DNA of 64,000 nucleotides, taken from positions 5,939,580 through 6,003,579 of the forward strand of contig CAVRXH010000006.1 in assembly GCA_963725175.1 (NCBI GenBank), given 5' to 3'. A program made the translations under genes and the position numbers. Position 1 is the first letter of the stretch; the number at the start of each line of letters is the position of its first letter. Below, piece after piece: positions 1-64,000 of this stretch. Source of the stretch: an uncultured Actinomycetota bacterium (lineage in GTDB: Bacteria; Actinomycetota; Actinomycetes; Streptosporangiales; Streptosporangiaceae). The notes beneath the pieces are model-generated. The model did no database searches. It was given only the letters and a program-made list of their open reading frames with translations, and was not told where the DNA came from.

Positions 1-147
1 CGCCATGGGGCGCACCGCGCCCTCTCCGCAAGCGACCTGCTGACTTGCGCGACGGCCGCGCATCACCACCTGGTGGTTCTGCACGACGACGGCAACTTCG
101 CGACAGTCGCCCAGTACCTGCCTGACCTCCGTGAGCGCACCATCTAG
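1..147 (+). CDS. PIN-domain toxin (VapC-like), 3' partial; only the C-terminal ~48 aa are in the window
   Basis: Frame 1 is open from base 1 to TAG at 145-147. The translation ALSASDLLTCATAAHHHLVVLHDDGNFATVAQYLPDLRE resembles the C-terminus of VapC PIN toxins (…LIAATA…LTLVT.D.DF…). Confidence 0.4.
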   Translation, partial: RHGAHRALSASDLLTCATAAHHHLVVLHDDGNFATVAQYLPDLRERTI

Positions 148-304
148 GACGCCCACCCGCGCTATAACCCGATGCTCGCGCCGTTGCGGTTCCGAGGCTG
201 AGCCCTGGGCGCGTGGCCGGCGATACCTGGGTACTGCCGGTCCTGGCCAGCCCGGTGAGGCTGGCCAGGACCGGAGTTGCTCGTCCCGCGAGCGGGCCCA
301 GCGG

Positions 305-2421
305 TTACCAGGCGACCTTGATCAGCGCTGCCATTTTTGGCGTGCCGATGCCCGTGGCCATGTCGTAGCCGGATGTGGTGGCGTACAGGCCGTTGCTGAG
401 GGCCGCGCGCTGCCGCCGCTCGAGGCCGGTGATGTCGGTGAAGTACCGGCGCGGGTCGGTGCGGAGCAGCGCGTATACCCACGGGTTGATGTTGCCGGAC
501 CGGTAGCCGTGGAAGCTGTCCCTGTCGGCGGTCATCGCCGCCCACAGCGGGCCGGACAGGCTGGTGCCGTTGGCCTCGAACCAGCCGGGTACCAGCTCGT
601 CGTCGCTGAACGTCGCGCAGGTGCTTTCGGGCTGGCGGGCCGTTCCCGTGCAGTACACGGACACGCCGGTCTGCGGGTCGGCGTTGGCGGACACGTCCGG
701 GTCCTCGCGGCACGGGGTGCCGGCCGCCGCGAGCGCGCACTCGGGGACGCCCGAGCCGTTCACCTTGCCGGACGCGTTCGGGTACGCCGGGTTACGCACG
801 CCCGGGCCGTGCTGGTAGAACGGCCGGCCCCAGTACTGGCTGAACCCGCCGCCGCCGGCGCCGACCGCCAGGCACCAGAACGGGCCGCCCTGGTTGTCGT
901 TGTCCGGCGCCGGGGCCTGCTGGCTGCACAGGTCATCGACGTTCCACACGGTCTCGGTGCCGGGCGGCGGCGGGCCGGGGTCGGGGTTCATCCTGGGGTT
1001 GTAGCTCTCCAGCGAGGTGCCGCCCGTGCCGGTCACCCAGGGCTGCGCGGACGGGTCGATCACGTTCTGGGTGAACGGGCCGGTCAGCGAGTCGACGCAC
1101 TCGTAGATGCCCCAGTCCCCGGAGCCGCTGAACATGCTCTGGCCCTGGAGCGCCAGCTGCTCGAAGATCTCGTTCTCGGCCTGCACGTAGCCGGCGGACA
1201 GGTCGTCCTCGCAGGTGGCCCAGCTCGCGCTGACCACGTCGGCAGTGTCCTGCCTGGCGATCGCCGCGTACTCGGCCAGGCTGGTCTGGCCGGTGGTGTC
1301 CTGCGGCGCGTTGTAGACCTCGACCCGCCGGGCGTCCGGGGCGATGGCCAGGTCGGCCTCGATGTCCCCGGCCGTCTCGATGTCCCCGGAGTAGCCGTTG
1401 ATGTCCGCCGGGCACGAGTCGCCGGACGGGCACTTCGGGTGCACAGGACCGCCGTCCACGTTGATGTTGACCAGGTGCGGGTGGTAGCGCGGCCCGTAGA
1501 AGTGCCGCGCCCAGGTGCCGATGTCCGAGCGCCGGTACGCCGACAGCTCGAACAGGCCGATCGTCACCCCGGCGCCCTTGGTGCGCGGGCCGCCGCGCGG
1601 CGCGCCGTAGATGGAGTTGAGCTGTGCGGGGGTCAGCCCGCTGCAGCCGGGGCCGGCGCCGTAGCCGACCGCGTTGGTCTGGGTGAAGATCGCCCCGGTG
1701 GCTACCTCGTTGAACAGCTGGGTCCTCGTGACGTAGGGCGCCTCGCAGTTCTTCCTCGCCGCCGGCTGGGCGGCCGCCGCCGGCCCCGGGCGGCCGGCCG
1801 CTTCGCGGTGCCCGGCGTCATCAGCATCGAGTGCGGTCGCGCGGTGTTCGTCAGGCCGGTCACGCCGAGCACGTCGCGGGCCAGGCCCGCGGGCAGCCGG
1901 GCCGCCGTCGAGTTGGCGAAGTAGCGGGTCCCGCTCCCGTTCCGGTAAGAACCGAGCGAGGTACGGAACGCGCCCTGCACCTGAGCGCTCGTTCCGGTGG
2001 CCCGGATTAGGAACGGCGACGGCGAGCCGGCCACCGTCAGCCCGGCCGAGCGCAGGTAGGCGATGACGGCGGACCGCACGGTGGCGGCCGGGGCGTACCT
2101 GGCGTCGAACTGCCCGGCGGCCAGCCACCGGTGGAAGGCGCCGCTGCCGGGGGTGTAGGCCGCGCGCAGCGCGGCGGCCAGACCGGCCGGGTCGCGCGGC
2201 GCCAGGGTCAGCTCGACCGACATCCGGGCGCTGGTGTAATTCCCCGTGCGCTGCCCGGTGATCAGCCCGGTGCTGTCGCGCAGCGCCGCGAACCCGGCCG
2301 CCGGGCCCGCGGGCCCGGCGGCCGACTCAGCCGAGGCGGTGGCGTAGCCGCCGCTTAGTACCGCTAAAGCTGCCGAGGCGGCCCCCGCGACCAGGACACG
2401 AGCCGGATTTATCCGCATCAT
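305..2421 (-). pseudogene. S53 family serine peptidase (sedolisin/kumamolisin-like) with signal peptide and pro-domain, interrupted by a frameshift near 1790-1820
   Basis: ORF 1702-2505 encodes a signal peptide (MMRINPARVLVAGAASAALAV) and a pro-kumamolisin-like activation domain. ORF 305-2128 in another frame encodes the catalytic domain (…GTSLSGPLWAAM…). A GGAGGG RBS sits 6 nt before the ATG at 2421. The frames switch inside a G/C homopolymer stretch (ggccccgggcggccggccg). Confidence 0.6.
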
Positions 2422-2643
2422 GCTAGCCCTCCTCAATCGGGCGCTATGACCGGTTGCTCCGGCAAATGCTCCAGCGGCAGAAGCGCCATTCAGCGCCAGC
2501 TTCATAACTTTTCAGCGCCATCAAGGGAACCGGGTGGTCAGCGGCCACTCAGGCTGAACGCCCGTTCACTCCCGGCACGGTGCCGTGGGTCTCGTTTTGG
2601 CCACGAATGTGAGGGTGCTCCTTGCGCAGCAGCCCCTTCGTCG

Positions 2644-2657
2644 TGAACCTTGGTTCA
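2644..2657. promoter_or_regulatory. Perfect 14-bp palindrome TGAACCTTGGTTCA in the upstream region of the liv-type ABC operon; candidate operator
   Basis: Inverted repeat TGAACC-TT-GGTTCA lies 41 nt upstream of the proposed livG start. A second palindrome, AACCGGTT, is at 2663-2670. Confidence 0.3.
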
Positions 2658-2697
2658 TCACTAACCGGTTGTGGCCACTCCAGCAAGGCAACGTCTG

Positions 2698-3576
2698 ATG
2701 AATAGTGATTCATCCGTGGTGCCGGCTCAGCGACCTGCGGCATCCGCGAGCGGGACCCTGGACGTGCGCGGGGTGACCGTGCGGTTCGGCGGCCTGACCG
2801 CGCTGGACGACGTGTCGCTCACCGCGGCCGGCCAGCAGGTGACCGGGATCATCGGCCCGAACGGCGCCGGCAAGACCACCCTGCTCAACGTCCTGTGCGG
2901 CTTTATCCGGCCGCAGTCGGGCCAGCTCAGCTTTGACGGGCAGCGACTGGCCCGGCTGCGGCCGCACAAGCTGGCCCGGCTGGGCATCGCCAGGACACTC
3001 CAGGGCGTCGGGCTGTTCGCCGGGCTGACGGTGGCCGAGAACGTGATGGCCGGCGCGGCCGGCGGCGACCGCGCGGGCGCGTGGCGGGCCGGCTTCTGGC
3101 CGGCCGCGCTCGGCCTGCCGGTGTCAGACGGCCGCCAGCGCGCGCTCCGCGCGCTGGCGATGGAGACGCTGGACCGGCTCGGCGTGGCGGACCTGGCCGA
3201 CGAGCTGCCCGGCGCGCTGCCGCACGGGCCGCGCAAGCGGGTCGCGCTGGCCAGGGCGATGGCGGCCCGGCCGAGGCTGCTGCTGCTCGACGAGCCGGCC
3301 AGCGGCCTGAGCGAGAGCGAGCTGCCTGAGCTGGGCGAGCTGATCACCGAGCTGGCCCGGCAGGCCACGGTCGTGGTGATCGAGCACCGGATGGACCTGA
3401 TGATGTCGGTCTGCGAGCAGATCTTCGTGCTCGACTTCGGCAAGGTGATCGCCTCGGGAACCCCGGCCCAGGTTCAGGCCGACCCGGCCGTCACCGCGGC
3501 CTACCTCGGCACCGAGCCGGAAGCGGGTCCGGTCGCCGAGACCGGGGACTCCGGCGAGGAGGCCGGCGATGAGTGA
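2698..3576 (+). CDS. livG: Branched-chain amino acid ABC transporter ATP-binding protein (LivG-like)
   Basis: Walker A GPNGAGKTTLLNVLCGF, signature LSYGQQ-like motif and Walker B LLLDEPASG. The start could alternatively be GTG at 2671. The gene overlaps the next one by 8 nt. Confidence 0.8.
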   Translation: MNSDSSVVPAQRPAASASGTLDVRGVTVRFGGLTALDDVSLTAAGQQVTGIIGPNGAGKTTLLNVLCGFIRPQSGQLSFDGQRLARLRPHKLARLGIARTLQGVGLFAGLTVAENVMAGAAGGDRAGAWRAGFWPAALGLPVSDGRQRALRALAMETLDRLGVADLADELPGALPHGPRKRVALARAMAARPRLLLLDEPASGLSESELPELGELITELARQATVVVIEHRMDLMMSVCEQIFVLDFGKVIASGTPAQVQADPAVTAAYLGTEPEAGPVAETGDSGEEAGDE

Positions 3577-4324
3577 GCCAGCCGCCGCCCCGGCGGCAAG
3601 CGCGGCGAGCGCCGCCCCGGTGCTGGAGGTCACCGACGTGGTGGCCGGCTACAACGCCGCGCCGGTGCTGGACGGGGTGAGCATCGCGGCCCCGGCCGGC
3701 ACGATCACCGCCGTGCTCGGCGCCAATGGCGCGGGCAAGACGACGCTGCTGCGGACCATCTCGGGCTTCCTGCGGCCGCGGGCTGGCCAGGTGCTGCTGG
3801 ACGGCGCCAGCCTCACCAGGCGCGCCCCGGAGGAGATCGCCAGGGCCGGCCTCGCGCACGTGCCCGAGGGCCAGGGCGTGATCACCGAGCTGACCGTCGA
3901 GGAGAACCTGCGGGTCGGGCTGCTGCTGCGGGACCGGGGCCAGCGCGCGGCGGCGCTGGCCGCCAGCTACGACCAGTTCCCGGTGCTGGGCAAGCGGCGG
4001 CGGGCGCTGGCCGGCTCGCTGTCCGGCGGCGAGCGGCAGATCCTGGTGATCGCCAGGGCGCTGCTCACCGCGCCGCGGGTGCTGCTGCTCGACGAGCCCT
4101 CCCTTGGCCTGGCACCCCGGATCGTCGCGCAGGTGATGGACCTGGTCAGGGGGCTACGCGACGACACGGGACTGACCGTGCTGCTGGTCGAGCAGAACGC
4201 GCGCGGCGCGCTGGCCATCGCCGATCAGGGCCTGGTGCTCAGCCTCGGCAAGGTCGTGGCCAGGGCGGGCGCCGCCGAGCTGGCCGCCGACGAGGGCCTG
4301 CGCCGGCACTACCTCGGCTTCTAG
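3569..4324 (+). CDS. livF: Branched-chain amino acid ABC transporter ATP-binding protein (LivF-like)
   Basis: Walker A GANGAGKTTLLRTISGF, signature LSGGERQ and Walker B LLLDEPSLGLAP. Confidence 0.85.
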   Translation: MSEPAAAPAASAASAAPVLEVTDVVAGYNAAPVLDGVSIAAPAGTITAVLGANGAGKTTLLRTISGFLRPRAGQVLLDGASLTRRAPEEIARAGLAHVPEGQGVITELTVEENLRVGLLLRDRGQRAAALAASYDQFPVLGKRRRALAGSLSGGERQILVIARALLTAPRVLLLDEPSLGLAPRIVAQVMDLVRGLRDDTGLTVLLVEQNARGALAIADQGLVLSLGKVVARAGAAELAADEGLRRHYLGF

Positions 4325-4337
4325 GAGAAGGGCGGTC

Positions 4338-5216
4338 ATGCAAGAGTTCCTTGAGTTCACGCTCGGCGGGCTCAGCACCGGGATGATCTACGCGGCGATC
4401 GCCCTGTCCCTGGTGCTGATCTGGCGCGGCACCCGGGTGCTCAACTACGCCCAGGGCGGCATGGCGATGTTCACCACCTACGTCGCGCTGCTGGTCATCA
4501 ACAGGACCGGGAACTACTGGCTGGGCTTCGCCGCGGCGCTGGCCGCCGGCCTGGTGCTCGGCGCGGTGCTCGAGCGCGCGGTGATCCGGCCGACCGCCCG
4601 CCGCCCCCCGCTGAACGCGGTCATCGTCACCATCGGGCTCCTTATCTTCCTGGAGGGCCTGGCCGGCATCCTGTACGGCGGCCAGTACCGGTCGTTCCCG
4701 CCCGCGTACTCGATCGTGGGCCTGAAGGCAGGCTCGCTGGCGCTTGGCGTCTCCCCGGACGGGATCTTCACGGCCGGGGCGGTGCTCGCCGCGGCGATCC
4801 TGCTCGCGGTCGTGTTCCGGTACACGCCGGCCGGCCTGCGGCTGCGGGCCACGGCGTTCAACCCGGATGTGTCCCGGCTGCTCGGAGTGCGGATCGGGCG
4901 GGTGCTGACCCTCGGCTGGGCGCTGGCCGGCCTGCTCGGCGCGCTGGCCGGGCTGCTGGTCACCCCGACCACGTTCCTCTACCCGAACAGCATGGACGCG
5001 ATCTTCGTCCTCGGCTTCACCGCCGCGGTGATCGGCGGCCTGGACAGCCCGCTCGGCGCGGTCATCGGCGGGCTGCTGCTCGGCGTGCTGCTCAGCTATG
5101 TCGGCGGCTACCTGGGCAGCGACCTGGTCGGCATCGCCGGCCTGGCCGCGCTGACCGCGGTGCTCATGCTGCGGCCCGCCGGGCTGTTCTCCTCCTCCTC
5201 GGTCCGGCAGGTGTGA
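4338..5216 (+). CDS. livH: Branched-chain amino acid ABC transporter permease (LivH-like)
   Basis: The translation is hydrophobic and multi-TM with LivH-type motifs (LNYAQGGMAMF…). The gene sits in an operon with the ATPases and the binding protein. Confidence 0.85.
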   Translation: MQEFLEFTLGGLSTGMIYAAIALSLVLIWRGTRVLNYAQGGMAMFTTYVALLVINRTGNYWLGFAAALAAGLVLGAVLERAVIRPTARRPPLNAVIVTIGLLIFLEGLAGILYGGQYRSFPPAYSIVGLKAGSLALGVSPDGIFTAGAVLAAAILLAVVFRYTPAGLRLRATAFNPDVSRLLGVRIGRVLTLGWALAGLLGALAGLLVTPTTFLYPNSMDAIFVLGFTAAVIGGLDSPLGAVIGGLLLGVLLSYVGGYLGSDLVGIAGLAALTAVLMLRPAGLFSSSSVRQV

Positions 5217-5217
5217 C

Positions 5218-6777
5218 GTGACGCTCGCCAGGCATCTCGGCACGGCGCTGGTCGCCGGAGTGCTCCTGCTGCTGCTTTCCTACAAACTGGGTTCGTACCG
5301 TGACTACGAGCTCGCGGAGGTGGCGGCCTTCGTGGTCGCGGTCGCGGGGCTGACGGTGCTGATCGGGGTCAGCGGGCAGATCTCCATCGGGCACGGCGCC
5401 TTCATGGCCGTCGGGGCGTACGCGGCGGCGCTGCTGATGACGCACCTGCACTGGCCGCTTGAGCTGATCATCGCCGGCAGCGCGGTGATCACCGCCGCCG
5501 CCGGGGCGGTGGTCGGCGTCGCGGCCGCCCGGCTGCGCGGCCCCTACCTCGCGGGCGCCACGCTGATGCTCGCCGTCGCGCTGCCCTCGATCGCCGACCG
5601 TTACCAGGGTGTCTTCGGCGGCGATCAGGGCCTGGACATCAACGTGACGGCGCCTGGCTTCCTCGGCCCGGCGTTCCCGCTCACCCAGTGGCTGGCCCTG
5701 CTGTGCTGCGCCGCCGCGCTGATCACCCTGGTGCTGCTGGCCAACCTGGTGCGCAGCGGGACCGGCCGCGGCTGGCGGGCGATCCGCGACGATGAGGTGG
5801 CCGCCGCGCTGGCCGGCTACGCCGTGGCCCGGCTGCGGGTGCTGGCGTTCGTGGTGAGCGCCGCCTGCGCCGGGGTCGGCGGCGCGCTGCTCGCGGTCGT
5901 CACGGCCAACGTGTCGCCGGGCGCGTTCACCCTGACGCTGTCGATCGGGCTGCTCACCGCGGCCGTGCTCGGCGGCCTGGGCAGCATCGCCGGGGCGGTA
6001 TGGGGCAGCCTGCTGTTCGTCCTGGTGCCGAGCTACCTCACCAACCTCGCCGCCAGCCACGGCCTGTCGGGCGCGGCCAGCTCCAGCGTGCCGATCGCCG
6101 CGTACGGGCTGGTGCTCGTCCTGGTCATGCTCATCTTCCCCGCCGGAATCCAGGGCGGCGTACGCCGCCTGCTCGGACTGGCCGCGCCAGCGGCCGGCCC
6201 GCCATTGAGCGTCCTGCGCCGGCGCCGCCGGCCCGTGACGCGAAGGAGAAAGGCACCACATGAAGAGAACACGCACAGTTACCCTTGCGCCGGTGGCTGG
6301 GCTGGCCGCCGTCGCGATGCTGCTCGCCGCGTGCGGTTCCAGCGGGTCCAGCGGCAGCGGCAAGTCAGGCTCGGGGTCGGCGCTGACCGCGTCGGCGCCT
6401 GGCGTCACCGCCACCACCATCACGATTGGCAGTCACCAGCCGCTCACCGGCATCGCCGCGCCCGGCTACGACGAGATCGCGCCCGCCGCCAACGCCTATT
6501 TCCAGTACCTGAACGCGCACGGCGGCATCTACGGCAGGAAGATCGACTACAAGTACCTCAACGACCAGTACAACCCGTCGCTGACCTCGACCGTCGTCCG
6601 CCAGCTCGTGCTCAAGGACAACGTGTTCGCGATCTTCAACGGGCTGGGCACGCCCACGCACCTGGCGGTCGCGCCGTTCCTGAACAGCGAGAAGGTGCCC
6701 GACGTGTTCGTCGCCTCGGGCTGCGAGTGCTGGAACGCGCCGTCCAAGTGGCCCTACACCTTCGGCTGGCAGCTTGA
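5218..6777 (+). CDS. livM: Branched-chain amino acid ABC transporter permease (LivM-like). Homology ends around 6250; the ORF has no in-frame stop until 6777
   Basis: The GTG start at 5218 overlaps the livH stop (GTGA). The multi-TM LivM-like sequence runs to …GGVRRLLG (~6190). The next 170 codons are Arg-rich and overlap the binding-protein gene in another frame, so a stop codon is probably missing (indel) or this is an assembly error. Confidence 0.65.
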   Translation: MTLARHLGTALVAGVLLLLLSYKLGSYRDYELAEVAAFVVAVAGLTVLIGVSGQISIGHGAFMAVGAYAAALLMTHLHWPLELIIAGSAVITAAAGAVVGVAAARLRGPYLAGATLMLAVALPSIADRYQGVFGGDQGLDINVTAPGFLGPAFPLTQWLALLCCAAALITLVLLANLVRSGTGRGWRAIRDDEVAAALAGYAVARLRVLAFVVSAACAGVGGALLAVVTANVSPGAFTLTLSIGLLTAAVLGGLGSIAGAVWGSLLFVLVPSYLTNLAASHGLSGAASSSVPIAAYGLVLVLVMLIFPAGIQGGVRRLLGLAAPAAGPPLSVLRRRRRPVTRRRKAPHEENTHSYPCAGGWAGRRRDAARRVRFQRVQRQRQVRLGVGADRVGAWRHRHHHHDWQSPAAHRHRRARLRRDRARRQRLFPVPERARRHLRQEDRLQVPQRPVQPVADLDRRPPARAQGQRVRDLQRAGHAHAPGGRAVPEQREGARRVRRLGLRVLERAVQVALHLRLAA

Positions 6778-7603
6778 CTACGTGCGCGAGGGCAAGATCC
6801 TCGGCCAGTACGTCGCGCAGCACTTCAAGGGGAAGAAGATCGGCTTCTTCTACCAGGACGACGAGTTCGGCCAGGACGGGGTCAAGGGCCTGGAGGACGA
6901 GATCCCCGCGAAGCAGGTCGTCGCCAAGGAGGCCTACGACCCGACCAACACCACGGTCGGCCCGCTGGTCGCCAAGCTCAAGGCGGCCGGGGCGCAGGTC
7001 GTCGTCTCGTTCTCGGTGCCGGCCTTCACCGCGCTGCTCAAGCTGAACGCGCTCGGGCTGAGCTACAACCCGCAGCTCGTGGTCAGCAACGTGGGCGCGG
7101 ACGCGATCACCCTGGCGGGCCTGCTTCAGGCGTTCGCCGCCAAGGCGCACCAGAAGGTGAACGGCAACGAGCTGACCCAGGGCATCATCACCGACGGCTA
7201 CCTGCCGACCCTGGGGGACACCAGCAACGGCTGGATCTCGCTGTTCAAGCAGATCCACGACAAGTACATCCCGAAGCTGCCGTTCGACGGGAACGTGCTC
7301 TACGGGATGTCGTCGGCCTACACCTTCGCCGAGGCGATGTTCAAGGCCGGGCGTAACCCGACCAGGCAGGATCTGGTCAACGCGATCAACGGCGGGCTGG
7401 CGCAGGGCGTGGCCATCGCGCCGTACGCCTACTCGGCGACCAACCACAACGGAGTCACCGGCGCCTACATCGGCATCATCAAGGACGGCGTGCTGGTGCA
7501 GACCGGCCCGGTGCTGGTCACCGACACCAGCCCGACCGGTGCCATCACGCCGGACACGACGCCGCAGCCGGCGGCGCCCGCGAACGGCATCCCGCCGCAC
7601 TGA
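6260..7603 (+). CDS. ABC transporter substrate-binding lipoprotein (branched-chain amino acid/LivK family)
   Basis: A strong GAAGGAGAAAGG RBS precedes the start. The lipobox LLAACGSS sits in the signal peptide. The type I periplasmic binding fold sequence is followed by a Pro-rich C-terminus. Confidence 0.85.
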   Translation: MKRTRTVTLAPVAGLAAVAMLLAACGSSGSSGSGKSGSGSALTASAPGVTATTITIGSHQPLTGIAAPGYDEIAPAANAYFQYLNAHGGIYGRKIDYKYLNDQYNPSLTSTVVRQLVLKDNVFAIFNGLGTPTHLAVAPFLNSEKVPDVFVASGCECWNAPSKWPYTFGWQLDYVREGKILGQYVAQHFKGKKIGFFYQDDEFGQDGVKGLEDEIPAKQVVAKEAYDPTNTTVGPLVAKLKAAGAQVVVSFSVPAFTALLKLNALGLSYNPQLVVSNVGADAITLAGLLQAFAAKAHQKVNGNELTQGIITDGYLPTLGDTSNGWISLFKQIHDKYIPKLPFDGNVLYGMSSAYTFAEAMFKAGRNPTRQDLVNAINGGLAQGVAIAPYAYSATNHNGVTGAYIGIIKDGVLVQTGPVLVTDTSPTGAITPDTTPQPAAPANGIPPH

Positions 7604-7744
7604 CCGCACGGCCCGGTGCCCGCCGGTGATCATGAAGCGGGCACCGGGCCGGCGGGCGCCGGGGCGGACTGCCACACTGGTGCTGACCAGCGGAGTTCAC
7701 GCTGGTCAGCGTCCCGCCGCGACAGATCAGCAGAGGTAGCCAGC

Positions 7745-9022
7745 GTGAGTATCGCACCCAGCCGCAAGCCGGCCGCGCGGGACCGGCCGCCGGCCGAGCG
7801 ACTGCTGAGCGCGGCCGAGCGGCTGTTCGGCGAGCGCAGCTACCGGCGCACCACCGTGGCCGACATCTGCGCGCAGGCCGGCATCGCGACGGGCAGCTTC
7901 TACGCGCACTTCGGCTCCAAGTCCGACATCTTCGCGGCGGTCATCCGGCAGATCAACGCCGACCTGCGGGCGACTATGTCGGCGGCGCTGGACACCGCGG
8001 CGGGCAATCAGCGGGCCAGGGAGCGCGCCTCGTTCCGTGCCTATTTCGACCTCATGTCGGAGCGGCCGTGGATCTTCCGCATCGTCCGCGAGGCGGAGTT
8101 CCTGGCGCCGGGGGAGTTCCGCGCCTACTACGAGCGGCTGGCCAGGGGATACGCGCGGGGTGTCCGGGCGGCGCAGCTCGCCGGCGAGGTCGACGCGCGC
8201 TATGACCCGGAGGTCATCGCCTACGTCTACACCGGGCTCGGCAACTTCATCGGGATGCGCTGGGCCGAGTGGACCGCGGGCGGCCGGGTCCCCGACGACA
8301 TCTTCGAGGACGTGATGAGCGTCCTGGCCCGCGGCCTCCCCCCGCCGGCCCCGCCTAGCTCGCCGGCCTGCCGCCGCGCCATCCCGGCTTATCGGGTAGC
8401 GCTTTGGGCGTATGCGGCCCCAAAGCGCTACCCGATCATGAAGTACTCAGCTGCTGGGGCGGCGGCCGGCGAGGGACCAGGCGGCGGGCAGCAGGCCGGC
8501 CGCGATGGCGGCCTTGATCGCGTCGCCGATCAGGAACGGGGTCAGCCCGTCGGCGATCGCGGCGGACACGCTCAGGTGCAGCGACACCGCCAGCCAGGTC
8601 ACGCCGACCGCGTAGATGACCACCTCGCCGGCCAGCATCACCGGCACCGAGCGGAGCACGGAGCGGTCGCCGCCCCGGCCGGCCAGGTAGCCGCACAGCG
8701 CCGCCGCCAGGAAGAACCCGACGATGTACCCGAACGACGCGCCCACGTAGCCGCTGGCGTGCCCGGCGAACCACGGCACGCCGGCCACGCCGGCCACCGC
8801 GTACAGGGCCATCGCGGCGGCGGCCCGGCGCCAGCCGAGCGCGGTGCCGGCGAGCAGCACGCCGAGGGTCTGCCCGGTGACCGGGACTGGCGTGAACGAC
8901 AGGTGGATCTGGAGCTGGGCGAGTACGCCGACGAACCCGGCCGCGCCGACCACGAGCAGGATGTCCCTGACCAGGGTGCCGGGCAGCAGGTCGGCCAGCA
9001 CCAGCGGGCGCGGGCGTCGTAG
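7745..9022 (+). CDS. TetR/AcrR family transcriptional regulator. The TetR domain covers ~7745-8350; the ORF runs on to 9022, antisense through bioY
   Basis: GTG start. The N-terminal HTH is RTTVADICAQAGIATGSFYAHFGSKSDIF. The ~200 aa regulator fold ends at …VLARGLPPP. No in-frame stop precedes the palindromic element at 8391-8436, so the 3' end is suspect. Confidence 0.55.
   Translation: MSIAPSRKPAARDRPPAERLLSAAERLFGERSYRRTTVADICAQAGIATGSFYAHFGSKSDIFAAVIRQINADLRATMSAALDTAAGNQRARERASFRAYFDLMSERPWIFRIVREAEFLAPGEFRAYYERLARGYARGVRAAQLAGEVDARYDPEVIAYVYTGLGNFIGMRWAEWTAGGRVPDDIFEDVMSVLARGLPPPAPPSSPACRRAIPAYRVALWAYAAPKRYPIMKYSAAGAAAGEGPGGGQQAGRDGGLDRVADQERGQPVGDRGGHAQVQRHRQPGHADRVDDHLAGQHHRHRAEHGAVAAPAGQVAAQRRRQEEPDDVPERRAHVAAGVPGEPRHAGHAGHRVQGHRGGGPAPAERGAGEQHAEGLPGDRDWRERQVDLELGEYADEPGRADHEQDVPDQGAGQQVGQHQRARAS
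8391..8436. repeat. Palindromic element copy 1 (18-bp perfect stem, 10-nt loop) at the convergent junction of the TetR and bioY genes
   Basis: ATCGGGTAGCGCTTTGGG-cgtatgcggc-CCCAAAGCGCTACCCGAT. A near-identical element in inverted orientation lies at 63405-63458. Confidence 0.6.
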
Positions 9023-9039
9023 CGTATCTGAGTGCGACA
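8447..9039 (-). CDS. bioY: Biotin transporter BioY (ECF S-component)
   Basis: ATG at 9039 with a GGAGG RBS. MSHSDTLRRPRPLVLADLL… matches the BioY family through five to six TM segments. Confidence 0.8.
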
Positions 9040-9073
9040 TCGGGGCGGAGCCTCCTACTGAAGGGCGCGTGAC

Positions 9074-9586
9074 GTGGAGCCGGACGTGCTGGGACGCTAC
9101 CACGAGGGTGCTTTGCCGACATTCCGGGCATCGAGCGCACCGGCTGCCGACGCCTCCGGGCCACCCCTGCCCGACCTGCTGAGCTACCTGCGCGGCGACT
9201 GGCAGGTGGCCCGCCGGCTCACCGATCACCGGTCCGGCACGGCGGGGGAGTTCACCGGCACCGCGTCGTTCCGCGCGCTGGGCAGGGCCGGGCTGGCGTA
9301 CCGGGAGGAGGGGGAGCTGCGGTTCGGGGGGCACCTGGGACCGGCCAGCCGAGACCTGATCTACCTCGCCGCTGCGGACGGCGCGCTAGATGTCCGGTTC
9401 GGCGACGGGCGCGCGTTCTACCGGCTGGAGGCGAGCGGCGGCCGGTGGACCGCCGGGCACCCGTGCGGCCTGGATCACTACCAGGTCACCGGCGAGCTGC
9501 TCGGCGCCGGCCGGTACGCCGAGCACTGGCAGGTCACCGGGCCCGCCAAGAATTACGAGATCGACTCCACGCTGGTCCGCCGGTGA
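9074..9586 (+). CDS. Hypothetical protein (170 aa), first gene of a three-gene translationally coupled operon
   Basis: The ORF has coding-type GC3 bias. Its stop overlaps the next gene's start (GTGA at 9583-9586). Confidence 0.5.
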   Translation: MEPDVLGRYHEGALPTFRASSAPAADASGPPLPDLLSYLRGDWQVARRLTDHRSGTAGEFTGTASFRALGRAGLAYREEGELRFGGHLGPASRDLIYLAAADGALDVRFGDGRAFYRLEASGGRWTAGHPCGLDHYQVTGELLGAGRYAEHWQVTGPAKNYEIDSTLVRR

Positions 9587-11319
9587 CCGGCGCGGACGGC
9601 TACTCCGGCACCATTCCCCGGCTGCTCGCCCAGGCCGCCGGCCGGGACGCCGCAGGCACCTGGCTGCGCGCCGACTCGGGGACGCTGACCTTCGGCGGCG
9701 CGGCCGCCGCGACCGCGCTGACCGCGCAGGTGCTGACCGAGGCCGGGGTGCGCAAGGGCGACCTGGTGATGATGACCGCGCGGAACATCCCGCCCTACCT
9801 CATCTGCTGGCTGGCCCTGACCTCGCTCGGCGCGGTCACCGTCGCGGTGAACCCGCGCAGCCAGCCCGCCGAGCTGGCCGGGCTGATTTCCCAGGTCAGC
9901 CCGCGCGCCCTGATCACCGACGACACCCTCGCCGAGCTGACCGGCGTGGCCCTGGCCGGGGTCGCCGCACCCGGAGCGCCCGCACCCAGCTCCGCCGCAG
10001 CCGGCACCGCCGAGCCAGGAGTCGCTGGACCAGGGAGCTTCGCGTCCTTGGCCGCCGCGGCGCCGGCCGGGCTGGCCGTGCTCGACGTCGCCGGTCTGGT
10101 GCCGGCCGGCTGGGCCGACCCGGCCGCGATGGCCGCCGCCGCGCGCCGGGCCGGGCCGCTGCCCGACGTGGCCAGGCCGGACGACCCGGCCACCCTGATC
10201 CCGACCTCGGGTACCACCGGCCGGTCCAAGCTGGTCATCCAGACCCACCGGGCGTACGCGATGGCCGGCGAGGGTTTCCCGTACTGGATGGAGCTGACCG
10301 CCGCCGACCGGATGATGACCTCGCTGCCGCTGTTCCACGTCAACGCGCCCGCCTACTCCGTGCTCGGCTCGCTGGCCTGCGGCGCGGGGCTGGTGCTGCT
10401 GGAGCGGTTCTCGGCCAGCGGGTTCCTGGACGCGGCGCGGCGGCACGGGGCGACCGAGTTCAACGCCATCGGGGCGATGCTGGAGATGCTGATGCGCCAG
10501 CCCGAGCGGCCCGATGACGCCGGCACCCCGCTGCGGCTGTGCTACACAGGACCCGCGCCCGAGCGCGACCGGCACCTGGAGATGGAACGGCGGCTCGGCC
10601 TGCGGATCGTCGTCGGCTACGCGATGTCGGAGTCCCCGTACGGGCTGATCTGGGCGCGCGGCACCCGCCCGTACGGCACCCTCGGCTCGGTGCGCCAGCA
10701 CCCGGTGCTCGGCACCGTCAACGCCGCGCGGGTCGTCGCGCCGGACGGCACCGACCTGCGCCCCGGCGACAGCGGAGAGCTGCTGCTGCGCAACCCGGCC
10801 GTGACGCCGGGCTACTTCGGCATGCCGGAGGAGACCGCGCGGGTGATCACCGGCGGCTGGCTGCACACCGGCGACCTGGTCACGGTGAACGCCGACGGCA
10901 CCTACACGTTCGTGTCCCGGATCAAGGAAGTGATCCGCCGCCGTGGCGAGAACCTGTCGCCGCTCGAAGTCGAGGACGTCCTCGCCGCGCACCCGGCGGT
11001 GCTGGAGTGCGCCGTCACCGGGGTGCCCTCCGATCTCACCGAGGAAGAGGTCAAGGCCTTCGTCGTGACGGCCGGGGACCAGCGCGCCGACTTCGCCGAG
11101 CTGCATGCCTTCGCCGCCGCCCGGCTCGCCGCGTTCAAGGTGCCCCGGTACTGGCAGCAGGTCAGCGAGCTGCCCAGGACCCCGACGGCGCGAGTCGCCA
11201 AGCACCTGCTGCCGGCCGGGCACCCGCCCGGCGAGTACGACGCCCGCCCGCCGGACCAGGCCTCCGCCCACCCGGCCCAGCCCGCAGAGCCGGCCCAGCC
11301 CGCACAGGAGACCCCGTGA
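9583..11319 (+). CDS. AMP-dependent synthetase/ligase (acyl-CoA synthetase, ANL superfamily)
   Basis: AMP-binding motif IPTSGTTGRSKLVIQTHRAY and the …YRTGD…-like motif LHTGDLV. The GTG start overlaps the upstream stop. The C-terminus is Pro/Ala/Gln-rich. Confidence 0.8.
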   Translation: MTGADGYSGTIPRLLAQAAGRDAAGTWLRADSGTLTFGGAAAATALTAQVLTEAGVRKGDLVMMTARNIPPYLICWLALTSLGAVTVAVNPRSQPAELAGLISQVSPRALITDDTLAELTGVALAGVAAPGAPAPSSAAAGTAEPGVAGPGSFASLAAAAPAGLAVLDVAGLVPAGWADPAAMAAAARRAGPLPDVARPDDPATLIPTSGTTGRSKLVIQTHRAYAMAGEGFPYWMELTAADRMMTSLPLFHVNAPAYSVLGSLACGAGLVLLERFSASGFLDAARRHGATEFNAIGAMLEMLMRQPERPDDAGTPLRLCYTGPAPERDRHLEMERRLGLRIVVGYAMSESPYGLIWARGTRPYGTLGSVRQHPVLGTVNAARVVAPDGTDLRPGDSGELLLRNPAVTPGYFGMPEETARVITGGWLHTGDLVTVNADGTYTFVSRIKEVIRRRGENLSPLEVEDVLAAHPAVLECAVTGVPSDLTEEEVKAFVVTAGDQRADFAELHAFAAARLAAFKVPRYWQQVSELPRTPTARVAKHLLPAGHPPGEYDARPPDQASAHPAQPAEPAQPAQETP

Positions 11320-12287
11320 CCGAGTACCCGACCGCCATCGGCACCAGCGACGCCACCTCGATCTCGCTGCTCGGGCACGACCTGGCGGCGGAGCTGATGG
11401 GCCAGGTCAGCTTCGGCGAGCTGGCGTTCTGGCTGGTCGCGCTGCGGCGGCCGGCGCCGGGGGAGCTGCGGCTGTTCGAGGCGGTGCTGGTCGCGCTCGC
11501 CGATCACGGGTTCACCCCGTCGGCCATCGCCGCGCGGCTGACGCTGACCGGCGCGCCCGAGTCGGTGCAGGGCGCGCTCGCGGCGGGGCTGCTCGGCGGC
11601 GGGTCCCGGTACCTGGGCGTGACCGAGGACTGCGGCCGGTTCCTCGCGGACGCGCTGGCGGCGGCGCGCGGCGCTGACGGCGGCGGCCCCGGCGCCGGCC
11701 ATGACAGCGGCCCCGGCGACCGCCCTGGTGGCGACGCTGCCGCTAGGGCATCCCGGCTGCCAGCCGACGACGACGAGGCCGGCTGGGACGAACTGGCGGC
11801 CAGGGCGGTCCGCGCCAGGCGAGCGGCGGGCCTGCTAGTCCCCGGCCTCGGCCACCCGGTGCACAAGGACGGCGACCCGCGCACGCCCGTCATCTTCGCC
11901 ATCGCGCGCGAGGCGGGGGTGCTCGGCCCGCACCTGCGGCTGTTCGCGGCCGTGGGGCGGGTGCACCCCGCGATCCTGAACCGCACCCTGCCGCTGAACG
12001 GCGCCGGGGTGTGCGGCGCCGCCCTCGCCGACCTCGGCTTCGCGCCGGACATGCTGCGCGGCTTCGCCCTGCTGGCCCGCGCCGCCGGGCTGCTCGGGCA
12101 CCTGGCCGAGGAGATGCGCCGGCCGGCCGGCCCGGCATCTACCGAGCGGCCGACGAGTCGGTCCGCTACCAGCCGCCCGGCACCTGAGCCGCCGCCGGCC
12201 CGAACCCGCAGCCGAGCGCCCCGAGCCCGCGCGGCATCGCAGCGGGGTCGGTCACGCGCCGCCCGTTCAGGCACCGCCCGTTTCTAG
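11316..12287 (+). CDS. Citrate synthase-like / citryl-CoA lyase family protein
   Basis: GTG start overlapping the ligase stop. Citrate-synthase signature-like GLGHPVHKDGDPR and the large-domain region LADHGFTPSAIAARLTLTGAP…. Confidence 0.65.
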   Translation: MTEYPTAIGTSDATSISLLGHDLAAELMGQVSFGELAFWLVALRRPAPGELRLFEAVLVALADHGFTPSAIAARLTLTGAPESVQGALAAGLLGGGSRYLGVTEDCGRFLADALAAARGADGGGPGAGHDSGPGDRPGGDAAARASRLPADDDEAGWDELAARAVRARRAAGLLVPGLGHPVHKDGDPRTPVIFAIAREAGVLGPHLRLFAAVGRVHPAILNRTLPLNGAGVCGAALADLGFAPDMLRGFALLARAAGLLGHLAEEMRRPAGPASTERPTSRSATSRPAPEPPPARTRSRAPRARAASQRGRSRAARSGTARF

Positions 12288-12568
12288 CGCAATGCGCATG
12301 ACTCTTGACATGGAGTAATTTTACGTCTTGAATCATGTCTTGAAGTTAGGGCAGTACGTCGGGAGGAGCCCGGCTTGTCCGTCCCGCCCGCAGCGTCACT
12401 GACCGCACTCAGCCTCGCCTGGTTACCGGCGTCACCGGCTGCAACGCGGTCATCCGGGGGCACAGGCGCATCGCGGTCGCATCTTCCGTGGCACCAGTCG
12501 GGCCTGGCCGGCCTGAGCGGCCGGCCGTCGCGCCCGAGTCATCTCCCCAGTCTGGAGGCTGCACTCTG

Positions 12569-14006
12569 ATGTTCGACACCCCGCCGGCCCGGCCGGCCTT
12601 CATCCTGCGGCAGCGACGCCTGCTCGCCGCTATCGCGTCCGTCGTCACGTTACTCGGCGCCGCCGCGATCGCGGTCATCACGATGGCGCTGCCGGCCTCC
12701 GCCACCACCGTGCCGGCCCCGCCGGCCGGCTGGTCCACCGTGTTCAGCGACAACTTCGCCGGGGCGTCGGGCTCGCAGGTCAACTCGGCCAACTGGAAGT
12801 ACGACACCGGCGCCGGATCCACGTTCGGCACCGGCGAGATCGAGACGATGACCAACTCGACCAGCAACGTCTATCTCGACGGCAACGGCCACCTGGTGAT
12901 CAAGGCGATCAACTCCGGCGGCAACTGGACCTCCGGCCGGATCCAGACCAACAGCGCCAACGTCGGCGCGCCCGCCGGCGGCGAGCTTGAGGTCACCGCG
13001 TCGATCGAGCAGCCCAATCCGTCCAGCGGCCTCGGCTACTGGCCGGCGTTCTGGATGCTCGGCGCCGGCTCCTGGCCGTCCACCGGCGAGATCGACATCA
13101 TGGAGGACGTCAACGCGCTCTCCGAGCACTCGGGGACATTCCACTGCGGAGTCGACCCCGGCGGCCCGTGCAACGAGACCGACGGCATCGGCAGCGGCCT
13201 GGACGCCTGCTCGGGCTGCCAGACCGGCTACCACACCTACACGGTGATCGTGAACCGGACCAACGCCTCGGCCGAGTCGATCACCTGGTACCTGGACGGC
13301 ACGCAGTTCTTCCAGGTCAACGAGAGCCAGGTGCCGGTGGCGACCTGGCAGGCGGCCGTAGACCATAACTTCTCGATCATCTTCGACCTGGCGATGGGCG
13401 GCGGCTACCCGAACGGGGTTTGCAACTGCACCACGCCGACCAGCTCGACCACCTCGGGCGCGACGATGAGCGTCGCCTACGTCGCCGCGTACGAGACCAG
13501 CAGCGGCACCCCCACCCCGACGCCGACCCCGACCACCACCGGCCCCGGTGGCGGCGGAATCCTGCTCCACGACCGCGACCGCGGACATCTCGGCCGACTG
13601 CTACAACTCCAGCAAGGGCACCATCTCCGTCACCGCAGCCAGCGGGGACACCAACCCGTCCGGCGTGGACGGCAACCAGGCGTCCCAGCTCATCAACGGT
13701 GATTACCTCGAATACAACAACATCAACTTCGGCTCAGCAGGATCGAGCCAGTTCGATGCCAGAGTGGCCTCCGGGGCCGCGGGCGGGGTAAGCGGCCTGG
13801 TCGAGGTGGTCCTCGACAACCCGTCTAACGCCCCCGTCGGGAGCTTCGCGGTCGGCAATACCGGCGGCTGGAGCACCTGGAAGACGGTCCCGGCGAACAT
13901 CACCAAGACGACGGGCACGCACAACGTGTACCTGGAGTTCTCCTCGGCCGCGGGCGGTAATCCGGCGTTCGTGAGCCTGCATTACTTCAACTTCCCCACC
14001 GCGTAA
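12569..14006 (+). pseudogene. Secreted GH16 glycoside hydrolase (beta-glucanase/laminarinase-like) with a Thr/Pro linker and a C-terminal CBM6/CBM35-like module. The frame shifts inside the GGTGGCGGCGG tract at ~13550
   Basis: ATG at 12569 with a GGAGG RBS. A signal peptide and TM anchor precede the GH16 catalytic motif GEIDIMEDV. The TPTPTPTPTTTGPGGGG linker follows. ORF 13548-14006 in another frame encodes a CBM6/35-like domain (…LINGDYLEYNNINFG…). Confidence 0.65.
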
Positions 14007-14158
14007 CGGCTGACGTACGGCCGGCCCCGGTGCGCTGTCCACGGCGCCCGGGGCCGGCCGTCGGCGTTTCTGGGCTGGTCCATGCCCGCAGGCCCGAGCC
14101 GTCTCTACTATGCAAAGAAGTGTTTGCAAAGACTTGTTTGGAAAGCTATCTTGGCACC

Positions 14159-14831
14159 TATGCCAGCCAAGCCAGCTCAGTCCGGGGCGCCGGGTCAGCC
14201 CGGCCGGACCGTCAAGCGGCTGACCGACCCCCGGGCGCTGCGAGCCCTCGCCCATCCGACCAGGCTCTCGCTGGTCGGCCTGCTGCGCAGGGACGGGCCG
14301 CTCACCGCCACCCAGGCCGGCCAGCGGCTCGGCGAGAGTTCCGCCAGCGCCTCGTTCCACCTGCGGCAGCTCGCCAAGTACGGGCTCGTGGAGGAGGCCG
14401 GGGGCGGCACCGGCCGGGAACGGCCGTGGCAGGCGACGACCCAGTTCACCGCCTGGCCCGAGGTCCCCGACGACGACGAGCAGGCCGCCGCCTCCGACCT
14501 GCTCGCCACCGTGATCGCCGATCGCTATTTCCAGTACCTCCAGCGGTGGCTGCTGGCCCGGCACACCGAGCCGGTCGCCTGGCAGGAGGCGGCCATGTTC
14601 GGCGACACCGTGATCTGGGTGACCGATGAGGAACTGGCCGGGCTCGCGGCGCAGGAGCGGGCGCTGGTGGACCGCTACCTCGACCGGGCGGAGCACGCCG
14701 AGCTGCGCCCGCCGGGCGCGCGCCTGGTGAGCTACCTGCACCTGGCCTTCCCCGGCGATCTCTCCGGTGCCGCGCCCGGGCCCGAGAAGCCCGCCCCCGT
14801 GACGGGCGAGGATGGGCGGGCGGCACGGTGA
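14159..14831 (+). CDS. ArsR-like winged-helix transcriptional regulator
   Basis: HTH region ALAHPTRLSLVGLLRRDGPLTATQAGQRLGESSASASFHLRQLAKYGLV. Its stop overlaps the MFS gene start. Direct repeats TGTTTGCAAAG/TGTTTGGAAAG lie upstream. Confidence 0.7.
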
Positions 14832-16174
14832 CGATGAGCGTGGCGCGGCTGACGCGGCGGGTGCCGCCGCTGCTGCGCGAGGTCACCTTCCGGCGGTACT
14901 GGACCGCGCAGTCGGTCTCCATGCTGGGTGACCAGGTCACCACCATCGCGATGCCGCTCGCCGCCGTTCTCGCGCTGCACGCCACCGCCAGCGACATGGG
15001 CTACCTGACCGCGCTGGAATGGCTGCCCAGCCTGCTGTTCGGCCTGGTCGCCGGCGCCTGGGTGGACCGGCGCGGCCGGCGCCGGGCGGTGATGATCGCC
15101 GCCGACCTCGGCAGGTTCCTGCTGCTCGCCAGCGTCCCGGTCTGCTACGGCCTGGGCGTGCTCACCCTCGGCCAGCTCTACGGCGTGGCGTTCGGGGCGG
15201 GCCTGCTGAGCATCTTTTTCACGGTGTCGGACGCCAGCATGTTCGTCGCCATCGTGCCCGAGGACCAGTACGTCGAGGGCAACTCGCTGGTGTACGGGAG
15301 CCGGGCGATGTCGTTCGTCGTCGGGCCGAGCGTCGGCGGGCTGCTGGTCCAGTTGCTGTCCGCGCCGGCGGCACTCGCGGCGGACGCGCTGTCCTTCCTC
15401 GGCTCGGCGTTCTCCCTCAGCCGGATCTCGCCGAAGGAGCCGCCGCCCGACCCCGGCGGCCGTGGCTCGGTCACCGCAGGCGCCCGGTACATCGTGGGCG
15501 CGCCCGTCGTCCGGGCCTCGCTGATGGCCGTCGCGGTGATCAACTTCTTCACGCTGATGTACTTCACCCTGTTCATCCTGTACGCCACCAGGGACCTGCA
15601 CGTCCGGGCCGGCCTGCTCGGCCTGGTGCTGGGCGCGGCCGCCGTGGGCGGGGTGCTCGGCGCGGTGCTGACCCGGCGGCTCGCGGCGGCCATCGGCGTG
15701 GGCTGGGCTTACATCGCCGGGTGCGCCGGGTACACCGCGCCGCTCGCCCTGGTGCCGCTGGCCGGCGGGGCGCGGCCCGAGGTGCTGGCGATGCTGTTCG
15801 CCGCCGAGTTCTGCTCCGGGTTCGGCGTGATGGTGCTGGACATCAGCATCGGATCGATCTTCGCGGCGGTGATTCCCGACAAGCTCAGGGCCAGGGTGAC
15901 CGGCGCGTTCCAGGCGGTGAACTACGGCACCAGGCCGGTCGGCGCCCTGGCCGGCGGCATCCTCGGCAGCTCGCTGGGGCTGCGCTCGACGCTGTGGATC
16001 GGCGTGGTCGGCGGTTTCGCCGGCGCGCTGCTGCTGCTCGCCTCGCCGCTGCCCAGGTTTCGCATGCCGGTCACGGACCCTGACGCGGAGTCCGATGCGG
16101 GGCCGAACGCGGCGCCGGACTTCGAGCCGGGCGTCGGGCCGGAGGATCAGCGGCCGGAGCCCGCTACTTCCTAG
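14828..16174 (+). CDS. MFS transporter (EntS/YbdA-like efflux family)
   Basis: Twelve predicted TM segments. The MFS motif DRRGRRR sits after TM2. The GTG start overlaps the regulator's stop. Confidence 0.85.
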   Translation: MTMSVARLTRRVPPLLREVTFRRYWTAQSVSMLGDQVTTIAMPLAAVLALHATASDMGYLTALEWLPSLLFGLVAGAWVDRRGRRRAVMIAADLGRFLLLASVPVCYGLGVLTLGQLYGVAFGAGLLSIFFTVSDASMFVAIVPEDQYVEGNSLVYGSRAMSFVVGPSVGGLLVQLLSAPAALAADALSFLGSAFSLSRISPKEPPPDPGGRGSVTAGARYIVGAPVVRASLMAVAVINFFTLMYFTLFILYATRDLHVRAGLLGLVLGAAAVGGVLGAVLTRRLAAAIGVGWAYIAGCAGYTAPLALVPLAGGARPEVLAMLFAAEFCSGFGVMVLDISIGSIFAAVIPDKLRARVTGAFQAVNYGTRPVGALAGGILGSSLGLRSTLWIGVVGGFAGALLLLASPLPRFRMPVTDPDAESDAGPNAAPDFEPGVGPEDQRPEPATS

Positions 16175-17349
16175 CCCGCCATGCTCAGCCGGGCCAGCGC
16201 GGCCCCGTAGCGGATCGCGACAAGCTGGCCGACCGCTGAGTGCGCGCCCAGCGGGGCCACGCAGGGCGCGCCGAGGGCCGAGCTGATCGCTTCCAGCTCC
16301 CGCCGAGGAGTTTCCGGGCCGATCAGGCACGGGGCGATGACCGGCCGCTCGGCACCCGCCTCGCGGAGCCTGGCCAGCGCGGCGTCGATGCTGGCCGGGT
16401 CGTCGATCGAGGCCGGGGCCGTCGGCATGGCCAGCCGGGAGGCCAGCAGCACCGCCGCGACACCCGCCGCGCCAGTCGCCTCTACGCCGCGGTCGGCGAG
16501 CACTATGACGCCGTAGTTCGTGGTCGAGATAGACAGGCCGCGAGACCGCGCGTTGCGGGCCAGGCCCGCCTCCGCCAGCCGGGCGTGCAGCGCCTCGGCG
16601 ATCAGCGGGTGCGGTCCCAGGTGCGCGCCGAGCATGACCTGCCCGCCGGCGCCTTCCGCCGCCCTGGCCAGCGCCGCGTCTATGGCCTGATGCGGGCCCG
16701 CGAGCAGCGGCACGATCACGCCGCCGAGCGCTCGCTCGCCGGCCGGCACCTCGTCGAAACGCAGGCAGTCGGTCAGCCGGTGCGCGTCCCCGCCCAGGAA
16801 GCCGACCCGGATCTCGACGCCGGGGCACGAGGTTTCCGCGGTAGCCGCGATCTGCTCGATCGTCCCGATGTGCTCGCCGTCGGCGCCGCCTGGAACCGCG
16901 ATGACCAGGGCCGGCGCGTCCGAGGACACGCTCAGCCGGTGCGGGCTGCGGTGCCGCCCGGCCGGCCGGGTCCGCATGGTCCGCCGGGGCAGGGCGCCGT
17001 TTCGCTGCGGCATGTCGTCACCGCGCTGCGGCAGTCCTCCGTCGCGCTGGGGGAGCCCGCCGTCGCGCTGCGGGAGCCCGCCATCGCGCTGCGGGAGCGG
17101 CTCGCCGCGCCGGGGCAGCGACTCGGCCGCCGGCAGCGGCGCGAGCGAGTCGCTGGTGGTCTCGCTGGAGGCCGGCCGCTGCGGCCGTTCGAACAGGCTG
17201 CCGCCCGATGCGGTCGGGTTATCGCCGCCCGGCTGCCTGCGCCGGGGCAGCGGGGCTGACCCCGGCGAGGGTTCACGCCAAGGCGGCTGCTGCGGATCCG
17301 GGCTCTGGTCAATCACGATGACGTATCGTAATCGCTGGTGGCGGCGCAT
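16171..17349 (-). CDS. Sirohydrochlorin chelatase (CbiX/SirB family) with an N-terminal low-complexity Pro-rich repeat extension
   Basis: Two CbiX-like halves (ALVIAVPGGADGEHIG…; VIVLADRGVEATGAAG…). The N-terminal 120 aa carry LPQRDGG repeats. An alternative internal start is the ATG at 16977. Confidence 0.65.
   Translation of the reverse strand: MRRHQRLRYVIVIDQSPDPQQPPWREPSPGSAPLPRRRQPGGDNPTASGGSLFERPQRPASSETTSDSLAPLPAAESLPRRGEPLPQRDGGLPQRDGGLPQRDGGLPQRGDDMPQRNGALPRRTMRTRPAGRHRSPHRLSVSSDAPALVIAVPGGADGEHIGTIEQIAATAETSCPGVEIRVGFLGGDAHRLTDCLRFDEVPAGERALGGVIVPLLAGPHQAIDAALARAAEGAGGQVMLGAHLGPHPLIAEALHARLAEAGLARNARSRGLSISTTNYGVIVLADRGVEATGAAGVAAVLLASRLAMPTAPASIDDPASIDAALARLREAGAERPVIAPCLIGPETPRRELEAISSALGAPCVAPLGAHSAVGQLVAIRYGAALARLSMAG
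16995..17097. repeat. Tandem 21-bp repeats (about four units) inside the CbiX 5' coding region
   Basis: cgtcgcgctgggggagcccgc / cgtcgcgctgcgggagcccgc / catcgcgctgcgggagcgg…, encoding (PQRDGGL)n on the minus strand. Confidence 0.7.
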
Positions 17350-17440
17350 TGTCTGTGTTCTGCGATGTTCGCACCTTAACTACGTATGTCACCGTTTCGT
17401 GCTACCGGCCTTGCCCGGTTTGTACCCTCTGCTGCCAGTG

Positions 17441-17809
17441 CTAGTCGTCCCGCAGCATGCTGCGGTAGACGGCGATGAGCGCACTCCGCTGCTCCGGGCT
17501 CAGCCGCCCCTCAGCCTTGATCGCGTCCTCTACACCCGGCGCAATCGCTGCCCCGCCGCCCGACCGGTCGTGCCGCAGCAAGCCGGCCTGAGCGAGCAGC
17601 GTCTCGGTTGAGACGTTCAGCGCGTCTGAGATCAGCCGGATCACCCGCACGCTCGGCTGGTGCAGCCCGCGCTCGATCTGGCTGAGGTAGGGGTTGGACA
17701 GCCGGGTGCGCTCAGCGAGCTGCCGCAGCGACAGGTTGGCGAGCTTGCGCTTGTCGCGAATGAAGGCGCCAAGCGCCTCCATCTGGCCATCCCACGGTGG
17801 TTCGGTCAT
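17441..17809 (-). CDS. XRE family helix-turn-helix transcriptional regulator
   Basis: ATG at 17809. HTH LSLRQLAERTRLSNPYLSQIERGLHQPSVRVIRLISDAL. Confidence 0.7.
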   Translation of the reverse strand: MTEPPWDGQMEALGAFIRDKRKLANLSLRQLAERTRLSNPYLSQIERGLHQPSVRVIRLISDALNVSTETLLAQAGLLRHDRSGGGAAIAPGVEDAIKAEGRLSPEQRSALIAVYRSMLRDD

Positions 17810-17925
17810 CGGTGCCTGCCTGGCTTCACGGTCAGTGGTCAGTAGGTAGGTGCCTGGGTGCGTCGACGTCCGCCTGCCTGTCAGCGATCGGCGGCGGGCG
17901 GGCCTAGCAGCCCGCCCGCCGCCGA

Positions 17926-18921
17926 TCACGCCTCGGGCTTGTCAGCCTTCTGGCTGCCGCCCTTAGCCGTCCGGCTGGCCGCCTTCTTGGTCCCGGCCTG
18001 GCCAGCCGTGGTGTCCGTCTTCCCGGCCGTGCCCGTCTTCCCGGCCGTGCCCGTCTTCGCGGCGGCAGTGCCGCTCTTCCGGGCAGCGGTGGCGGACTTC
18101 GCGGCGATGGTGCCGGCTTTTCCGGCAGTGGTGCCGGTCTTCGCGGCGGTGGCGCTGGCCTTCGCGGAGCTCGTCGTCGGGCTCTTCTTCGGCGTGGTCT
18201 TCCGCGCCCGAGCCCGCGGCGTCGCGGTCTCGGTGGCGTCGCCCTGGCCGCCGTCCGTCCCGTCCGCGTCGCTCGCGGCGTTTCCGGCCGCAGCGGTGTC
18301 AGCGGCAGCGGTGTCAGCGGCAGCAGGGCTGGCGTGAGCATCGGCCGGGCCGGGCTTTGCCTGGCCGGTCGTCATGCTGCCGTGCGTGGCGCTCTCCTGC
18401 GCGGTGCCGGGGTCGTGCGCGACGGGCGTGCTGCTGGCTGTCCCCGAGCCGGGAAGCGCGGCGCGGACGGACTGGGCTGCCTGGACGGCCTGGCCAATCC
18501 GGTTCACGCCCTGGGCCAGCAGCGGCCCGGCGACCTGGGCGCCGCGCGCCAGGATCGGGCCAGCCGCCTCGGCGACCTGCCCAGCGATCCTGGTCCCGGC
18601 CGCGAACGCCTGCTCGGCGACGTCCTGTGCGCCGCTCAGCAGCTTCTCCCTGCTGGGCAGCTTCGGCATAGGCGGCGTCTGGATCTTGATGTCGGGCAGC
18701 TTCATCTCGGGCAGCTTGAGGTCCGGAAGCTGCGGCCGGAATGACTCGGCGGCGGCCGTCAGGCTCTTGACGACCTCGGCCACCGTCTCCTGGCCCTTGC
18801 GGAGCTGCTCGGGGGCGTTCTTCGCCTGCTGCTGTGCCTTGCGGGCCTGCTCCTGCGCCTTACGGGCGGCTCCGATGAGCTGATCTTGCAGCTCCTGCCC
18901 GACGGCCTTGGTGTCGATCAT
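17926..18921 (-). CDS. Hypothetical protein with a coiled-coil-like N-terminus and a Lys/Ala/Thr/Gly-rich basic histone-like C-terminal tail
   Basis: ATG at 18921 with a GGAGGA RBS. The tail …KTTPKKSPTTSSAKASATAAKTGTTAGKAGT…TAGKTGTAGKTGTAGK is encoded by degenerate tandem DNA repeats at 17990-18180. Confidence 0.55.
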   Translation of the reverse strand: MIDTKAVGQELQDQLIGAARKAQEQARKAQQQAKNAPEQLRKGQETVAEVVKSLTAAAESFRPQLPDLKLPEMKLPDIKIQTPPMPKLPSREKLLSGAQDVAEQAFAAGTRIAGQVAEAAGPILARGAQVAGPLLAQGVNRIGQAVQAAQSVRAALPGSGTASSTPVAHDPGTAQESATHGSMTTGQAKPGPADAHASPAAADTAAADTAAAGNAASDADGTDGGQGDATETATPRARARKTTPKKSPTTSSAKASATAAKTGTTAGKAGTIAAKSATAARKSGTAAAKTGTAGKTGTAGKTDTTAGQAGTKKAASRTAKGGSQKADKPEA

Positions 18922-19346
18922 CGCGTGTGTCCTCCTCGCGTCTGCTGCAAACTATATCAAGCAAATCGCGTGCTATGCCAAGCGCCCCAGCTAGCGACGC
19001 CGGGGCGAGGCAGTTCCGCCAGGTCGGCCACGCCGGCACCGCTGCCAGGTCGGCTGCACCCGCATCTCCCTAGGTCGCCCACGACGGCATCGCCGCCACC
19101 TCGGCCACGCCGGCATCGGCATCCCGGCAACAGTGGATGCGGGTTTGCTGCGGTCGCCACGGCAGCAAAACCCGGCTCGCTGCCGCTGGGTCCGGCGTGC
19201 CCCCATCTGCTTCGCGCCCGCTGGGGGCGGTGCTACGCCCGCGCCGGCTCGCTGCCGCTGGGCCGCCGTCGGCTGCCGGCCACGCCGTGCTTGCTGCCTG
19301 CTGAGGTCGGCCGCCCGGCGGGCGAAACCCGCCGGGAACTAGCAAC

Positions 19347-19400
19347 AGTGAACCCGCTTTTACTGTCGCTGAAACGACAGTAAAAGCGGGTTCACTGTCG
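19347..19400. other. Perfect 23-bp inverted repeat (hairpin) with a 6-nt loop
   Basis: CAGTGAACCCGCTTTTACTGTCG-ctgaaa-CGACAGTAAAAGCGGGTTCACTG. Confidence 0.8.
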
Positions 19401-19434
19401 TAGGCGTCCGCAGTTCAGCTGATAACAGCAAGAG

Positions 19435-19560
19435 GCAGGGCAGGGCAGGGCAGGGCAGGGCAGGGCAGGGCAGGGCAGGGCAGGGCAGGGCAGGGCAGGG
19501 CAGGGCAGGGCAGGGCAGGGCAGGGGCAGGGGCAGGGCAGGGGCAGGGGCAGGGGCGGGG
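19435..19560. repeat. Pentanucleotide microsatellite (GGGCA)n: about 18 perfect units followed by degenerate GGGGCA/GGGGCG units. G-quadruplex-forming on the plus strand
   Basis: A direct read shows cagggcagggcaggg… for about 90 nt, then caggggcaggggcagggcaggggcaggggcaggggcggggcgg. A GA-rich G-tract region continues to ~19740. Confidence 0.95.
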
Positions 19561-19716
19561 CGGTGACTGGGGGAATGAAGATTCGGTTTGCGAAGGATTT
19601 GGCGGGGTGGAGGGCGGAATTTTGGGGGCCGGGGAAAGGCGGGGAGGTGGAGAGACGAGGGGATAGCCAGGGGTGGCGCGTAATGCGCCGGAAGTCGCGC
19701 CGAGGGGGGCGCGGGG

Positions 19717-20001
19717 CTAGCCGTGCAGGGGGTGCGGGCTAGCGGGCTTGCTCGCGACCACGTAGGCGGCGAAGAGAATCGCTCCGGCAATCAGCGTGAC
19801 CCTGGTCCACCTGGGGGCGCCTTTCCAGCTGAAGCCGGCGACCAGCATGGCGGGGACGGTGAGGATCGGAACGACGACTAGGCCGATGATGGCCGCGACC
19901 ACGGCGAATGTTCCGGTGCGCTTGCTGTTCAGCGCACCTTTCGGAATGAGTGCCACGCACTGAGCGTAACTCCGGGTAAACAATTCGTACAGGAATGGCA
20001 A
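19717..20001 (-). CDS. Small hypothetical membrane protein (two TM segments)
   Basis: Hydrophobic stretches FAVVAAIIGLVVVPILTV and TLIAGAILFAAYVV. The start is uncertain; an internal GTG lies at ~19956. Confidence 0.35.
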   Translation of the reverse strand: MPFLYELFTRSYAQCVALIPKGALNSKRTGTFAVVAAIIGLVVVPILTVPAMLVAGFSWKGAPRWTRVTLIAGAILFAAYVVASKPASPHPLHG

Positions 20002-20241
20002 CTGCGAGAATGATCACAGCGACCCTGGAGAGGCCCAAAATCCGTGGTCAGCCGTCCGGACGCGGCGAAAACGCAGGGGAAACGGCGCTGACGTGGCCGC
20101 CGGGTGCTGACCGGAATGCCAGTGGTCTCGCGCCAGAACGTCTATTTGTGCCAATCAGAGAACATCGCGTATCAAGCTTCCCGCGAACCATTGTTCGCTA
20201 TCCGAATAGCAGCGTGCGACATGTGTTGCTAGCGTTGCGGC

Positions 20242-20745
20242 ATGACCACCGAGCGAGTGCTCCCGGCCCTGGAGGCGGGAGACCGGCAGCTGCTCACGGC
20301 CTTCCTGGATTTCCAGCGGGCCACGCTGGCCACCAAGTGCGCGGGACTGGCCGATGACCAGCTCCGCGAGATGGCGGTCCCGCCGTCCAGCCTGTCGCTG
20401 CTCGGCCTGGTCCGGCACATGGCCGAGGTAGAGAAGAACTGGTTCCGCCCGCTGCTTGAGGGCGACGGCATGGCCGGGATCTGGGCGCCGGGGCTCGACG
20501 TTGAGCCGGCCTTTGACGAGGTGGCGTCGGCCGACGTCGCGGCGGCGTTCACGGCCTGGGACGCCGAGTGCGAGCACGCGCGGGAGCTGGTGGCGGCCGC
20601 GCCTTCGCTGGACGCCACCGGCATGCGCGGCGGCGAGCGGTTCTCGCTGCGCTGGGTGATCGTGCACCTGATCGAGGAGTACGCACGGCACAACGGGCAC
20701 GCGGACCTGCTGCGCGAGCGAATCGACGGCTCGACCGGCCAGTAG
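20242..20745 (+). CDS. DinB/DUF664 family protein (mycothiol-dependent transferase-like four-helix bundle)
   Basis: C-terminal family motif WVIVHLIEEYARHNGHADLLRERIDG. Confidence 0.7.
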   Translation: MTTERVLPALEAGDRQLLTAFLDFQRATLATKCAGLADDQLREMAVPPSSLSLLGLVRHMAEVEKNWFRPLLEGDGMAGIWAPGLDVEPAFDEVASADVAAAFTAWDAECEHARELVAAAPSLDATGMRGGERFSLRWVIVHLIEEYARHNGHADLLRERIDGSTGQ

Positions 20746-20938
20746 CCGCGCCAGCCAACGCGCCCCGGCGGTGACGGACTCTTTGCCTGGCCCGGCGTTG
20801 ACATCGTGCGGACGCGGAGCCAGGCTCGAACCGCAAACGATTGTGGCATGAGGCGATAAGCCGGGATCTGTGCTGGCGCCCGTCGCGGTCACCCCCGCGC
20901 ACGTCGCCCGTGCATGACCCAGGCGAGGCGAGGTGGCC

Positions 20939-21889
20939 ATGTCCGAGCTGAGTTCCGGTGGCCGGGCCGGCTGGCTGGGAACCGGGCGCATGGGGTCCGC
21001 GCTGGCCCGTCGGCTGCTGGCCGGCGGCTGCGACGTGACGGTGTTCAACCGGACCGCGAAGCGGGCCAGCCCGCTGGTCCAGGCGGGTGCCAGGCTGGCG
21101 GAAAGCGCCGCCGAGCTGGCCGGCCTGGACATCGTGTTCGTCACCGTCGGCACTTCCGACGACCTGATCACCGCGCTGCTCGGGCCGGACGGGGTGCTGT
21201 CGGGCCAGGGCGCGCCGCCGGTGGTGGTGGACTGCTCGACGGTGTCGGCCGACGCCTCGCTGCTAGTTCGCGAGCGGCTGGCCGGGCACGGCGCTGCGCT
21301 GCTGGCCGCCCCGGTGATGGGCAACCCGCGGGCCGCCGCGGCGGGCCTGGCGACGCTCGCGGTGTCCGGCCCGCGCACCGCGTTCGAGCAGGCGCGGCCC
21401 TACCTGAGCCTGCTCGGTTCTGGCGCGACCTACGTGGGCGATGGCGAGCAGGCCAGGGTGGTGAAGCTGTGCCACAACCTGTTCCTCGGGGTGGTGTCTC
21501 AGTCGCTGGCCGAGATCGCGGTGCTGGCGGAGAAGAGCGGCGTCAGCCGGCAGGCGCTGATGGCCTGCCTGAACGCCAGCGTGCTCGGCTCGGCGTTCAC
21601 CAGGTACAAGACGCCGGCGCTGGTCAACCTGGACTTCGAGGCGACGTTTACCGGCACGCTGCTGCGCAAGGACTTCGACCTGGGCCTGGCCGCCGCCAGG
21701 GAGCGCGAGGTGCCGATGCCGGTGGCCGCGCTGGTGCACCAGCTCGTGCAGGGGCTGGTCGGGCACGGCTACGGCGACCTCGACTTCGCCGCGCTGCTCG
21801 CGATCCAGGCGGCCTCGGCAGGCCTGGATCTGGCCAGCGAGGACGCCCCGGTCTCCGACGGCCTCGACCCGCCAGGCCCGCCGCCCTAG
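20939..21889 (+). CDS. NAD(P)-dependent oxidoreductase, 3-hydroxyisobutyrate dehydrogenase (HIBADH) family
   Basis: Rossmann motif GWLGTGRMGSALARRLL. The HIBADH-family catalytic region follows. Confidence 0.8.
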   Translation: MSELSSGGRAGWLGTGRMGSALARRLLAGGCDVTVFNRTAKRASPLVQAGARLAESAAELAGLDIVFVTVGTSDDLITALLGPDGVLSGQGAPPVVVDCSTVSADASLLVRERLAGHGAALLAAPVMGNPRAAAAGLATLAVSGPRTAFEQARPYLSLLGSGATYVGDGEQARVVKLCHNLFLGVVSQSLAEIAVLAEKSGVSRQALMACLNASVLGSAFTRYKTPALVNLDFEATFTGTLLRKDFDLGLAAAREREVPMPVAALVHQLVQGLVGHGYGDLDFAALLAIQAASAGLDLASEDAPVSDGLDPPGPPP

Positions 21890-21915
21890 CCGCCCGCCCG
21901 CGCGAGACCAGAGCC

Positions 21916-23115
21916 TCAGACCCAGATTGACCCCAGCGCACGGTAGATGTTGCCGCCGAGAACCGCGCGGATCTGGTCGTCGTCGTAGCCGTGGCTGACC
22001 AGCCAGCCGCAGATGTTGGCGAAATTCTCCGTCGGGTTCTCCAGTCCGTCCACGTACTCGACCCGCTCGAAGGCCGGCCCGCTGGTCGCTCGGCCGAGGC
22101 CGAGCAGGTGGCCGAACACCCGGTGCAGCCCGACATGATCCCCGTAGAGGGTGTCCGGGCCGAACGCGACGTGCTCCAGGCCGACCAGCTCCGCGCAGTA
22201 CTCGAAGTGATCCATCACCGAGGAGATGGTGTGCCGGGGATGCGCGCCGGACAGCGTGGTGTGCGGGGCGGCGGACATGCCGATCACCCCGCCGGTTCCC
22301 GCCACCGCGCGGAGCACCGCGTCGGGCTTCATCCGGGGCGTGTCCCAGACCGCCCGCGCGCCCGCGTGGGTGAGGAACACCGGCGCGCTGGTGAGCTCGC
22401 AGGTGTCCAGCGCGGTCCGGTCCGAGGAATGGGACAGGTCGATGGCCAGGCCTAGCCGATTCATCCGGGTCACCGCGCGGCGGCCGAGCGCGGTCAGCCC
22501 GCCGTCGCGGGCCTCGTTCAGCCCGCTGCCGAGGGCGTTGGCGTCGGAGTAGGCGATGCCGATCTGCCGCAGCCCCAGCCCGTACAGGACGTCGAGCCGG
22601 TCGATCTCGTTCTCGATGGGCGTCGCCGCCTCCAGCCCGAACACCAGCCCGACCCGCCCCGCCGCGTGCGCGGCGTCGATGTCGGCCAGGCAGCGGATCA
22701 CCGTCACCGCGCGCTGGTGGGCCAGGTCGGCCTGGCGCATGCCCAGGTCGGTGATGATGTCGTCCCACCGCCACGGCGCGTTCCCTGTGACGCAGGCGGT
22801 GCCGTCCATCATGTTGTCGAACACCACAGTCATCCCGGAGGCGGCCAGGCCCGCGTAGGCGGCGTGCTGCCGCCCGGTGCGGTTGTAGGCGGGCGTCTCC
22901 TCCATCCGGGCGGGGAACCTGACCGGGTGATCGTGCAGGCTGATCACCAGGCTGCCGTCCAGTAGCCGCGCCGCCCGCTCGCGCTGCGCGGGCGTGAGCC
23001 GCGCCGCGTAAGGCGGCACCCGGCCGAACTCCGGTGCCAGCTCGAACGCGGGGGAGTCGGCACCCGCGCCCAGGTAGGAGTACGCCGTATACGGCCGGCC
23101 AGGGTCGTCAGTCAT
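21916..23115 (-). CDS. Membrane dipeptidase (peptidase M19, renal dipeptidase family)
   Basis: M19 motifs …VISLHDHP…, GLEAATPIENEIDRLDVLYGLGLRQIGIAYSDANA and IDLSHSSD. Confidence 0.85.
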   Translation of the reverse strand: MTDDPGRPYTAYSYLGAGADSPAFELAPEFGRVPPYAARLTPAQRERAARLLDGSLVISLHDHPVRFPARMEETPAYNRTGRQHAAYAGLAASGMTVVFDNMMDGTACVTGNAPWRWDDIITDLGMRQADLAHQRAVTVIRCLADIDAAHAAGRVGLVFGLEAATPIENEIDRLDVLYGLGLRQIGIAYSDANALGSGLNEARDGGLTALGRRAVTRMNRLGLAIDLSHSSDRTALDTCELTSAPVFLTHAGARAVWDTPRMKPDAVLRAVAGTGGVIGMSAAPHTTLSGAHPRHTISSVMDHFEYCAELVGLEHVAFGPDTLYGDHVGLHRVFGHLLGLGRATSGPAFERVEYVDGLENPTENFANICGWLVSHGYDDDQIRAVLGGNIYRALGSIWV

Positions 23116-24529
23116 CGCCAGGTCCTCTCTCGCGCCGAGCCGGCTCGCGCCCGTCCGGAGTCGGCCCAGGCAAGCGAGCCGCGGCGAGCCGGTGCGGTCC
23201 CGCCGCGAGCAGCCGCCAGAGCATTTCCCAGGCTCGCATGCCCTCGCGCAGCCTGGCGATGCGCAGGAACTCGCCCGGCGCGTGCAGCCGCTCGTCCGAG
23301 GTCGAGAACGAGAAGAACAGCGTCTTCACCCCGAGCACTCGCTCGAACAGGTCGGTGGCCGGCAGCGTGCCGGCGATGGCGGCGTGCAGCACCGGCTGGC
23401 CGGGGTAGACCGACTCCAGGGCCGCCGTGGCGGCGCGGATGGCCGGGTGCGCGGCCGGGATCGTGTACGCGGGGACCCGCGCCTGGTCCGGGCGGGTCAG
23501 CACCCGGACGCCGGGCAGGTCCAGCCCGTGCACGTGCGCCTCGATCGCCGCCAGGACGCGATCGGGGTGCTGGCCCGGCACCAGGCGGCAGGACAGGTGC
23601 GCGGTGGCGGCGCGCGGGATGACGGTGTACTTCCCGCCGCCGGAGATCCCGTTGACCTCCAGCGTCGGCCGTTCCCAGAGCCGCTCAAGCGTGGAGTACC
23701 CCGGCTCGCCGTGCGCCTCGCGGAGCCCGAGTCCGCCCAGGTACTCCGTTTCGCTGAAATCGACAGCCGCGATCTGGCGGCGGCGTCCGGCGGGCAGTTC
23801 GGGTACCCCGTCGTAGAACCCGGCTACGGCGACGCCGCCGTCGCGGTCATGCAGGCTCGCGACGATCGCGGCCAGGGCGTGCAGCGGGTTGGCGACCGTG
23901 CCGCCGTACCGGCCCGAGTGCAGGTCGGCAGCCGCGCCCTCGACGGTGATGTCCAGGCTCGCCAGTCCCTTGGAGGCCAGCGCCAGCGATGGCTCGCCCG
24001 GCCGCCACATGGCGCCGTCGGCCGAGATGACCAGGTCGGCGGCGAGCGCGGCGGCGTGCTGGCGGACGAACTCCGGCAGGTGCGGGCTGCCGATCTCCTC
24101 CTCGCCCTCGATGAGGAACTTCACGTTCAGCGGCAGCGCGCCCTCCTGGCCGAGGAACGCCTGCGCGGTCTTGAGCACCAGGTAGACCGGGCCCTTGTCG
24201 TCGGTGACGCCCCGGCCGACCGCGATATCGCCGCGCACCGTCAGCTCGAACGGCGGCGAGGGCCAGTCGGCCAGGTCGCCGGGCGGCTGCACGTCGTAGT
24301 GCCCGTAGACCAGCACGGTCGGCGCGCCCGGCGCGCCCAGCCACTCGCCGAGCACCACCGGGTGCCCGGCGGTGGGCAGCACCCGCCCGCCGGCGAAGCC
24401 GAGCTGCCCGGCTACCCAGTCCGCGGCGGCCCGCATCACGGCGGCACCGGCGTGCCTGCTGACGCTCGGCACGGCGACGTACTGAGCCAGCTCGCCGAGG
24501 TAGCGCGCGTCGTAGCCGAGGGTGAGCAT
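23108..24529 (-). CDS. M20 family metallopeptidase (dipeptidase/ArgE/DapE/CPG2-like)
   Basis: Motifs VYGHYDVQPP and GRGVTDDKGP, with LNVKFLIEGEEEIGSP between the catalytic and dimerisation regions. Confidence 0.85.
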   Translation of the reverse strand: MLTLGYDARYLGELAQYVAVPSVSRHAGAAVMRAAADWVAGQLGFAGGRVLPTAGHPVVLGEWLGAPGAPTVLVYGHYDVQPPGDLADWPSPPFELTVRGDIAVGRGVTDDKGPVYLVLKTAQAFLGQEGALPLNVKFLIEGEEEIGSPHLPEFVRQHAAALAADLVISADGAMWRPGEPSLALASKGLASLDITVEGAAADLHSGRYGGTVANPLHALAAIVASLHDRDGGVAVAGFYDGVPELPAGRRRQIAAVDFSETEYLGGLGLREAHGEPGYSTLERLWERPTLEVNGISGGGKYTVIPRAATAHLSCRLVPGQHPDRVLAAIEAHVHGLDLPGVRVLTRPDQARVPAYTIPAAHPAIRAATAALESVYPGQPVLHAAIAGTLPATDLFERVLGVKTLFFSFSTSDERLHAPGEFLRIARLREGMRAWEMLWRLLAAGPHRLAAARLPGPTPDGREPARRERGPGDD

Positions 24530-24538
24530 GGCCGCGCG

Positions 24539-25234
24539 CTAGCTGTGCCCGCCGTCGATGGCGATGACCTGGCCGGTCACCCACGACGACTGCGGCGCGG
24601 CGAAGAACAGCACCCCGTTGGCGATGTCGGCCGGGTCGCCAAGCCGCCGCATGGCGATGCCCGCGACCAGGTCGCGCTGGCCGCCCGGGCCGTAGCTCTG
24701 CCACTGCGCGATGGTGGTCGGGTTGGACAGGATGAAGCCGGGCGCGATGCAGTTGACCGTGATGCCGAACGGGCCGAGCTCGTGCGCGAGCTGGCGGGTC
24801 AGCCCGATCTGCGCCGCCTTAGCGCTCGCGTAGGCCTGGATGCCCGTCTTGCTGACGCCAAGCCCGGCGGCCGAGGAGATGGTGACGATCCGGCCCCAGC
24901 GGCGCTGCTTCATGCCAGGAACCACCGCCCTGGTGCACAGGAACGCGGTGGTCAGGTTGGCGTTCACCACCGCGGCCCAGTCCGCGTCCGGCACGTCCTC
25001 CAGCGGCCTGCCGACCTGCCCGGCGACCCCGCCCGCGTTGTTGACGAGGATGTCCACCGGGCCGGCCGCGGCGAAGAACGCGCGCACCTGACCGGGGTCC
25101 GACAGGTCGGCGGTGTCGGTGTCCACCGGGTGCACCGTCGCCCCGGCGTCCCGCAGGGCGGCGGCGATGGCCGCGCCGATGCCGTGCGCGGTGCCCGTCA
25201 CCACGGCGTTCTTCCCGGCCAGCCCGGTCGTCAT
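24539..25234 (-). CDS. SDR family oxidoreductase
   Basis: Cofactor-binding motif VTGTAHGIGAA, the NNAG motif and the catalytic YASAKAA (YxxxK). Confidence 0.85.
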   Translation of the reverse strand: MTTGLAGKNAVVTGTAHGIGAAIAAALRDAGATVHPVDTDTADLSDPGQVRAFFAAAGPVDILVNNAGGVAGQVGRPLEDVPDADWAAVVNANLTTAFLCTRAVVPGMKQRRWGRIVTISSAAGLGVSKTGIQAYASAKAAQIGLTRQLAHELGPFGITVNCIAPGFILSNPTTIAQWQSYGPGGQRDLVAGIAMRRLGDPADIANGVLFFAAPQSSWVTGQVIAIDGGHS

Positions 25235-25367
25235 CGGGAGCGATCACCTGCCTCGCGGTGCCGTCGCGAGGCAGCCGCGGCGGTCGTCCCGATGTTAACG
25301 CAAACGTGTTACTAGCGTATATAGGGCATTTACCCTGAACGGGGATGCTCGGCGCCAGCCGCCGTTC

Positions 25368-26222
25368 TCAGGCGCTGATCAGGATGATGCCGACCGCGAT
25401 GACGATCGCGGCGGCGACCCGCCTGGTACCGAAGCGCTCCCGGAAGAAAACCATCCCGATCAGCGCCGCGAACACCACGCTGACCTCGCGGATGGCGGCG
25501 ACCTCGGCCATCGGCGCGCGGGCCTGCGCCCACAGCACCACCCCGTAGGCCAGCGCGGCCAGCGCCCCGGCCAGCAGGCCGCGGCTCACCAGCCGGGCGT
25601 CGCGCCAGGCCGCGGCCGGCCGCCGGGCCAGCGCCGCGATCAGGAACGGCGGCCCCTGGAGCACGAACAGCAGCCCGGTGTAGGAGTAGGGATCATGCGC
25701 GGCCCGCACGCCGATGCCGTCCACCACCGTGTAGCTGGCGATGGTGACGCCGGTCAGCAGCGCGACCCCGATGGCCGGCAGCTCGGCCCGGCTCGGCCAG
25801 CCCGCCGACAGCGCGAGGCTCATCAGCCCGGCGGCCAGGATCGCCACCCCGGCCAGCGCCCCGGCGGCCAGGTGCTCGTGGGCGAACACGGCCGCGCCGA
25901 GCGCGACCAGCAGCGGTGAGGTGCCGCGGGCGATCGGGTACACCTGGTTGAACGAGCCCAGCCGGTAGGAGGCCATCAGCCCGGCCTCGTACGCGATGTG
26001 AATGGCCGCCGAGATGATCGCCAGCAGCACGGCCTTGCCAGGCGGCAGCCCGGCCAGCCCGAGCGCGACCGCGCCGCCCGCCGTCAGCGCGACGCCGATC
26101 AGCGCGAACGCCATCAGCCGGTCGCTGATGTCCTTGGCGATCGCGTTCCAGGTGGCGTGCAGCGCGCCCGCGCCGATCACGATGACCACGATCAGCCCGG
26201 TGAGCTGCGGCTGACCGCCCAT
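25368..26222 (-). CDS. EamA/DMT family transporter
   Basis: Ten predicted TM segments with two EamA-like repeats. Confidence 0.8.
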   Translation of the reverse strand: MGGQPQLTGLIVVIVIGAGALHATWNAIAKDISDRLMAFALIGVALTAGGAVALGLAGLPPGKAVLLAIISAAIHIAYEAGLMASYRLGSFNQVYPIARGTSPLLVALGAAVFAHEHLAAGALAGVAILAAGLMSLALSAGWPSRAELPAIGVALLTGVTIASYTVVDGIGVRAAHDPYSYTGLLFVLQGPPFLIAALARRPAAAWRDARLVSRGLLAGALAALAYGVVLWAQARAPMAEVAAIREVSVVFAALIGMVFFRERFGTRRVAAAIVIAVGIILISA

Positions 26223-26230
26223 GCCCGGGG

Positions 26231-27061
26231 CTACGCCCGGCCCGGCCGGTCAGCCGGCCTGGTGCCGGCCACGATCGTCGCGCCCAGCTCGGGGTCGTGC
26301 ATCGACCCGCCGCGCAGCCCGGCGTCCGCGACCGCCCGCACGGCGCTCGCGAGCTGCCGGTCGCTGGTCTCGATGAGCAGCCAGCCACCGGGCGCGAGCC
26401 AGGACGGCGCGCCCGCGGCGACCCGGCGCAGCAGGTCAAGGCCGTCCGGGCCGCCGTCCAGCGTGGCCGCCGGCTCGTGGTCCCGCGCCTCGGGCGGCAG
26501 CAGCGCGATCTCGGCGGTCGGCACGTACGGCACGTTCGCCGTGATCAGGGTGACCCGGCCGCGCAGGCTCGCGGGCAGCGCGTCGTACAGGTCGCCGGCG
26601 TAGACCCGCCCGGCCGCGCCGAGGTTGGCACGGGCGCAGGCCACGGCCGCCGGATCGGCGTCGGCCGCGTGCAGCTCAGTGCTGCCAGCGCCCAGCCCGC
26701 CCAGCCCGGCCAGCACGGCCGCGCCGATCGCGGCGGAGCCGCAGCACAGGTCGACGACGACGTGCGGCCCGGCGGACCGGCGGGCCAGCGCGATAGCGTG
26801 GCGGGCCAGGAACTCGGTGCGGCGGCGCGGGATGAACACGCCCGGCGTGACAGCAATGCGCAGCCCGCAGAACTCCGCCCAGCCCAGCACCAGCTCAAGC
26901 GGCAGCCCGTCCGCGCGCCGCGCGGCCAGCTCCGCGGCCTGCGCCGGGCTCGCCGCCGCCTGCGTGATCAGCCGGGCCTCGTCCTCGGCGAAGACACAGC
27001 CGGCGGCCCGGAGCAGCGCCACGAGGGCTGGATCCGGCGGGGGAGCGGGGAATTCAGGCAT
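26231..27061 (-). CDS. HemK-like putative protein-(glutamine-N5) methyltransferase
   Basis: SAM-binding motif VVDLCCGSAAIG and the NPPY-variant ANVPYVPT. The start is ATG at 27061; an upstream in-frame ATG exists at 27115. Confidence 0.7.
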   Translation of the reverse strand: MPEFPAPPPDPALVALLRAAGCVFAEDEARLITQAAASPAQAAELAARRADGLPLELVLGWAEFCGLRIAVTPGVFIPRRRTEFLARHAIALARRSAGPHVVVDLCCGSAAIGAAVLAGLGGLGAGSTELHAADADPAAVACARANLGAAGRVYAGDLYDALPASLRGRVTLITANVPYVPTAEIALLPPEARDHEPAATLDGGPDGLDLLRRVAAGAPSWLAPGGWLLIETSDRQLASAVRAVADAGLRGGSMHDPELGATIVAGTRPADRPGRA

Positions 27062-27111
27062 GCAACCCGAAACCCTATCCAGGGCCGCGCGCCGCCCGGC
27101 CGTGCGGGGGC

Positions 27112-28356
27112 TCATCCCGGCAGCGGCGCGGGATCTGGCCCCAGGGCTGGCGGCCGCGCGGCGGCGGCGAGCGCGAGGACGGCCACGGCGCTGAGCAGCG
27201 CCGCGGCGGCGTAGGGCAGCCGGTAGGACAGGTGCGCGATGGCGGCGGCGCCGATCGCCTGGCCGAACGGCACCACCCCGAACAGCAGGAAGGACCACGC
27301 CGCCGACACCCGGCCCTGCAGCTGCTCGGGGGTCAGCCGCTGACTGAGATTGATCACCGCGACCACGGTCCACGGCAGCGCGAACCCGGCCAGCGCGTAC
27401 GCCGCGAGGTCCAGGCCGAGCACCGGGATCGTGAGCAGCGCCGAGGCCAGCGCGCAGTTGACCAGGCCGGCTAGCTGGAGGAACCGCTCGCCCCTGCGGC
27501 GGATGATCCTGGCGCTGACCAGGCCGGCCACGACTGAGCCCGCGCCGAGCATCGCGCTGAAGACGCCGAGGAACGCCGGGCGCTGGTGCACCGCCGTGAC
27601 CATGCTGTACTGCGCGCCCGAGCTGAGGCTAGAGGCGAACATGGCCAGCGTCGCGGCCAGCGTCGCCGACCGCAGGCCAGGCGTCCGCCAGACGTGGCTG
27701 AACCCCGCGACCGCCTCGGTGCGCCACCGGCCCGCCGGCCGGCCGCGCCGGGGCTCGGTGATCCGCAGCCGGGACAGCGCGGCCACCGCGACCAGGAAGG
27801 TGGCCGAGTCGAGCGCGGCCACGACGCCGCCGCCGAACAGCTCGAACAGGCCCGCGCCGAACAGCGGCGCGACCAGCTTGCCGCCCTCGGTGATGCTCAT
27901 CATCAGGCCGTTGATCCGGCGGCGCTCGCTGAGGGAGAACATCGTGTAGAACAGCCCGCTCGACGCCGGCCCGTCCACGACCATGGACAGGCCGTAGCAG
28001 GCCATCACCGCGTAGATCATCCACACGGCAGCGGAGGTGCGGACCGCGAGCAGCGGCAGCAGGACCAGTGCCATCGCCAGGTTCACCGCGATCAGCAGCC
28101 GCCTCCTGGGCAGCCGGTCGGCCAGCATCCCGGCCGGCGCCGCGAGCAGCGTCGGCGCGTAGACGCAGACCTGGGCCAGCGCGGCCATCGAGCTGCTGCC
28201 GGTCAGCTCCTTGACCCAGATCCCCGCCACCAGGCTCATCGCGCCATTGCCCAGCAGCGAGGCCGACACCCCGGTCAGGTAAATGCGCGCGTTCCTGCGC
28301 TGCTCCGCCTGGCCGGGCGCCCCGCCCGGCGTTCGGACGGCGGGCGGGGTGGTCAT
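27112..28356 (-). CDS. MFS transporter
   Basis: Twelve-TM topology with the MFS loop motif ADRLPRRRLL. Confidence 0.8.
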   Translation of the reverse strand: MTTPPAVRTPGGAPGQAEQRRNARIYLTGVSASLLGNGAMSLVAGIWVKELTGSSSMAALAQVCVYAPTLLAAPAGMLADRLPRRRLLIAVNLAMALVLLPLLAVRTSAAVWMIYAVMACYGLSMVVDGPASSGLFYTMFSLSERRRINGLMMSITEGGKLVAPLFGAGLFELFGGGVVAALDSATFLVAVAALSRLRITEPRRGRPAGRWRTEAVAGFSHVWRTPGLRSATLAATLAMFASSLSSGAQYSMVTAVHQRPAFLGVFSAMLGAGSVVAGLVSARIIRRRGERFLQLAGLVNCALASALLTIPVLGLDLAAYALAGFALPWTVVAVINLSQRLTPEQLQGRVSAAWSFLLFGVVPFGQAIGAAAIAHLSYRLPYAAAALLSAVAVLALAAAARPPALGPDPAPLPG

Positions 28357-28605
28357 TAATCCACTCTAAGCCGCATTTCTTATTCGCGCGGTCCTGATAG
28401 CCGCTGACGTGGCCGGATCTGAATAAGTCGGGCCTGGTTCATATTCTCGGTATATGAGATTTACTGCGGTGATAATGCGCCTGGTAATTGCACTCCGACC
28501 GCCGCCCGGCAATTTCGCGCGTCCTTGGCTTATCAGGAGGGCTGGCCTGCCGCCGTGAGCAGCCCGCTCAGGGTGCCTGCCGTGCCGGAGGCCGGGACGC
28601 GCGGC

Positions 28606-28974
28606 TCAGCCGCGGTCGTGGAGGGTCACCTGGTAGCCGTCGGGGTCGGCGAACGTGAAAGTGCGGCCGAACGGCCCGTCGGCGGGCGCTGAGATGATCG
28701 TCGTGCCGGCGGCGGCGAGGGCGTCGTGGATGTCCTGCGCGTCGGGGGCGTGCAGCCACAGCGCCATTCCCTGGCCCGGCTGGGCGATCGCGTCCAGGTC
28801 GGTGCCCGCGATGACGTCGCGGACGGCGAGCGCGATCGGCCTGGTTTCGAACACGACGGCGTGCGGCGGTCCCGCCTCGGAGCGCTTCAGCCCCAGGTAC
28901 CGCTCGTAGAAAGCGGCGGAGCGCTCCAGGTCGCGCACCTGCAGTGAGATGAAGTCGGGTCCGGTGACGGCCAC
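28606..28974 (-). CDS. VOC family protein (glyoxalase/bleomycin-resistance fold)
   Basis: A GTG start at 28974 is preceded by a GGAGG RBS. The VOC fold region reads FISLQVRDLERSAAFYERYLGL… The gene is divergent from MarR. Confidence 0.7.
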   Translation of the reverse strand: MAVTGPDFISLQVRDLERSAAFYERYLGLKRSEAGPPHAVVFETRPIALAVRDVIAGTDLDAIAQPGQGMALWLHAPDAQDIHDALAAAGTTIISAPADGPFGRTFTFADPDGYQVTLHDRG

Positions 28975-28994
28975 GATCGTTACCTCCTCATGGG

Positions 28995-29040
28995 ATGTCA
29001 GTCTTCTGACACACCTCACTGTATGTCAGACTACTGACAT
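28995..29040. promoter_or_regulatory. Two TGTCAG-N4-CTGACA palindromes in the VOC/MarR divergent promoter; putative MarR operators
   Basis: aTGTCAGtcttCTGACA at 28995-29011 and aTGTCAGactaCTGACAt at 29023-29040. The second abuts the MarR ATG. Confidence 0.45.
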
Positions 29041-29500
29041 GAGTCAAGGCGAGCCGGGAATCGAGCTGGGCACATCGCTGGGGTACATGCTGAAGGCGGC
29101 CGCGAGCGCCCTGCACGCTGCCCTGGAGGCCGTGCTGAGGCCGCTGGGCATGACGATCACCCACTACGCCTGCCTGGAGCTGCTTGCCCAGCGGCCGGGC
29201 CTGTCGAACTCCGAGCTTGCCCGCGGCGCCTTCGTCACCCGGCAGTCGATGAGCGTGCTCCTGCAGGCCCTCGAACGCCAGGGACTCGTTATCCGCGCGG
29301 CACGGGCACCCGTCGGCAGGGCCCTGCCCACCGAGCTGACCGCCCGCGGGCGCCGCCAGCTCACGATGGCCAGCGCCGCGGTCCGCCGCGTCGAGCAGGA
29401 CATGCTGGCCAGCCTGGACGCCAGCGAGCAAGATCAGATGCGGCTCCTGCTCACCGCGTGCATCACCGCACTGACCGAACCGCCCGCACCGGCGACGTAG
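29039..29500 (+). CDS. MarR family transcriptional regulator
   Basis: Winged HTH …LELLAQRPGLSNSELARGAFVTRQSMSVLLQALERQGLV…. Confidence 0.8.
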   Translation: MSQGEPGIELGTSLGYMLKAAASALHAALEAVLRPLGMTITHYACLELLAQRPGLSNSELARGAFVTRQSMSVLLQALERQGLVIRAARAPVGRALPTELTARGRRQLTMASAAVRRVEQDMLASLDASEQDQMRLLLTACITALTEPPAPAT

Positions 29501-29600
29501 CTGCCCCGGAATCTACGACTCTGTCGGCCGGCCAGCTCACCAAGGCCGGCGCGCGCCGCCTGACGACCCTGCTCGAACGCGTCCTGGTGCGAGCGGCAGG

Positions 29601-30484
29601 CTAGATAACGGCCAGGTCGAGAGCGGCCAGCCTGGCCCGGTCAGCGATCAGCTCGTAGCCGCTGATCTTCTCGCCCTCGATGGTGACGGCCAGGGCCAGC
29701 AGCAGCCGGCCGCGCGGGGCGACCAGGAGGCCGGCCGCGCCGTTGATCAGGGCCAGCTCGGCGACGGCGGCGTTCTGGCCGAACGCGGCGATCTCCCTGG
29801 CCACCACACCCGCGCCGCGGACCTCGGCCGGCCAGCCGCCGGCATCGCCACCCGGTCGGCGCGGCGGACCACGTCCGGGGCCAGCACCGCCAGCACCGCG
29901 TCCACGTCGCCGGCCCGCGACGCGGCCAGGAACGCCTCCACCATCCGGCGGTGCCTGGCCAGCTCGGCGGCGGGCACCGCCGGCCTGCCGCGAACCTTCT
30001 GCCGCGCCCGGCTGGCTAGCTTCTTCGCCGCGGCCGCCGTCTTCCCGACCACCGGGGCGATCTCCCCGAACGGCACGGCGAGCATGTCATGCAGCACGAA
30101 CGCGACCCGCTCGTCCGGGCTGAGCGCATCCAGCACCACCAGCAGCGCGCGGCCCGCCTCCTCGGCCAGCACCGCCTCCCGCTCGGGATCGCCGGCCGCC
30201 GCGGCGGCTCCCGGTCCGGCCGCGTCGGCGGGCATCTCGCCCGCCAGGTCCTCCCGCCGCGCCGCGCGGGCGCGCAGCATGTCCAGGCAGATGCGGGACG
30301 CCGTGGTCCGCAGCCAGCCGCCCAGGCTGGCGATCTCGCCGACGTCGGCGCGCTCCAGCCGCAGCCAGGTCTCCTGGACCGCGTCCTGCGCCTCCTCCAG
30401 CGAGCCGAGCATCCGGTAGGCGACGCCCTGGAGCTGCCCGCGCCGCGACTCGAAGTCCCTCGCCAGCGCCTCGCGCTCGTTCAC
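29601..30484 (-). pseudogene. ECF RNA polymerase sigma factor, SigJ-like (sigma-70 regions 2 and 4 plus a C-terminal SnoaL-like domain), with a frameshift near 29810-29850
   Basis: ORF 29747-30484 holds sigma-70 regions 2 and 4 (…DAVQETWLRL…) but ends in nonsense (RVWWPGRSPRS…). ORF 29601-29807 in another frame encodes the conserved SigJ C-terminus VAREIAAFGQNAAVAELALINGAAGLLVAPRGRLLLALAVTIEGEKISGYELIADRARL. Confidence 0.6.
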
Positions 30485-30546
30485 CGGTCACCTCTGCTCC
30501 TTCGGGCCCGTCAATAGTAGGGAGCCCGCGGAGGAGGACATTGATC

Positions 30547-31209
30547 ATGGAGGTCCACGAGGCGGTACTGAGCCGCCGGGCGGTGCGCGGTTTCACCAGC
30601 GAGCCGGTTCCGGCGGGCGTGCTGGAGCGGGTGCTGGCCGTCGCCGCCCGCGCGCCATCCGGCGGAAACCTGCAGCCCTGGCACAGCTACGTGCTCACCG
30701 GGCCATCGCTGGCCGAGCTCAAGAAGCGCGTCGGCGAGCGGCTGGCGGCAGGCGACGCCGGCGACGAGCGCGAGTTCGAGATGTACCCGGCCGGGCTGGA
30801 GCCGCCATACCGGGAACGCCGCGCCGCCGCCGGGGAGCAGCGGTACGCGGCGCAGGGCATCGCCCGCTCCGACCGGGCCGGCCGCGCGCGGGCGGTGGCC
30901 GCGAACTGGGACTGCTTCGGCGCGCAGGCCGCGCTGTTCTGCTACATCGACCGCGGCATGGGCCGGCCCCAGTGGGCCGATCTCGGCATGTACCTCCAGA
31001 CCGTCATGCTGCTGCTGCGAGCCGAGGGCCTGCACAGCTGCCCGCAGCTGGCCTGGACGGTGTACCGGACGTCAGTCGCGGAGGTGGCGACGCCGCCGCC
31101 GGGGCTGCTGATGTTCTGCGGCATGTCGATCGGCTACGCCGACCCGGCCGCCCCCCGCCCCCGCATCACCCGCGCCCCCCTAGCCGAGACAGTCACCTTC
31201 CTGAACTAG
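30547..31209 (+). CDS. Nitroreductase family protein
   Basis: Family motifs LSRRAVRGF, …APSGGNLQPW… and a conserved C-terminal region. Confidence 0.8.
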   Translation: MEVHEAVLSRRAVRGFTSEPVPAGVLERVLAVAARAPSGGNLQPWHSYVLTGPSLAELKKRVGERLAAGDAGDEREFEMYPAGLEPPYRERRAAAGEQRYAAQGIARSDRAGRARAVAANWDCFGAQAALFCYIDRGMGRPQWADLGMYLQTVMLLLRAEGLHSCPQLAWTVYRTSVAEVATPPPGLLMFCGMSIGYADPAAPRPRITRAPLAETVTFLN

Positions 31210-31279
31210 CCAGCCCGGGTCGGTGCCGTCCCGGCAGGCGGGGCCGGCTGGCGGCAAAGCCGCGTCGGCGCACGGCGGG

Positions 31280-32722
31280 TTACCGGGGCGCGGGGGTCTC
31301 CGGGGCGTCGGGGACGGCGTGCAGGCCGGGCGGCGCGGTGGCGGGCGGCTGGGCCGGGGGGTCCGCTGCTGGCTCGGGCGCCGTCTCGGGTCCGGCGGCC
31401 GGGGTGACGGCCGCAGCCTCGGTGACGGCCGGGTCGGCGGCGGGCAGCTCGGGGACGGGGACCGCGCCGCCGGCTGCGGTGTCCGCGGGCAGCGTCCCGG
31501 CGGCGCGGTTCGCGCCCGCCGTCGCGGACCTGAGCGTGTCCAGGATGGTCAGGCCCTGGCCGACCAGGCCGGTCATGACCTGGCCGACGCCCTCGGTGCC
31601 GTTCAGGATGGTCAGGTTCGAGGCAGCGATGCCCTGCGCCGCGGAACCGACCAGCGACGGCAGGCTGTCCACGATGGCGGCGGCCGCCAGCAGCTCCTGA
31701 TGCCCGCCGGCCAGCGACGCGGCCCGCAGGTTGTTGGCGTCGGCCTGGGCCATCGCCGTCGCCCGCTGAGCATAGGCCTCGGCGTCCGCGCGGATCCGGG
31801 CGGCCTGCGCTTCCGCCCCGGCCAGGGTCGTCTGCCGGAACGCCTCGCCCTCGGCGGTGAACTTGGCCCGGTCCCTGGCGGCCTCGGCCAGCGCGCGCTG
31901 CTTGTACGCCTCGGCGTCGGCCGGGCGGCGAACCTCGGCCTCCAGCCGCTGCGCGGCCAGGTCGGCGCGGCGCTGGGCGAGCATGGTCTGCTGCTCGATG
32001 ACCTCCTGCGAGGCGCGGGCCTCGGCCAGCGGCCCGGACTGCGCGGCCCTGGCCTTGGCCTCCTCGGTCTCGGCCTGGAACCCGGACACCTTGATGGCCA
32101 GGTCGCGCTCGTACAGCGCCTTCATCGCGGCGGCCTGCTGCTCCTGCTCGGCGGCCTCCTGGTCGGCGCGCGCCCGCGCGATGCGGGCCTGGCTGGCCAC
32201 CGAGGCGGCGTGCGGCGCTGACAGGTTGTTGATGTACCCGGACAGGTCCTCGATCTCCTGGATCTCCAGGGCGTCCACCACGATGCCGAGCTTCTCCATC
32301 TCGGCGTGGCTGCCCTCCTTGATCTCCTGCGCCACCCGGTCCCGCTCCCGGATGATCTGCTCCACCGTGAGCCCGCCGATGATGGACCGCAGGTGACCGG
32401 CGAACACCCGGCCGACCAGGATCTCCATCTTGTCCTGCTCCGACAGGAACCGGCGGGCGGCGTTGGCGATCGACGCCGAGTCGTCGCCGACCTTGAACGC
32501 GGCCACGGCCCGGACGTTCAGCCGGATGCCCTGGCTGGTGATGCAGTCCTCGACGATCTCCGCCTCGCGCAGGGCCAGGGACAGCACCCGGGCCTGGCGG
32601 ACGACGGGCACCACGAAGCTGCCGTGGCCGGTGATGATCCGGAACTGGGTGTCCTGCCGGCGTCGCTTCGACCCGGAGATCAGCAGCGCTTCATTGGGTG
32701 CCGGGACATGCCAGAAAAACAT
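31280..32722 (-). CDS. Flotillin-like SPFH/band-7 protein
   Basis: N-terminus MFFWHVPAPNEALLISG…, then an SPFH domain and a long Ala/Glu/Arg-rich coiled coil. Confidence 0.8.
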   Translation of the reverse strand: MFFWHVPAPNEALLISGSKRRRQDTQFRIITGHGSFVVPVVRQARVLSLALREAEIVEDCITSQGIRLNVRAVAAFKVGDDSASIANAARRFLSEQDKMEILVGRVFAGHLRSIIGGLTVEQIIRERDRVAQEIKEGSHAEMEKLGIVVDALEIQEIEDLSGYINNLSAPHAASVASQARIARARADQEAAEQEQQAAAMKALYERDLAIKVSGFQAETEEAKARAAQSGPLAEARASQEVIEQQTMLAQRRADLAAQRLEAEVRRPADAEAYKQRALAEAARDRAKFTAEGEAFRQTTLAGAEAQAARIRADAEAYAQRATAMAQADANNLRAASLAGGHQELLAAAAIVDSLPSLVGSAAQGIAASNLTILNGTEGVGQVMTGLVGQGLTILDTLRSATAGANRAAGTLPADTAAGGAVPVPELPAADPAVTEAAAVTPAAGPETAPEPAADPPAQPPATAPPGLHAVPDAPETPAPR

Positions 32723-32745
32723 GATGGGCTCCAGGATTGGCCGTG

Positions 32746-33018
32746 CTAGGGAACCGGGGTGACGAAGACGGAGCGCGCGGACAGGCACTCCACCACCGCG
32801 ACGCGGCTGTGCCGCCGGATGGGCTCATCTGACCAGGCGGCGAACGCCTCGGTGCCGCCGCGGATGGGCAGCAGCACCTCGCCGGGACCCCCGGCCGGGA
32901 TGGAGACGGTTACCCGTCCGATGGCTCCGAGCAGGCTCTGCTCCGCGTCAGCCACGGCCCCCGACCAGCTTTCCGGCCATGTTCGCCTCGTCTTATCGCA
33001 CCGCGCCCGCCTTGCCAT
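32746..33018 (-). CDS. NfeD-like protein, C-terminal OB-fold domain only (90 aa; no membrane anchor in any frame)
   Basis: LLGAIGRVTVSIPAGGPGEVLLPIRGGTEAFAAWSDEPIRRHSRVAVVEC matches the NfeD OB-fold. Stops at 33034-33036 leave no room for the usual N-terminal TM segments. Confidence 0.5.
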   Translation of the reverse strand: MARRARCDKTRRTWPESWSGAVADAEQSLLGAIGRVTVSIPAGGPGEVLLPIRGGTEAFAAWSDEPIRRHSRVAVVECLSARSVFVTPVP

Positions 33019-33165
33019 TCGCGGCCTTCCCGATCATTATGCTCCCGCCGCGCGGGGCCGCTGACCGGCCGGCCTCGCGCCGGCCACCGCGCGCGGCGGC
33101 CAGGGCTAGAAGTCGACCCGCATCACGACGCGGCCTAGTGCTGGACCGGCTGGTGAGCGCCGGAG

Positions 33166-34212
33166 TTACGGGCGGGGTCCCTCGGTGGACAGCAGAACGA
33201 CGGTGGCCGACGGGCCCAGGCCGAGCCCGGCTAGCGGGAGCTCGCGGACGGCGGCCAGGGCGGCTGCCCCGCAGGGGCCGGCGGCGACCCCGTGCGCGGC
33301 GAGGTCGCCCGCCGCGATGGCCGCCTGCTCCTCGGAAACGGCGATCGCTCCCGACAGGCCGTTCCGCAGCGAAGGCCAGGCCAGGGCGGACGGCGTCGGG
33401 CAGTTCAGGCCCGCCATCCGGGTGCGGCCCGTGCTGACCGTGACCGGGCGGCCGGCCAGCAGGCTGCGGCGGACGCAGTCGGCGCTGTCCGGCTCGGCCG
33501 TGACGACGTGCGCGCGGCCCCGGTAGTGCGTGACGATCGCCTGGGCCAGCGCGCCGACCCCGGCCGGCACCACGACCAGGTCCGGGTCGGCGAGGTCGTC
33601 GATCTCGGCGGGCAGCGTGCTGTAGCCGTCCGCGATCCAGCCCGGCACCTGCGTGTACCCGTCCCAGGCGGTGTCCTGCACCAGCTCGGCGCCGGTGCCG
33701 GCGGCGCACTTGGCTGCCCGGCGCACGGCCTCGTCGTAGTCCCCGGCGACCCGGCGGATGACCGCGCCCTCGGCCGCGATGAGGTCGGCGGCCGCGTGGT
33801 CCACCGCGTCCGGCACGAAGATCTCCGACCGCGCGCCGAGCAGCGCGGCCATCCGGGCGACCGCCCGGCCGTGGTTGCCGTCCGTCGCGGCGGTGAACGC
33901 CAGGCCGGGAGGGACGACGGCGCGCAGGCTGGCCAGCGTGATCGCGTCACGGGCCAGGCCGGCGCGGCTGGCCAGCAGGCGGGCGATCGCCCAGGAGGCA
34001 CCGAGGATCTTGAACGCCGGGAGTCCGAGGCGGCACGATTCGTCCTTGGCCAGGACCCGGCCGACGCCGAGTTCGGCCGCGAGGGCGGGCAGGTCGGCGA
34101 GCGGGGTCGGCGCGTAACCGGGCAGCCGGGCGTGGAACGCGCGCACCTCCGGCCCCGGGCGCAGCGGCGGCGCGCCGCCGCGCAGGTCACGGGCCTGCGG
34201 ACGAAGGAACAT
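33166..34212 (-). CDS. Diaminopropionate ammonia-lyase (PLP-dependent, DpaL/YgeX family)
   Basis: KDESCRLGLPAFKILGASWA (PLP-binding lysine), TAATDGNHGRAVA, ELVQDTAWDGYTQVPGWI and VVLLSTEGPRP all match DpaL. Confidence 0.8.
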   Translation of the reverse strand: MFLRPQARDLRGGAPPLRPGPEVRAFHARLPGYAPTPLADLPALAAELGVGRVLAKDESCRLGLPAFKILGASWAIARLLASRAGLARDAITLASLRAVVPPGLAFTAATDGNHGRAVARMAALLGARSEIFVPDAVDHAAADLIAAEGAVIRRVAGDYDEAVRRAAKCAAGTGAELVQDTAWDGYTQVPGWIADGYSTLPAEIDDLADPDLVVVPAGVGALAQAIVTHYRGRAHVVTAEPDSADCVRRSLLAGRPVTVSTGRTRMAGLNCPTPSALAWPSLRNGLSGAIAVSEEQAAIAAGDLAAHGVAAGPCGAAALAAVRELPLAGLGLGPSATVVLLSTEGPRP

Positions 34213-34271
34213 GGCCGCATCATCGCCGCAGAGCGATCATTCAGTCCAGTGCCGAGCCGGGCCGGCCGGGC

Positions 34272-35225
34272 TCAGAGCCCCAGCGCCTCGCTGATGTCCG
34301 CGCGCGCGAGCTGGGCCACGCACCAGGCGAAATGCCCGTCGCTGCCGTCGGAGGTGAACGCGTTGCTCGTCGCGACCGCGTAGACCGCCTGGAAGATCAG
34401 CAGCACCTCGGGCGGATAGCCAAGCTCCCTGGCGAACCGGGCCGTCAGGTCGCGGGTGATCTCCGCCGCCTGCGGCCCGTACATGTTCATGCACGCCGCC
34501 GTGATGGCCGCGTCGAGCCGGGCGTCGCCCGCCGTGGTGACGAACCCGAAATCGAGCACCGCGGTCGGCCGGGCCGCCTCGTCGACCAGGATGTTCGAGC
34601 CGAGCAGGTCGCCGTGAATCGGCACGTCCGGGCACCCGCCGAGGCCCGCCAGCCGGTCCAGCAGCGCCGCGTGGCGGCGGTCGAAGTCCGGTAGCCGGCT
34701 CCTGATGACCGGCCCGAACCTGGCGACGCGCCGGTCCAACAGCCCGCGCAGGGCCGCGGGGAAGCTGTCCGCGCCCGCCCACAGCGGCCGGTCCTCGTCC
34801 ACGACCGCCAGCTCGCGCATGCTGGCGGTGGCCGGAACCGTGGCGAGCGCGGCCAGGATGGCGGTCACGCAGGCGACCGCGGGCTCCCCTGTCTCCCGTT
34901 CCCCGGCCGCGAACCGGTGCTGCAGCTGCTCGCCGGGCAGCTTGCGCTCGTAGGTCACCGATCGGCCAGCTATCCGCTCGATGGAAAGGATCTCCGGCGT
35001 CTCGAACGGCAGCCCAGCGGCGGCCACGTCCGCGTAGAACGCCTGCATGCGCTCCAGGGTGGCGACGCCGCGCTCGCGCCAGACCTTCGCGACCAGCCCG
35101 CCGCCCAGGTCATAGATGGCGCCCTCCATCCCGGCCGCCAGCGGCGCGGGATCATGGCCCTGCCGCGCGAACCGGTCCAGCCACTGCTGGCTGTGCCGCT
35201 GCACGTTATCCGGCACGGCGGTCAC
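34272..35225 (-). CDS. Phosphotransferase family protein (APH-like kinase)
   Basis: Catalytic-loop motif IHGDLLGSNILVDE and the DFGF motif of the APH/choline-kinase superfamily. Confidence 0.7.
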   Translation of the reverse strand: MTAVPDNVQRHSQQWLDRFARQGHDPAPLAAGMEGAIYDLGGGLVAKVWRERGVATLERMQAFYADVAAAGLPFETPEILSIERIAGRSVTYERKLPGEQLQHRFAAGERETGEPAVACVTAILAALATVPATASMRELAVVDEDRPLWAGADSFPAALRGLLDRRVARFGPVIRSRLPDFDRRHAALLDRLAGLGGCPDVPIHGDLLGSNILVDEAARPTAVLDFGFVTTAGDARLDAAITAACMNMYGPQAAEITRDLTARFARELGYPPEVLLIFQAVYAVATSNAFTSDGSDGHFAWCVAQLARADISEALGL

Positions 35226-35384
35226 GTCCTCCCGGTGCTGGCGTGAATACTGGAGTTCGTGCGCCGCCTCGGTGATCCGGCCCGCCGGCGTTGATCGCGG
35301 TGCACGGCGGTCCGGCCTGGCGGTGGCCAGGTGAAACGAGCGCCCCTATCCGTGCTGCACAACGGAGCCGGGTGCCGTCACGGC

Positions 35385-35726
35385 CTAGCCGGCGGCATGG
35401 CCGATTCCGAAGGCATAGGCGAGGAAGATAACGCCGACCACGCAGGGTGCGAGGCTGATGGTCCACCCGATCGGCAGCCCGCCACCGAAGCTACCGCGCA
35501 TGCGCCCGGTCTGCGGGACCAGGCGGCAGACGATGTAGGCGGCCAATGCTGCCACCTCGATGACGCCGGACCAGGCGAGCAGCGGGCCGGCCCAGCCGCG
35601 GCTCAGCCTGATAGCCAGGATGAGCGCGAGTGGCTGGGCGATGATGCCGGCTGTTACCCCGGCCAGCCGTGCGGGGGAGACGCGGAGCACGGCCAGCGCG
35701 CTCCGCGAGCCGCTATCGCCGGCCAT
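35385..35726 (-). CDS. Small integral membrane protein (114 aa), translationally coupled to the upstream GNAT gene (TGATG overlap)
   Basis: The ATG at 35726 shares one base with the GNAT stop codon. Three predicted TM segments. Confidence 0.5.
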   Translation of the reverse strand: MAGDSGSRSALAVLRVSPARLAGVTAGIIAQPLALILAIRLSRGWAGPLLAWSGVIEVAALAAYIVCRLVPQTGRMRGSFGGGLPIGWTISLAPCVVGVIFLAYAFGIGHAAG

Positions 35727-36295
35727 CAGTGGCTGTCCTGCAACGCTTGCCAGTCTTCCCTGGTCAGGGCGTACTCCACCTCGCCCTGGTCCGCGCCGGG
35801 GATGTCGGGGGCATGGCCCGAGCTGTACGTCCGCGCGAACGTCAGCCCGGACTTCTCCATCACCCGGCGGGACGCCTGGTTGACCGCCATCGTGCGCGCG
35901 ATCACCCGGCGCAGGCCCTGCCGCGCGAAGCCGTGGTCGATGAGCGCCCGCGAGCCCTCCGTGCCGTAGCCCTTTCCCCATGCTGCCTTCCGCAGCCGGT
36001 AGCCCAGCTCGACTTCGCCGTCAGCGCTGTCCGGGCCCGGCCGGAAATGGAACCAGCCAAGGAACTCGCCGGTCGCCTTGTCCAGCGCGGCCCAGAAGCC
36101 CAGGCCGTCGAACCGCTCGTAGAAGCTGAGGAAAAACGGGATCACCCGGTCCCGCACCTCCTCGCGCGGCGTCGGCTGGCCGCCGGTGAGGAACCACATC
36201 ACGTCCGGGTCGGCGTTCAGCTCGACCAGCAGGTCGATGTCGGCCTCAGTGAACCGCCGCAGCACCAGCCGCTCAGTCTCCAGGAAGATGGTCAC
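35726..36295 (-). CDS. GNAT family N-acetyltransferase (RimJ/RimL-like)
   Basis: LETERLVLRRFTEAD… then the acetyl-CoA-binding motif RKAAWGKGYGTE. Confidence 0.8.
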   Translation of the reverse strand: MTIFLETERLVLRRFTEADIDLLVELNADPDVMWFLTGGQPTPREEVRDRVIPFFLSFYERFDGLGFWAALDKATGEFLGWFHFRPGPDSADGEVELGYRLRKAAWGKGYGTEGSRALIDHGFARQGLRRVIARTMAVNQASRRVMEKSGLTFARTYSSGHAPDIPGADQGEVEYALTREDWQALQDSH

Positions 36296-36353
36296 TGACC
36301 CATTATCGGCCGGTGCGGTCGCCGCGATTCCCCGGCGAGCGGGAGGTCGGCCG

Positions 36354-36764
36354 CTAAGGGAGATACAGGCAGAACGGGTGGCCGGCCGGGTCGATCATGA
36401 CCCGGACATTCTCCTGCGGCTGGTAGTCAGCCAGCACCGCGCCCGCCTCGGTGGCCCAGACGACTGCCGCGTCGAGGTCATCGGCGGCGATGTCCAGGTG
36501 CACGGTGGTGTGCTGCTTGCCCGCCTCGCTCGGCCACGTCGGCCGGATGTACTCCGCCTCGTACTCGAAGCTCAGCACCATGCCGGGCTGTCCCGCCGGC
36601 GGCCGCAGCTGCGCCCAGCCATCCTCCGGCGGGAAGCCGGGCCGCCCCGCTTCCTCAACGGCCACGGGCCAGCCGAGCAGCCGCGCGTAAAACGCGGCCA
36701 GCTCACGCGGCGCGGGCGCGCCGATCGTCACCGACGTCACGTCCAGCCGCGGTCGCCGCGTCAT
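36354..36764 (-). CDS. VOC family protein (glyoxalase-like)
   Basis: VOC fold with LAAFYARLLGWP…. Confidence 0.7.
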   Translation of the reverse strand: MTRRPRLDVTSVTIGAPAPRELAAFYARLLGWPVAVEEAGRPGFPPEDGWAQLRPPAGQPGMVLSFEYEAEYIRPTWPSEAGKQHTTVHLDIAADDLDAAVVWATEAGAVLADYQPQENVRVMIDPAGHPFCLYLP

Positions 36765-36950
36765 CTCAGCGGACGCCCTGAAGATCGTGCGGAAACCTGG
36801 TCAGCATCGCGCAATCCCCTAGATGCGGCATCGGGGCGAACGTAGCACGGCCGGGGTCCAGGCAGATGAATGACTTCGCCGCGCGTGCCGTTGCCAGTCG
36901 AGGAGAATACTCAGTATGCTACTCGGCATGCTATCGAGAGTGGCCAGTTC

Positions 36951-37541
36951 ATGAGCGTGCGGCACGCGATGCTCGCGCTGCTGAGCGAGGGGCCTAAGTA
37001 CGGGCTGCGACTCCGCGAGGAGTTCGAGGAGCGCACGGGCGAGGTCTGGCCGCTGAACGTGGGCCAGGTGTACACCACGCTGCAGCGGCTGGAGCGCGAT
37101 GGCCTGGTCGAGTCCGACGGGACCGGCGAGGACGGCCCGCAGAAGGTCTTCCGGATCACCGCCGATGGCGAGCGGGAGCTGGCCTGGTGGCTGCGCACGC
37201 CGCCCGACCTGAGCTCGCCGCCGCGCGACGAGCTCGTGATGAAGGTGCTGATCGCCCTGCGGGTGCCTGGTGCCGATCCGCATGAGGTCATCCAGGCGCA
37301 CCGGCGCTACCTGATGCAGCTCATGCAGCAATGGACGCGGATCAAGGAAGACGAAGCCGGCGGCCTGGGCCTGGCGCTGGCGGTCGACGCCGAGCTGCTC
37401 CGGCTTGACTCGGTGATCAGGTGGCTGGACGTCGCAGATACCCGCATCAAGCGGGCTGGCGCCGGCGCCTTCGCACCCGAGCCCGAGCAAGGCCAAGCGC
37501 CGCTGCCACGGCACCGGCGGGAACTGAGGATGCCCAGATGA
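36951..37541 (+). CDS. PadR family transcriptional regulator
   Basis: AMLALLSEGPKYGLRLREEFEERTGEVWPLNVGQVYTTLQRLERDGLV. An ATGC-N6-GCAT inverted repeat lies upstream. The stop overlaps the ABC ATPase start. Confidence 0.8.
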   Translation: MSVRHAMLALLSEGPKYGLRLREEFEERTGEVWPLNVGQVYTTLQRLERDGLVESDGTGEDGPQKVFRITADGERELAWWLRTPPDLSSPPRDELVMKVLIALRVPGADPHEVIQAHRRYLMQLMQQWTRIKEDEAGGLGLALAVDAELLRLDSVIRWLDVADTRIKRAGAGAFAPEPEQGQAPLPRHRRELRMPR

Positions 37542-38263
37542 AGTCGCTAGAGCTGCACCAGGTGTCCAAGTCCTACGGGCAGGGCACCGCCGAGGTACAC
37601 GCCCTCCGCGGCGTCAGCCTGTCGGCCGACGAGGGCGCGATGGTCGCGGTCATGGGGCCGAGCGGGTCGGGCAAGAGCACGCTGCTCACCATCGCGGGGA
37701 CGCTGGAGGAGCCGACAAGCGGCGAGGTGCTGATCGCCGGGCAGGCCGTCGCGGGCATGTCCCGCAACGCCAGGGCGCGGCTGCGGCGGCGCGCCATCGG
37801 GTACGTGTTCCAGGACTTCAACCTGCTGCCCGGGCTGACCGCCGCCGAGAACGTGGCGCTGCCGCTCGAGCTGGACGGCATGCCCGCCCGCAGGGCAGGG
37901 GTCGCCGGCCGCGAGGCGCTGGAGCGTCTCGGCCTGGGCGAACGGGCCGCGCACTACCCCGACCAGCTCTCCGGCGGAGAACGGCAGCGGGTGGCGATCG
38001 CCCGCGCGATGGTGGGCGAGCGGAAGCTGCTGCTCGCCGACGAGCCCTCGGGCGCGCTGGACTCGGTCAACGGCGAGGCGGTGATGCGCCTGCTGCACAC
38101 CGCGTGCAAGGAAGGCGGGATGACCGCGGTGGTGGTGACCCACGACGCGCAGCTCGCCGCGTGGGCCGACCGGGTGATGTTCCTGCGGGACGGCCGGGTG
38201 ACCGACCAGACCGCCCCGGCACCGGGACCTGAGTCGCTGCTCGCACCGGGGGACGCGCGATGA
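37538..38263 (+). CDS. ABC transporter ATP-binding protein (MacB/LolD/FtsE-like)
   Basis: Walker A GPSGSGKSTLL, signature LSGGERQRVAIARA and Walker B LLLADEP. Confidence 0.85.
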   Translation: MKSLELHQVSKSYGQGTAEVHALRGVSLSADEGAMVAVMGPSGSGKSTLLTIAGTLEEPTSGEVLIAGQAVAGMSRNARARLRRRAIGYVFQDFNLLPGLTAAENVALPLELDGMPARRAGVAGREALERLGLGERAAHYPDQLSGGERQRVAIARAMVGERKLLLADEPSGALDSVNGEAVMRLLHTACKEGGMTAVVVTHDAQLAAWADRVMFLRDGRVTDQTAPAPGPESLLAPGDAR

Positions 38264-40800
38264 GCACGGGTCTGCGGGAACGGCCAGCCGCCGGGAGGGC
38301 GCCGAACGGGGGCGCTCCCGCCCGCCGCGCGGTCATCCGCTGGGGAGTGCGGCTGCTGCGCCGCGAGTGGCGGCAGCAGCTGCTGATCCTGGGGCTGATC
38401 ACGGTCGCGGTGGCGGCCGCGGTCGTCGCCTCGGCGGTCGCGACCGATACCCCGGCCCCGATAGCCGGGGTGCTCGGCACCGCGCAGGATGCCGCCACGC
38501 TCACCGGCACGCCCGCGAAGATCAGTGCCGGGATCAGCGACCTCGCAAGCCGCTACGGCAGGACCGACGTCATCGAGAACGAGGCCGTGCCGATCCCCGG
38601 CACCCGCCGCACGTTCGACCTGCGGGCGCAGAATCCGCGCGGGCCGTTCGGCCGCCCGATGCTGTCCCTGGCCAGCGGTCATTACCCGGCCACGGCGGAC
38701 CAGATCGCGGTGACCAGCGGCGTCGCCGCCGACTTCGGGCTCAGCACCGGCCGCGGCTGGACCATCGCCGGCAAGACCTGGAAAGTGACCGGCATCGTCC
38801 AGAACCCGCAGAACCTGCTGGACGAGTTTGCCCTGGTCATGCCCGGCCAGGTCGCCGCGCCTGACAACGTCACGGTCCTGTTCAGCGCTCCGGGCCAGAC
38901 CGCGCAGGGCATCCAGGCGGCCACCGGCATCGACGTCACCACCGCCCAGACGGTGGCGAACGCCAACGTGATCAACCCCCAGACGATCTCGATCTCGGCC
39001 GCCGTCCTGGGCATGCTGCTGATCGCGCTCGTCGGAATCGGCGGCTTCACGGTCCTGGCGCAGCGCAGGCTGAGGGCGATCGGCATGCTCGCCGCCCAGG
39101 GCGCGACGCCGCGGCACATCGGGCTCGTCGTCAGGGCCAACGGCGCCGCGACCGGCGTCGCGGGCGCGGTGGCCGGCTTCGTGCTCGGCTTCCTCGCCTG
39201 GCTCGCTTACCGCCCGCAGGCCGAGCAGAGCGCACATCACCTGATGGGCGTGTTCCAGCTGCCGTGGACCGTCATCGGCATCTCCATGGCCCTCGCGGTC
39301 ATCGCCACCTACTTCGCCGCCTCCCGGCCGGCGAGGGCCATCGCCGGAGCCTCCATCGTGGCGGCGCTGGCCGGCCGCCCGCCCGCGACGAAGAAGACCG
39401 GCCACCTCGCGGTCCCCGTCGGCCTTGGCTTCCTCGTCGTGGCCTTCCTCCTGCTCGGCGCCGCCGGCGCCATCGGCACCGGGGGCGGCGACCAGAGCGG
39501 CCATATCCGCGAGCTCGTCCTCGGCTTCCTGGTGCTCGCGGTCGCCATCGTGCTGCTCGCCCCGGCCTGCCTGGTGGTCCTCGCCGCCGCCGGACGGCGG
39601 GCACCCATATCGGTGCGGCTCGCCCTGCGGGACCTCGCGCGCTACCGGGCACGATCGGGCCCGGCGCTGGCGGCGATCAGCCTCAGCACCCTGATCGCGG
39701 TCATCATCTGCGTGGCCAGCGCCGCCCGGCTGGACAACGTCCTCGACTATGCCGGCCCGAGCCTGACCTCCAGCCAGCTCATCGTCTACGCCCCGGCCAG
39801 CGGGATGGGCAAGCAACCGGGCGGCCCGCCAGGGCCGAGCACCGCCCCGCCGGTCAGCATGGCGAAAGCGCGGCAGGTCGCCGGCCAGATCGCCGCCGGC
39901 CTCGGCACCACTCGCATGATCACGCTGGAGTCGACCAGCGCGTGCGTGCGGCACGCCGGGGCCGGGCGGCAATGGGACGGTGCGGTCTACGTGGCCACCC
40001 CGCAGCTGCTCAGCGCGTTCGGCATCAGGCAGTCGCAGGTCAGTCCCGACGCCGACCTGCTCACGATGCGCCCAGGCCTGTCCACCATGAGCCTGATGCA
40101 GCTCGCCACCGGCCCGTCGTGCGGCGGGAACCCCGGCAGCGGCAACCCCTTCGCCTGTCCGCCGGGCTCGTGTGTGAGCAGCCCGCCGATCCAGGAGTTC
40201 AGCCAGCTCCCGTCCGGCGTCTCCGCGCCGAACACGGTGATCACGCAGCACGCGATCACCGCGCTCCGCCTGCAGAGGTCGGTCACCACGGACGGCTGGC
40301 TCATCACCGCGCCGCGCGACCTCACCGCCGCGCAGATCGCCAGGGCGCAGCAGCTCGCGGCCGGAGCGTCCGGGATGAGCGTCGAGACCCGCAACAGCAT
40401 CCCGTCGCTGGCCCAGATCATCGACGCGGCCACGATCTTCGGCATCGTTCTCGCGCTCGGCATCCTCGGCATGAGCGTGGGCCTGGTCCGCAGCGAGGCG
40501 GCCGGCGACCTGCGGACGCTCACCGCCGCGGGCGCGGCCCCCGCCACCCGCCGCACCATCACCGCGGCCACCGCCGGGGCGCTCGCCTTCACCGGGGCCG
40601 TGATCGGCATCGCCGGCGGCTACCTGGCGGCGATCGGCTTCTTCCGGAGCAACCAGCTAGACGGCCTGTCCTCGCTATCCAGCATCCCGGTGACCAACCT
40701 GCTGGTGATCCTCGTCGGCATGCCGCTGGCCGCCGTGGTCATCGGCTGGCTGACCGCGGGCCGCGAGCCGGCCAGCATGTCCCGCCAGCCCCTCGAATAA
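38260..40800 (+). CDS. ABC transporter permease, FtsX-like (846 aa, duplicated FtsX domains)
   Basis: ATGA start/stop overlap with the ATPase. Two clusters of four TM segments are separated by large extracytoplasmic domains. Confidence 0.85.
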   Translation: MSTGLRERPAAGRAPNGGAPARRAVIRWGVRLLRREWRQQLLILGLITVAVAAAVVASAVATDTPAPIAGVLGTAQDAATLTGTPAKISAGISDLASRYGRTDVIENEAVPIPGTRRTFDLRAQNPRGPFGRPMLSLASGHYPATADQIAVTSGVAADFGLSTGRGWTIAGKTWKVTGIVQNPQNLLDEFALVMPGQVAAPDNVTVLFSAPGQTAQGIQAATGIDVTTAQTVANANVINPQTISISAAVLGMLLIALVGIGGFTVLAQRRLRAIGMLAAQGATPRHIGLVVRANGAATGVAGAVAGFVLGFLAWLAYRPQAEQSAHHLMGVFQLPWTVIGISMALAVIATYFAASRPARAIAGASIVAALAGRPPATKKTGHLAVPVGLGFLVVAFLLLGAAGAIGTGGGDQSGHIRELVLGFLVLAVAIVLLAPACLVVLAAAGRRAPISVRLALRDLARYRARSGPALAAISLSTLIAVIICVASAARLDNVLDYAGPSLTSSQLIVYAPASGMGKQPGGPPGPSTAPPVSMAKARQVAGQIAAGLGTTRMITLESTSACVRHAGAGRQWDGAVYVATPQLLSAFGIRQSQVSPDADLLTMRPGLSTMSLMQLATGPSCGGNPGSGNPFACPPGSCVSSPPIQEFSQLPSGVSAPNTVITQHAITALRLQRSVTTDGWLITAPRDLTAAQIARAQQLAAGASGMSVETRNSIPSLAQIIDAATIFGIVLALGILGMSVGLVRSEAAGDLRTLTAAGAAPATRRTITAATAGALAFTGAVIGIAGGYLAAIGFFRSNQLDGLSSLSSIPVTNLLVILVGMPLAAVVIGWLTAGREPASMSRQPLE

Positions 40801-40830
40801 CCGAGGCCGGACTGGCCGATCGTGCCAGCC

Positions 40831-41550
40831 TTAGCCGCCGAGCTGGCTCGAGCCGGGCATCTTGACGGTACGGGCCACGAGGAAGACCGGCTTGCGGTCG
40901 GCGTCGTGTGCCTGGTCCCAGTCCGGCGCCGGCAGCGGCTCAGCCATCTGGTCCAGCCACAGGTCGTGCCGCCGGAGCGTGTTGAGGTAGGTCGACAGCA
41001 TCCGGTGACTGGCGCCCACCTGGCGGCGCAGCGTGGACAGGGCGTCCTGCGCCGTCCAGTGCCCTTCGTCGTAGTAGCTTCCCGCCGTTGGCCAGGAGCC
41101 CGAGACGTCCTTCCCGCCGGCGAAGCACGGGTGCAGGATCGAGAAGACGAACCGCCCGCGTGGCCGCAGCGCGGCGCTGACAGCCGCGATCGCGCCGTCG
41201 AGGTCGTCAATGTCGGAGAGCCCGAAACTGCAGGTCGCCACGTCGAACGGGGCCTTGCTCGGGAGCCCGGATGTCACGTCGGCGTGGATATAGCGGATGC
41301 CGCGCGGCTCGTCCCGCTCAGCTTCCCCGGCTTTCCTGAGCAGGTTCCCGGAGATATCAATCCCCACGACTTCCGCGCCGCGTCTGGACAGCTCGCGGGT
41401 GATCCGGCCGTGCCCGCAGGCGACATCCAGTACCCGCAGGCCATCGACCGGCCCCACGAGGTCGAGAAGGGCAACGGACACCGAATCGTCCGTGACGTCG
41501 AACCCGCTGATGTAGAAGTCCGCGACCGCGTCATACCTGGCCAGCACCAT
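40831..41550 (-). CDS. Class I SAM-dependent methyltransferase
   Basis: SAM-binding motif VLDVACGHGRITREL plus motif II/III spacing. Confidence 0.8.
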   Translation of the reverse strand: MVLARYDAVADFYISGFDVTDDSVSVALLDLVGPVDGLRVLDVACGHGRITRELSRRGAEVVGIDISGNLLRKAGEAERDEPRGIRYIHADVTSGLPSKAPFDVATCSFGLSDIDDLDGAIAAVSAALRPRGRFVFSILHPCFAGGKDVSGSWPTAGSYYDEGHWTAQDALSTLRRQVGASHRMLSTYLNTLRRHDLWLDQMAEPLPAPDWDQAHDADRKPVFLVARTVKMPGSSQLGG

Positions 41551-41630
41551 GCCCCGACTCTAGGTAGCCGGTCCTCCTGGCCGGCGCGGATTCGCAGTGA
41601 GCGGATTCTTGCTGGCCGGCTGGGAGGTCG

Positions 41631-42626
41631 GTGCTGAGGGTGCCCCAGGTGCCCTGCTGGGTGACGGCCCCGACCGGTGCTGTCGTGAATACTGGAGCGG
41701 TGCCTGGCGGTTCCCCTGCGGTTGACGGCGAAGTCATCGCGGCCGGGGGAGTGAAGCAGTTCGTGCGCCGTCTGGGCGACCCGGCCCTGCCGACGCTGAT
41801 CGTGGTGCACGGCGGTCCGACCTGGGACCACTCTTACCTGCTGCCCGCCGTCGCGGAGCTTGCCGACCTTGCTCACGTCGTGCTGTTCGACCTGCGCGGC
41901 TGCGGCCGGAGTTCCCGTACGCCGCCGGCGGGTGACCTTCCGGTGGCCGCCCTGCAGCCCGACCTGGTGGCCGACGATGTCGCCGCGCTAGCCCGGCGCT
42001 ACGGCGCGGACCCCGCGGCCCGCGTGGATGTGCTCGGCTTCTCCTACGGCGGGCGGGTCGCCATGCGCGTAGTGGATCAGTATCCCGGCCTCGTCCGCCG
42101 GCTGATCCTGGCCTCCACCACGGCCTACCAGGACTATCAGGCCGACCTGGAGGCGTCCGCCGACTATCGGGCCCGCGCCGCGCTGAGCACGCCCGTCGCG
42201 TGGGACGACCCGGCGCTGACCGGCCCGAAGGCGGAGGACGGCGCGTTCAGCCGGGCGATGGCCTACGCCAGCGCGCCCTACGACATCTGGCACCTGGAAC
42301 GGATGCGCGACTGGCACCGGGTTCTGGACCAGGTCCGGTTCAGCAGTGACTGGAACGCCCCCTACGCGGATGGCCAGCTCCGGCCCGGAGCACCCGACGA
42401 CGCCGAACGCATCCTGCGTGACTGGGCCAGGCCCGTGCTCATCGTGCACGGCCGCCGGGAAATGACCTTCCCGGTCAGCGTCGCCCGGCGGCTGCACACC
42501 GCGCTGCCCGCCAGCACCCTCGCCGAGATCCCCGGCGCCGCGCACATGGCGCACTTCGACAACCCCGGCGCCTGGCTGGCCGCCATCCGCGCCTTCCTCA
42601 GCCTCCCCGAGCCGCTCGGGCGCTGA
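41631..42626 (+). CDS. Alpha/beta hydrolase (proline iminopeptidase-like)
   Basis: GTG start with a GGGAGG RBS. IVVHGGPTWDHSY precedes the nucleophile-elbow-like GFSYGG. Confidence 0.8.
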   Translation: MLRVPQVPCWVTAPTGAVVNTGAVPGGSPAVDGEVIAAGGVKQFVRRLGDPALPTLIVVHGGPTWDHSYLLPAVAELADLAHVVLFDLRGCGRSSRTPPAGDLPVAALQPDLVADDVAALARRYGADPAARVDVLGFSYGGRVAMRVVDQYPGLVRRLILASTTAYQDYQADLEASADYRARAALSTPVAWDDPALTGPKAEDGAFSRAMAYASAPYDIWHLERMRDWHRVLDQVRFSSDWNAPYADGQLRPGAPDDAERILRDWARPVLIVHGRREMTFPVSVARRLHTALPASTLAEIPGAAHMAHFDNPGAWLAAIRAFLSLPEPLGR

Positions 42627-42656
42627 GGCTATGCGCGCGTGCCACGAGCTCGCCGT

Positions 42657-43562
42657 TCAGCCCCGGTACGCCACCGTCACGTAGTCCGACGACTTCGCCC
42701 CATAGCTGGACCCGGTCACGTACACCCTGGTACCGGCCGGGCTGACCGCCACCGTGTAGGCGAAGTCGTGGCTGTTGCCCGGCCCCTGGTAGCGGGCCGC
42801 CCACAGTCGCGCCCCGGTCGCCGCGCTGTACGCCACCGTCGCGTAGTCAGACGACTTCGCCGCCTGGCTGCGCCCGGTGACGAACACCCTGGTCCCGCCC
42901 CGGCTGACCGCGATGGCGTTAGGGCTGTCGTAGCCGTACTTGCCGGCGCCGTTGTAGCGGGCCGCCCACAGCCGAGCGCCGGTCGCGGCGCGGTACGCCA
43001 CCGTGGCGTAGTCAGTCGACGTTGACCCGTCGCTGGACCCGGTGACATACACCCTGTTCCCGCCGGGGCTGACCGCCACGGCGGAGGCGTAGTCGTTGCC
43101 GTTGGCCGGGCCGTTGTACCTGGCCACCCATAGCCGCGCGCCGGTCGCGGCGTTATAGGCCACCGTCGCGAAGTCAGCCGACGCTGGCCCCTGCCTGGAT
43201 CCGGTGACGTAGACCGTGGCCCCGTCCGGGCTCACCGCCAGGGCGGCAGCGGTGCCGTCGCGGTAGCGCGCCGTCCACAGCCGCGCGCCGGTCGCGGCGC
43301 TGTACGCCACCGTCGCGTAACCAGTCGGCGTCGCCTGGCTGGACCCGGTCACGTATACCCGGAGCCCGCCCGGGCCGACCGCCAAGGCGGTGGCGGTCCC
43401 GTTGCGGTGGCGCGCCAGCCATAGCCGCGCGCCGCCCGCAGGAACCGGCCGGCCGGCCGCTCCCTCGGCGGCACCCGATGCGGCCAGAGCCGATGCCGCC
43501 AGCGCCATACCTAACGCCGCCGCGCACAATCCGCGCGCCACGTTCCCGCCCATCGGAGTCAT
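42657..43562 (-). CDS. Secreted beta-propeller repeat protein (six PQQ-like repeats of about 48 aa)
   Basis: Signal peptide, then six repeats of the unit …YATVAY.AATGARLW.ARY.G…A.AVSP.G..VYVTGSS…. Confidence 0.65.
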   Translation of the reverse strand: MTPMGGNVARGLCAAALGMALAASALAASGAAEGAAGRPVPAGGARLWLARHRNGTATALAVGPGGLRVYVTGSSQATPTGYATVAYSAATGARLWTARYRDGTAAALAVSPDGATVYVTGSRQGPASADFATVAYNAATGARLWVARYNGPANGNDYASAVAVSPGGNRVYVTGSSDGSTSTDYATVAYRAATGARLWAARYNGAGKYGYDSPNAIAVSRGGTRVFVTGRSQAAKSSDYATVAYSAATGARLWAARYQGPGNSHDFAYTVAVSPAGTRVYVTGSSYGAKSSDYVTVAYRG

Positions 43563-43888
43563 TCCCCTCGTGAGGCCAGGCGCCCGGGAACCGCGCCCAG
43601 GGCTGGCGCGCGACGTCTGCCGTCCGGGAGAACCACCGGCCTGGAATCGCCGTCACCTGCGCTGACGACCCCCGGCCGCACCGGCCGGGTTTACCAGCTC
43701 GCGCTACCAGCGTCGCACAACCACCGCGACCGCGCTGCCTCCCGCCATGCCTGCCGACGGCGCCTAGTCCTGCAATTCGGTCAGCAGGGCCGAGTCTGTC
43801 GGCAACGTGCCGGGACAGCGCGGCGGCACATGCGGCGGTCGGCCGTTGGAGTAGTGGGAAAGTGGCCGCCGAGGCCTACTCTGGTGTC

Positions 43889-44119
43889 ATGACGATGACT
43901 GTCCACCTGCACGGCGATTTGGCTGCCGCGCTGGAGGCCGAGGCCGCCCGCCGCGGCCAGAGCCCCGAGCAGGTCGCCGCCGACCTGCTCGCTGAGCGGC
44001 TGCCGCCCGGCGGGAAGCGCCGCCGCAGGCTCGCCTTCGCTGGGGTCGGCGAGTCCGCCTCCGGCCGGTCAGCCTCCGAGGCTGACCGGATGCTGGCCGA
44101 GGGGTTCGGGCGCGACTAG
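43889..44119 (+). CDS. vapB: VapB-type antitoxin (ribbon-helix-helix, Rv0623-like C-terminal motif)
   Basis: N-terminal RHH MTVHLHGDLAAALEAEAARRGQSPEQVAADLLAERL. C-terminal motif RRRLAFAGVGESASGRSASEADRMLAEGFGRD matches the 47805-48059 paralogue. An alternative GTG start is at 43862. Confidence 0.6.
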   Translation: MTMTVHLHGDLAAALEAEAARRGQSPEQVAADLLAERLPPGGKRRRRLAFAGVGESASGRSASEADRMLAEGFGRD

Positions 44120-44221
44120 GTGCTGATCGTGGACACCGGGCCACTGGTCGCGGCGGCCGGTCTCCACATTCGGAGACCGGCCTTAAACCCGGACTGTGCG
44201 TGGGCGGTACTGGGATTGAAC
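44116..44221 (+). pseudogene. Truncated vapC (PIN toxin) remnant: 35 codons that read into the 3' end of tRNA-Val(GAC)
   Basis: VLIVDTGPLVAAAG… parallels the intact VapC N-terminus MTMLIVDTGPLVAYLN at 48040. The ORF terminates inside the tRNA acceptor/T-arm sequence. Confidence 0.45.
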
Positions 44222-44272
44222 CAGTGACCCCTACCGTGTCAGGGTAGTGCTCTCCCGCTGAGCTAACCGCCC
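44201..44272 (-). tRNA. tRNA-Val (anticodon GAC)
   Basis: Hand-folded: acceptor GGGCGGT/ACCGCCC, anticodon arm CTACC-CTGACAC-GGTAG, T-arm ACTGG-TTCAATC-CCAGT. Confidence 0.9.
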
Positions 44273-44276
44273 GCAG

Positions 44277-44348
44277 AGGCGGAAGCGGGAATCGAACCCG
44301 CGTAAGGGGCTTTGCAGGCCCCTGCCTAAGCCACTCGGCCATTCCGCC
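44277..44348 (-). tRNA. tRNA-Cys (anticodon GCA)
   Basis: Hand-folded: acceptor GGCGGAA/TTCCGCC, anticodon arm GGGGC-CTGCAAA-GCCCC, T-arm GCGGG-TTCGATT-CCCGC. Confidence 0.9.
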
Positions 44349-44429
44349 ACAAGCCGCCCCGGGGAGCTGGCCTGAGTATCTCTGAGCCGTACTGGCCGTC
44401 GACTCGCGAGACGGCTTCCGGCGCTTCCG

Positions 44430-44502
44430 AGCGGACGACGGGATTCGAACCCGCGACCCTCACCTTGGCAAGGTGATGCTCTACCAACTGAGCCACGTCC
44501 GC
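44430..44502 (-). tRNA. tRNA-Gly (anticodon GCC)
   Basis: Hand-folded: acceptor GCGGACG/CGTCCGC, anticodon arm TCACC-TTGCCAA-GGTGA, T-loop TTCGAAT. Confidence 0.9.
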
Positions 44503-44800
44503 GTACTGCCAGCCGCTCCGGGCTGGCCCGGAGTACCACTGGCGTGCGTTCAGAACTGTAGCCGATCCTGACCGGCCCGCAAACTCGGCTGGGCCAGGGG
44601 ACCCGCGACCAGGGCGGGCAGACGGGGCATGCAGGGCGGTCGCCGCGCGTCAGGCCCGTTTCGTCCCAATTCCCTTCCCTGCCCCGCCCGCCGGGCCAGC
44701 GTCCCCGGAGCGAGCGCCGCAGCGACAGCGAACCTAGGTGCCAGGCCAGCAATCACGGCCCCCATCGCGGGAACTTATGCCCGGATGGGAGGCTGCTCCC

Positions 44801-46339
44801 ATGCGAACTGTGATCGTCTCCGGCGACGCCCTGACCGTGGATGACGTCGTTGACGTCGCACGCGGTGCCGCGCGCGCCGAGCTTGGCCCTGACGTGGCCA
44901 GGCGAATGGAATTCAGCCGGGATGTCGTGACGGCAGCGATCGCCGGTGACAGCCCGGTTTACGGCGTGAACACCGGCTTCGGGGCACTGGCCGACACCGC
45001 CGTCGGCGAGGCTGACCTGAGCAAGCTCCAGCGGGCGATCATCGTCTCGCACGGCGCGGGAGTCGGGCAGCCCCTGGACGACGCCGCGGTCCGGGCCATC
45101 CTGCTGCTCCGCGCCAGGACCCTGGCGGCCGGGCTGTCCGGGGTGCGCACCGACCTGCCGCGCCGCCTGCTTGAGCTGCTCGACCGCAACCTGCTGCCGG
45201 TCATCCCCGGCAAGGGCTCGGTCGGCGCGTCCGGGGACCTGGCGCAGCTCGCGCACCTGGCCCAGCCGCTGATCGGCGCGGGCCGGCTGCGCGCCGAAGG
45301 GGACGGGCCGCAGGGCCGGCCCGCCAGCGAGGTGCTGGCCGAGCATGGCATCGAGCCGCTGGTTCTCGGCCCGAAGGAGGGCCTGTCCCTGGTCAACGGC
45401 ACCGAGCCGATGCAGGCCCTGCTCGCGTTCTCGGTGCACGACGCGGCGCTGCTGGCGCAGGCCGCCGACGTGGCCTGCGCCATGTCGATCGAGGCGCTGC
45501 TCGGCACGGACCGCCCCTATGACGAGCGGGTCCAGGTGATCCGGCCGCATCAGGGCCAGCAGGACAGCGCCGCGAACCTGCGGGCGCTGCTGGCCGGCTC
45601 GCAGCTGATGGCCAGCCACCGGCATAGCCGCCACGCGGTCCAGGACGCCTACTGCCTGCGCTGCGCTCCCCAGGTGCACGGCGCCGTCCGGGACGTGCAC
45701 CGCTTCGCCAGGGGCGTGATCGACACCGAGCTGGGCGCGGTGGTGGACAACCCGGTCATCGTCGCCGACGGCGAGGTCATGACGACTGGAAACTTCCACG
45801 GCGAGCCGCTGGCGTTCGCGGCCGACATGCTCGGCATCGCCGTCGCCGAGTTCGCCAGCATCAGCGAGCGGCGGGTGGACCGGATGCTGGACCCGGCGTT
45901 CTCCCGCGGCCTGCCCGCGTTCCTGGCCCCGGACGCGGGCACGAACTCCGGCTTCATGCTGGCCCAGTACACCGCCGCATCCCTGGTCAGCGAGAACAAG
46001 GTGCTCGCCCATCCCGCCAGCGTCGACACCATCCCGACCTCGGGGAAGCAGGAAGATCACGTGTCGATGGGCTGGACGGGGGTCCGCAAGCTGCGGGAGA
46101 TCGTGGAGAATGTCCGGGCCTGCCTGGCGGTCGAGATCCTCTGCGCCGCCCAGGGCGTCGGCCTGCGTGCCGACATCGCGGCGCCGAGCGCCCCGGTCGC
46201 GGCGGTGCACGAGCTGATCAGGGCCCACGTGCCGAGCATGGATGTCGATCGCGAAGTTTCCGATCAGATAGCCGCCATCGACCAGCTACTGCCAGATATA
46301 TGCGCAACGGCCGCGCAGGCGTGCGGCGGGCTCAGATAG
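44801..46339 (+). CDS. Histidine/aromatic amino acid ammonia-lyase (MIO-dependent)
   Basis: ATG with a GGGAGG RBS. The MIO-forming triad sits in GSVGASGDLAQLAH. Full-length HAL/PAL fold. Confidence 0.85.
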   Translation: MRTVIVSGDALTVDDVVDVARGAARAELGPDVARRMEFSRDVVTAAIAGDSPVYGVNTGFGALADTAVGEADLSKLQRAIIVSHGAGVGQPLDDAAVRAILLLRARTLAAGLSGVRTDLPRRLLELLDRNLLPVIPGKGSVGASGDLAQLAHLAQPLIGAGRLRAEGDGPQGRPASEVLAEHGIEPLVLGPKEGLSLVNGTEPMQALLAFSVHDAALLAQAADVACAMSIEALLGTDRPYDERVQVIRPHQGQQDSAANLRALLAGSQLMASHRHSRHAVQDAYCLRCAPQVHGAVRDVHRFARGVIDTELGAVVDNPVIVADGEVMTTGNFHGEPLAFAADMLGIAVAEFASISERRVDRMLDPAFSRGLPAFLAPDAGTNSGFMLAQYTAASLVSENKVLAHPASVDTIPTSGKQEDHVSMGWTGVRKLREIVENVRACLAVEILCAAQGVGLRADIAAPSAPVAAVHELIRAHVPSMDVDREVSDQIAAIDQLLPDICATAAQACGGLR

Positions 46340-46496
46340 GCCAGTCACCCCGCGGGTAATTCCGGCGGAAAAGGCGCCGGTCCCGATATTGCGGGGGCGG
46401 GGCGGGGCGCCAGTGACGTGAGTGGCATTCTTACATGCGCCGGCCCGGCTCTCCAGCGAACCGGGCCGGGGTGCCGGCCGAGGGCCGGCGAGGTGC

Positions 46497-46919
46497 TCAG
46501 GCGCGCCAGAGCAGCTCGTCAAGCTCGGTGTCGACGTCGAGGAACTCGCCCTCGCGCCCGGCCGAGATCATGTCAAAGGTCCTGGTGAGGAACGCGGCGG
46601 TCGCCTCGCGCGGCGCCTCGAAGTGTGCCTCGCCGAACGGTGAGGACAGGGCCAGGTTCAGCACCGGCCTGCCGCGCTCATTCGACGGCCAGACCTGGAC
46701 ATCGCCCTCGCCGGCCGGGCCGTCGAGGCCCGCCGTGAGCAGCTCGCGTGCGAAGATCCACTCCACCGGCTCGTCGGCGCCGACGTGGAACGACATGCGG
46801 ATCGCATACGGGTCGTCGGCGCTGTAGCACAGGCTGGCCACGAGGGGAACGGCTCCGTGCTCGGGAACCACCAGGCTGAGACCAAGCTCAGCGGTCACGG
46901 TAGCGCTGCTGTTCATCAT
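46497..46919 (-). CDS. ssgB: SsgA-like protein (SALP), SsgB-type sporulation-specific cell-division protein
   Basis: MNSSATVTAELGLSLVVPEHGAVPLVASLCYSADDPYAIRMSFHVGADEPVEWIFARELLTAGL…VQVWPS…LNLALSSPFGEAHFEAPREATAAFLTRT is closely similar to actinomycete SsgB. A ~650-bp lower-GC leader lies upstream. Confidence 0.75.
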   Translation of the reverse strand: MMNSSATVTAELGLSLVVPEHGAVPLVASLCYSADDPYAIRMSFHVGADEPVEWIFARELLTAGLDGPAGEGDVQVWPSNERGRPVLNLALSSPFGEAHFEAPREATAAFLTRTFDMISAGREGEFLDVDTELDELLWRA

Positions 46920-47584
46920 CGGGTCAGACCTTCTGCCTTGTCGTGTCCCGGATTGCCGGGCTTCATTATTGGTGTGCGTTTGCCATCACTTATGGCACTT
47001 AACGTGCCGCTGGAATGTCATCGCAGGAAGTAGATTCCGCGAATTGAGTCGCTCGTAACCTCGGTCAGCGTTCAACAAAACCGGCTTCACTAGCCCCGAC
47101 CTGGTCAAACGCTTCGGCAGATAAAACACGCTTTCCGGAGCGTCCTGTTCCATCCGGCCCCACGACCCAATGTGACCTTCGTCTCACTCGGGCCTGCTCC
47201 GGCGCGTCGCGCTTGCGGATCTGGCTCGCATGAGTGCGGAACAGCCTGCTGGGCAGGGGATTCCAGTCCGCCGCGACAGGCTGCCCGGAGACGACCTCGA
47301 ACTAACACAAAGGCCATAAATAGTAATAACTGGACAGGGCTATTGCCGCCGTCTCTGCCGTGACCAGTCATTCCCCGGGGTGATCTATGGGGCTCTGCGG
47401 GGGCCGCCGGCCGCCCGGAGGCGGTGGCCGCAGAGTTTTTTCCGGATCTCGCGCGGCGGCCCGGTCCTGGCACGGGCACGGCGGCCGGAAGCGGGACTAA
47501 CCGCCCGGGCCGGGCGCGGCGCCGCCCGTCCGCCGGATGCGCTAATCTGAGACCGCCGTCACGGACCCGGTCAGGCCGTGCCAC

Positions 47585-47656
47585 GGGCGATTGGCTCAGC
47601 GGAAGAGCGCTGCCTTCACACGGCAGAGGTCGCTGGTTCGAACCCAGCATCGCCCA
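47585..47656 (+). tRNA. tRNA-Val (anticodon CAC)
   Basis: Hand-folded: acceptor GGGCGAT/ATCGCCC, anticodon arm CTGCC-TTCACAC-GGCAG, T-arm GCTGG-TTCGAAC-CCAGC. Confidence 0.9.
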
Positions 47657-47672
47657 CACAGCATCGCCCACC
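47645..47672. repeat. 14-bp tandem duplication of the tRNA-Val(CAC) 3' end (att-like scar)
   Basis: CAGCATCGCCCACA at 47645-47658 is immediately repeated as CAGCATCGCCCACC at 47659-47672. Confidence 0.7.
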
Positions 47673-47690
47673 AGCACTAGTTCACCGACA

Positions 47691-47724
47691 GGTCCCGCCC
47701 GGCACGCCGGGCGGGACCTTTTCT
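47691..47724 (+). terminator. Rho-independent terminator after tRNA-Val(CAC)
   Basis: GGTCCCGCCCGG-cac-CCGGGCGGGACC followed by TTTTCTC. Confidence 0.65.
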
Positions 47725-47804
47725 CATCTGCGGGGCAGCCGCTAATCATGTTGCCCTCGCTAGCGGCTATCTGGACCGGCACCGGAGAACGCGATGGGAA
47801 GCTC

Positions 47805-48059
47805 ATGCAGGCAGGCCGCTCCGTGCTGACGTACGCTGGGTTTGTGACAGCGGCTGACTACAGCGATCTCCACGAGCTCATTGACCGCCTGGAACCAGAA
47901 CAGGCCGAGGAGCTGCGTGAGCACGTACTCAGGCTGATTCACCCGGTTCGGAGCCGGTTTAAGGTGCTGCGGACCTTCAGCGGCCCCGAGGCCAACCTCG
48001 GCGTCAGGGCGCGGGAAGTCATGCGCGCTGACTTCGAGCGTGACGATGCTGATCGTTGA
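47805..48059 (+). CDS. vapB: VapB-type antitoxin (Rv0623-like C-terminal motif)
   Basis: The C-terminus RSRFKVLRTFSGPEANLGVRAREVMRADFERDDADR parallels the 43889 paralogue. It overlaps vapC by ~14-20 nt. GC content is about 60%, below the flanking ~73%. Confidence 0.6.
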   Translation: MQAGRSVLTYAGFVTAADYSDLHELIDRLEPEQAEELREHVLRLIHPVRSRFKVLRTFSGPEANLGVRAREVMRADFERDDADR

Positions 48060-48456
48060 TACCGGCCCGCTCGTCGCTTACCTGAATCACAACGATCCAG
48101 ATCACGCTCGCTGCGCCGAACTTCTGGACTCGCGCACCGATGATCTTCTCGTGACCCCCTACGTCATCACCGAGGCCTGTTACCTCGTCGGGAAGTACGT
48201 CGGACCGGAGGCCGAGATCAACCTGGTTGAGGCGCTCGCCGCGGGGGACCTGAGCCAGATTGATGTCCCGGCAGGAGATCTGATCCGCATGGCCGAACTC
48301 ATGCGGCAGTACATCGGCTTCCCGCTGGGTGTTGCCGATGCGTCGGTCATCGCCACCGCCGAGCGCCTTCGGGCCACCGAGGTGGCCACACTGGACCGGC
48401 GGCACTTCCACGCGGTACGACCGGCCCACGTGACGGCGCTGAAGCTGCTTCCTTAA
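48040..48456 (+). CDS. vapC: VapC toxin (PIN-domain ribonuclease)
   Basis: MTMLIVDTGPLVAYLNHNDPDH… carries the first conserved PIN Asp (D7). …ITEACYLVGKYVGP…GVADASVIATAERLRATEVATLDRRHF matches the PIN fold. Confidence 0.8.
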   Translation: MTMLIVDTGPLVAYLNHNDPDHARCAELLDSRTDDLLVTPYVITEACYLVGKYVGPEAEINLVEALAAGDLSQIDVPAGDLIRMAELMRQYIGFPLGVADASVIATAERLRATEVATLDRRHFHAVRPAHVTALKLLP

Positions 48457-48533
48457 GGCTGTCGGGGCTGCCGTCCGATAGGAGAGTTGGCGGGGCGGGC
48501 AGGGAAATCGGGCAGACGGGACCGGCTGGTCCT

Positions 48534-49976
48534 GTGCAGACTGGCGGCGTGCTGCTGACGATCTCCACGACTCATGCTCCGGCGTCCGATCTCGGGTACC
48601 TGCTGCATAAGCACCCCGGCCGGGTTCAGGCGTTCCCGCAGTCGGTGGGCACCGCGCACGTCTTCTACCCGGCGGTCAGCGACGAGCGCTGCACGGTGGC
48701 GCTGCTGCTGGAGGTTGACCCGGTGGCGCTGGCGCGCGGCCGGGCGGGCCGGCGCGGCGAGGCGTTCCCGCTGGGGCAGTACGTCAGCGACCGGCCCTAT
48801 GTCGCGTCCAGCATGCTCGCGATGGCGCTCAAGGATGTCTTCCGCACGGCGCTGACCGGGCGCTGCGACGCCCGTCCGGAACTGGCCGCCGCGGCGATCC
48901 CGCTGGAGATCGGAATCCCGGCGGTGCCCAGCCGCGGCGATGCGGACCTGCCCCGGCGGCTGTTCGGGCCGCTGGGCTGGCAGGTCGCGGCGGCTCGCGG
49001 GCCGCTTGACCCGGAGATCCCGGACTGGGGCGACTCGCCGTACGCCGATGTCCGGCTCACCGGCGAGCTCCGGCTGGCCGATGCCCTGAACCACCTGTAC
49101 GTGCTGCTCCCGGTGCTGGACGACGCCAAGCACTACTGGGTCAGCGAGGACGAGATCGGCAAGCTGCTCCGCGCGGGCGAGGGCTGGCTGCCGTCGCACC
49201 CGGAGCAGGAACTGATCACCCGGCGGTACCTGTCGCACCAGCGGGACCTGGCCAGGTCGGCGCTGGCCCGGCTGGCGGAGGCCGACGACGCCGGGCCGGC
49301 CGAGTTCGACAACGCCCCGGACGGCGCGGTCGCGCTCGATGACCCGCGGCGGCCAGGCGAGCTGGCCGGGCAGCGGCGGGCGGCGGTGCTCGCCGCGGTG
49401 CTGGCGTCGGGGGCGCGCCGGGTCGGTGACCTGGGCTGCGGCGAGGGCCTGCTGGCGGCGGACCTGCTGGCCGCGCCGGGCATCGAGCAGGTAGTGGCCA
49501 CCGACGTGTCGGCGCGGGCGCTCCAGATCGCCGCGCGGCGGCTGGGCCTGGACCAGATGCCGGACCGGCAGCGGCAGCGCCTGGAGATCTTCCAGTCGGC
49601 GCTGACCTACCGCGACGACCGGCTGGCGGGCCTGGACGCCGCCGTCCTGATGGAGGTGATCGAGCACATCGACCCGCCGCGGCTGGACACGCTGGAACGG
49701 GTGGTTCTCGGCCACGCGGCCCCGGCCACGGTGATCATCACCACCCCGAACGCGGAGCACAACGTGCTGTTCGACGGCCTGCGAGCGGGCGGGCTGCGGC
49801 ACGCGGACCACCGGTTCGAGTGGACGCGCGAGCAGTTCAGGGCCTGGGCGAGCCGGGCGGCGGCCGCCTACGGGTACACGGCCGCGTTCGCCGGAATCGG
49901 CCCCGACGACCCGCGGGTCGGGCCGCCGACCCAGCTCGCCATCCTGACCAGGACCGGGGCGGAGGTGCCCGCATGA
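48534..49976 (+). CDS. hen1: 3'-terminal RNA ribose 2'-O-methyltransferase Hen1 (bacterial)
   Basis: The C-terminal methyltransferase region reads VGDLGCGEGLLAADLL…VLMEVIEHIDPPRLDTLERVVLGHAAPATVIITTPNAEHNVLF. The N-terminal Hen1 domain is present. The stop overlaps the pnkp start (ATGA). Confidence 0.8.
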   Translation: MQTGGVLLTISTTHAPASDLGYLLHKHPGRVQAFPQSVGTAHVFYPAVSDERCTVALLLEVDPVALARGRAGRRGEAFPLGQYVSDRPYVASSMLAMALKDVFRTALTGRCDARPELAAAAIPLEIGIPAVPSRGDADLPRRLFGPLGWQVAAARGPLDPEIPDWGDSPYADVRLTGELRLADALNHLYVLLPVLDDAKHYWVSEDEIGKLLRAGEGWLPSHPEQELITRRYLSHQRDLARSALARLAEADDAGPAEFDNAPDGAVALDDPRRPGELAGQRRAAVLAAVLASGARRVGDLGCGEGLLAADLLAAPGIEQVVATDVSARALQIAARRLGLDQMPDRQRQRLEIFQSALTYRDDRLAGLDAAVLMEVIEHIDPPRLDTLERVVLGHAAPATVIITTPNAEHNVLFDGLRAGGLRHADHRFEWTREQFRAWASRAAAAYGYTAAFAGIGPDDPRVGPPTQLAILTRTGAEVPA

Positions 49977-52558
49977 GCGCGGAACTGGGTGTCCCCGAGC
50001 TGAGCCTGATCGTGCTGATCGGCGTCACGGGGTCGGGAAAATCGACGTTCGCCCGGACGCGCTTCCGGCCGACTGAGGTCATCTCCTCGGACTTCTGCCG
50101 CGGCCTGGTCGCCGACGACGAGAACGACCAGTCGGCGACGCCCGAGGCCTTCGAGCTGCTCTCCTACATCGTCGGCAAGCGCCTGGCGGGGGGCCGGCTG
50201 ACCGTGGTGGACGCGACCAGCGTCCAGCCGGGCGCCCGCAGGCCGCTGGTCGCCCTGGCCAGGGAGCACGACGTGCTGCCGGTCGCGATCGTGCTGGATG
50301 TCCCCGAGGGCACCTGCGCGGCCAGGAACGCGGCGCGGCCGGACCGGGACTACGGCAGCCAGGTGGTCCGCCGCCAGCACGACCAGCTCCGGCGCGGTCT
50401 CAGCGGGCTGCGCCGGGAGGGCTTCCGCGCGGTCCACGTGCTGCGCGGCACGGCCGAGATCGACGCGGCGAGCATCACCAGGACCCGGCTGTACAACGAC
50501 CTGCGTGCCGAGAACGGGCCGTTCGACGTCATCGGCGACGTGCACGGCTGCCGCGCCGAGCTGGAAGGGCTGCTGGCCGAGCTGGGCTACGAGATCACCA
50601 GGGACGGCCAGGGCCGTGCCACGGGCGCGCACCACGAGGGCCGCCGGGCGGTCTTCGTCGGGGACCTGGTGGACCGGGGCCCGGACACTCCCGGCGTGCT
50701 GCGGCTGGTGCTGGGGATGGTCTCCGCCCAGGACGCGTACTGCGTGATGGGCAATCACGAGAGCAAGCTGCTGCGGGCCCTGCGCGGCAGCAAGGTCCAG
50801 GTCAGTCACGGCCTCGCGCAGTCGCTGGCGCAACTGGAGTCGGAGCCGCAGGAGTTCAGGATCGAGGTTGAGCGGTTCCTCGACGGGCTGATCAGCCACT
50901 ACGTCTTTGACGGCGGGCGGCTGGTGGTGGCGCACGCGGGCCTGATCGAGCGGTACCAGGGCCGCGCGTCGGGACGGGTCCGGTCGTTCTGCCTGTACGG
51001 CGACACCACGGGGGAGACCGACGAGTACGGGCTGCCGGTCCGCTACCCGTGGGCCCGCGACTATCGCGGCGCGGCGATGGTGCTGTACGGGCACACGCCG
51101 GTGCCCGCGCCGGAATGGGTCAACAACACGCTCTGCCTGGACACCGGCTGCGTGTTCGGCGGCCGCCTCACGGCGCTGCGCTATCCCGAGCGGGCGATCG
51201 TCTCGGTGCCCGCCACCGCCGTGCACTACGAGCCGGCCAGGCCGTTCCCGGCCAGCCCGGAGGCGGGCGGCGAGACCGGGCCGGAGGCCGGCGGGGCGGT
51301 GGCGGGCCGCCGGGAGCCCGACGTGCTCGACATCACCGACGTCACCGGGACGCGGGTCATCGAGACGGCGTACCAGCCGCGCATCGGGGTGCGCGAGGAG
51401 AACGCGGCGGCGGCGCTTGAGGTGATGAGCAGGTTCGCGATCGATCCCCGCTGGCTGGTGTACCTGCCGCCGACCATGAGCCCGGTCGCCAGCTCGGCCG
51501 AGCCCGGCCTGCTGGAGCACCCGGCGCAGGCGTTCGACTACTTCAGGACCGCCGGCGTCGGCCAGGTCGTGTGCGAGGAAAAGCACATGGGCTCGCGGGC
51601 GGTCGCGCTGGTCTGCCGGACGCCGGGCGAGGCCAGCGCCAGGTTCGGCGTGCCGGACGGCCAGGCGGGAGCGGTGTGGACCCGCACCGGGCGGGCGTTC
51701 TTCCGCGACGAGCTGACCGGGCAGTTCACCGGCCGGCTGCGGGAGGCAGCCGAACGGGCCGGGCTGTTCGTCGAGCTGGACACCCCCTGGCTGCTGTTCG
51801 ACGCCGAGCTGATGCCGTGGAGCGCCAAGGCCGGCCCGCTGCTGCGCGACCAGTACGCGGCGATCGGCGCGGCGGCCCGTGCCGCGCTCCCGGCCGCCGT
51901 GGCGACCCTGGAGCAGGGGGCAGCGGCCGGGCTGGACCTGGGCGAGTTGCTCGGCCGCATGAAGGGGCGGGAGGCCCGCGCCGCCGCGTTCACGGCTGCC
52001 TACCGGCGGTACTGCTGGCCGGTTGCGGAACTAGCTGGCATCAGGTTCGCGCCGTTCCAGCTCCTGGCCAGCGCGGGGGCGGTGCACCAGGAGCGGCCGC
52101 ACGGCTGGCACCTGGCCCTGGCCGACCGGCTGGCCGGCGCCGACCCGGAGCTGATCGCGGTCACCCGGCGGACTGTCGTGGACGTCACGGACCCAGGCTC
52201 GGTCGCGGCGGGGTGCGAGTGGTGGGCCCGGCTGACCGGGGACGGTGGCGAGGGCATGGTGGTCAAGCCGGCCCGGAACCTGGCCAGGGACCGCAAGGGG
52301 CTGGTGCAGCCGGGCCTGAAGGTGCGCGGCCGGGAGTACCTGCGGCTGATCTACGGCCCCGACTACACCGAGCCGGCGAACCTGGAACGGCTGCGCACCC
52401 GGAGCCTGGGCCACAAGCGCTCGCTGGCGCTGCGCGAGTACGCGCTCGGCCTGGAGGCGCTGGACCGGCTAGCCAGGGGCGAGCCGCTGTGGCGAGTACA
52501 CCAGTGCGTCTTCGCCGTCCTGGCCCTCGAATCCGAGCCAGTCGACCCGCGCCTGTAG
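49973..52558 (+). CDS. pnkp: Polynucleotide kinase-phosphatase/ligase Pnkp (RNA repair)
   Basis: N-terminal P-loop kinase GVTGSGKSTFA. A calcineurin-type phosphatase follows (FDVIGDVHGC, GDLVDRGPD, GNHE). The C-terminal nucleotidyltransferase/ligase domain carries the lysine motif EEKHMGSRAV. Confidence 0.85.
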   Translation: MSAELGVPELSLIVLIGVTGSGKSTFARTRFRPTEVISSDFCRGLVADDENDQSATPEAFELLSYIVGKRLAGGRLTVVDATSVQPGARRPLVALAREHDVLPVAIVLDVPEGTCAARNAARPDRDYGSQVVRRQHDQLRRGLSGLRREGFRAVHVLRGTAEIDAASITRTRLYNDLRAENGPFDVIGDVHGCRAELEGLLAELGYEITRDGQGRATGAHHEGRRAVFVGDLVDRGPDTPGVLRLVLGMVSAQDAYCVMGNHESKLLRALRGSKVQVSHGLAQSLAQLESEPQEFRIEVERFLDGLISHYVFDGGRLVVAHAGLIERYQGRASGRVRSFCLYGDTTGETDEYGLPVRYPWARDYRGAAMVLYGHTPVPAPEWVNNTLCLDTGCVFGGRLTALRYPERAIVSVPATAVHYEPARPFPASPEAGGETGPEAGGAVAGRREPDVLDITDVTGTRVIETAYQPRIGVREENAAAALEVMSRFAIDPRWLVYLPPTMSPVASSAEPGLLEHPAQAFDYFRTAGVGQVVCEEKHMGSRAVALVCRTPGEASARFGVPDGQAGAVWTRTGRAFFRDELTGQFTGRLREAAERAGLFVELDTPWLLFDAELMPWSAKAGPLLRDQYAAIGAAARAALPAAVATLEQGAAAGLDLGELLGRMKGREARAAAFTAAYRRYCWPVAELAGIRFAPFQLLASAGAVHQERPHGWHLALADRLAGADPELIAVTRRTVVDVTDPGSVAAGCEWWARLTGDGGEGMVVKPARNLARDRKGLVQPGLKVRGREYLRLIYGPDYTEPANLERLRTRSLGHKRSLALREYALGLEALDRLARGEPLWRVHQCVFAVLALESEPVDPRL

Positions 52559-52724
52559 TCGTCAGCGTGCTCGCGCGCCGCGAACCTCCCGCATTCCCGC
52601 GCGCCGTGGACCGATCGCCCCGTCATCCGCCAACTGGAAAGGAAAACCCGGCCCACAAGGAGCCGGGTGGTATATAGGGCAACTATAACGCGCTTACCGT
52701 GAGCCTGCTTCCCGGTGACGGGAA

Positions 52725-53456
52725 CTACCAGCCATCTGGGCGCTGGTACTGGCCAGCCGGATTCGGGAGCTGATGGTTCTTGAGGTCGGCAGCTGTCAGT
52801 CTGGCCCACCAGTGCCGCCCGGCCCCGGCTGCGGGATCTCCGCGCAAATCACCAGCCAGGTAGTTGCGCGAAGGATTGATCAGGCCGACCGGGACGTGCA
52901 GCCGGGCTTGCTCGACGGGGAACCGCAGGTCACTGTCATTGGAGATGACAAGTGCCGCGTCGACAGCACCGCCCAGAACGTCCAGCAGCAGGTGCGCTGC
53001 CACGTTGACGTCAGAGCCCTTTTCCTCGCGATTGGCATACGACACCATGAATACCGCATCCGAGACAGGGCCGCCTCGGCCGTCCTGGACCATCACCGGC
53101 CAGGTGGGTCCGACCAGTTCGGGCCGCCCCTGCTGGTCTTTCACCGCGAGCGGGGCAGTCTTCACCCGAGCCACATAAGTTCCATACTCGATGTGGTCGA
53201 CGCTGCCCGTCGCTAGCAGGGCCTTGAGGTAGACGTCCTGATCAGCCTGCCCGGAGGGGTTTGAGACGCCGTCGATCCGAGCGGTGCGGTACACCACCCT
53301 GTCCACCTGCGCGCCGCGCCAGCTCGCTCGCCGCCCTGTCAGGTCCGACGCCAGCGTGCGCAGGTCCAGCCAGCGCCATCCCGGAGTGCTCCGGCCGCAC
53401 AGGCCTCGGGCACCGTAGTACACATTGAAGCCATCCACGTACACACCGACGCGCAT
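52725..53456 (-). CDS. NYN domain-containing protein (PIN-like LabA/NYN ribonuclease fold)
   Basis: [16 protein letters not shown]… carries the first conserved Asp. …[15 protein letters not shown]…[10 protein letters not shown] matches the NYN acidic residues. Confidence 0.75.
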
Positions 53457-53722
53457 TGACGGAAGCTAGCAGCAGCTACCGACACGCGCTCGCAGTAACG
53501 GGCGGGTGGCCCGGTGGTGCGCGAAGCTGAGCAAGGGAGGCCGCACGGTAGCGGCGATTTGTCCCGGCGCCCGCTCCCGGCCGTTTGGTTTGGTTACGTT
53601 GTGTGAAAGTGGCAAAGCTATGTGTAGTCATAGCAGTGCCGGCATCGTGCTGATCCGCTGATCTGCCTTACGAGCGTCGGCGCGAGAGAAGTCAGCTGCT
53701 GCCGCGCTTGTGAGGACGCGCC

Positions 53723-54040
53723 GTGCCCGGACCACTCGCCGCCGCGACCCGCGTCATCGGCGGTCACTCGGCCAAGGTGGCGCTCTCGCTGTCCGCGCGG
53801 CAGATTGTCATCATCTGCGTCATCCTGGGCGCGTTCGCCGTCCTGGTGATCCTGCCGGTGCTGGGCGGCATGCTGGTGGACGTGGTCAGCGCTGGCGCGG
53901 CCAAGTTCGGCGTGGCGGTGTTCTTCATGGGCCTGGGCACGCTGGGCCTCGGGCTGATCGCCAGCGTGCAGTTTCTCACCGTCATCGGGGCCTGCCTGGT
54001 CGGCGCCGTCGTCCTCGGCGCGATCTTCGACAACTACTAG
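53723..54040 (+). CDS. Small hypothetical membrane protein (three TM segments)
   Basis: GTG start. Hydrophobic segments IVIICVILGAFAVLVILPVLGGML, VAVFFMGLGTLGLGLIA and VIGACLVGAVVLGAIF. Confidence 0.4.
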   Translation: MPGPLAAATRVIGGHSAKVALSLSARQIVIICVILGAFAVLVILPVLGGMLVDVVSAGAAKFGVAVFFMGLGTLGLGLIASVQFLTVIGACLVGAVVLGAIFDNY

Positions 54041-54142
54041 CCCCCTCGCGCTGCCCGCGTCGGCGTCCATTTCTTAAAGATTTGGTAAAGGGCGCTGACC
54101 GGCCGAAACTTGCGGCATCGCTCCTGCATACTCGATGCGGTG

Positions 54143-54562
54143 ATGACTCTTCGGATTCAAATAGTCACAAAGCGTAGTATTCGCTGCGCCCTTGCCTCGA
54201 CGGGGCTGGCTGCCGCCCTGGCGCTGACCGGCTGCGGCGGAAGTTCCGCGCCGTCAGCGAGCGCCCAGCCGAGCACCAGCTCCGCGTCTAGCACGGCGCA
54301 CGCGGCCGCCGACTCGGTGGTCATTCACATGTTCGCGTTCCACCCCGGCACCCTGACGGTGTCGCCGGGCGCGACGGTCAAGGTCCGCAACGCGGACTCG
54401 ACGACGCACACGCTGACGGACAAGGCCAATCCGAAGCTGTTCAGCACCGGCGATATCGGCCCCGGTCAGACCAGGACCTTCAAGGCGCCGACCAAGCCCG
54501 GAAGCTATCCGTTCTTCTGCCAGATCCACCAGTACATGACCGGGACCCTCGTCGTGAGCTAG
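54143..54562 (+). CDS. Cupredoxin-like blue copper lipoprotein (plastocyanin/amicyanin fold)
   Basis: Lipobox ALTGCGGS. Putative type-1 Cu ligands are H (…STTHTLT), C (FFCQIH), H and M (QYMTG). Confidence 0.7.
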   Translation: MTLRIQIVTKRSIRCALASTGLAAALALTGCGGSSAPSASAQPSTSSASSTAHAAADSVVIHMFAFHPGTLTVSPGATVKVRNADSTTHTLTDKANPKLFSTGDIGPGQTRTFKAPTKPGSYPFFCQIHQYMTGTLVVS

Positions 54563-54596
54563 CCGATCAGGGCCTCCGCAACACGAGGGAGGGCAC

Positions 54597-55469
54597 ATGG
54601 AACTTGACGAGGCCGCGCTGCGCGGGCTGACCGAGGAATCGCGAGATACCCATGCCGACGCGATCCGCGCGATCTCCGAACCTCTGGACGACATGGTCGA
54701 CCTCGGCCGCCAGGCGAGGTCGCGAAACGCCCTGGACCCGGACGAGAACGCCAGCTTCGCCGGCCTGAACCGGCGGCAGCTCGCGGCCACCGCCCGGCGG
54801 GGCGGCGGCCTGCTCGCCGCTACCGGAGTCCTCGCGGCGCTCGCCGACTTCATCGGCAGCCCCGCCTTCGCCGCGTCGGGAACCGACATCCAGGTGCTGC
54901 AGACGGCCTCCTCGATCGAGGTCCTGGCCATCTCCACCTACAAGACCGCGCTCACCCTCCCGTACATCGGCGGCAGCTCCGCGAACCCGGTCATCAAGGC
55001 CTTCGCGACCACCACGAAGAAGCAGCACCAGGACCACCTGGCGGCCTTCCAGGCCGCGACCACCGCGCTGGGCGGGAAGAAGCAGACCAAGCCCGACCCG
55101 AAGTTCGTGCCGGTGGTGGACAAGGCCGTCAAGTCGATCACCAAGGCCTCGCCGGCCAAGGGATCGCTGCTGGTCGTCGGCCTGGCCCTGGAGCTGGAGA
55201 ACATCGCGGCGGAGACCTATGTCAACAACATGAGCCTGCTCGCCGACGCGAACGCGAAGAAGGTCACCGCGAGCATCATGGGCGTGGAGGCTCAGCACGT
55301 CGCCATCCTGCTGGCGGTCCGCGCCCTCCTGAAGGCGGGCGACGCGGCCGACATCACGCTGCCCCCGCCGACGGCCAAGCTCCCGGCCGCCGCCGGCAAG
55401 GTCGGCTTCCCGAACGCCTTCTACCCGACGAGCAGCGCTGCCCCGGCAGCTCAGGGAGCAGTGAAATGA
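54597..55469 (+). CDS. Ferritin-like domain protein (DUF4439 family) with a Tat signal
   Basis: Tat-like NRRQLAATARRGGGLLAATG. Two ferritin-like helix pairs: IEVLAISTYKTAL…KQHQDHL and LELENIAAETYVNN…VEAQHVAIL. Confidence 0.65.
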   Translation: MELDEAALRGLTEESRDTHADAIRAISEPLDDMVDLGRQARSRNALDPDENASFAGLNRRQLAATARRGGGLLAATGVLAALADFIGSPAFAASGTDIQVLQTASSIEVLAISTYKTALTLPYIGGSSANPVIKAFATTTKKQHQDHLAAFQAATTALGGKKQTKPDPKFVPVVDKAVKSITKASPAKGSLLVVGLALELENIAAETYVNNMSLLADANAKKVTASIMGVEAQHVAILLAVRALLKAGDAADITLPPPTAKLPAAAGKVGFPNAFYPTSSAAPAAQGAVK

Positions 55470-56305
55470 CCGCCATCGATCCCGGCTCGCACCTGTCAGA
55501 CGGCGAGATCCGCAGCATGACCCAGGATCTGGACGCCCTGCATCACGACCTCACCCTGCCCGCCCTGACGGACAGCCTCAGCGAGTGGGCGGAGGAGATC
55601 CACGAGCGCGATGCCTCCGGCGAGGACGAGCAAGAGGATGCCGCGCAGTCGGCGTTCCTCGCCCGCCGCAGGTTCCTGGTCGCCACGGGCGGCATCGCGG
55701 GCGCGGCCCTCATCGCGGCCTGCGGCAGCTCCGCGGCGCCCCAGTCAGGCTCCAGCCCGTCCGGCTCCGCGCAGGCGACGAGCGGCGGCGAGGGGCAGCA
55801 GCTCAGCGGCGACCTGCGGGTGGTCGCGATGGCCGCGAGCCTGGAGAACTCCGGCATCGCGACCTACAAGTCCGGCCTCAAGGCGGCCAAGGCCGGCAAG
55901 CTCGGCACGGTACCGCCGGCCATCGTCACCTTCGTGGAGACGGTGATGGGCCAGCACCAGGACCATCAGAAGGCGTGGAACGCCGTGCTCACCTCGGCGG
56001 GCAAGCAGCCGGTGACCACCGTTGATCCGGTGATCCAGCCCACCATCAACACGGCTTTCGGGAAGGTGACCACGGTCACCGGGCTGGCCAAGCTTGCCCT
56101 GCAGGTCGAGAACATCGCGGGCGAGACCTATCAGAACGGGCTGTCGGTCATCAAGAGCCCGGCCGGGATCAAGACCGCCGCCTCGATCCAGCCAGTCGAG
56201 TTCCAGCACGCCGCGATCCTGTCCTACGTCCTCGGCAAGTACCCGGTGCCCAGCGCCTTCACCGGCACCACCCTCGCCAGGCCGCCGAGCGACTACCGCA
56301 CCTAG
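55466..56305 (+). CDS. Ferritin-like domain protein (DUF4439 family) with a Tat signal; paralogue of the preceding gene
   Basis: ATGA overlap with the preceding gene. Tat motif ARRRFLVATGG. Conserved LENSGIATYKSGL…GQHQDH…QVENIAGETYQNG…VEFQHAAIL. Confidence 0.65.
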   Translation: MTAIDPGSHLSDGEIRSMTQDLDALHHDLTLPALTDSLSEWAEEIHERDASGEDEQEDAAQSAFLARRRFLVATGGIAGAALIAACGSSAAPQSGSSPSGSAQATSGGEGQQLSGDLRVVAMAASLENSGIATYKSGLKAAKAGKLGTVPPAIVTFVETVMGQHQDHQKAWNAVLTSAGKQPVTTVDPVIQPTINTAFGKVTTVTGLAKLALQVENIAGETYQNGLSVIKSPAGIKTAASIQPVEFQHAAILSYVLGKYPVPSAFTGTTLARPPSDYRT

Positions 56306-56408
56306 GGGCACGGCGAAGCGGGCGGTGGCCGGCAGCGGATCGTGAGCGCTGACGGCCGCCGCCCGCCGCGCGCCGCAGCGGAATGCAGCGCGGTGTCATG
56401 CGCAGATG

Positions 56409-56468
56409 AGCAACCAAGGGTTGCGCTTGAGGTCACGCCTCGCTACAGTGATGTGCAACCAAACGTTG
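56409..56468. promoter_or_regulatory. Two 15-bp palindromes (GCAACCAAGGGTTGC at 56409-56423 and GCAACCAAACGTTGC at 56454-56468) upstream of the SRPBCC-ArsR operon; putative ArsR operators
   Basis: Both inverted repeats are read directly from the sequence. They are spaced 45 bp apart and lie 27-86 bp upstream of the ATG at 56495. Confidence 0.4.
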
Positions 56469-56494
56469 CGAAAAGTGGCCGAGAGGCGGGGGCT

Positions 56495-56956
56495 ATGGAA
56501 TACGGCTCGATCGAGCGGGAGATCCGGATCGACGCGCCGCCGGAGATCGTCTTCGACGTGGTGAGCGACCCGGTGCACGTCCAGCAGTGGTGGCCGGACG
56601 AGGCCAGCTACGAGGCGGTGCCGGGCAGCTCGGGGGAGATCGTCTTCATCAGGGACGGCGAGCGGGTCCCGATGGCCTTCCAGGTGGTCGACGCGGTCCC
56701 GCCCCGGCTGTTCTCGTTCCGCTGGACGCAGCCAGACGGCGAGCCCGCCAGGCCGGACAACTCTTTCCTGGTGACCTTCGATCTGGAGCCGGCCGGCGGC
56801 GGCACGCTGCTGCGGATGACCGAGACGGGCTTCCGGGAGCGCGGCTGGGAGGCCGCCGTCCTGGAGGAGGCCTACCGGGACCACGCCAGCGGCTGGGACC
56901 ACTACCTGCCGCGGCTGGCGCCCTACATCCAGAAGTACCTCGAATCGGCGCGATGA
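56495..56956 (+). CDS. SRPBCC family protein (AHSA1/polyketide-cyclase-like fold)
   Basis: IEREIRIDAPPEIVFDVVSDPVHVQQWW… is typical of the Aha1/BPI SRPBCC fold. The gene is coupled to the ArsR gene (ATGA overlap). Confidence 0.75.
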   Translation: MEYGSIEREIRIDAPPEIVFDVVSDPVHVQQWWPDEASYEAVPGSSGEIVFIRDGERVPMAFQVVDAVPPRLFSFRWTQPDGEPARPDNSFLVTFDLEPAGGGTLLRMTETGFRERGWEAAVLEEAYRDHASGWDHYLPRLAPYIQKYLESAR

Positions 56957-57348
56957 GCAGCGTCGTGACCAACACCGGCGCGTTGAGCACCGTGGACGAC
57001 GCGCTCTGGTCCGCGGTGGGCGACCCGACCCGGCGGCGGATGCTCGACCTGCTGCTCGCCGAGGGCAGCGGGACCGCGACCAGCCTGAGCGCGCGGCTCC
57101 CGGTGACCAGGCAGGCGGTCGCCAAGCACCTCGTGGTGCTGGACCGGGCCGGCCTGGTGCGCGGCGTCACCGCCGGGCGGGAGAAGCAGTACCGAGTCGA
57201 CTCCGCGCAGCTCGCGCGGGCCGTCGCGCAGCTCGCCGAGGTGGGCGCCAGCTGGGACCGGCGGCTGCGGCGGATCAAGGAGATCGCCGAGGCCATCGGG
57301 GAGCGGGCCCGCGAGCAGGCCGAGAAGGACGATGGGAAGGAGCAGTGA
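56953..57348 (+). CDS. ArsR/SmtB family transcriptional regulator
   Basis: HTH region ALWSAVGDPTRRRMLDLLLAEGSGTATSLSARLPVTRQAVAKHLVVLDRAGLV. Confidence 0.8.
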   Translation: MSSVVTNTGALSTVDDALWSAVGDPTRRRMLDLLLAEGSGTATSLSARLPVTRQAVAKHLVVLDRAGLVRGVTAGREKQYRVDSAQLARAVAQLAEVGASWDRRLRRIKEIAEAIGERAREQAEKDDGKEQ

Positions 57349-57350
57349 CA

Positions 57351-57500
57351 ATGCCAGACATCCTGCACCGCATCGGCGTCGAGGGATCGACGTCCAGCAC
57401 CAAGCGGGGCTCGTTCCTGATGAGCCTCAAGCAGCTCCTGGAGACCGGCGAAGGGGCACCGGACCCCCGCGACGTGCACATCAGCGACTGGCACTGAGCC
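57351..57500 (+). CDS. Small ORF (49 aa), tightly coupled downstream of the ArsR gene
   Basis: ATG at 57351 lies 2 nt after the ArsR stop, with GGAAGGAG upstream. It encodes MPDILHRIGVEGSTSSTKRGSFLMSLKQLLETGEGAPDPRDVHISDWH and is not in the supplied ORF track. Confidence 0.3.
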
Positions 57501-57716
57501 GTTCGACTGGCAATGAGCCGTTCGCAGTTCCCGGCGGAGTCCTTCTCCCGAAGGGCTCCGCCGGAACGCGTGCCGGCCGCGCGGTGGTCCGCGCTTATGC
57601 ACAGCGGACGGGCCGGATCAAGGAGCAAATGGTGTGCTACGCCATTCTCTGGGCGACACGTTACTGATCGTTTACGCCGGCAATAGGTTCCCCGCTAATC
57701 GAGTCGGGTACGCACC

Positions 57717-59087
57717 GTGACGCTGAGTAACTATGATGACGCTCACAGTTACGCACGGTCAGAGCGTGGCTGCGGGCGGTGGCGCAGACGGGGGAACGGC
57801 GTGTTCAGTGTTCGGGGGGCTAGCAAGCAGGCGGGCCCGGTCAAGGAGCGGCCTGCGACTCTGCCGGTGACGGGTGAGCCAGGGCACGGGCCCGGCCTGC
57901 CGCCGGAACCGCCACAGGGCGGGCCCGGCCGGCCAGGCGGGCACCAGCGCAAGATGATCATCCTGGCCGGCGCCTGCGCCCTCGCGGTGATCGCCGCCGC
58001 GGCCGGCTACGCGCTGACGCACACCGGCGGCTCGTCCGCTGGCTCCGGCAAGAGCGGCGGCGGCAGCGGCCTGGTGGCCGCGCTGCGGGTCGCGTCGGTG
58101 ACCCCGGTCACGGGCGACCGGCGCGTCGACGGCAGCGCCCCCATCATCATCCAGTTCAACGCCCCGCTGGCGGCCGGCTCGCCGATGCCGGTCATCACCC
58201 CGCCGGTCCGCGGCACCTGGACCAGGGTCGCCAACGACGCGACGTTCATCCCGGCAACGGCGTTCGCGCCCTACCACCGCTACACCGTCAGGGTCCCGGC
58301 CGGCGCCTCGGGCGTCCGGATCGCGGGCGGCAAGACGCTGGCCAGCCCCGTGGTGAGTCACTTCACCACCCGGGGCTACTCGCCGCTGCGGATGGCGCAG
58401 CTGCTCAGTCAGCTCGGTTACCTGCCACTGACCTGGTCGCCGGCTACCGGTGGCGCGGCCCGTTCAGAGGAAATGAACGGGGGCCTGCCCTCCAGCCAGC
58501 AGGCACTGGCCTTCGACCCGCCGGCCGGCTCGTTCAGCTGGCAGGCCGCCTACCCGGCGCTGCTCACCGATCAGTGGCAGCCCGGCCAGTGGAACGTGGT
58601 CGTCAAGGGCGCGGTCATGGCGTTCCAGTCCGAGCACCACCTGACCATCGACGGCAGCACGGGCCCGGCGCTGTGGGGCGCGCTGTTCCGCGCGGTCCGC
58701 GCCGACCAGCGCAACGCCAACGGCTACACCTACGCGGTGGCCAGCAAGTCGCTGCCGGAGACGCTGACGATCTGGCACGACGGGCGGCAGGTCTTCCGCA
58801 GCCTGGCCAACACGGGCATCCCGGTGTCGCCGACGGTGGACGGCACGTTCCCGGTCTATGAGAAGTTCCGGTTCCAGATCATGCGCGGCGTCAATCCGGA
58901 CGGCAGTTCCTACGCCGACCCGGTGTCATTCGTCTCCTATTTCAACGGCGGCGACGCGGTGCACTACTTCCCGCGCGGCTCCTACGGATTCCAGCAGAGC
59001 CTGGGCTGCGTGGAGCTGCCGTACAGCTCGGCCGAGCAGGCTTACCCGTACCTCACCTACGGGAGCCTGGTCACAGTCGCCGGCTGA
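57717..59087 (+). CDS. L,D-transpeptidase (YkuD domain) with an N-terminal membrane anchor and Ig-like domains (LdtMt2-like)
   Basis: C-terminal catalytic motif GFQQSLGCVELP. The TM anchor is MIILAGACALAVIAAAAGYA. The start is ambiguous: GTG at 57717 or ATG at 57952. Confidence 0.75.
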   Translation: MTLSNYDDAHSYARSERGCGRWRRRGNGVFSVRGASKQAGPVKERPATLPVTGEPGHGPGLPPEPPQGGPGRPGGHQRKMIILAGACALAVIAAAAGYALTHTGGSSAGSGKSGGGSGLVAALRVASVTPVTGDRRVDGSAPIIIQFNAPLAAGSPMPVITPPVRGTWTRVANDATFIPATAFAPYHRYTVRVPAGASGVRIAGGKTLASPVVSHFTTRGYSPLRMAQLLSQLGYLPLTWSPATGGAARSEEMNGGLPSSQQALAFDPPAGSFSWQAAYPALLTDQWQPGQWNVVVKGAVMAFQSEHHLTIDGSTGPALWGALFRAVRADQRNANGYTYAVASKSLPETLTIWHDGRQVFRSLANTGIPVSPTVDGTFPVYEKFRFQIMRGVNPDGSSYADPVSFVSYFNGGDAVHYFPRGSYGFQQSLGCVELPYSSAEQAYPYLTYGSLVTVAG

Positions 59088-59342
59088 GCCCGCCTGCCAG
59101 CCGGCCGCCCGCCCGGTTCCCCGCCACGGGGGTCCGGGCGGGCTCATGTCCGGACCTGGCAGGCGCTGACCTGCGTTCACGCCCGGATCGCCGGTGGTTC
59201 ACCGATCTGGGTGACAAAGTCGTATCCGTTTCTTAACGATCATTTATGCGCGCTTGCCAGAGCGGCTAACTGGCTTCCGTACCTGCGAAGTCCTGGTATA
59301 CATCAGGTCATCCGACGTATCGCCCGTCCTTGAGAGGGCTGG

Positions 59343-60536
59343 GTGCGTAGGCGAGGGAGCGCACTGTTGTCTGTTCTGGGTACCTTGCGTGGTCGTATCG
59401 CGATCCTGGGTGGCGTGATCGTCGTCTTGCTTGCCGCCGGGACCTGGATAGCGCTCACCCATGCGTCCGCCCAGCCGACCGTCCCCGTCGCGGCTGACGG
59501 GCACGCCTCGGCGCCGCCCAAGGCGACCCCGCTGAGCGTGGTGTCGGTCACGCCGGCCGAGCACGCCAAGGAAGTCAACGGCGCGGCCCCGGTCAAGATC
59601 ACGTTCTCCGCCGCCCTCGCCTCGGACTCGCCGATGCCGGAGGTGAAGCCGCACGTCGCCGGGCACTGGCAGAAGGCCGGCGCCGACGCGGTCGAGTTCG
59701 TCCCCGCCCGCGGCTTCGGCGAGTGGACGCACGTCAAGGTGCACATCCCCGGCGGCCCGGCGGGCCTGCAGGCCTCCGACGGCGGCCAGCTGGCGCACGG
59801 CAAGACGGTGAAGTTCGAGACGGGCGGGTATTCGCCCGAACGGCTCGCCGAGGTGCTCGCCCAGCTCGGCTACCTGCCGCTCACCTGGACCGCGGCCTCC
59901 GGCCAGGCTGCGCCGGGCATGGGCGACTCCGGCCAGGAGGCCGCGGCGTTCTCGCCCCCCACCGGTGACTACGCCTGGAAGCCCGGCTACCCGCACCACC
60001 TGCGGGACTACTGGGACAACGGGTCGCCAAGCGGCCTGATCGTCAGGGGCGCCGTGATGGCCTTCGAGTCCCAGCACGACCTCACCCTGGACGGCATCGC
60101 CGGCAAGGAGGTCTGGAAGTCGCTGCTCAAGGCCGCGACCAAGGACGAGGCCAACAGCTACGGCTACACCTACGCGCTGGCCAGCGAGCACCTGCCGGAG
60201 ACCCTCTCGGTCTGGCACGACGGCCACCGGATCCTGCACGGGCTGGCCAACACCGGCATCCCGGCGGCGCCCACCACGCTCGGCACCGCCCCGGTGTACC
60301 TGAAGTACAAGTACCAGGTGATGCGCGGCAAGAACCCGGACGGCAGCAAGTACGCCGACCCGGTCTGGTACGTGTCCTACTTCCGGGCGGGCGAGGCGGT
60401 GCACTACTTCGACCGCGCCTCCTACGGGTTCCAGCAGAGCCTGGGCTGCGTCGAGCTGCCGATGTCGGAGGCCAAGTACATCTGGCCGTACCTGACCTTC
60501 GGCACGCTGGTCACGGTCACGACCGCGAAGCCCTGA
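59343..60536 (+). CDS. L,D-transpeptidase (YkuD domain); tandem paralogue of the preceding gene
   Basis: Catalytic motif GFQQSLGCVELPMSEAKY. TM anchor IAILGGVIVVLLAAGTWIAL. Same domain order as the upstream paralogue. Confidence 0.75.
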   Translation: MRRRGSALLSVLGTLRGRIAILGGVIVVLLAAGTWIALTHASAQPTVPVAADGHASAPPKATPLSVVSVTPAEHAKEVNGAAPVKITFSAALASDSPMPEVKPHVAGHWQKAGADAVEFVPARGFGEWTHVKVHIPGGPAGLQASDGGQLAHGKTVKFETGGYSPERLAEVLAQLGYLPLTWTAASGQAAPGMGDSGQEAAAFSPPTGDYAWKPGYPHHLRDYWDNGSPSGLIVRGAVMAFESQHDLTLDGIAGKEVWKSLLKAATKDEANSYGYTYALASEHLPETLSVWHDGHRILHGLANTGIPAAPTTLGTAPVYLKYKYQVMRGKNPDGSKYADPVWYVSYFRAGEAVHYFDRASYGFQQSLGCVELPMSEAKYIWPYLTFGTLVTVTTAKP

Positions 60537-60694
60537 CGGGGCGCGCCGGGCCAGCCTCGCGGGCGGGCGCGGCGGCTGGAGCCAGGAGAGCCGGCGATTA
60601 CTGCCGCGCGCCAGGGCCGCCCGCCTCGGTAGCATCGGGTCCGGGACTGTAGCGGGCGCCCGCCCGCGCCCGCCATCGAGCCAAGGAGCCTGCC

Positions 60695-62755
60695 GTGCCT
60701 GCCGACCAGCTGCGCATCACTCTCGCCGGACGCGAGCATGTGGTGGACGGCGGCACGACGGCGGCCAGCCTGCTGGCCGGCGCGGACGGCGCGGACGGCG
60801 CGGCGGCCATCGCGGCGCGGGTGAACGGCGTGCTGAGCGACCTGGCGGCACCGCTCGCGGACGGCGACGTGGTCGAGCCGGTCATCGCTGCCAGCCCGGA
60901 CGGGCTGTCCATCCTGCGACACTCCACCGCCCACGTCCTCGCCCAGGCCGTGCAGGAGCTGTTCCCCGACGCGAAGCTGGGCATCGGCCCGCCGGTCGAG
61001 AACGGCTTCTACTACGACTTCGACGTGCTGCAGCCGTTCGGCCCCGATGACCTCAAGGCCATCGAGCAGCGGATGCGCCAGATCGTCAAGCAGGGTCAGC
61101 GGTTCGCCCGCCGCGCCGTCACCGACGAGCAGGCCCGCGCCGAGCTGGCCGGCGAGCCGTACAAGCTGGAGCTGATCTCGCTCAAGGGCAGCGGCCCGGC
61201 CGCCGGGGCGGCCGGCACCGAGCTGGCCGCCGCCGACGTCGCGGCCGCCGGCACCCCGAGCGCCGTGGCGGTCAGTGACGAGGAGGCCGTCGAGGTGGGC
61301 GGCGGCGAGCTGACCATCTACGACAACCTCAACGCCAAGACCGGCGAGACCTGCTGGAAGGACCTGTGCCGCGGGCCGCACCTGCCCACCACCCGGCACA
61401 TCCCGGCCTTCAAGCTGATGCGCAGCGGCGGCGCGTACTGGCGGGGCAGCGAGAAGAACCCGCAGCTCCAGCGGATCTACGGGACCGCGTGGGCCTCCCG
61501 CGAGGCGCAGGACCAGTACCTGACCCTGCTGGCCGAGGCCGAGAAGCGCGACCACCGCAAGCTGGGCACCGAGCTCGACCTTTTCTCCTTCCCGACCGAG
61601 ATCGGCAGCGGCCTGGCCGTCTTCCACCCCAAGGGCGGGCTGGTCCGCAAGATCCTGGAGGACTACTCGCGGCAGCGGCACGAGGCCGCCGGGTATGAGT
61701 TCGTCAACACCCCGCACATCACCAAGTCGGAGCTGTTCGAGATCTCCGGGCACCTGGGCTGGTTCGGCGAGAACATCTTCCCGCCCATGGAGATGGAAGG
61801 CGCCAAGTACTACCTCAAGCCCATGAACTGCCCGATGCACATCCTGATCTACCGGTCCCGCGGCCGGTCCTACCGGGACCTGCCGCTGCCGCTGTTCGAG
61901 TTCGGCACCGTGTACCGGTACGAGAAGTCGGGCGTGGTGCACGGGCTGACCCGGGTGCGCGGGCTGACCATGGACGACGCGCACATCTTCTGCACCCGCG
62001 AGCAGGCCGGCGAGCAGCTGCGCAAGCTGCTCACCTTCGTGCTCGACCTGCTCCGCGACTACGGCCTGGACGACTTCTACCTGGAGCTGTCAACCCGCGA
62101 CGACGTCAAGGACAAGTGGGTCGGCAGCCTGGAGGACTGGGAGCAGGCCACCGAGGAGCTGCGCCAGGCGGCGGTGTCGTCCGGCCTGGAGCTGGTCGCC
62201 GACCCCGGCGGCGCGGCGTTCTACGGGCCGAAGATCTCGGTGCAGGCCAGGGACGCCATCGGCCGGACCTGGCAGCTCTCCACCATCCAGGTCGACTACA
62301 ACCTGCCCAAGCGGTTCGGCCTGGAGTACCAGGCCGCCGACGGCTCCCGGCAGCAGCCGATCATGATCCACCGGGCGCTGTTCGGGTCCATCGAGCGGTT
62401 CTTCGGCATCCTGGTCGAGCACTACGCCGGGGCCTTCCCGCCGTGGCTGGCGCCCGTCCAGGTGACCGGCATCCCGATCGCGGACGCGCACGTGCCGTAC
62501 CTGGAGCAGGTCGCCGCCCGGCTGCGGGAGCGGGGCATCAGGATCGAGGTCGACGCCTCGGACGACCGGATGCAGAAGAAGATCAGGACCGCGCAGCGCC
62601 AGAAGGTGCCGTACATGCTGCTGGCCGGGGACGAGGACGTGTCCAAGGGCGCGGTCTCGTTCCGGTACCGCAGCGGCGAGCAGCGCAACGGCGTCCCCGT
62701 AGACGAGGCCATCGAGGAGATTGTCTCGGCGGTGGCCCGGCGGATCCAGGTCTGA
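60695..62755 (+). CDS. thrS: Threonine--tRNA ligase
   Basis: GTG start with an AAGGAG RBS. TGS/editing domain N-terminus. Class II aaRS motifs …FRYEKSG…[16 protein letters not shown]… Anticodon-binding C-terminus. Confidence 0.9.
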
Positions 62756-62760
62756 GACCC

Positions 62761-63318
62761 GTGTCCGATCCTCAGCCAGCAGGCGTCCCGGAGCCGGAGC
62801 CGCAGGACGGTGCCGGCACGCCGGACGGGTTCCAGCGGCTGTGGATGCCGCACCGGATGGCCTACATCAAGGGCGAGGGCAAGCCGGGGGAGTCGGGAGA
62901 ATGCCCGTTCTGCCGCATCCCCGGCCTGCCGGACGCCGACGGGCTGATCGTGGCCCGCGGCGTGCTGGTCTTCGCGATCCTGAACCTCTACCCGTATAAC
63001 AGCGGGCACCTGATGGTGCTGCCGTACCGGCACGTGGCGGACTACACGGACCTGGACGACAAGGAGACGGCGGAGCTCGCGGAGTTCACGAAGCGGGCGA
63101 TGACGGCACTGCGCGCGGCGTCGGGGGCGCAGGGCTTCAACCTCGGCATGAACATGGGCGCGGTCGCGGGCGCGGGGATCGCCGCTCACCTGCACCAGCA
63201 CGTGGTGCCGCGCTGGGGCGGCGACGCGAACTTCATGCCGGTTATCGGCCGCACCAAGGTGCTCCCTCAGTTGCTCGCCGACACGCGAGAGCTGCTCGCC
63301 GAAGCCTGGCCCCGCTAG
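62761..63318 (+). CDS. HIT family protein (Ap4A phosphorylase/GalT-like branch)
   Basis: Histidine triad HLHQHVVPR. The nucleotide-binding region is …LYPYNSGHLMVLPYRH…. Confidence 0.8.
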   Translation: MSDPQPAGVPEPEPQDGAGTPDGFQRLWMPHRMAYIKGEGKPGESGECPFCRIPGLPDADGLIVARGVLVFAILNLYPYNSGHLMVLPYRHVADYTDLDDKETAELAEFTKRAMTALRAASGAQGFNLGMNMGAVAGAGIAAHLHQHVVPRWGGDANFMPVIGRTKVLPQLLADTRELLAEAWPR

Positions 63319-63404
63319 CGGGGCCAGCCGGCGGCCGGGGCCAGCCCGGCCCGGCCCGGCCGACGCAACCCGGCCCGACCTGGGCCGCGCCGATCGGGCC
63401 GCTT

Positions 63405-63458
63405 CATGATCGGGTAGCGCTTTGGGCCACATACGCCCCAAAATGCTCCCCGATCATG
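63405..63458. repeat. Palindromic element copy 2 (imperfect; inverted orientation relative to copy 1 at 8391-8436)
   Basis: CATGATCGGGTAGCGCTTTGGG-ccacatacg-CCCCAAAATGCTCCCCGATCATG. The loop is the reverse complement of copy 1's loop, and the left flank CTTCATGATCGGG is the reverse complement of copy 1's right flank CCCGATCATGAAG. Confidence 0.6.
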
Positions 63459-63844
63459 AGAGTCACCCGGTGGCGGCGCCCGCCCAGTCACACGCATCAC
63501 TCCAGCGCCGTCGCCGGGCGGGGCAGGCGTGATCTTCAGGATCACGGGTCAGCGGGGGCCTGCGAAGCGGACGGGTGCTGGCTGGGGTTAGGGCGGCTGG
63601 GGCTGGGGGTTTGTATTGCCCGGGGGGTAACCCCCGGACCCCCAGACCGGGGGGCGGAGCCCCCCCGGAGCCCCCTCTGCCGGCCGCTCGGGCCGGGCCG
63701 GCAGGGCCCGACCCTCGCGGACGGCATTGCTGTGGCTGGGGTTTCCGGGCGGGCGGGTGGGCGGGCGTGGCTCGACCCGGTCCGGGCGACGCGGCTCACC
63801 CCGCCCTCAGCCGGCCAGGCCGGCCCCGCCGGGCCGGGCCCATC

Positions 63845-64000
63845 AGTCGGCCTTGGACTCCTCGGCTACCTTGCCCGCCAGGTGGCTGGGCAGCGGCTCA
63901 TGGCGGAGGTAGGAGCGGCTGAACGAGCCTGTGCCGTGGGACATGGAGCGGAGGTCGATGGCATAGCGGGTGATCTCCAGCTCGGGGATCTCCGCCTTGA
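63845..64000 (-). CDS. Elongation factor G-like GTPase, C-terminal fragment (5' partial at the window edge)
   Basis: The minus-strand translation …YAIDLRSMSHGTGSFSRSYLRHEPLPSHLAGKVAEESKAD* resembles the EF-G C-terminus. Confidence 0.45.

Follow-up and report, generated by a model that had tools for sequence, protein, structure and literature searches.

A palindromic element of about 56 bp occurs twice in the stretch of DNA analyzed here (the window, 64,000 nucleotides from an uncultured member of the Streptosporangiaceae), and an orthologous copy is present in a related contig. We lean toward the view that it is a small non-coding palindromic repeat, specific to one uncultured Streptosporangiaceae lineage and apparently low in copy number, that resembles MITE or REP elements. 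An earlier, sequence-only reading had called it REP/MITE-like. That description survives insofar as the palindrome is repeated and is present in some relatives and absent from others, but the searches reported below recovered neither a wider family nor a transposase, and the element has neither the stem length nor the unpaired tag that define REPs. If our preferred reading is right, the element would have spread as a non-autonomous MITE- or REP-like unit or by recombination between copies. Its importance is modest: it documents a small palindromic repeat in uncultured Streptosporangiaceae, a group for which such repeats are poorly catalogued.

Structure and genomic setting of the two copies

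Copy 1 lies at 8388–8443 and has type I arms on both sides. Its core, at 8391–8436, consists of the left arm ATCGGGTAGCGCTTTGGG, the loop CGTATGCGGC and the right arm CCCAAAGCGCTACCCGAT, and the arms are paired at 18 of 18 positions around a loop of 10 nt, just as the sequence-only reading had described it. Copy 2, at 63402–63461, is a chimera. The left arm of its core (63409–63454) is identical to that of copy 1 and thus type I (ATCGGGTAGCGCTTTGGG), whereas its right arm carries three substitutions, also recorded previously, and is type II, the complement of ATCGGGGAGCATTTTGGG; the resulting stem has two uncompensated mismatches and one wobble. Neither copy is assigned to a strand. When the plus strand of copy 1 is aligned with the minus strand of copy 2, a stretch of 25 nt (CCCAAAGCGCTACCCGATCATGAAG) is identical, and the loop of copy 2 (CCACATACGC) is the inverted form of the copy 1 loop. 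The two loops had been described as reverse complements of one another; their inverted orientation is borne out, although the match extends to only eight of nine positions and requires a 1-nt shift.

The sequences just outside the core suggest that the palindrome was once longer. Copy 1 has CTT on its left and CATGAAG on its right, with CATG missing from the left side, whereas in copy 2 both arms are bordered by CATG, the left side also bears CTT, and the right side reads CATGAGAG. The flanks of the two copies had been reported to be reverse complements, and the relation between CATGAAG and CTTCATG is indeed as claimed. These motifs are best read as the outer portion of the palindrome, in which case the ancestral arms would have been about 25 nt long (CTTCATGATCGGGTAGCGCTTTGGG); on the simplest reading, copy 1 would be a remnant of such arms from which the left CATG was lost. 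The element as a whole therefore measures about 56 bp (46–56 bp), with arms of 18–25 nt and a loop of 9–10 nt.

The repeat stands out clearly from its background. With up to three mismatches allowed, the 18-nt arm has four matches in the window, whereas dinucleotide-preserving shuffles give an expectation of 0.06. For each copy, either strand is predicted to fold with an energy of about −40 to −46 kcal/mol (z from −3.8 to −6.8), and the element has a G+C content of 55–60% as against 72% for the window. Beyond the arms, the two copies show no significant similarity in either orientation, a score as high being reached by about 5% of random windows. Each strand of the element has one open reading frame; the other frames are closed by TGA and TAG stops.

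Proteins encoded in the window match those of metagenome-assembled Streptosporangiaceae. Copy 1 lies between a TetR-family gene on the plus strand and a BioY gene on the minus strand (PF02632 in the orthologous locus), the stop codon of the latter (8447–8449, minus strand) being 10 nt from the core stem. Copy 2, about 55 kb away, lies within a 525-bp spacer between a HIT-family gene on the plus strand, whose stop codon (63316–63318) is 86 nt upstream of the extended arm, and a gene for an EF-G paralogue on the minus strand (PF00679), whose stop codon (63843–63845) is 385 nt from the copy. The placement given by the sequence-only reading, 3′ of the plus-strand TetR and HIT genes and opposite converging genes, is thus confirmed for both spacers. 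A transcript from either converging gene would be expected to fold into a stem of about −40 kcal/mol, and such a stem, once transcribed, could block 3′ exonucleases or slow read-through in both directions. Any such hairpin function would probably be dispensable at these junctions, because in relatives the stop codons there adjoin or overlap.

The open end of the TetR reading frame, which has no in-frame stop before 9022, requires an explanation that does not involve the palindrome. TetR orthologues are 202–212 residues long and end in ARGLPPP followed by 2–10 residues. The closest of them (P0001, 204 residues, 97% identical) is encoded at locus L007, where the gene ends in CTC CCC CCG CCC GGC CAC TCC TAG; the equivalent sequence in the window reads CTC CCC CCG CCG GCC CCG CCT AGC. 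The ancestral stop is therefore still present as a TAG at 8356–8358 on the plus strand, aligned with the TAG that ends P0001 but out of frame, because a C-rich run at 8340–8350 (plus strand) is one base shorter than in L007 (gccggcc vs. gcccggcc). This indel, rather than the palindrome, put the stop out of frame, and it may reflect a genuine frameshift or a miscounted homopolymer in a long-read assembly. The proposal that insertion of the element removed the TetR stop does not hold, as the TAG is intact and the palindrome begins 32 nt downstream of it. An annotation trap is thereby corrected: the open-ended TetR frame stems from the indel in the C-run and not from the repeat.

Several further observations concern the 3′ end of the HIT gene. 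In relatives, HIT ends at ...GCCTGGCCGGTATTGCCCGGGGGGTAA, whereas in the window some 300 additional bp follow GCCTGGCC and create a new end, AWPR* (63312–63631), with a relic, GTATTGCCCGGGGGGTAA, persisting at 63614–63631. Copy 2 sits within this extra DNA, and the AWPR* end is common to the window and the contigs L016 and L030. Relatives at 89–90% identity have a different HIT 3′ end, directly next to which lies another small mobile element. The contigs L017 and L018, which come from sister samples, encode an identical HIT protein but differ by a 255-bp element (L018, 10553–10826; L017, 10553–10571) that has terminal inverted repeats of about 28 nt (GGGGGTAACCCCCGGACCCCCAGACCGG) and is inserted at the TA of GGGGGTAACCCCC. 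The left half alone of this element is found in the window at 63617–63742, in the same spacer as copy 2.

Elsewhere in the window, a perfect low-G+C palindrome with 24-bp arms (ACAGTGAACCCGCTTTTACTGTCG, loop CTGAAA) is directly followed by about 20 tandem GGCAG/GGGCA pentamers (19345–19538), adjacent genes for Hen1 (PF12623) and a Pnkp ligase (PF16542) at 48543–52558 constitute a bacterial RNA repair system, and an SsgA-family gene occupies 46497–46889.

The same junctions in related genomes and exchange between arms

At the TetR/BioY junction (site B), the spacer is 88 bp long in the window and 82 bp in L007. The first ~33 nt and the last 16 nt (GATCATGAAGTGCTCA) of the L007 spacer can be aligned to the window, but between them lie 36 unrelated nt without a palindrome, and an outer arm end is retained. 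The two sequences are 97% identical across the TetR coding region, 94% across BioY and 94% across a neighboring spacer, but only 63% identical across the site B spacer. Given the unrelated nucleotides and the retained arm end, the L007 locus is not a clean empty site. The element is also absent from site B in more distant relatives, where the two genes have no spacer (L008), overlap (L019) or are separated by 32 bp (L020).

At the HIT/EF-G junction (site C), contig L030, whose HIT coding DNA is 95.9% identical to that of the window, carries an orthologous copy at 891–943, within a 132-bp spacer. Its 22-bp arms (CATGATCGGGGAGCATTTTGGG) are perfectly paired, and its loop (CCACATACG) is the same as that of copy 2. 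The presence of the element in this independent metagenome contig rules out an assembly or adapter artifact. L029, a contig from the same sample as L030 whose HIT protein falls into the same 90%-identity cluster as that of the window, has no element at the HIT site, although divergence of its spacer prevents an empty site from being defined. Taken together, the two junctions show that the element has been gained or lost between genomes that differ by 3–6% in their flanking coding DNA.

Comparison of the three copies reveals two types of arm. Type I arms, with T, G and C at arm positions 7, 11 and 12, are found on both sides of copy 1 and on the left of copy 2; type II arms, with G, A and T at these positions, are found on both sides of the L030 copy and on the right of copy 2. 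Three stem pairs are thus changed on both sides among the three copies (U-A to G-C, G-C to A-U, and C-G to U-A), with copy 2 as the mismatched intermediate. As a test of covariation, three sequences do not beat a shuffle control, in which 159 of 500 randomizations score at least as high. The positions at which the arms of copy 2 disagree, however, are exactly those at which L030 differs from copy 1, a coincidence with a probability of about 2e-5 by our own arithmetic, which indicates that sequence information has moved between arms, between copies, or both.

During replication, template switching is reported to make the arms of inverted repeats uniform and to flip the spacers between them (PMC8604942, PMC8794818). 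The arms of the element could be kept complementary by this process or by gene conversion, within and between copies, and template switching would account for the perfect arms of the L030 copy, the chimera in the window and the inversion of the copy 1 loop with respect to that of copy 2. Since template switching inverts spacers, the opposite orientation of the loops is no proof that the two copies were inserted in opposite orientations. With its two kinds of arm, its single chimera and its inverted loop, the element offers a compact case of concerted evolution of inverted-repeat arms. A separate, operator-like palindrome just 5′ of the TetR start (7682–7710) has perfect 11-bp arms (GCTGACCAGCG / CGCTGGTCAGC) in the window but only about six matching pairs in L007 and L008, and it may be another case of arm homogenization in the genome from which the window comes.

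Searches for further copies and competing explanations

A covariance model (R1) built from the three copies scores copy 1 at 72.9 bits and copy 2 at 81.5 bits. Run over the 64-kb window with filters off and over 109 kb of related loci with default filters, it identified no copies beyond those in the window and L030; its other matches were unrelated G+C-rich hairpins. Exact scans with the type I arm returned six matches in GTDB species genomes, six in JGI metagenomes and one in IMG/VR, and we attribute all 13 to chance, as they are single arms within coding regions of unrelated taxa. One of the JGI matches (L014, Ga0066648_10038113, 68–93) extends to 26 nt of exact identity with the right arm and flank of copy 1 (CCCAAAGCGCTACCCGATCATGAAGT); the extra 8 nt beyond the 18-nt seed have a chance probability of about 4e-4, and the match lies in the nusG coding sequence of an unrelated organism with 48% G+C. 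The type II arm (ATCGGGGAGCATTTTGGG) had no matches in IMG/VR, blastn against plasmids and phages returned nothing meaningful, and peptides from the open frames of the element yielded no candidate among 5.8 billion protein clusters. Rfam searches at gathering and permissive thresholds reported only four tRNAs and sub-threshold matches to microRNA hairpins. Three of the tRNA genes are clustered on the minus strand and one is on the plus strand (44201–44502 and 47585–47656).

A source of mobility was likewise not apparent. A Pfam scan identified no transposase among 50 open reading frames of the window, and no parent insertion sequence with matching ends was recovered from GTDB, JGI and IMG/VR by the exact type I arm or from plasmids and phages, although exact-arm scans would miss diverged ends. 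The check for target-site duplications that the sequence-only reading had proposed gave no clear duplication at either copy, and there is no direct repeat outside the arms. The tetranucleotide CATG borders both ends of copy 2 and of the L030 copy and is absent to the left of copy 1, but it cannot be scored as a target-site duplication because it is itself palindromic.

The end of the arm does occur on its own. The 10-mer GATCATGAAG has three matches in the window, compared with 0.04 expected, and the third of these (7628–7637, plus strand), which is conserved in L007, lies about 800 bp upstream of copy 1 between a binding-protein gene and TetR. There it occupies the loop of an unrelated hairpin with 15-bp arms (7609–7651; counterpart in L007, 3054–3096). 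A 12-mer that includes it, GTGATCATGAAG, is found both at 7626–7637 of the window and at the palindrome-free site B of L007 (3873–3884). Such lone sites may have been left behind by copies since lost, or they may mark a preferred target or a short homology that insertion makes use of. A small open reading frame starting at the ATG of GATCATGAAG was considered and rejected, because the peptides downstream of it show no conservation from one site to another and L007 does not maintain the frame. More speculatively, the palindrome might be the tip of a self-propagating hairpin element that integrates beside its own end motif, GTGATCATGAAG, in 3′ spacers and is perhaps mobilized by an HUH/Y1-type single-strand transposase with its gene in another part of the genome. 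We consider this a long shot, but, if true, Actinobacteria would gain their first described REPIN-like system, one whose stems are unusually long.

Other explanations would do without mobility. The element might be a factor-independent bidirectional terminator or a stabilizer of mRNA 3′ ends, kept by selection at two convergent junctions; this seems to us unlikely, although it deserves serious consideration. Each copy is found shortly after a stop codon in a convergent spacer, the stems are very stable on both strands, the arms of the L030 copy are perfect with three pairs changed on both sides, and TRIT, with 147 copies in M. tuberculosis, provides an actinobacterial precedent (PMC3152330). 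However, there is no T-run or U-tract on either side of the stem, and a scan of 7400–9600 found no terminator-like sites, while the RNA polymerase of mycobacteria depends on a U-tract (PMC3993855). The absence of a T-run after the stem, whichever strand is read, means that the element is not a canonical terminator. A selected terminator is also hard to reconcile with the mismatches and the wobble in the stem of copy 2, with the distance of 385 nt between copy 2 and the EF-G stop, and with close relatives that have no hairpin at the same junctions, some with stop codons that abut or overlap. Moreover, a strong hairpin is lacking from most of the window's remaining convergent junctions.

It is more doubtful still that the palindrome is a one-off, made in place as a hairpin by template switching and copied once by ectopic recombination or gene conversion, with no family and no mobility. 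Such an origin would fit the failure to find a third copy in the window, the related loci, the public scans and the protein clusters, and the palindrome-free site of L007 already contains the outer arm CTACGTGATCATGAAG, which suits either formation in place or short homology for copying. On the other hand, the existence of two arm types and a chimera implies that exchange occurred more than once, GATCATGAAG is present at a third site, and the GTDB and JGI scans covered the exact type I arm only. Least probable of all, in our judgment, is that the palindrome is recognized by a DNA-binding dimer, for example the TetR regulator encoded alongside it or a protein of the nucleoid or of recombination. 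Although the dyad symmetry is perfect and one copy adjoins the TetR gene, both copies lie at the 3′ ends of genes rather than at promoters, copy 2 adjoins unrelated genes, and L007 encodes a 97%-identical TetR yet has no such site; the separate operator-like palindrome just upstream of the TetR start also argues against it. Arms of 18–25 bp with 10 nt between them far exceed typical operators. An integron attC site was rejected by inspection, as there is no RYYYAAC or GTTRRRY core. We continue to favor a low-copy, lineage-specific palindromic repeat, a reading that fits its occupation of at least two sites, its gain or loss at roughly 5% divergence, a G+C content below that of its host, the concerted evolution of its arms, and junctions in relatives that do without it.

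Comparison with known systems

The element shares several properties with REPs and with REPIN-RAYT systems (PMC2817692, PMC3733652, PMC3116915). These are extragenic palindromes found mostly 3′ of genes, they have sub-variants with complementary changes in the stem, their copies differ between related strains, and they are plausibly transcribed as RNA hairpins. There are also differences. REPs have a stem of 5–13 bp and a total length of 20–40 bp (PMC3733652, Table 1), whereas the element has a perfect stem of 18 bp (22–25 bp when extended) and a total length of 46–56 bp. REP families carry an unpaired GTAG/CGTC tag, and the survey that defines them reports no such repeats in Actinobacteria (PMC3733652); in the element, GTAG is found only within the paired type I stem (ATCGGGTAGCGC) and is replaced by GGAG in type II. 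REPs occur in doublets or clusters, whereas the element occurs as singletons. REPs number tens to thousands per genome; the copy number of the element appears very low, with two copies in 64 kb of window and one orthologous copy in 109 kb from relatives. Finally, REPINs are accompanied by a RAYT, an IS200-like Y1 transposase flanked by repeats, and none was found among 50 open reading frames of the window. On stem length and tag, the element is not a member of a REP family as defined by Di Nocera et al. (PMC3733652). Were many genomic copies and a dedicated transposase to be found, REPIN-like biology would be extended to Actinobacteria.

Like a MITE, the element has terminal inverted repeats, and as a whole it consists of two inverted arms. 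The Correia/NEMIS elements of Neisseria are bacterial MITEs of 100–155 bp that are made up almost wholly of terminal inverted repeats. With these the element shares long inverted arms around a short center, an intergenic location, presence or absence at orthologous sites, and the capacity to fold as RNA. It differs from them in its length of about 56 bp, in its two known sites, and in having neither a demonstrable target-site duplication nor a parent insertion sequence with matching ends among the sequences searched.

Hairpins shaped by template switching (PMC8794818, PMC8604942) resemble the element in arm homogenization and spacer inversion; this process would explain how its symmetry is maintained, but not why the same 56 bp is found at two loci 55 kb apart. 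The nearest actinobacterial precedent is TRIT, a sequence-conserved palindromic terminator restricted to Mycobacterium (PMC3152330). TRIT differs in copy number and is centered about 8 nt before the stop codon, whereas the stems of the element lie 7–10 nt and 86 nt after stop codons; like the element, it is an actinobacterial palindrome of conserved sequence that is located at the ends of genes and usable from both strands.

Follow-up and report, generated by a model that had tools for sequence, protein, structure and literature searches.

Genomic context of the repeat locus

The array described here lies in a gap of 795 nt that separates two minus-strand genes in the window, the term used below for the whole 64-kb stretch of DNA that was analysed (Table 1). 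To the right of the gap, a gene encoding a small membrane protein (the small ORF) was identified, whose product of 72–79 aa is kept in congeners and shows 67% identity in more distant relatives. To the left lie a gene for a low-complexity protein of 331 aa, for which no Pfam match was found, and the gene of an XRE-family HTH regulator. Because both flanking genes are encoded on the minus strand, the G-rich strand of the array is the template strand for the two of them. An earlier note on this DNA had placed the repeat about 500 bp upstream of the 331-aa gene and on its template strand, and both parts of this geometry were borne out. Exact-protein look-ups with the small ORF and the mycothiol S-transferase (MST) of the window returned no match. 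The presence of the MST gene identifies the host as an actinomycete, and its nearest relatives place it among the uncultured Streptosporangiaceae.

Table 1. Position and main characteristics of the features around the repeat (coordinates in the window; strand left empty where none applies).
Feature	Coordinates	Strand	Characteristics
122-aa XRE-family HTH regulator gene	17441–17809	-	Directly downstream of the 331-aa gene; anchor of the search for syntenic loci
331-aa low-complexity protein gene	17926–18921	-	Lys/Ala/Thr-rich tail; array 513 bp upstream of its ATG
Conserved block upstream of the 331-aa gene	18922–18996	-	Contains TTGCTTGATATAGTTTGCAGCAG and a GGAGGA ribosome-binding site
Repeat-laden, fast-evolving portion of the gap	18997–19344		68% identity to L123; unalignable to L124 and L125
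Diverged paralogous hairpin module of ~70 nt	19124–19192		Stem TTTGCTGC/GCAGCAAA, the counterpart of TTTACTGT/ACAGTAAA in the copy at 19345–19398
Inverted repeat (perfect 24-bp arms, 6-nt loop)	19345–19398		Flanked on neither side by a T/U tract; separated from the array by 35 nt
17-nt block CTGATAACAGCAAGAGG	19419–19435		Invariant in the window, L123, L124 and L125; left edge of the hypervariable spot
Perfect core of the array	19434–19525	+	18 CAGGG units at 19436–19525, equal to 17 GGGCA units at 19438–19522
Degenerate end of the array	19526–19563	+	GGGGCA/GGGGC units; resembles the imperfect (GGGGC)n at the equivalent spot in L124
G-/purine-rich non-coding tail	19564–19716	+	Stem-loops at 19675–19689 and 19696–19713 with invariant stems
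79-aa small membrane protein gene (small ORF)	19717–19956	-	Array lies 3' of the gene, 154 nt beyond its stop codon
Mycothiol S-transferase/DinB-family gene (MST)	20242–20745	+	Divergent from the small ORF

The block immediately upstream of the 331-aa gene is 93–97% identical in congeners, and its TTGCTTGATATAGTTTGCAGCAG motif is recognisable even in two distant relatives (L122 and L208). This block is likely the promoter or operator of the operon formed by the 331-aa and HTH genes, and the array lies 440 nt away from it. Scans for promoter and terminator consensus sequences between positions 18700 and 20400 returned zero sites, and an Rfam search by E-value across 17000–22000 assigned no family to the tract, the hits being solely spurious matches of miRNA models to the hairpin.

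Two open reading frames cross the tract, one on the minus strand (19392–19790) and one on the plus strand (19563–19742). The first translates the repeat as PALPC units and had been dismissed as not credible in the earlier note, a judgement confirmed by the many indels at orthologous sites that are not multiples of three. A coding reading was rejected for both frames: neither has a Pfam match, and in the congeners they carry indels of the same kind and have lost the ATG.

The remaining parts of the gap are themselves rich in repeats. Four tandem copies of a 26-bp repeat are located at 19017–19118, and a 19-bp direct repeat has copies at 19172 and 19244. The palindromic module occurs as two diverged copies, both within this gap, in the 64-kb window searched. 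The tandem and direct repeats together with the two paralogous hairpin modules indicate that the gap is a general hotspot of duplication and slippage. The hairpin at 19345–19398 is very stable (DNA fold of -30.7 kcal/mol, z = -10), yet it is followed by a T run on neither strand and so lacks the form of an intrinsic terminator. L123 has an imperfect version of this hairpin and L124 only a remnant, and L125/L126 lack it. A search of viral contigs returned no match to the hairpin, and its reading as an attachment site of a phage or mobile element was discarded.

The array begins within the last two bases of the 17-nt block CTGATAACAGCAAGAGG, and its spot is bounded by CTGATAACAGCAAGAGG and AAGATTCGG. 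On its other side, the G-rich tail is C-rich and unstructured on the minus (mRNA-sense) strand. The many indels of 1–3 nt relative to the congeners mark this tail as non-coding. RNAalifold analysis of the tail in five sequences recovered small invariant stems with zero compensatory pairs.

Sequence and composition of the array

Tandem Repeats Finder and direct reading agreed on a period-5 array at 19434–19554 with 23.4 copies, 96% matches and a score of 206, corresponding to ~23 GGCAG/GGGCA units arranged head-to-tail. All other arrays with a period of up to 6 nt found by Tandem Repeats Finder in the 64-kb window score 39 or less. Allowing up to one mismatch, the 15-mer (GGGCA)3 has 16 matches in the window, all within the array, against a mean of 0.11 expected from dinucleotide-preserving shuffles. 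The array is a microsatellite: its unit falls within 1–6 nt, its purity is high and its copies exceed chance for the composition.

The earlier description of a (GGGCA)n repeat of about 24 units, with about 18 perfect CAGGG units at 19436–19525 that then degenerate, was confirmed. Its further statement that a stretch rich in G runs continues beyond the array also held, as the segment 19434–19740 contains 57% G and 36 runs of three or more G, together with zero runs of three or more C. The GC skew peaks at +0.59 in the segment of array and tail, ~6.6 SD from the window mean (-0.002 ± 0.089). The array region is the most strand-skewed and most G4-prone part of the 64-kb window.

Predicted G-quadruplex formation

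The merged canonical G-quadruplex (G4) motif at 19438–19560 spans 123 nt and comprises 24 G-runs separated mostly by 2-nt loops, whereas the runner-up in the window spans 38 nt. G4Hunter assigned a score of 1.78 across 148 nt of the tract. In the quadruplex model of ViennaRNA, the plus strand is predicted to fold into six consecutive three-tetrad G4s at -158.2 kcal/mol, compared with -50.0 kcal/mol when G4s are left out, and the complementary strand folds to just -23.9 kcal/mol. Tracts of the (G3N2)3G3 type are expected from loop-length studies to form very stable parallel quadruplexes. The claim that the tract is a strong G4 candidate therefore stands at the sequence level, where its potential is real, with G3 runs joined by 2-nt loops, a high G4Hunter score and a clear gain in predicted energy. 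By these predictions, the tract qualifies as a canonical putative G4 region (at least four runs of three or more G, loops of 1–7 nt, a high score and a favoured energy).

Serving as template for the minus-strand genes on either side, the plus strand should be single-stranded at times. In that state, its 24 G-runs could form up to six tandem three-tetrad G4s. A conserved functional G4 element was not recovered by comparison with relatives: the array is missing from L123, L124 and L125/L126, and no G-rich tract occurs in this gap in the distant relatives L122 and L208.

Comparison with related genomes

Four syntenic contigs were found through the HTH neighbour, and they represent three distinct sequences (L123, L124 and the pair L125/L126). 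Their nucleotide identity to the window is 88–94%, which marks them as congeners and not strains, so that the locus was compared between species and not at the strain level. A common gene order was observed in all of them, namely the dehydrogenase, MST, small ORF, gap, homologue of the 331-aa protein, HTH and CbiX genes. The array itself is absent from all four of these congeneric Streptosporangiaceae contigs. The claim that the repeat is prone to slippage is consistent with this absence, which the comparison bears on between species.

In the congeners, the stretch that separates CTGATAACAGCAAGAGG from the conserved AAGATTCGGTnTGCGAAGGATTT is 21 nt long in L123, 64 nt long in L124 and of comparable size in L125/L126. 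The sequence found there is irregular, G-rich and different in each, and takes the form of an imperfect (GGGGC)n in L124. A GGCAG motif directly follows AAGAG in L124 and is shifted in L125. It is plausible from these sequences that this motif was the seed of the expansion, and the alignments as a whole support the evolutionary lability of the array spot.

Identity to the congeners differs strongly between parts of the locus, reaching 93–99% in the small ORF, 80–88% in the G-rich tail (19564–19716) and 0–68% in the left spacer (18997–19418). Because the small ORF and the promoter-proximal block are highly conserved and the tail and left spacer are not, the tract can be assigned to the DNA under the weakest constraint in this region. 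The G-richness of 19434–19716 is kept in all five close lineages, and shared ancestry may not fully explain the retention of such extreme G-richness. A metagenome scan with the conserved right-hand block gave zero matches. A metagenome search based on MST recovered distant relatives only (up to 77% amino-acid identity), none with an alignable gap.

Occurrence of the repeat in other genomes

A search for exact (GGGCA)4 matches in GTDB, with each species represented by a single genome, identified at least 120 loci. Among the GTDB matches listed, about half of the loci belong to Actinomycetota, and the arrays are mostly 4–6 units long, with 12 reaching eight or more. Only one of the 120 GTDB matches listed equals the 17 units of the window, that of Micromonospora sp. 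NPDC047527 (L003), where 17 perfect units precede (GGGGC)n and a G-rich tail in an arrangement closely resembling the one described here. None of these 120 shares its flanks with the window, so they do not include the source genome. Arrays of at least six units were also identified in 30 IMG/VR contigs, with 6–22 units. The earlier note had called long repeats of this type rare in bacterial chromosomes. This remains true per genome, but it does not extend to the motif, which recurs in at least 120 GTDB-representative loci and 30 viral contigs, nor to its length, since the Micromonospora genome contains an equal of 17 units and one viral contig an array of 22.

Gene calls at the other loci relied on a GC3-based method that was validated on the window and is crude. 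With these calls, the arrays are intergenic at 80 of the 92 GC-rich loci among the matches listed (~87%). For the 57 loci with genes called on both sides, the neighbours are oriented (+,+) in 16 cases, (-,-) in 16, convergent in 16 and divergent in 9, so the arrays have no strand preference relative to genes. A general rule by which the G-rich strand would be the template of an adjacent gene and would yield a C-rich 3' UTR was rejected on the same balance of (+,+) and (-,-) loci.

In three Micromonospora loci (L003, L014 and L119), the array follows directly or closely after a palindromic element of ~70 nt, GATCTTGCACTT...AAGTGCAAGATC, which is present as a single copy per 8-kb locus. Bacteria are depleted of short tandem repeats overall, and such repeats are indel hotspots, with pentanucleotide repeats showing the strongest effect (PMC12699852). 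Putative G4s are described as enriched in bacterial intergenic DNA (PMC12563890).

Origin and possible roles of the tract

Taken together, the tract is probably a lineage-specific, neutral slippage expansion at a hypervariable G-rich spot, without a dedicated conserved function. Replication slippage of a GGCAG seed at a spot that was already G-rich would have produced the array, and the gap that hosts it would represent near-neutrally evolving intergenic DNA of an uncultured Streptosporangiaceae genome. We infer both the slippage mechanism and the neutrality. The latter is read from the lack of conservation in the aligned sequences and would also be compatible with a lineage-specific role. The 17 perfect units imply that the expansion is either recent or maintained. 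Any link of the tract to gene control is unsupported.

Among the functional alternatives, a terminator or insulator would be the most attractive, and we consider it unlikely overall. The C-rich and unstructured minus-strand RNA, read from 19716 down to 19434, would act as a rut site downstream of the small ORF, the template-strand G4s and the hairpin would pause RNA polymerase, read-through into the 331-aa/HTH operon would be blocked, and the microsatellite would lengthen and strengthen the element. C-rich, G-poor and unstructured RNA is the accepted, textbook signature of rut sites. The RNA-sense strand contains 57% C and 17% G over 281 nt (49–54% C in congeners). No other stretch of the window is as little structured, its predicted minimum free energy being -24 kcal/mol per 200 nt compared with -96 ± 14 on average across the window. 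The composition of a rut region, that is, a C-rich, G-poor and unstructured stretch of at least ~70 nt downstream of a gene, is thus matched by the predicted RNA. In addition, the strand capable of forming G4s is the template strand, and a very stable hairpin comes next in the direction of transcription. Against this alternative, the congeners manage without the array, no C-rich region exists in the distant relatives L122 and L208, and the tail evolves near-neutrally at 80–88% identity. Across the 57 other listed (GGGCA)n loci, the G-rich strand is template and coding strand equally often.

A more speculative form of the same idea, which we consider improbable, is that an insulator may have been extended recently by the microsatellite, in a form on which selection can act. 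Up to six template-strand G4s, Rho-loading RNA and the hairpin would act together, with the number of units setting how far transcription of the small membrane-protein gene reads through into the operon of the low-complexity protein and HTH regulator. If so, a free-living soil actinomycete would possess a switch of the contingency type. A related suggestion, based on the window and the three Micromonospora loci, is that stable intergenic palindromes of actinomycetes may seed adjoining G-rich expansions.

That the array is a contingency (phase-variable) locus, in which changes in the number of 5-nt units switch or tune the expression of a neighbouring gene, is similarly improbable. A long perfect array whose unit is not a multiple of three is the classic substrate of slipped-strand mispairing, and the spot is hypervariable between lineages. 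In a sample (JGI 3300050821) with two contigs of 2851 and 2490 nt whose neighbour proteins are 99–100% identical, a short-read contig breaks off close to the array, ~130 nt beyond the small ORF. However, the array lies outside any credible ORF, 154 nt past the nearest stop codon and 440 nt from the conserved promoter-proximal block, promoter-like hexamers do not flank it, and the neighbouring genes are not of the surface, restriction-modification or adhesin types typical of contingency loci. For a tract that falls outside both ORFs and core promoters, the role of a classical contingency locus is unlikely, and the proposal in the earlier note that the copy number could be phase-variable is, in its regulatory sense, unsupported.

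It is very unlikely that the length or fine structure of the array results from an assembly or base-calling artefact, with a true tract that is shorter, longer or more regular. The source contig of 7,333,967 nt probably derives from a long-read assembly, given this size of 7.33 Mb, and GGGGCA and GGGCA units differ by G-homopolymer length alone, which is a typical long-read error. An independent Logan unitig, L001 from run ERR12035940, matches positions 17669–19463 of the window at 100% identity and ends 30 nt into the array. It shows that the array and its left junction are real, and leaves the copy number and the GGGG/GGG alternation unconfirmed. On the other hand, the left junction and at least five units are exactly reproduced in this independent assembly, GGGGC-type units occur at the equivalent spot in the congener L124 from another sample, and comparable arrays are present in many finished genomes.

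Finally, the array could belong to a composite element, repeated or mobile, in which a palindromic hairpin is combined with a G-rich tail, as seen beside (GGGCA)n in Micromonospora and as the perfect 24-bp palindrome next to the array might suggest. This is the least probable reading, since the hairpin can occur without the array (as in L123) and both are missing from L125/L126, the hairpin of the window is unrelated in sequence to the Micromonospora element, further copies were found neither in the 64-kb window outside the gap nor in viral contigs, and a transposase gene is missing nearby.

If the tract is a product of neutral slippage only, its biological importance is small. It nevertheless offers a natural case of a very long tandem sequence, predicted to form G4s, that is tolerated in a bacterial chromosome. 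It is also a likely source of breaks in short-read assemblies, and strains of this uncultured lineage could be typed with it as a hypervariable marker. The interest of the tract would rise only if its copy number varies within the species and alters the transcription of neighbouring genes, a finding that would extend contingency-locus behaviour or G4-based transcription control to free-living actinomycetes.

Comparison with known repeat and G-quadruplex systems

In 2007, Mrázek, Guo and Shah reportedly described long simple sequence repeats located between the genes of non-pathogenic prokaryotes. The array resembles such bacterial intergenic repeats (Mrázek et al.; PMC12699852) in its short unit, high purity, intergenic location, restriction to one lineage and likely origin by slippage. 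It differs from them in lying at the upper end of their length range (17–18 perfect and ~24 total units) and in its host, an uncultured soil Streptosporangiaceae. The contingency loci of host-adapted bacteria include the CTCTT repeats in the opa genes of Neisseria and the tetranucleotide repeats of Haemophilus. With these, the array shares a perfect tandem structure whose unit length is not divisible by three, which makes it inherently mutable by slipped-strand mispairing, whereas it is located outside an ORF or core promoter and is neighboured by a small membrane protein gene and the operon of a low-complexity protein and an HTH regulator.

Regulatory G4 motifs are known in bacteria from the pilE-linked G4 of Neisseria gonorrhoeae. 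Promoter G4s are also known in Mycobacterium tuberculosis (PMC5515968). Like these, the array combines runs of three or more G, short loops and an intergenic position in a GC-rich bacterium with a strong predicted G4. Unlike them, it contains 24 G-runs (six potential G4s) instead of four, is unconserved in congeners and is not promoter-proximal. The minus-strand RNA, in turn, resembles Rho-dependent rut regions in its content of 57% C and 17% G, its predicted near-unstructured state and its extent of ~280 nt downstream of a gene. This likeness is purely compositional, and the tract region is unconserved beyond the closest congeners.

Among eukaryotes, G-rich repeats include the CEB1 minisatellite, the (GGGGCC)n repeat of C9orf72 and the pentamers of immunoglobulin switch regions. 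In contrast to these, the array is bacterial and has a length of ~120 bp. It shares with them a tandem structure in which multiple G4s are possible, and in the eukaryotic repeats expansion and contraction are tied to replication through structured DNA.

The intergenic gap and the 331-aa gene

The window gap holding the (GGGCA)n array contains two paralogous hairpin modules of ~70 nt each, one of which is a perfect 24-bp palindrome. The stems of the two modules are separated by matched changes (TTTACTGT/ACAGTAAA versus TTTGCTGC/GCAGCAAA). Both modules are present in the congener contig L123, where the counterpart of the perfect palindrome is imperfect, and both are missing from the congeners L125/L126. 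One possible origin of the modules is an element of the REP-like kind, another a duplicated terminator in decay.

Upstream of the gene for the 331-aa protein, the block TTGCTTGATATAGTTTGCAGCAG is retained even in the more distant relatives L122 and L208, and the remainder of the gap in both is unrelated to the window gap. This block is a candidate promoter, or a candidate operator for the co-transcribed HTH regulator. The 331-aa protein itself has no match in Pfam or NCBIfam, and its Lys/Ala/Thr-rich tail is encoded by 21-bp tandem repeats. Homologues are named "ribonuclease R" in some sources, a label probably due to the basic tail. The 548-aa ENA protein P0003 from L122 contains HTH domains and shares 54% identity with the 331-aa protein, which suggests that the 331-aa-type gene and the HTH gene may be fused in this relative.

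Neighbour proteins 99–100% identical to those of the window were observed in JGI sample 3300050821. The short-read contig from this sample stops ~130 nt beyond the small membrane-protein ORF, near the expected array start, which would fit a break in the assembly at the repeat.

Features identified in the window and in related or array-bearing loci
Feature	Sequence	Position	Strand
Hairpin module	Window	19345-19398	
Hairpin module	Window	19124-19192	
Conserved block	Window	18922-18996	minus
331-aa protein gene	Window	17926-18921	minus
21-bp tandem repeats	Window	18005-18167	
Region missing from L123	Window	22238-24571	
Period-162 repeat	Window	42666-43434	
ORF with period-162 repeat	Window	42657-43562	minus
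P0003 gene	L122	6001-7647	
Palindromic element + (GGGCA)n	L003	~2995-3075	
Palindromic element + (GGGCA)n	L014	~400-470	
Palindromic element + (GGGCA)n	L119	~1120-1192	
(GGGCA)12 array	L096	7326-7398	

Other features of the window

Approximately 2.3 kb of the window, encompassing M19 dipeptidase and M20 peptidase genes, is missing from L123, whose sequence (1-298) passes straight from window position 22237 to 24572. Additionally, TRF identified a large tandem repeat (period 162, 4.6 copies, score 723), overlapped by a period-144 array. This repeat lies inside an ORF and therefore probably represents a repeated protein domain.

(GGGCA)n arrays in other genomes

The array in L096, a myxobacterial-type MAG, starts 13 nt past an ATG. 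Just downstream of it, in a different frame, are an apparent lipoprotein signal peptide and an apparent ORF for a trypsin-like protease. The arrangement may be a genuine phase-variable gene start that works by frame shifting. Furthermore, 30 viral contigs from IMG/VR (L209–L238; contig GC 38–66%) hold arrays of 6–22 units, several of them at contig ends. Identical flanks recur among L212, L232 and L237, and in another set comprising L213 and L218.

Three non-homologous loci, each from a different Micromonospora genome, have (GGGCA)n immediately or shortly after a palindromic element of ~70 nt with the termini GATCTTGCACTT...AAGTGCAAGATC. C-rich sequence forms the opposite flank, which in L003 consists of a (GTGCCCTGCC)n array. 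Similar palindromic elements with other GATC-containing termini were observed in loci L003 and L043. Since the element occurs as a single copy in each 8-kb Micromonospora locus, its pairing with the array looks non-random.

Follow-up and report, generated by a model that had tools for sequence, protein, structure and literature searches.

The window analysed here is a stretch of 64,000 nucleotides. It holds two valine tRNA genes, each with toxin–antitoxin (TA) genes of the vapBC type on its 3' side. At tRNA-Val(GAC), an antitoxin gene, vapB1, runs convergently towards a cluster of three tRNA genes and is followed by a stub of its toxin gene. The features of this locus are listed below; contigs used for comparison carry L numbers.

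43842–43888, plus strand: conserved upstream stretch of the vapB1 cassette, a candidate promoter/operator judged from its sequence
43889–44119, plus strand: vapB1, an intact orphan antitoxin gene of 76 aa (85 aa from a GTG start at 43862)
44120–44159, plus strand: vapC1 remnant, the 13 first codons (VLIVDTGPLVAAA) and 1 nt, 13/13 identical to the intact VapC of L082
44155–44159, no strand assigned: deletion junction, one retained GGCCG copy (5-bp microhomology), from comparison with L095
44155–44182, minus strand: terminator-like hairpin of the tRNA-Gly/Cys/Val operon, 11-bp stem and 6-nt loop, from folding and covariation
44200–44272, minus strand: tRNA-Val(GAC) (ARAGORN; Rfam tRNA, 67 bits)
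44276–44502, minus strand: tRNA-Cys(GCA) and tRNA-Gly(GCC), upstream in the same cluster (ARAGORN, Rfam)

The gene caller picked the GTG at 43862 as the vapB1 start, giving 85 aa. VapB1 has 237 homologues, with identities of 70–91% among the 120 matches listed, and a metagenome scan with VapB1 as query returned at least four loci. Matches of VapB1 to Pfam were weak and below the cut-off (PF01402, RHH_1, E 0.034; FitA-like RHH, E 0.076). PF01402 is precomputed on two of the homologues, and no NCBIfam or Pfam model above threshold was found for the family. An intact PIN gene of ~136 aa comes next to the VapB1 homologue in 17 of the 22 other contexts examined. The vapB1 stop codon, TAG (44117–44119), abuts the GTG of the vapC remnant, and the same layout occurs in 17 intact homologous cassettes. 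DNA homology to the intact cassettes of L081 and L082, which lie in unrelated contexts, starts at 43842, ~46 bp 5' of the vapB1 ATG. The upstream region, vapB1 and the first 40 nt of vapC form one contiguous block, 86–94% identical to intact cassettes. Could the remnant be a chance resemblance and vapB1 an unrelated small ORF? Only 13 codons are left, and the Pfam and NCBIfam matches of VapB1 are sub-threshold or absent. However, given this contiguous homology and the collinear sister contigs described below, we regard such a coincidence as vanishingly unlikely.

No sigma-70 consensus was found upstream of vapB1, and a consensus promoter and terminator scan of 43600–44300 made no calls. The GC3 of vapB1 is 0.91, similar to that of the host gene hutH (0.90). 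Hence, any transfer is old, or the donor genome was of similar composition.

The initial annotation described a 35-codon vapC remnant that runs into tRNA-Val(GAC) and is fused to it. The ORF in question, 44120–44227, does overlap the 3' 27 nt of the tRNA gene. However, only 44120–44159 derives from vapC; codons 14–35 are read-through of the hairpin and of antisense tRNA sequence. Nor is there a fusion: the sequence reflects a 425-bp microhomology deletion that ends at the hairpin, with 40 nt between the junction and tRNA-Val(GAC). The ORF begins VLIVDTGPLVA, 11/11 identical by BLASTP to the N-terminus of VapC2, the intact toxin encoded near tRNA-Val(CAC), and 26/31 positions match at the DNA level. 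The resemblance to vapC2 had been proposed earlier and is borne out. Against the intact partner toxins of VapB1 homologues, the remnant is identical at 13/13 residues. A Pfam search of the 35-aa ORF returned no match. Homology of the window to L081, L082, L094 and L095 ends at 44159.

The missing part of the gene was recognised by comparison with sister contigs. L094 and L095 are metagenome contigs with 94–96% DNA identity to the window and are collinear on both sides; both are short and are not established as the window's own species. These two and a third sister contig encode VapB followed by a 136-aa PIN protein at the same locus, and the L094/L095 module is convergent with the tRNA cluster. 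The PIN gene is intact in L094 and L095, whereas 13 codons are left in the window. Global alignment of window positions 43561–44400 with L095 was collinear at ~94–96% identity except for two blocks present in L095 only, 368–690 and 1087–1511, and blastn agreed. In L095, GGCCG occurs at 1087–1091 (vapC codons 12–14) and at 1512–1516 (the hairpin base); the window lacks the 425 bp that separate the two copies. Since an intact 136-aa vapC occupies the same spot in the collinear contigs, the window carries a 425-bp deletion between GGCCG repeats. It is implausible that L094 and L095 gained the 425 bp secondarily, since the gain would have to recreate a conserved ORF.

Window VapB1 is 98.7% identical to the VapB of L094/L095. 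Codon differences comprise 7 synonymous and 1 non-synonymous change, a ratio that may date from before the toxin deletion. In the window, vapB1 is an intact antitoxin gene with no cognate toxin in cis. Toxin decay beside an intact vapB has also occurred independently in L089 (28 aa left) and L099 (an in-frame internal deletion). These cases bear on whether the deletion is an artefact: the assembly could have collapsed here, or could show a minority variant of a metagenome-assembled genome whose true sequence has an intact vapBC. The source is a 7.33-Mb contig, the relatives are MAG-like and all three sister contigs are intact, as an artefact would predict. However, the two ends meet cleanly at a 5-bp microhomology, repeats of a length that could collapse an assembly are absent, and similar deletions arose independently elsewhere. 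We consider an artefact very unlikely.

The junction coincides with the hairpin. A 66-nt stretch containing it (44140–44205) folds at −37.3 kcal/mol (z −4.8). The hairpin is kept in 14 sequences, with compensatory changes in 7/16 pairs, and its T-tract has been replaced by the vapC remnant, which is why the consensus terminator scan did not call it. Judged from this conservation and covariation, the hairpin belongs to the tRNA operon itself. It also lies directly 3' of tRNA-Val(GAC) in L026 and L028, both without vapBC. Hence, a crossover inside the tRNA is not demonstrated for vapBC1. The tRNA-Gly/Cys/Val(GAC) cluster itself is conserved in most relatives whose contigs extend to it, and tRNA-Val(GAC) was confirmed on the strand opposite vapB1, its end moved by one nucleotide (44200–44272, minus; earlier 44201–44272).

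The second module lies beside tRNA-Val(CAC).

47585–47657, plus strand: tRNA-Val(CAC) (ARAGORN; Rfam)
47645–47671, plus strand: tandem 13-nt repeat CAGCATCGCCCAC, its first copy being the 3' end of the tRNA and its second following after 1 nt; a possible att scar
47690–47725, plus strand: intrinsic terminator after tRNA-Val(CAC), a 14-bp perfect stem (100% complementary), then TTTTCTC
47805–48059, plus strand: vapB2, an antitoxin gene of a different family, 84 aa as called, 82 homologues without a Pfam domain
48046–48456, plus strand: vapC2, an intact PIN toxin gene of 136 aa (PF01850, E 1.2e-15)

Together, vapB2 and vapC2 form an intact PIN module (47805–48456); homologues of 72 aa suggest that vapB2 starts at the GTG at 47844. 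The GC3 of vapBC2 is 0.73–0.77 (vapC2, 0.77) and so is atypical against 0.90 for hutH, and GC content dips at 47650–48400. The window has two perfect copies of the 13-nt repeat where 0.3 would be expected, and L020 has a similar partial copy following its tRNA. A variable insertion of ~10 kb has the module at its proximal end. L026 and L028 lack window positions 47658–57700, and their L,D-transpeptidase gene (window 57717–59087) lies ~1 kb from the tRNA. We also considered whether the T-arm variant of tRNA-Val(CAC) (GCTGG..CCAGC) marks an element-derived 3' half. This was dropped, since the tRNAs of relatives vary at many positions.

How are the two modules related? The initial annotation took them for copies of one module, with paralogous antitoxins sharing a C-terminal motif. 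The vapB1 ORF is intact, but its kinship to VapB2 and the shared motif both failed: BLASTP gave no alignment of VapB1 with VapB2 at E ≤ 100, and hhalign of the two family alignments (21 and 20 sequences) gave a probability of 0.25% (E 0.24, 14 residues). The toxins are homologous, the L095 VapC, an intact VapC1-type protein, being 50% identical to VapC2 over 136 aa (E 2e-41); the antitoxins are not. The modules resemble each other in DNA over no more than 31 nt, of which 26 are identical (84%). This is the top direct repeat in 43500–48600, and on our reading its differences fall at third-codon positions. Orientation differs too, vapBC being convergent with the tRNA at GAC and co-directional at CAC. 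Because the antitoxins are unrelated, the toxins 50% identical and the GC3 values 0.91 versus 0.73–0.77, these are not the same cassette. We conclude that vapBC2, a different cassette, was acquired independently, by the same route as vapBC1. Of the earlier description, the position of a module at the 3' side of both tRNA-Val genes, the intact vapBC2 and the decayed vapC1 stand; the identity of the modules does not.

A third PIN-like gene is cut by the window edge.

1–147, plus strand: C-terminal end of a PIN-like gene (Pfam PIN, E 0.0063, below cut-off; NCBIfam VapC, E 0.0026)

This had been read as a further partial vapC. The PIN match is weak, and the fragment is simply truncated by the edge. 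BLASTP found no similarity to VapC2, which places the fragment in a different PIN subfamily.

We compared 80 species-level relatives sharing the tRNA-Val(CAC)–ssgB–(hutH)–tRNA-Gly-Cys-Val(GAC) backbone; tRNA-Val(CAC) adjoins ssgB in 77 of the 80. A VapB1 homologue was found in 0/80, and a VapC2-like gene within 10 kb in L015, L044 and L063 only; up to that distance from either tRNA-Val gene, the other 77/80 lack such a module. Downstream of each tRNA-Val gene, almost every relative has a different flank. As the initial annotation had supposed, the pattern is one of insertion and not of ancient fixed synteny.

Traces of integration are frequent in these relatives. In at least 11 of them (L002, L029, L044, L048, L058, L061, L063, L070, L071, L075 and L077), and also in L095, the 3' half of tRNA-Val is partly repeated downstream of the gene. 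These copies were found by local alignment with shuffles; Rfam at E ≤ 1 missed those of L095 and called no extra RNA in window positions 43000–48600. Whole or fragmentary integrase genes occur close by in L044, L075, L038, L047 and L048, and adjoin the tRNA in L044 and L075. In L044, an 8.6-kb integrase element at tRNA-Val(CAC) encodes Phage_integrase, DUF2637 and VapBC2 orthologues (88% and 71%) and is bounded by the tRNA and a 45-nt repeat (591–635). L063 carries a 1.07-kb islet at tRNA-Val(GAC) with a vapBC-like pair and a repeat at 14781–14822. In L104–L107, the genes directly after tRNA-Val(CAC) encode a VapB2-like protein and a truncated PIN. The L095 module is bracketed by the tRNA and, ~1 kb off, by a 43-nt att-like copy of tRNA-Val(GAC) positions 28–71 (L095 519–562; score 33 against a shuffle maximum of 11). 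This fragment could come from an event other than the arrival of vapBC1. L095 also has a D-arm-like fragment after vapC, and we considered whether this and the 3'-half fragment are halves of one split tRNA gene; the two probably cover some of the same tRNA positions, and alignment across the middle is poor. From these copies and integrases, both tRNA-Val genes are integration targets, in line with the earlier proposal.

The window itself is bare of such traces. No integrase or transposase domains were detected in 29.7–43.6 kb and 52.7–62.8 kb, tblastn of the L102 integrase gave no match in the window, and apart from the 13-nt tandem repeat neither tRNA-Val 3' end recurs in it. Since both flanks lack integrase, transposase and att repeat, the integrative-element origin rests on the relatives.

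The initial annotation had proposed repeated tRNA-Val-targeted insertion of the same mobile cassette; in its strongest form, this cassette would itself target tRNA-Val 3' ends, with one copy fused into the tRNA. Each module does sit 3' of a tRNA-Val gene, and the toxins belong to one PIN subfamily and share 11 N-terminal residues. However, VapB1-type cassettes also occur at tRNA-Ile(GAT)/DUF3566 and, away from any tRNA gene, in DNA rich in IS elements and recombinases, so the cassette itself is not tRNA-Val-targeting; the L081 cassette lacks a flanking tRNA-Ile repeat. Homology of the VapB1 cassette ends 46 bp 5' of vapB and 4 bp 3' of vapC, and it has no terminal repeats or recombinase. With the unrelated antitoxins, the short stretch of shared DNA and a junction at the hairpin, 40 nt off the tRNA, this makes self-targeting by one cassette very improbable. 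Insertion at tRNA-Val survives from that proposal; the sameness of the cassette and cassette-driven targeting do not. The cassette was essentially absent from a plasmid collection (two distant PIN matches, on Streptomyces plasmids) and from a phage collection.

A functional link would explain the adjacency differently: this VapC subfamily could act on, or be co-regulated with, tRNA-Val, so that selection holds the genes together, as had also been suggested. The subfamily repeatedly adjoins tRNA-Val (the window, L063, L094/L095, L104–L107), many VapCs are tRNases (PMC5175351) and a Hen1–Pnkp RNA-repair operon lies directly 3' of vapC2. However, Hen1–Pnkp was not found in the other VapBC2 contexts checked, and L020 carries it without vapBC. 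The nearest characterised and solved homologue of the intact toxin is M. tuberculosis VapC26 (E 6.4e-20, full length), which cleaves the sarcin-ricin loop of 23S rRNA. In addition, att repeats and integrases account for the adjacency, 77/80 relatives lack the module and orientation differs between the two tRNA genes. We find a functional link highly improbable, and the case gives no support to a functional relationship between VapC and tRNA-Val.

Hence, we favour integration followed by decay. The locus is very probably the decayed end-state of a vapBC cassette that was cargo of a tRNA-Val-targeting integrative element beside tRNA-Val(GAC). Because relatives have tRNA-Val repeats, integrases and vapBC islets, the modules came as cargo, and element and toxin decayed later. 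In this scheme, the element would have deposited vapBC1 beside tRNA-Val(GAC). A single 425-bp deletion between GGCCG pentamers then removed vapC codons 14–136 and the spacer. A second indel of ~320 bp, its direction given here without an outgroup, would have taken away the att-like fragment. Intact vapB1 and its conserved upstream region are left as an orphan antitoxin. By the same route, vapBC2 would have arrived independently at tRNA-Val(CAC). We infer that toxin-first loss is the only viable decay order for an addiction module. VapB1 is a putative DNA-binding antitoxin of the ribbon-helix-helix type and has probably kept the ability to repress its promoter; it might counteract cognate VapC delivered by related elements (anti-addiction), or else be on its way to loss.

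Three known systems resemble parts of the locus. Among type II VapBC modules, M. tuberculosis VapBC26 (Rv0581/Rv0582, PDB 5X3T) is like the sister alleles, in which the antitoxin gene abuts a 136-aa PIN gene. By analogy, the VapB of the sister alleles would bind DNA through its N-terminal part and the toxin through its C-terminal tail. The window differs in that its toxin is cut to 13 codons, so that vapBC1 is no longer a TA system. Orphan antitoxins, chromosomal TA remnants for which an anti-addiction role has been hypothesised, share the intact, conserved vapB1 and upstream region with the toxin deleted, a state that recurs independently in L089 and L099, and cognate cassettes that circulate on IS- and recombinase-rich DNA. 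Integrative elements or genomic islands that target tRNA genes by tyrosine integrases, together with the integrase-less remnants of these (CIME-like islets) stabilised by TA cargo, are a third. Consistent with this class, repeats of ~43–45 nt, running from the anticodon loop to the acceptor end of the tRNA, bound the inserts of L044, L063 and L095; an integrase lies beside the tRNA in L044, and the flanks are hypervariable with presence/absence polymorphism. The window, in contrast, has no integrase or att repeat, but only the 13-nt tandem repeat at tRNA-Val(CAC).

The case is an ordinary leftover of mobile DNA landing repeatedly at valine tRNA genes in this bacterial family, and it matters little outside annotation. 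It does provide a fully reconstructed TA decay, in which comparison with an intact sister allele places both ends of the one microhomology deletion responsible, and shows a reason for the build-up of TA genes beside tRNA genes: they are cargo of integrative elements. For annotation, ORF 44120–44227 becomes a vapC pseudogene fragment of 40 nt, vapB1 an orphan antitoxin gene and both tRNA-Val flanks integration hot spots.

A bolder extension, which we think unlikely, is that the ~1-kb islets are miniature elements, integrase-less, kept by addiction and mobilised in trans, and that VapB1 is kept as immunity against re-invasion. The islets concerned would be those of L095 and L063, bounded by tRNA-Val 3'-half repeats, and resident tRNA-Val integrases would be the trans helper. 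If true, immunity conferred by VapB1 would explain the recurrent loss of toxin and not antitoxin, seen in the window and, among the 22 other contexts, in L089 and L099.

The initial annotation described an intact vapB and a decayed vapC fused into tRNA-Val(GAC), and tentatively attributed this module and its counterpart beside tRNA-Val(CAC) to repeated insertion of one mobile toxin-antitoxin cassette. That observation is partly confirmed and the interpretation partly supported. The DNA is high-GC and actinobacterial. The locus comprises the following features.

43889-44119, plus strand: vapB1, ORF of 76 codons with stop TAG
44120-44227, plus strand: 35-codon ORF, antisense overlap with the last 27 nt of tRNA-Val(GAC)
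44200-44502, minus strand: tRNA-Gly(GCC), tRNA-Cys(GCA) and tRNA-Val(GAC) (ARAGORN and Rfam)
44738-46339: histidine-ammonia-lyase-type gene (hutH), between the GAC cluster and tRNA-Val(CAC)
46497-46919, minus strand: ssgB, in the same interval
47585-47657, plus strand: tRNA-Val(CAC) (ARAGORN and Rfam)

Directly upstream of vapB1 is a gene (42657-43562, minus) for a secreted protein with about seven repeats of the motif ATVAYxAATGARLW and PQQ_2/SBBP beta-propeller matches. It also occurs in L095, a sister metagenome contig.

VapB1 is intact, as annotated. It has 237 homologues (E <= 0.001), with 70-91% identity among the 120 matches listed. Ribbon-helix-helix matches were sub-threshold (PF01402, E 0.034; FitA-like RHH, E 0.076), and PF01402 appears in the precomputed annotation of two homologues. 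In 17 of 22 other contexts, a PIN gene of 130-136 aa abuts or slightly overlaps the antitoxin stop. Across unrelated contexts, DNA homology runs from ~46 bp 5' of the vapB ATG to ~4 bp 3' of the vapC stop. Hence, the VapB1-type unit is a self-contained cassette of ~695 bp.

The TAG of vapB1 is directly followed by GTG CTG ATC GTG GAC ACC GGG CCA CTG GTC GCG GCG GCC. By BLASTP, the 35-codon ORF product is identical to VapC2, the toxin beside tRNA-Val(CAC), at 11 of 11 residues. At the DNA level, 44121-44151 matches 48047-48077 (31 nt, 84%), which ranks first among direct repeats over these 5 kb; by reading of the alignment, the differences fall at codon third positions. Identity to the cognate toxins encoded beside VapB1 homologues is 13/13 (VLIVDTGPLVAAA). 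The vapC similarity is real, but only 40 nt of the ORF derive from vapC. DNA homology to four loci with VapB1 homologues (L081, L082, L094 and L095) stops at 44159. Beyond lie a hairpin (44155-44182; 11-bp stem), an 18-nt spacer and tRNA-Val(GAC). The 66-nt stretch 44140-44205, which includes the hairpin, has a folding energy of -37.3 kcal/mol (z -4.8). Fourteen sequences keep the hairpin immediately 3' of tRNA-Val(GAC); 7 of 16 pairs carry compensatory changes, and in 12 of the 14 a CTTCTTGATCATTTG-like sequence comes next. It is a native part of the tRNA operon. As everything beyond 44159 belongs to hairpin, spacer and tRNA, the vapC1 remnant is 40 nt long and unfused, contrary to the annotated fusion.

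Contigs L094 and L095 are short metagenome contigs from different samples. Their VapB is 98.7% identical to VapB1; the genes differ from vapB1 by seven synonymous codons and one non-synonymous codon (R67Q). Contig DNA is 94-96% identical to the window and collinear with it on both sides, from the upstream beta-propeller gene to the downstream tRNA-Val and tRNA-Cys. An intact 136-aa vapC occupies this position in both contigs, and gene order is identical in a third contig. When the window is aligned globally with L095, only two large differences appear, the L095-only blocks 368-690 and 1087-1511. The second block is 425 bp. The motif GGCCG occurs in vapC codons 12-14 (L095 1087-1091) and again at the hairpin base (L095 1512-1516); the window keeps a single copy (44155-44159). 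Instead of decay by fusion, this is a classic microhomology-mediated deletion, which removed vapC codons 14-136 and a 48-bp spacer. The deleted allele may represent population variation within the metagenome-assembled genome. Also within the missing 425 bp, 3' of the vapC stop and ahead of the hairpin (L095 1478-1508; L094 ~780-810), is a 24-nt stretch, 21/24 identical to the tRNA-Val(GAC) D-arm region by manual alignment. This looks like a second tRNA-derived piece beside the cassette.

Comparison of the two modules gave different outcomes for toxins and antitoxins. The L095 VapC and VapC2 are 50% identical over 136 aa (E 2e-41), whereas BLASTP gave no alignment between VapB1 and VapB2. Profile-profile comparison of the antitoxin families (alignments A1 and A2) gave a probability of 0.25% and E 0.24, the alignment spanning just 14 C-terminal residues. 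The C-terminal motif ascribed to both VapBs amounts in essence to the conserved tail of the VapB1 family itself. GC at codon third positions is 0.91 for vapB1, 0.73 for vapB2, 0.77 for vapC2 and 0.90 for the host gene hutH. Judged from sequence, the toxins are homologous, the antitoxin families are unrelated and the modules are two different cassettes, not one. A further PIN-like protein at window 1-147 consists of the C-terminal 48 residues, truncated by the window edge, with weak PIN/VapC matches. Because no similarity to VapC2 was found, it belongs to a different subfamily.

Insertion was weighed against ancient fixed synteny in 80 species-level relatives, fetched with SsgB as anchor (63-86% identity; mostly Streptosporangiaceae or unclassified Actinomycetota MAGs). 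The backbone tRNA-Val(CAC)-ssgB-(hutH)-tRNA-Gly-Cys-Val(GAC) is common to nearly all. A VapB1 homologue was found in none of the 80, and VapC2-like genes only in L015, L044 and L063, which supports insertion. Immediately 3' of each tRNA-Val gene, nearly every relative has a different sequence. Beyond tRNA-Val(CAC), synteny with L026 and L028, the closest relatives, is not regained until an L,D-transpeptidase gene (window 57717). For this reason, 47658-57700 is a variable insertion of ~10 kb, absent from both. Its genes are vapBC2, Hen1-Pnkp, an NYN-like gene (52725-53456, E 0.001), a cupredoxin, two ferritin-like genes, SRPBCC/AHSA1 and ArsR, with no integrase detected among them. On the GAC side, window 1-44159 showed no synteny with relatives' flanks and no mobility genes. 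Five relatives (L013, L026, L046, L053 and L057) have 0.5-5 kb inserted between tRNA-Cys and tRNA-Val(GAC), elsewhere 2-4 nt apart. In L073 the entire Gly-Cys-Val tRNA cluster is duplicated.

Partial tRNA-Val 3'-half copies (~30-45 nt, anticodon loop to acceptor end) are located 3' of tRNA-Val genes in L002, L029, L044, L048, L058, L061, L063, L070, L071, L075 and L077, plus L095. In L044, genes for a tyrosine integrase (PF00589), HTH_31, HATPase_c_2 and DUF218 come after tRNA-Val(CAC), and next are orthologues of VapB2 (71% identity) and VapC2 (88%), DUF2637 and a 45-nt repeat (591-635). These make up an integrated element of ~8.6 kb. In L063, 1.07 kb separates tRNA-Val(GAC) from a 42-nt repeat; within it are an antitoxin-like ORF and a PIN gene of 139 aa (49% identity to VapC2). 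In L095, vapBC1 has tRNA-Val(GAC) on one side and, on the other, a 43-nt copy of tRNA positions 28-71 (39/43 identical; alignment score 33, shuffle maximum 11); the ~320-bp segment with this copy is absent from the window. Integrase genes or fragments occur near tRNA-Val(GAC) in L075, L038, L047 and L048, and in L102 an integrase and an excisionase-like gene lie close to a VapBC2-like pair. L104-L107 carry a VapB2-like gene and truncated PIN ~450 bp after tRNA-Val(CAC). There, the VapC2-like gene is homologous over only 86/136 residues, and a second N-terminal VapC fragment lies upstream of the antitoxin. These loci are a further instance of independent toxin-gene decay beside an intact antitoxin.

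In the window itself, no integrase or att (integration-site) repeat was found; the only repeat of the kind is a tandem 13-nt CAGCATCGCCCAC (47645-47671). Here the last 13 nt of tRNA-Val(CAC) recur 1 nt on, the second copy ending in CCA, a possible att scar. In L020 the tRNA is likewise followed by a partial copy of this kind.

VapB1-type cassettes also adjoin tRNA-Ile(GAT)/DUF3566/gyrA in L081, L099 (with an integrase fragment) and L100, and lie within IS- and serine-recombinase-rich DNA in L082-L089. They lack tRNA-Val specificity. The best reading is an element-cargo origin at tRNA-Val hot spots. Integrative elements aimed at the similar 3' halves of both tRNA-Val genes would have brought PIN-type modules repeatedly as cargo, then decayed, the module being among the last survivors. 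Of the annotation's model, insertion at tRNA-Val hot spots is supported, but the cassettes are two distinct ones and came with integrative elements. A crossover inside tRNA-Val(GAC) for vapBC1 is not proven, because the hairpin after this tRNA is common to relatives without vapBC.

L063, L064, L066, L070 and L071 have a GAC-anticodon tRNA whose 3' half is of the tRNA-Val(CAC) type (GGTCGCTGGTTCGAACCCAGCATCGCCCA). Element-like sequence after these tRNAs also follows tRNA-Val(CAC) in L026, L056, L073 and L077, which suggests that one element family serves both genes. In L075, such sequence, present after several tRNA-Val genes, opens with a 167-aa cysteine-rich ORF (15980-16483) that, by its sequence, looks like an endonuclease VII-type protein, then an integrase C-terminal fragment (PF00589).

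The annotation had alternatively proposed selection linking this VapC family to tRNA-Val. Among solved and characterised proteins, M. tuberculosis VapC26 (5X3T; E 6.4e-20) is nearest to the deleted toxin, and it cuts the sarcin-ricin loop of 23S rRNA (PMC5175351). This likeness lends no support to a tRNA-Val target. Independent toxin loss with the antitoxin kept is seen in L089 (6237-6320; 28 codons left) and L099 (957-1190; in-frame internal vapC deletion between short repeats). This order is expected because the module is an addiction module. VapB1 may still be expressed, autoregulate or give anti-addiction protection against incoming cognate VapC. The case is one of ordinary mobile-element and toxin-antitoxin biology.

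The variable insertion at tRNA-Val(CAC) includes an RNA-repair operon of Hen1 (PF12623) and Pnkp (TIGR04075, 1372 bits) at window 48534-52558, beginning 78 bp past vapC2. Hen1-Pnkp is missing from other VapBC2 contexts (L044, L102-L104), and in L020 lies near tRNA-Val(CAC) without vapBC. Its position beside a ribonuclease toxin looks coincidental.
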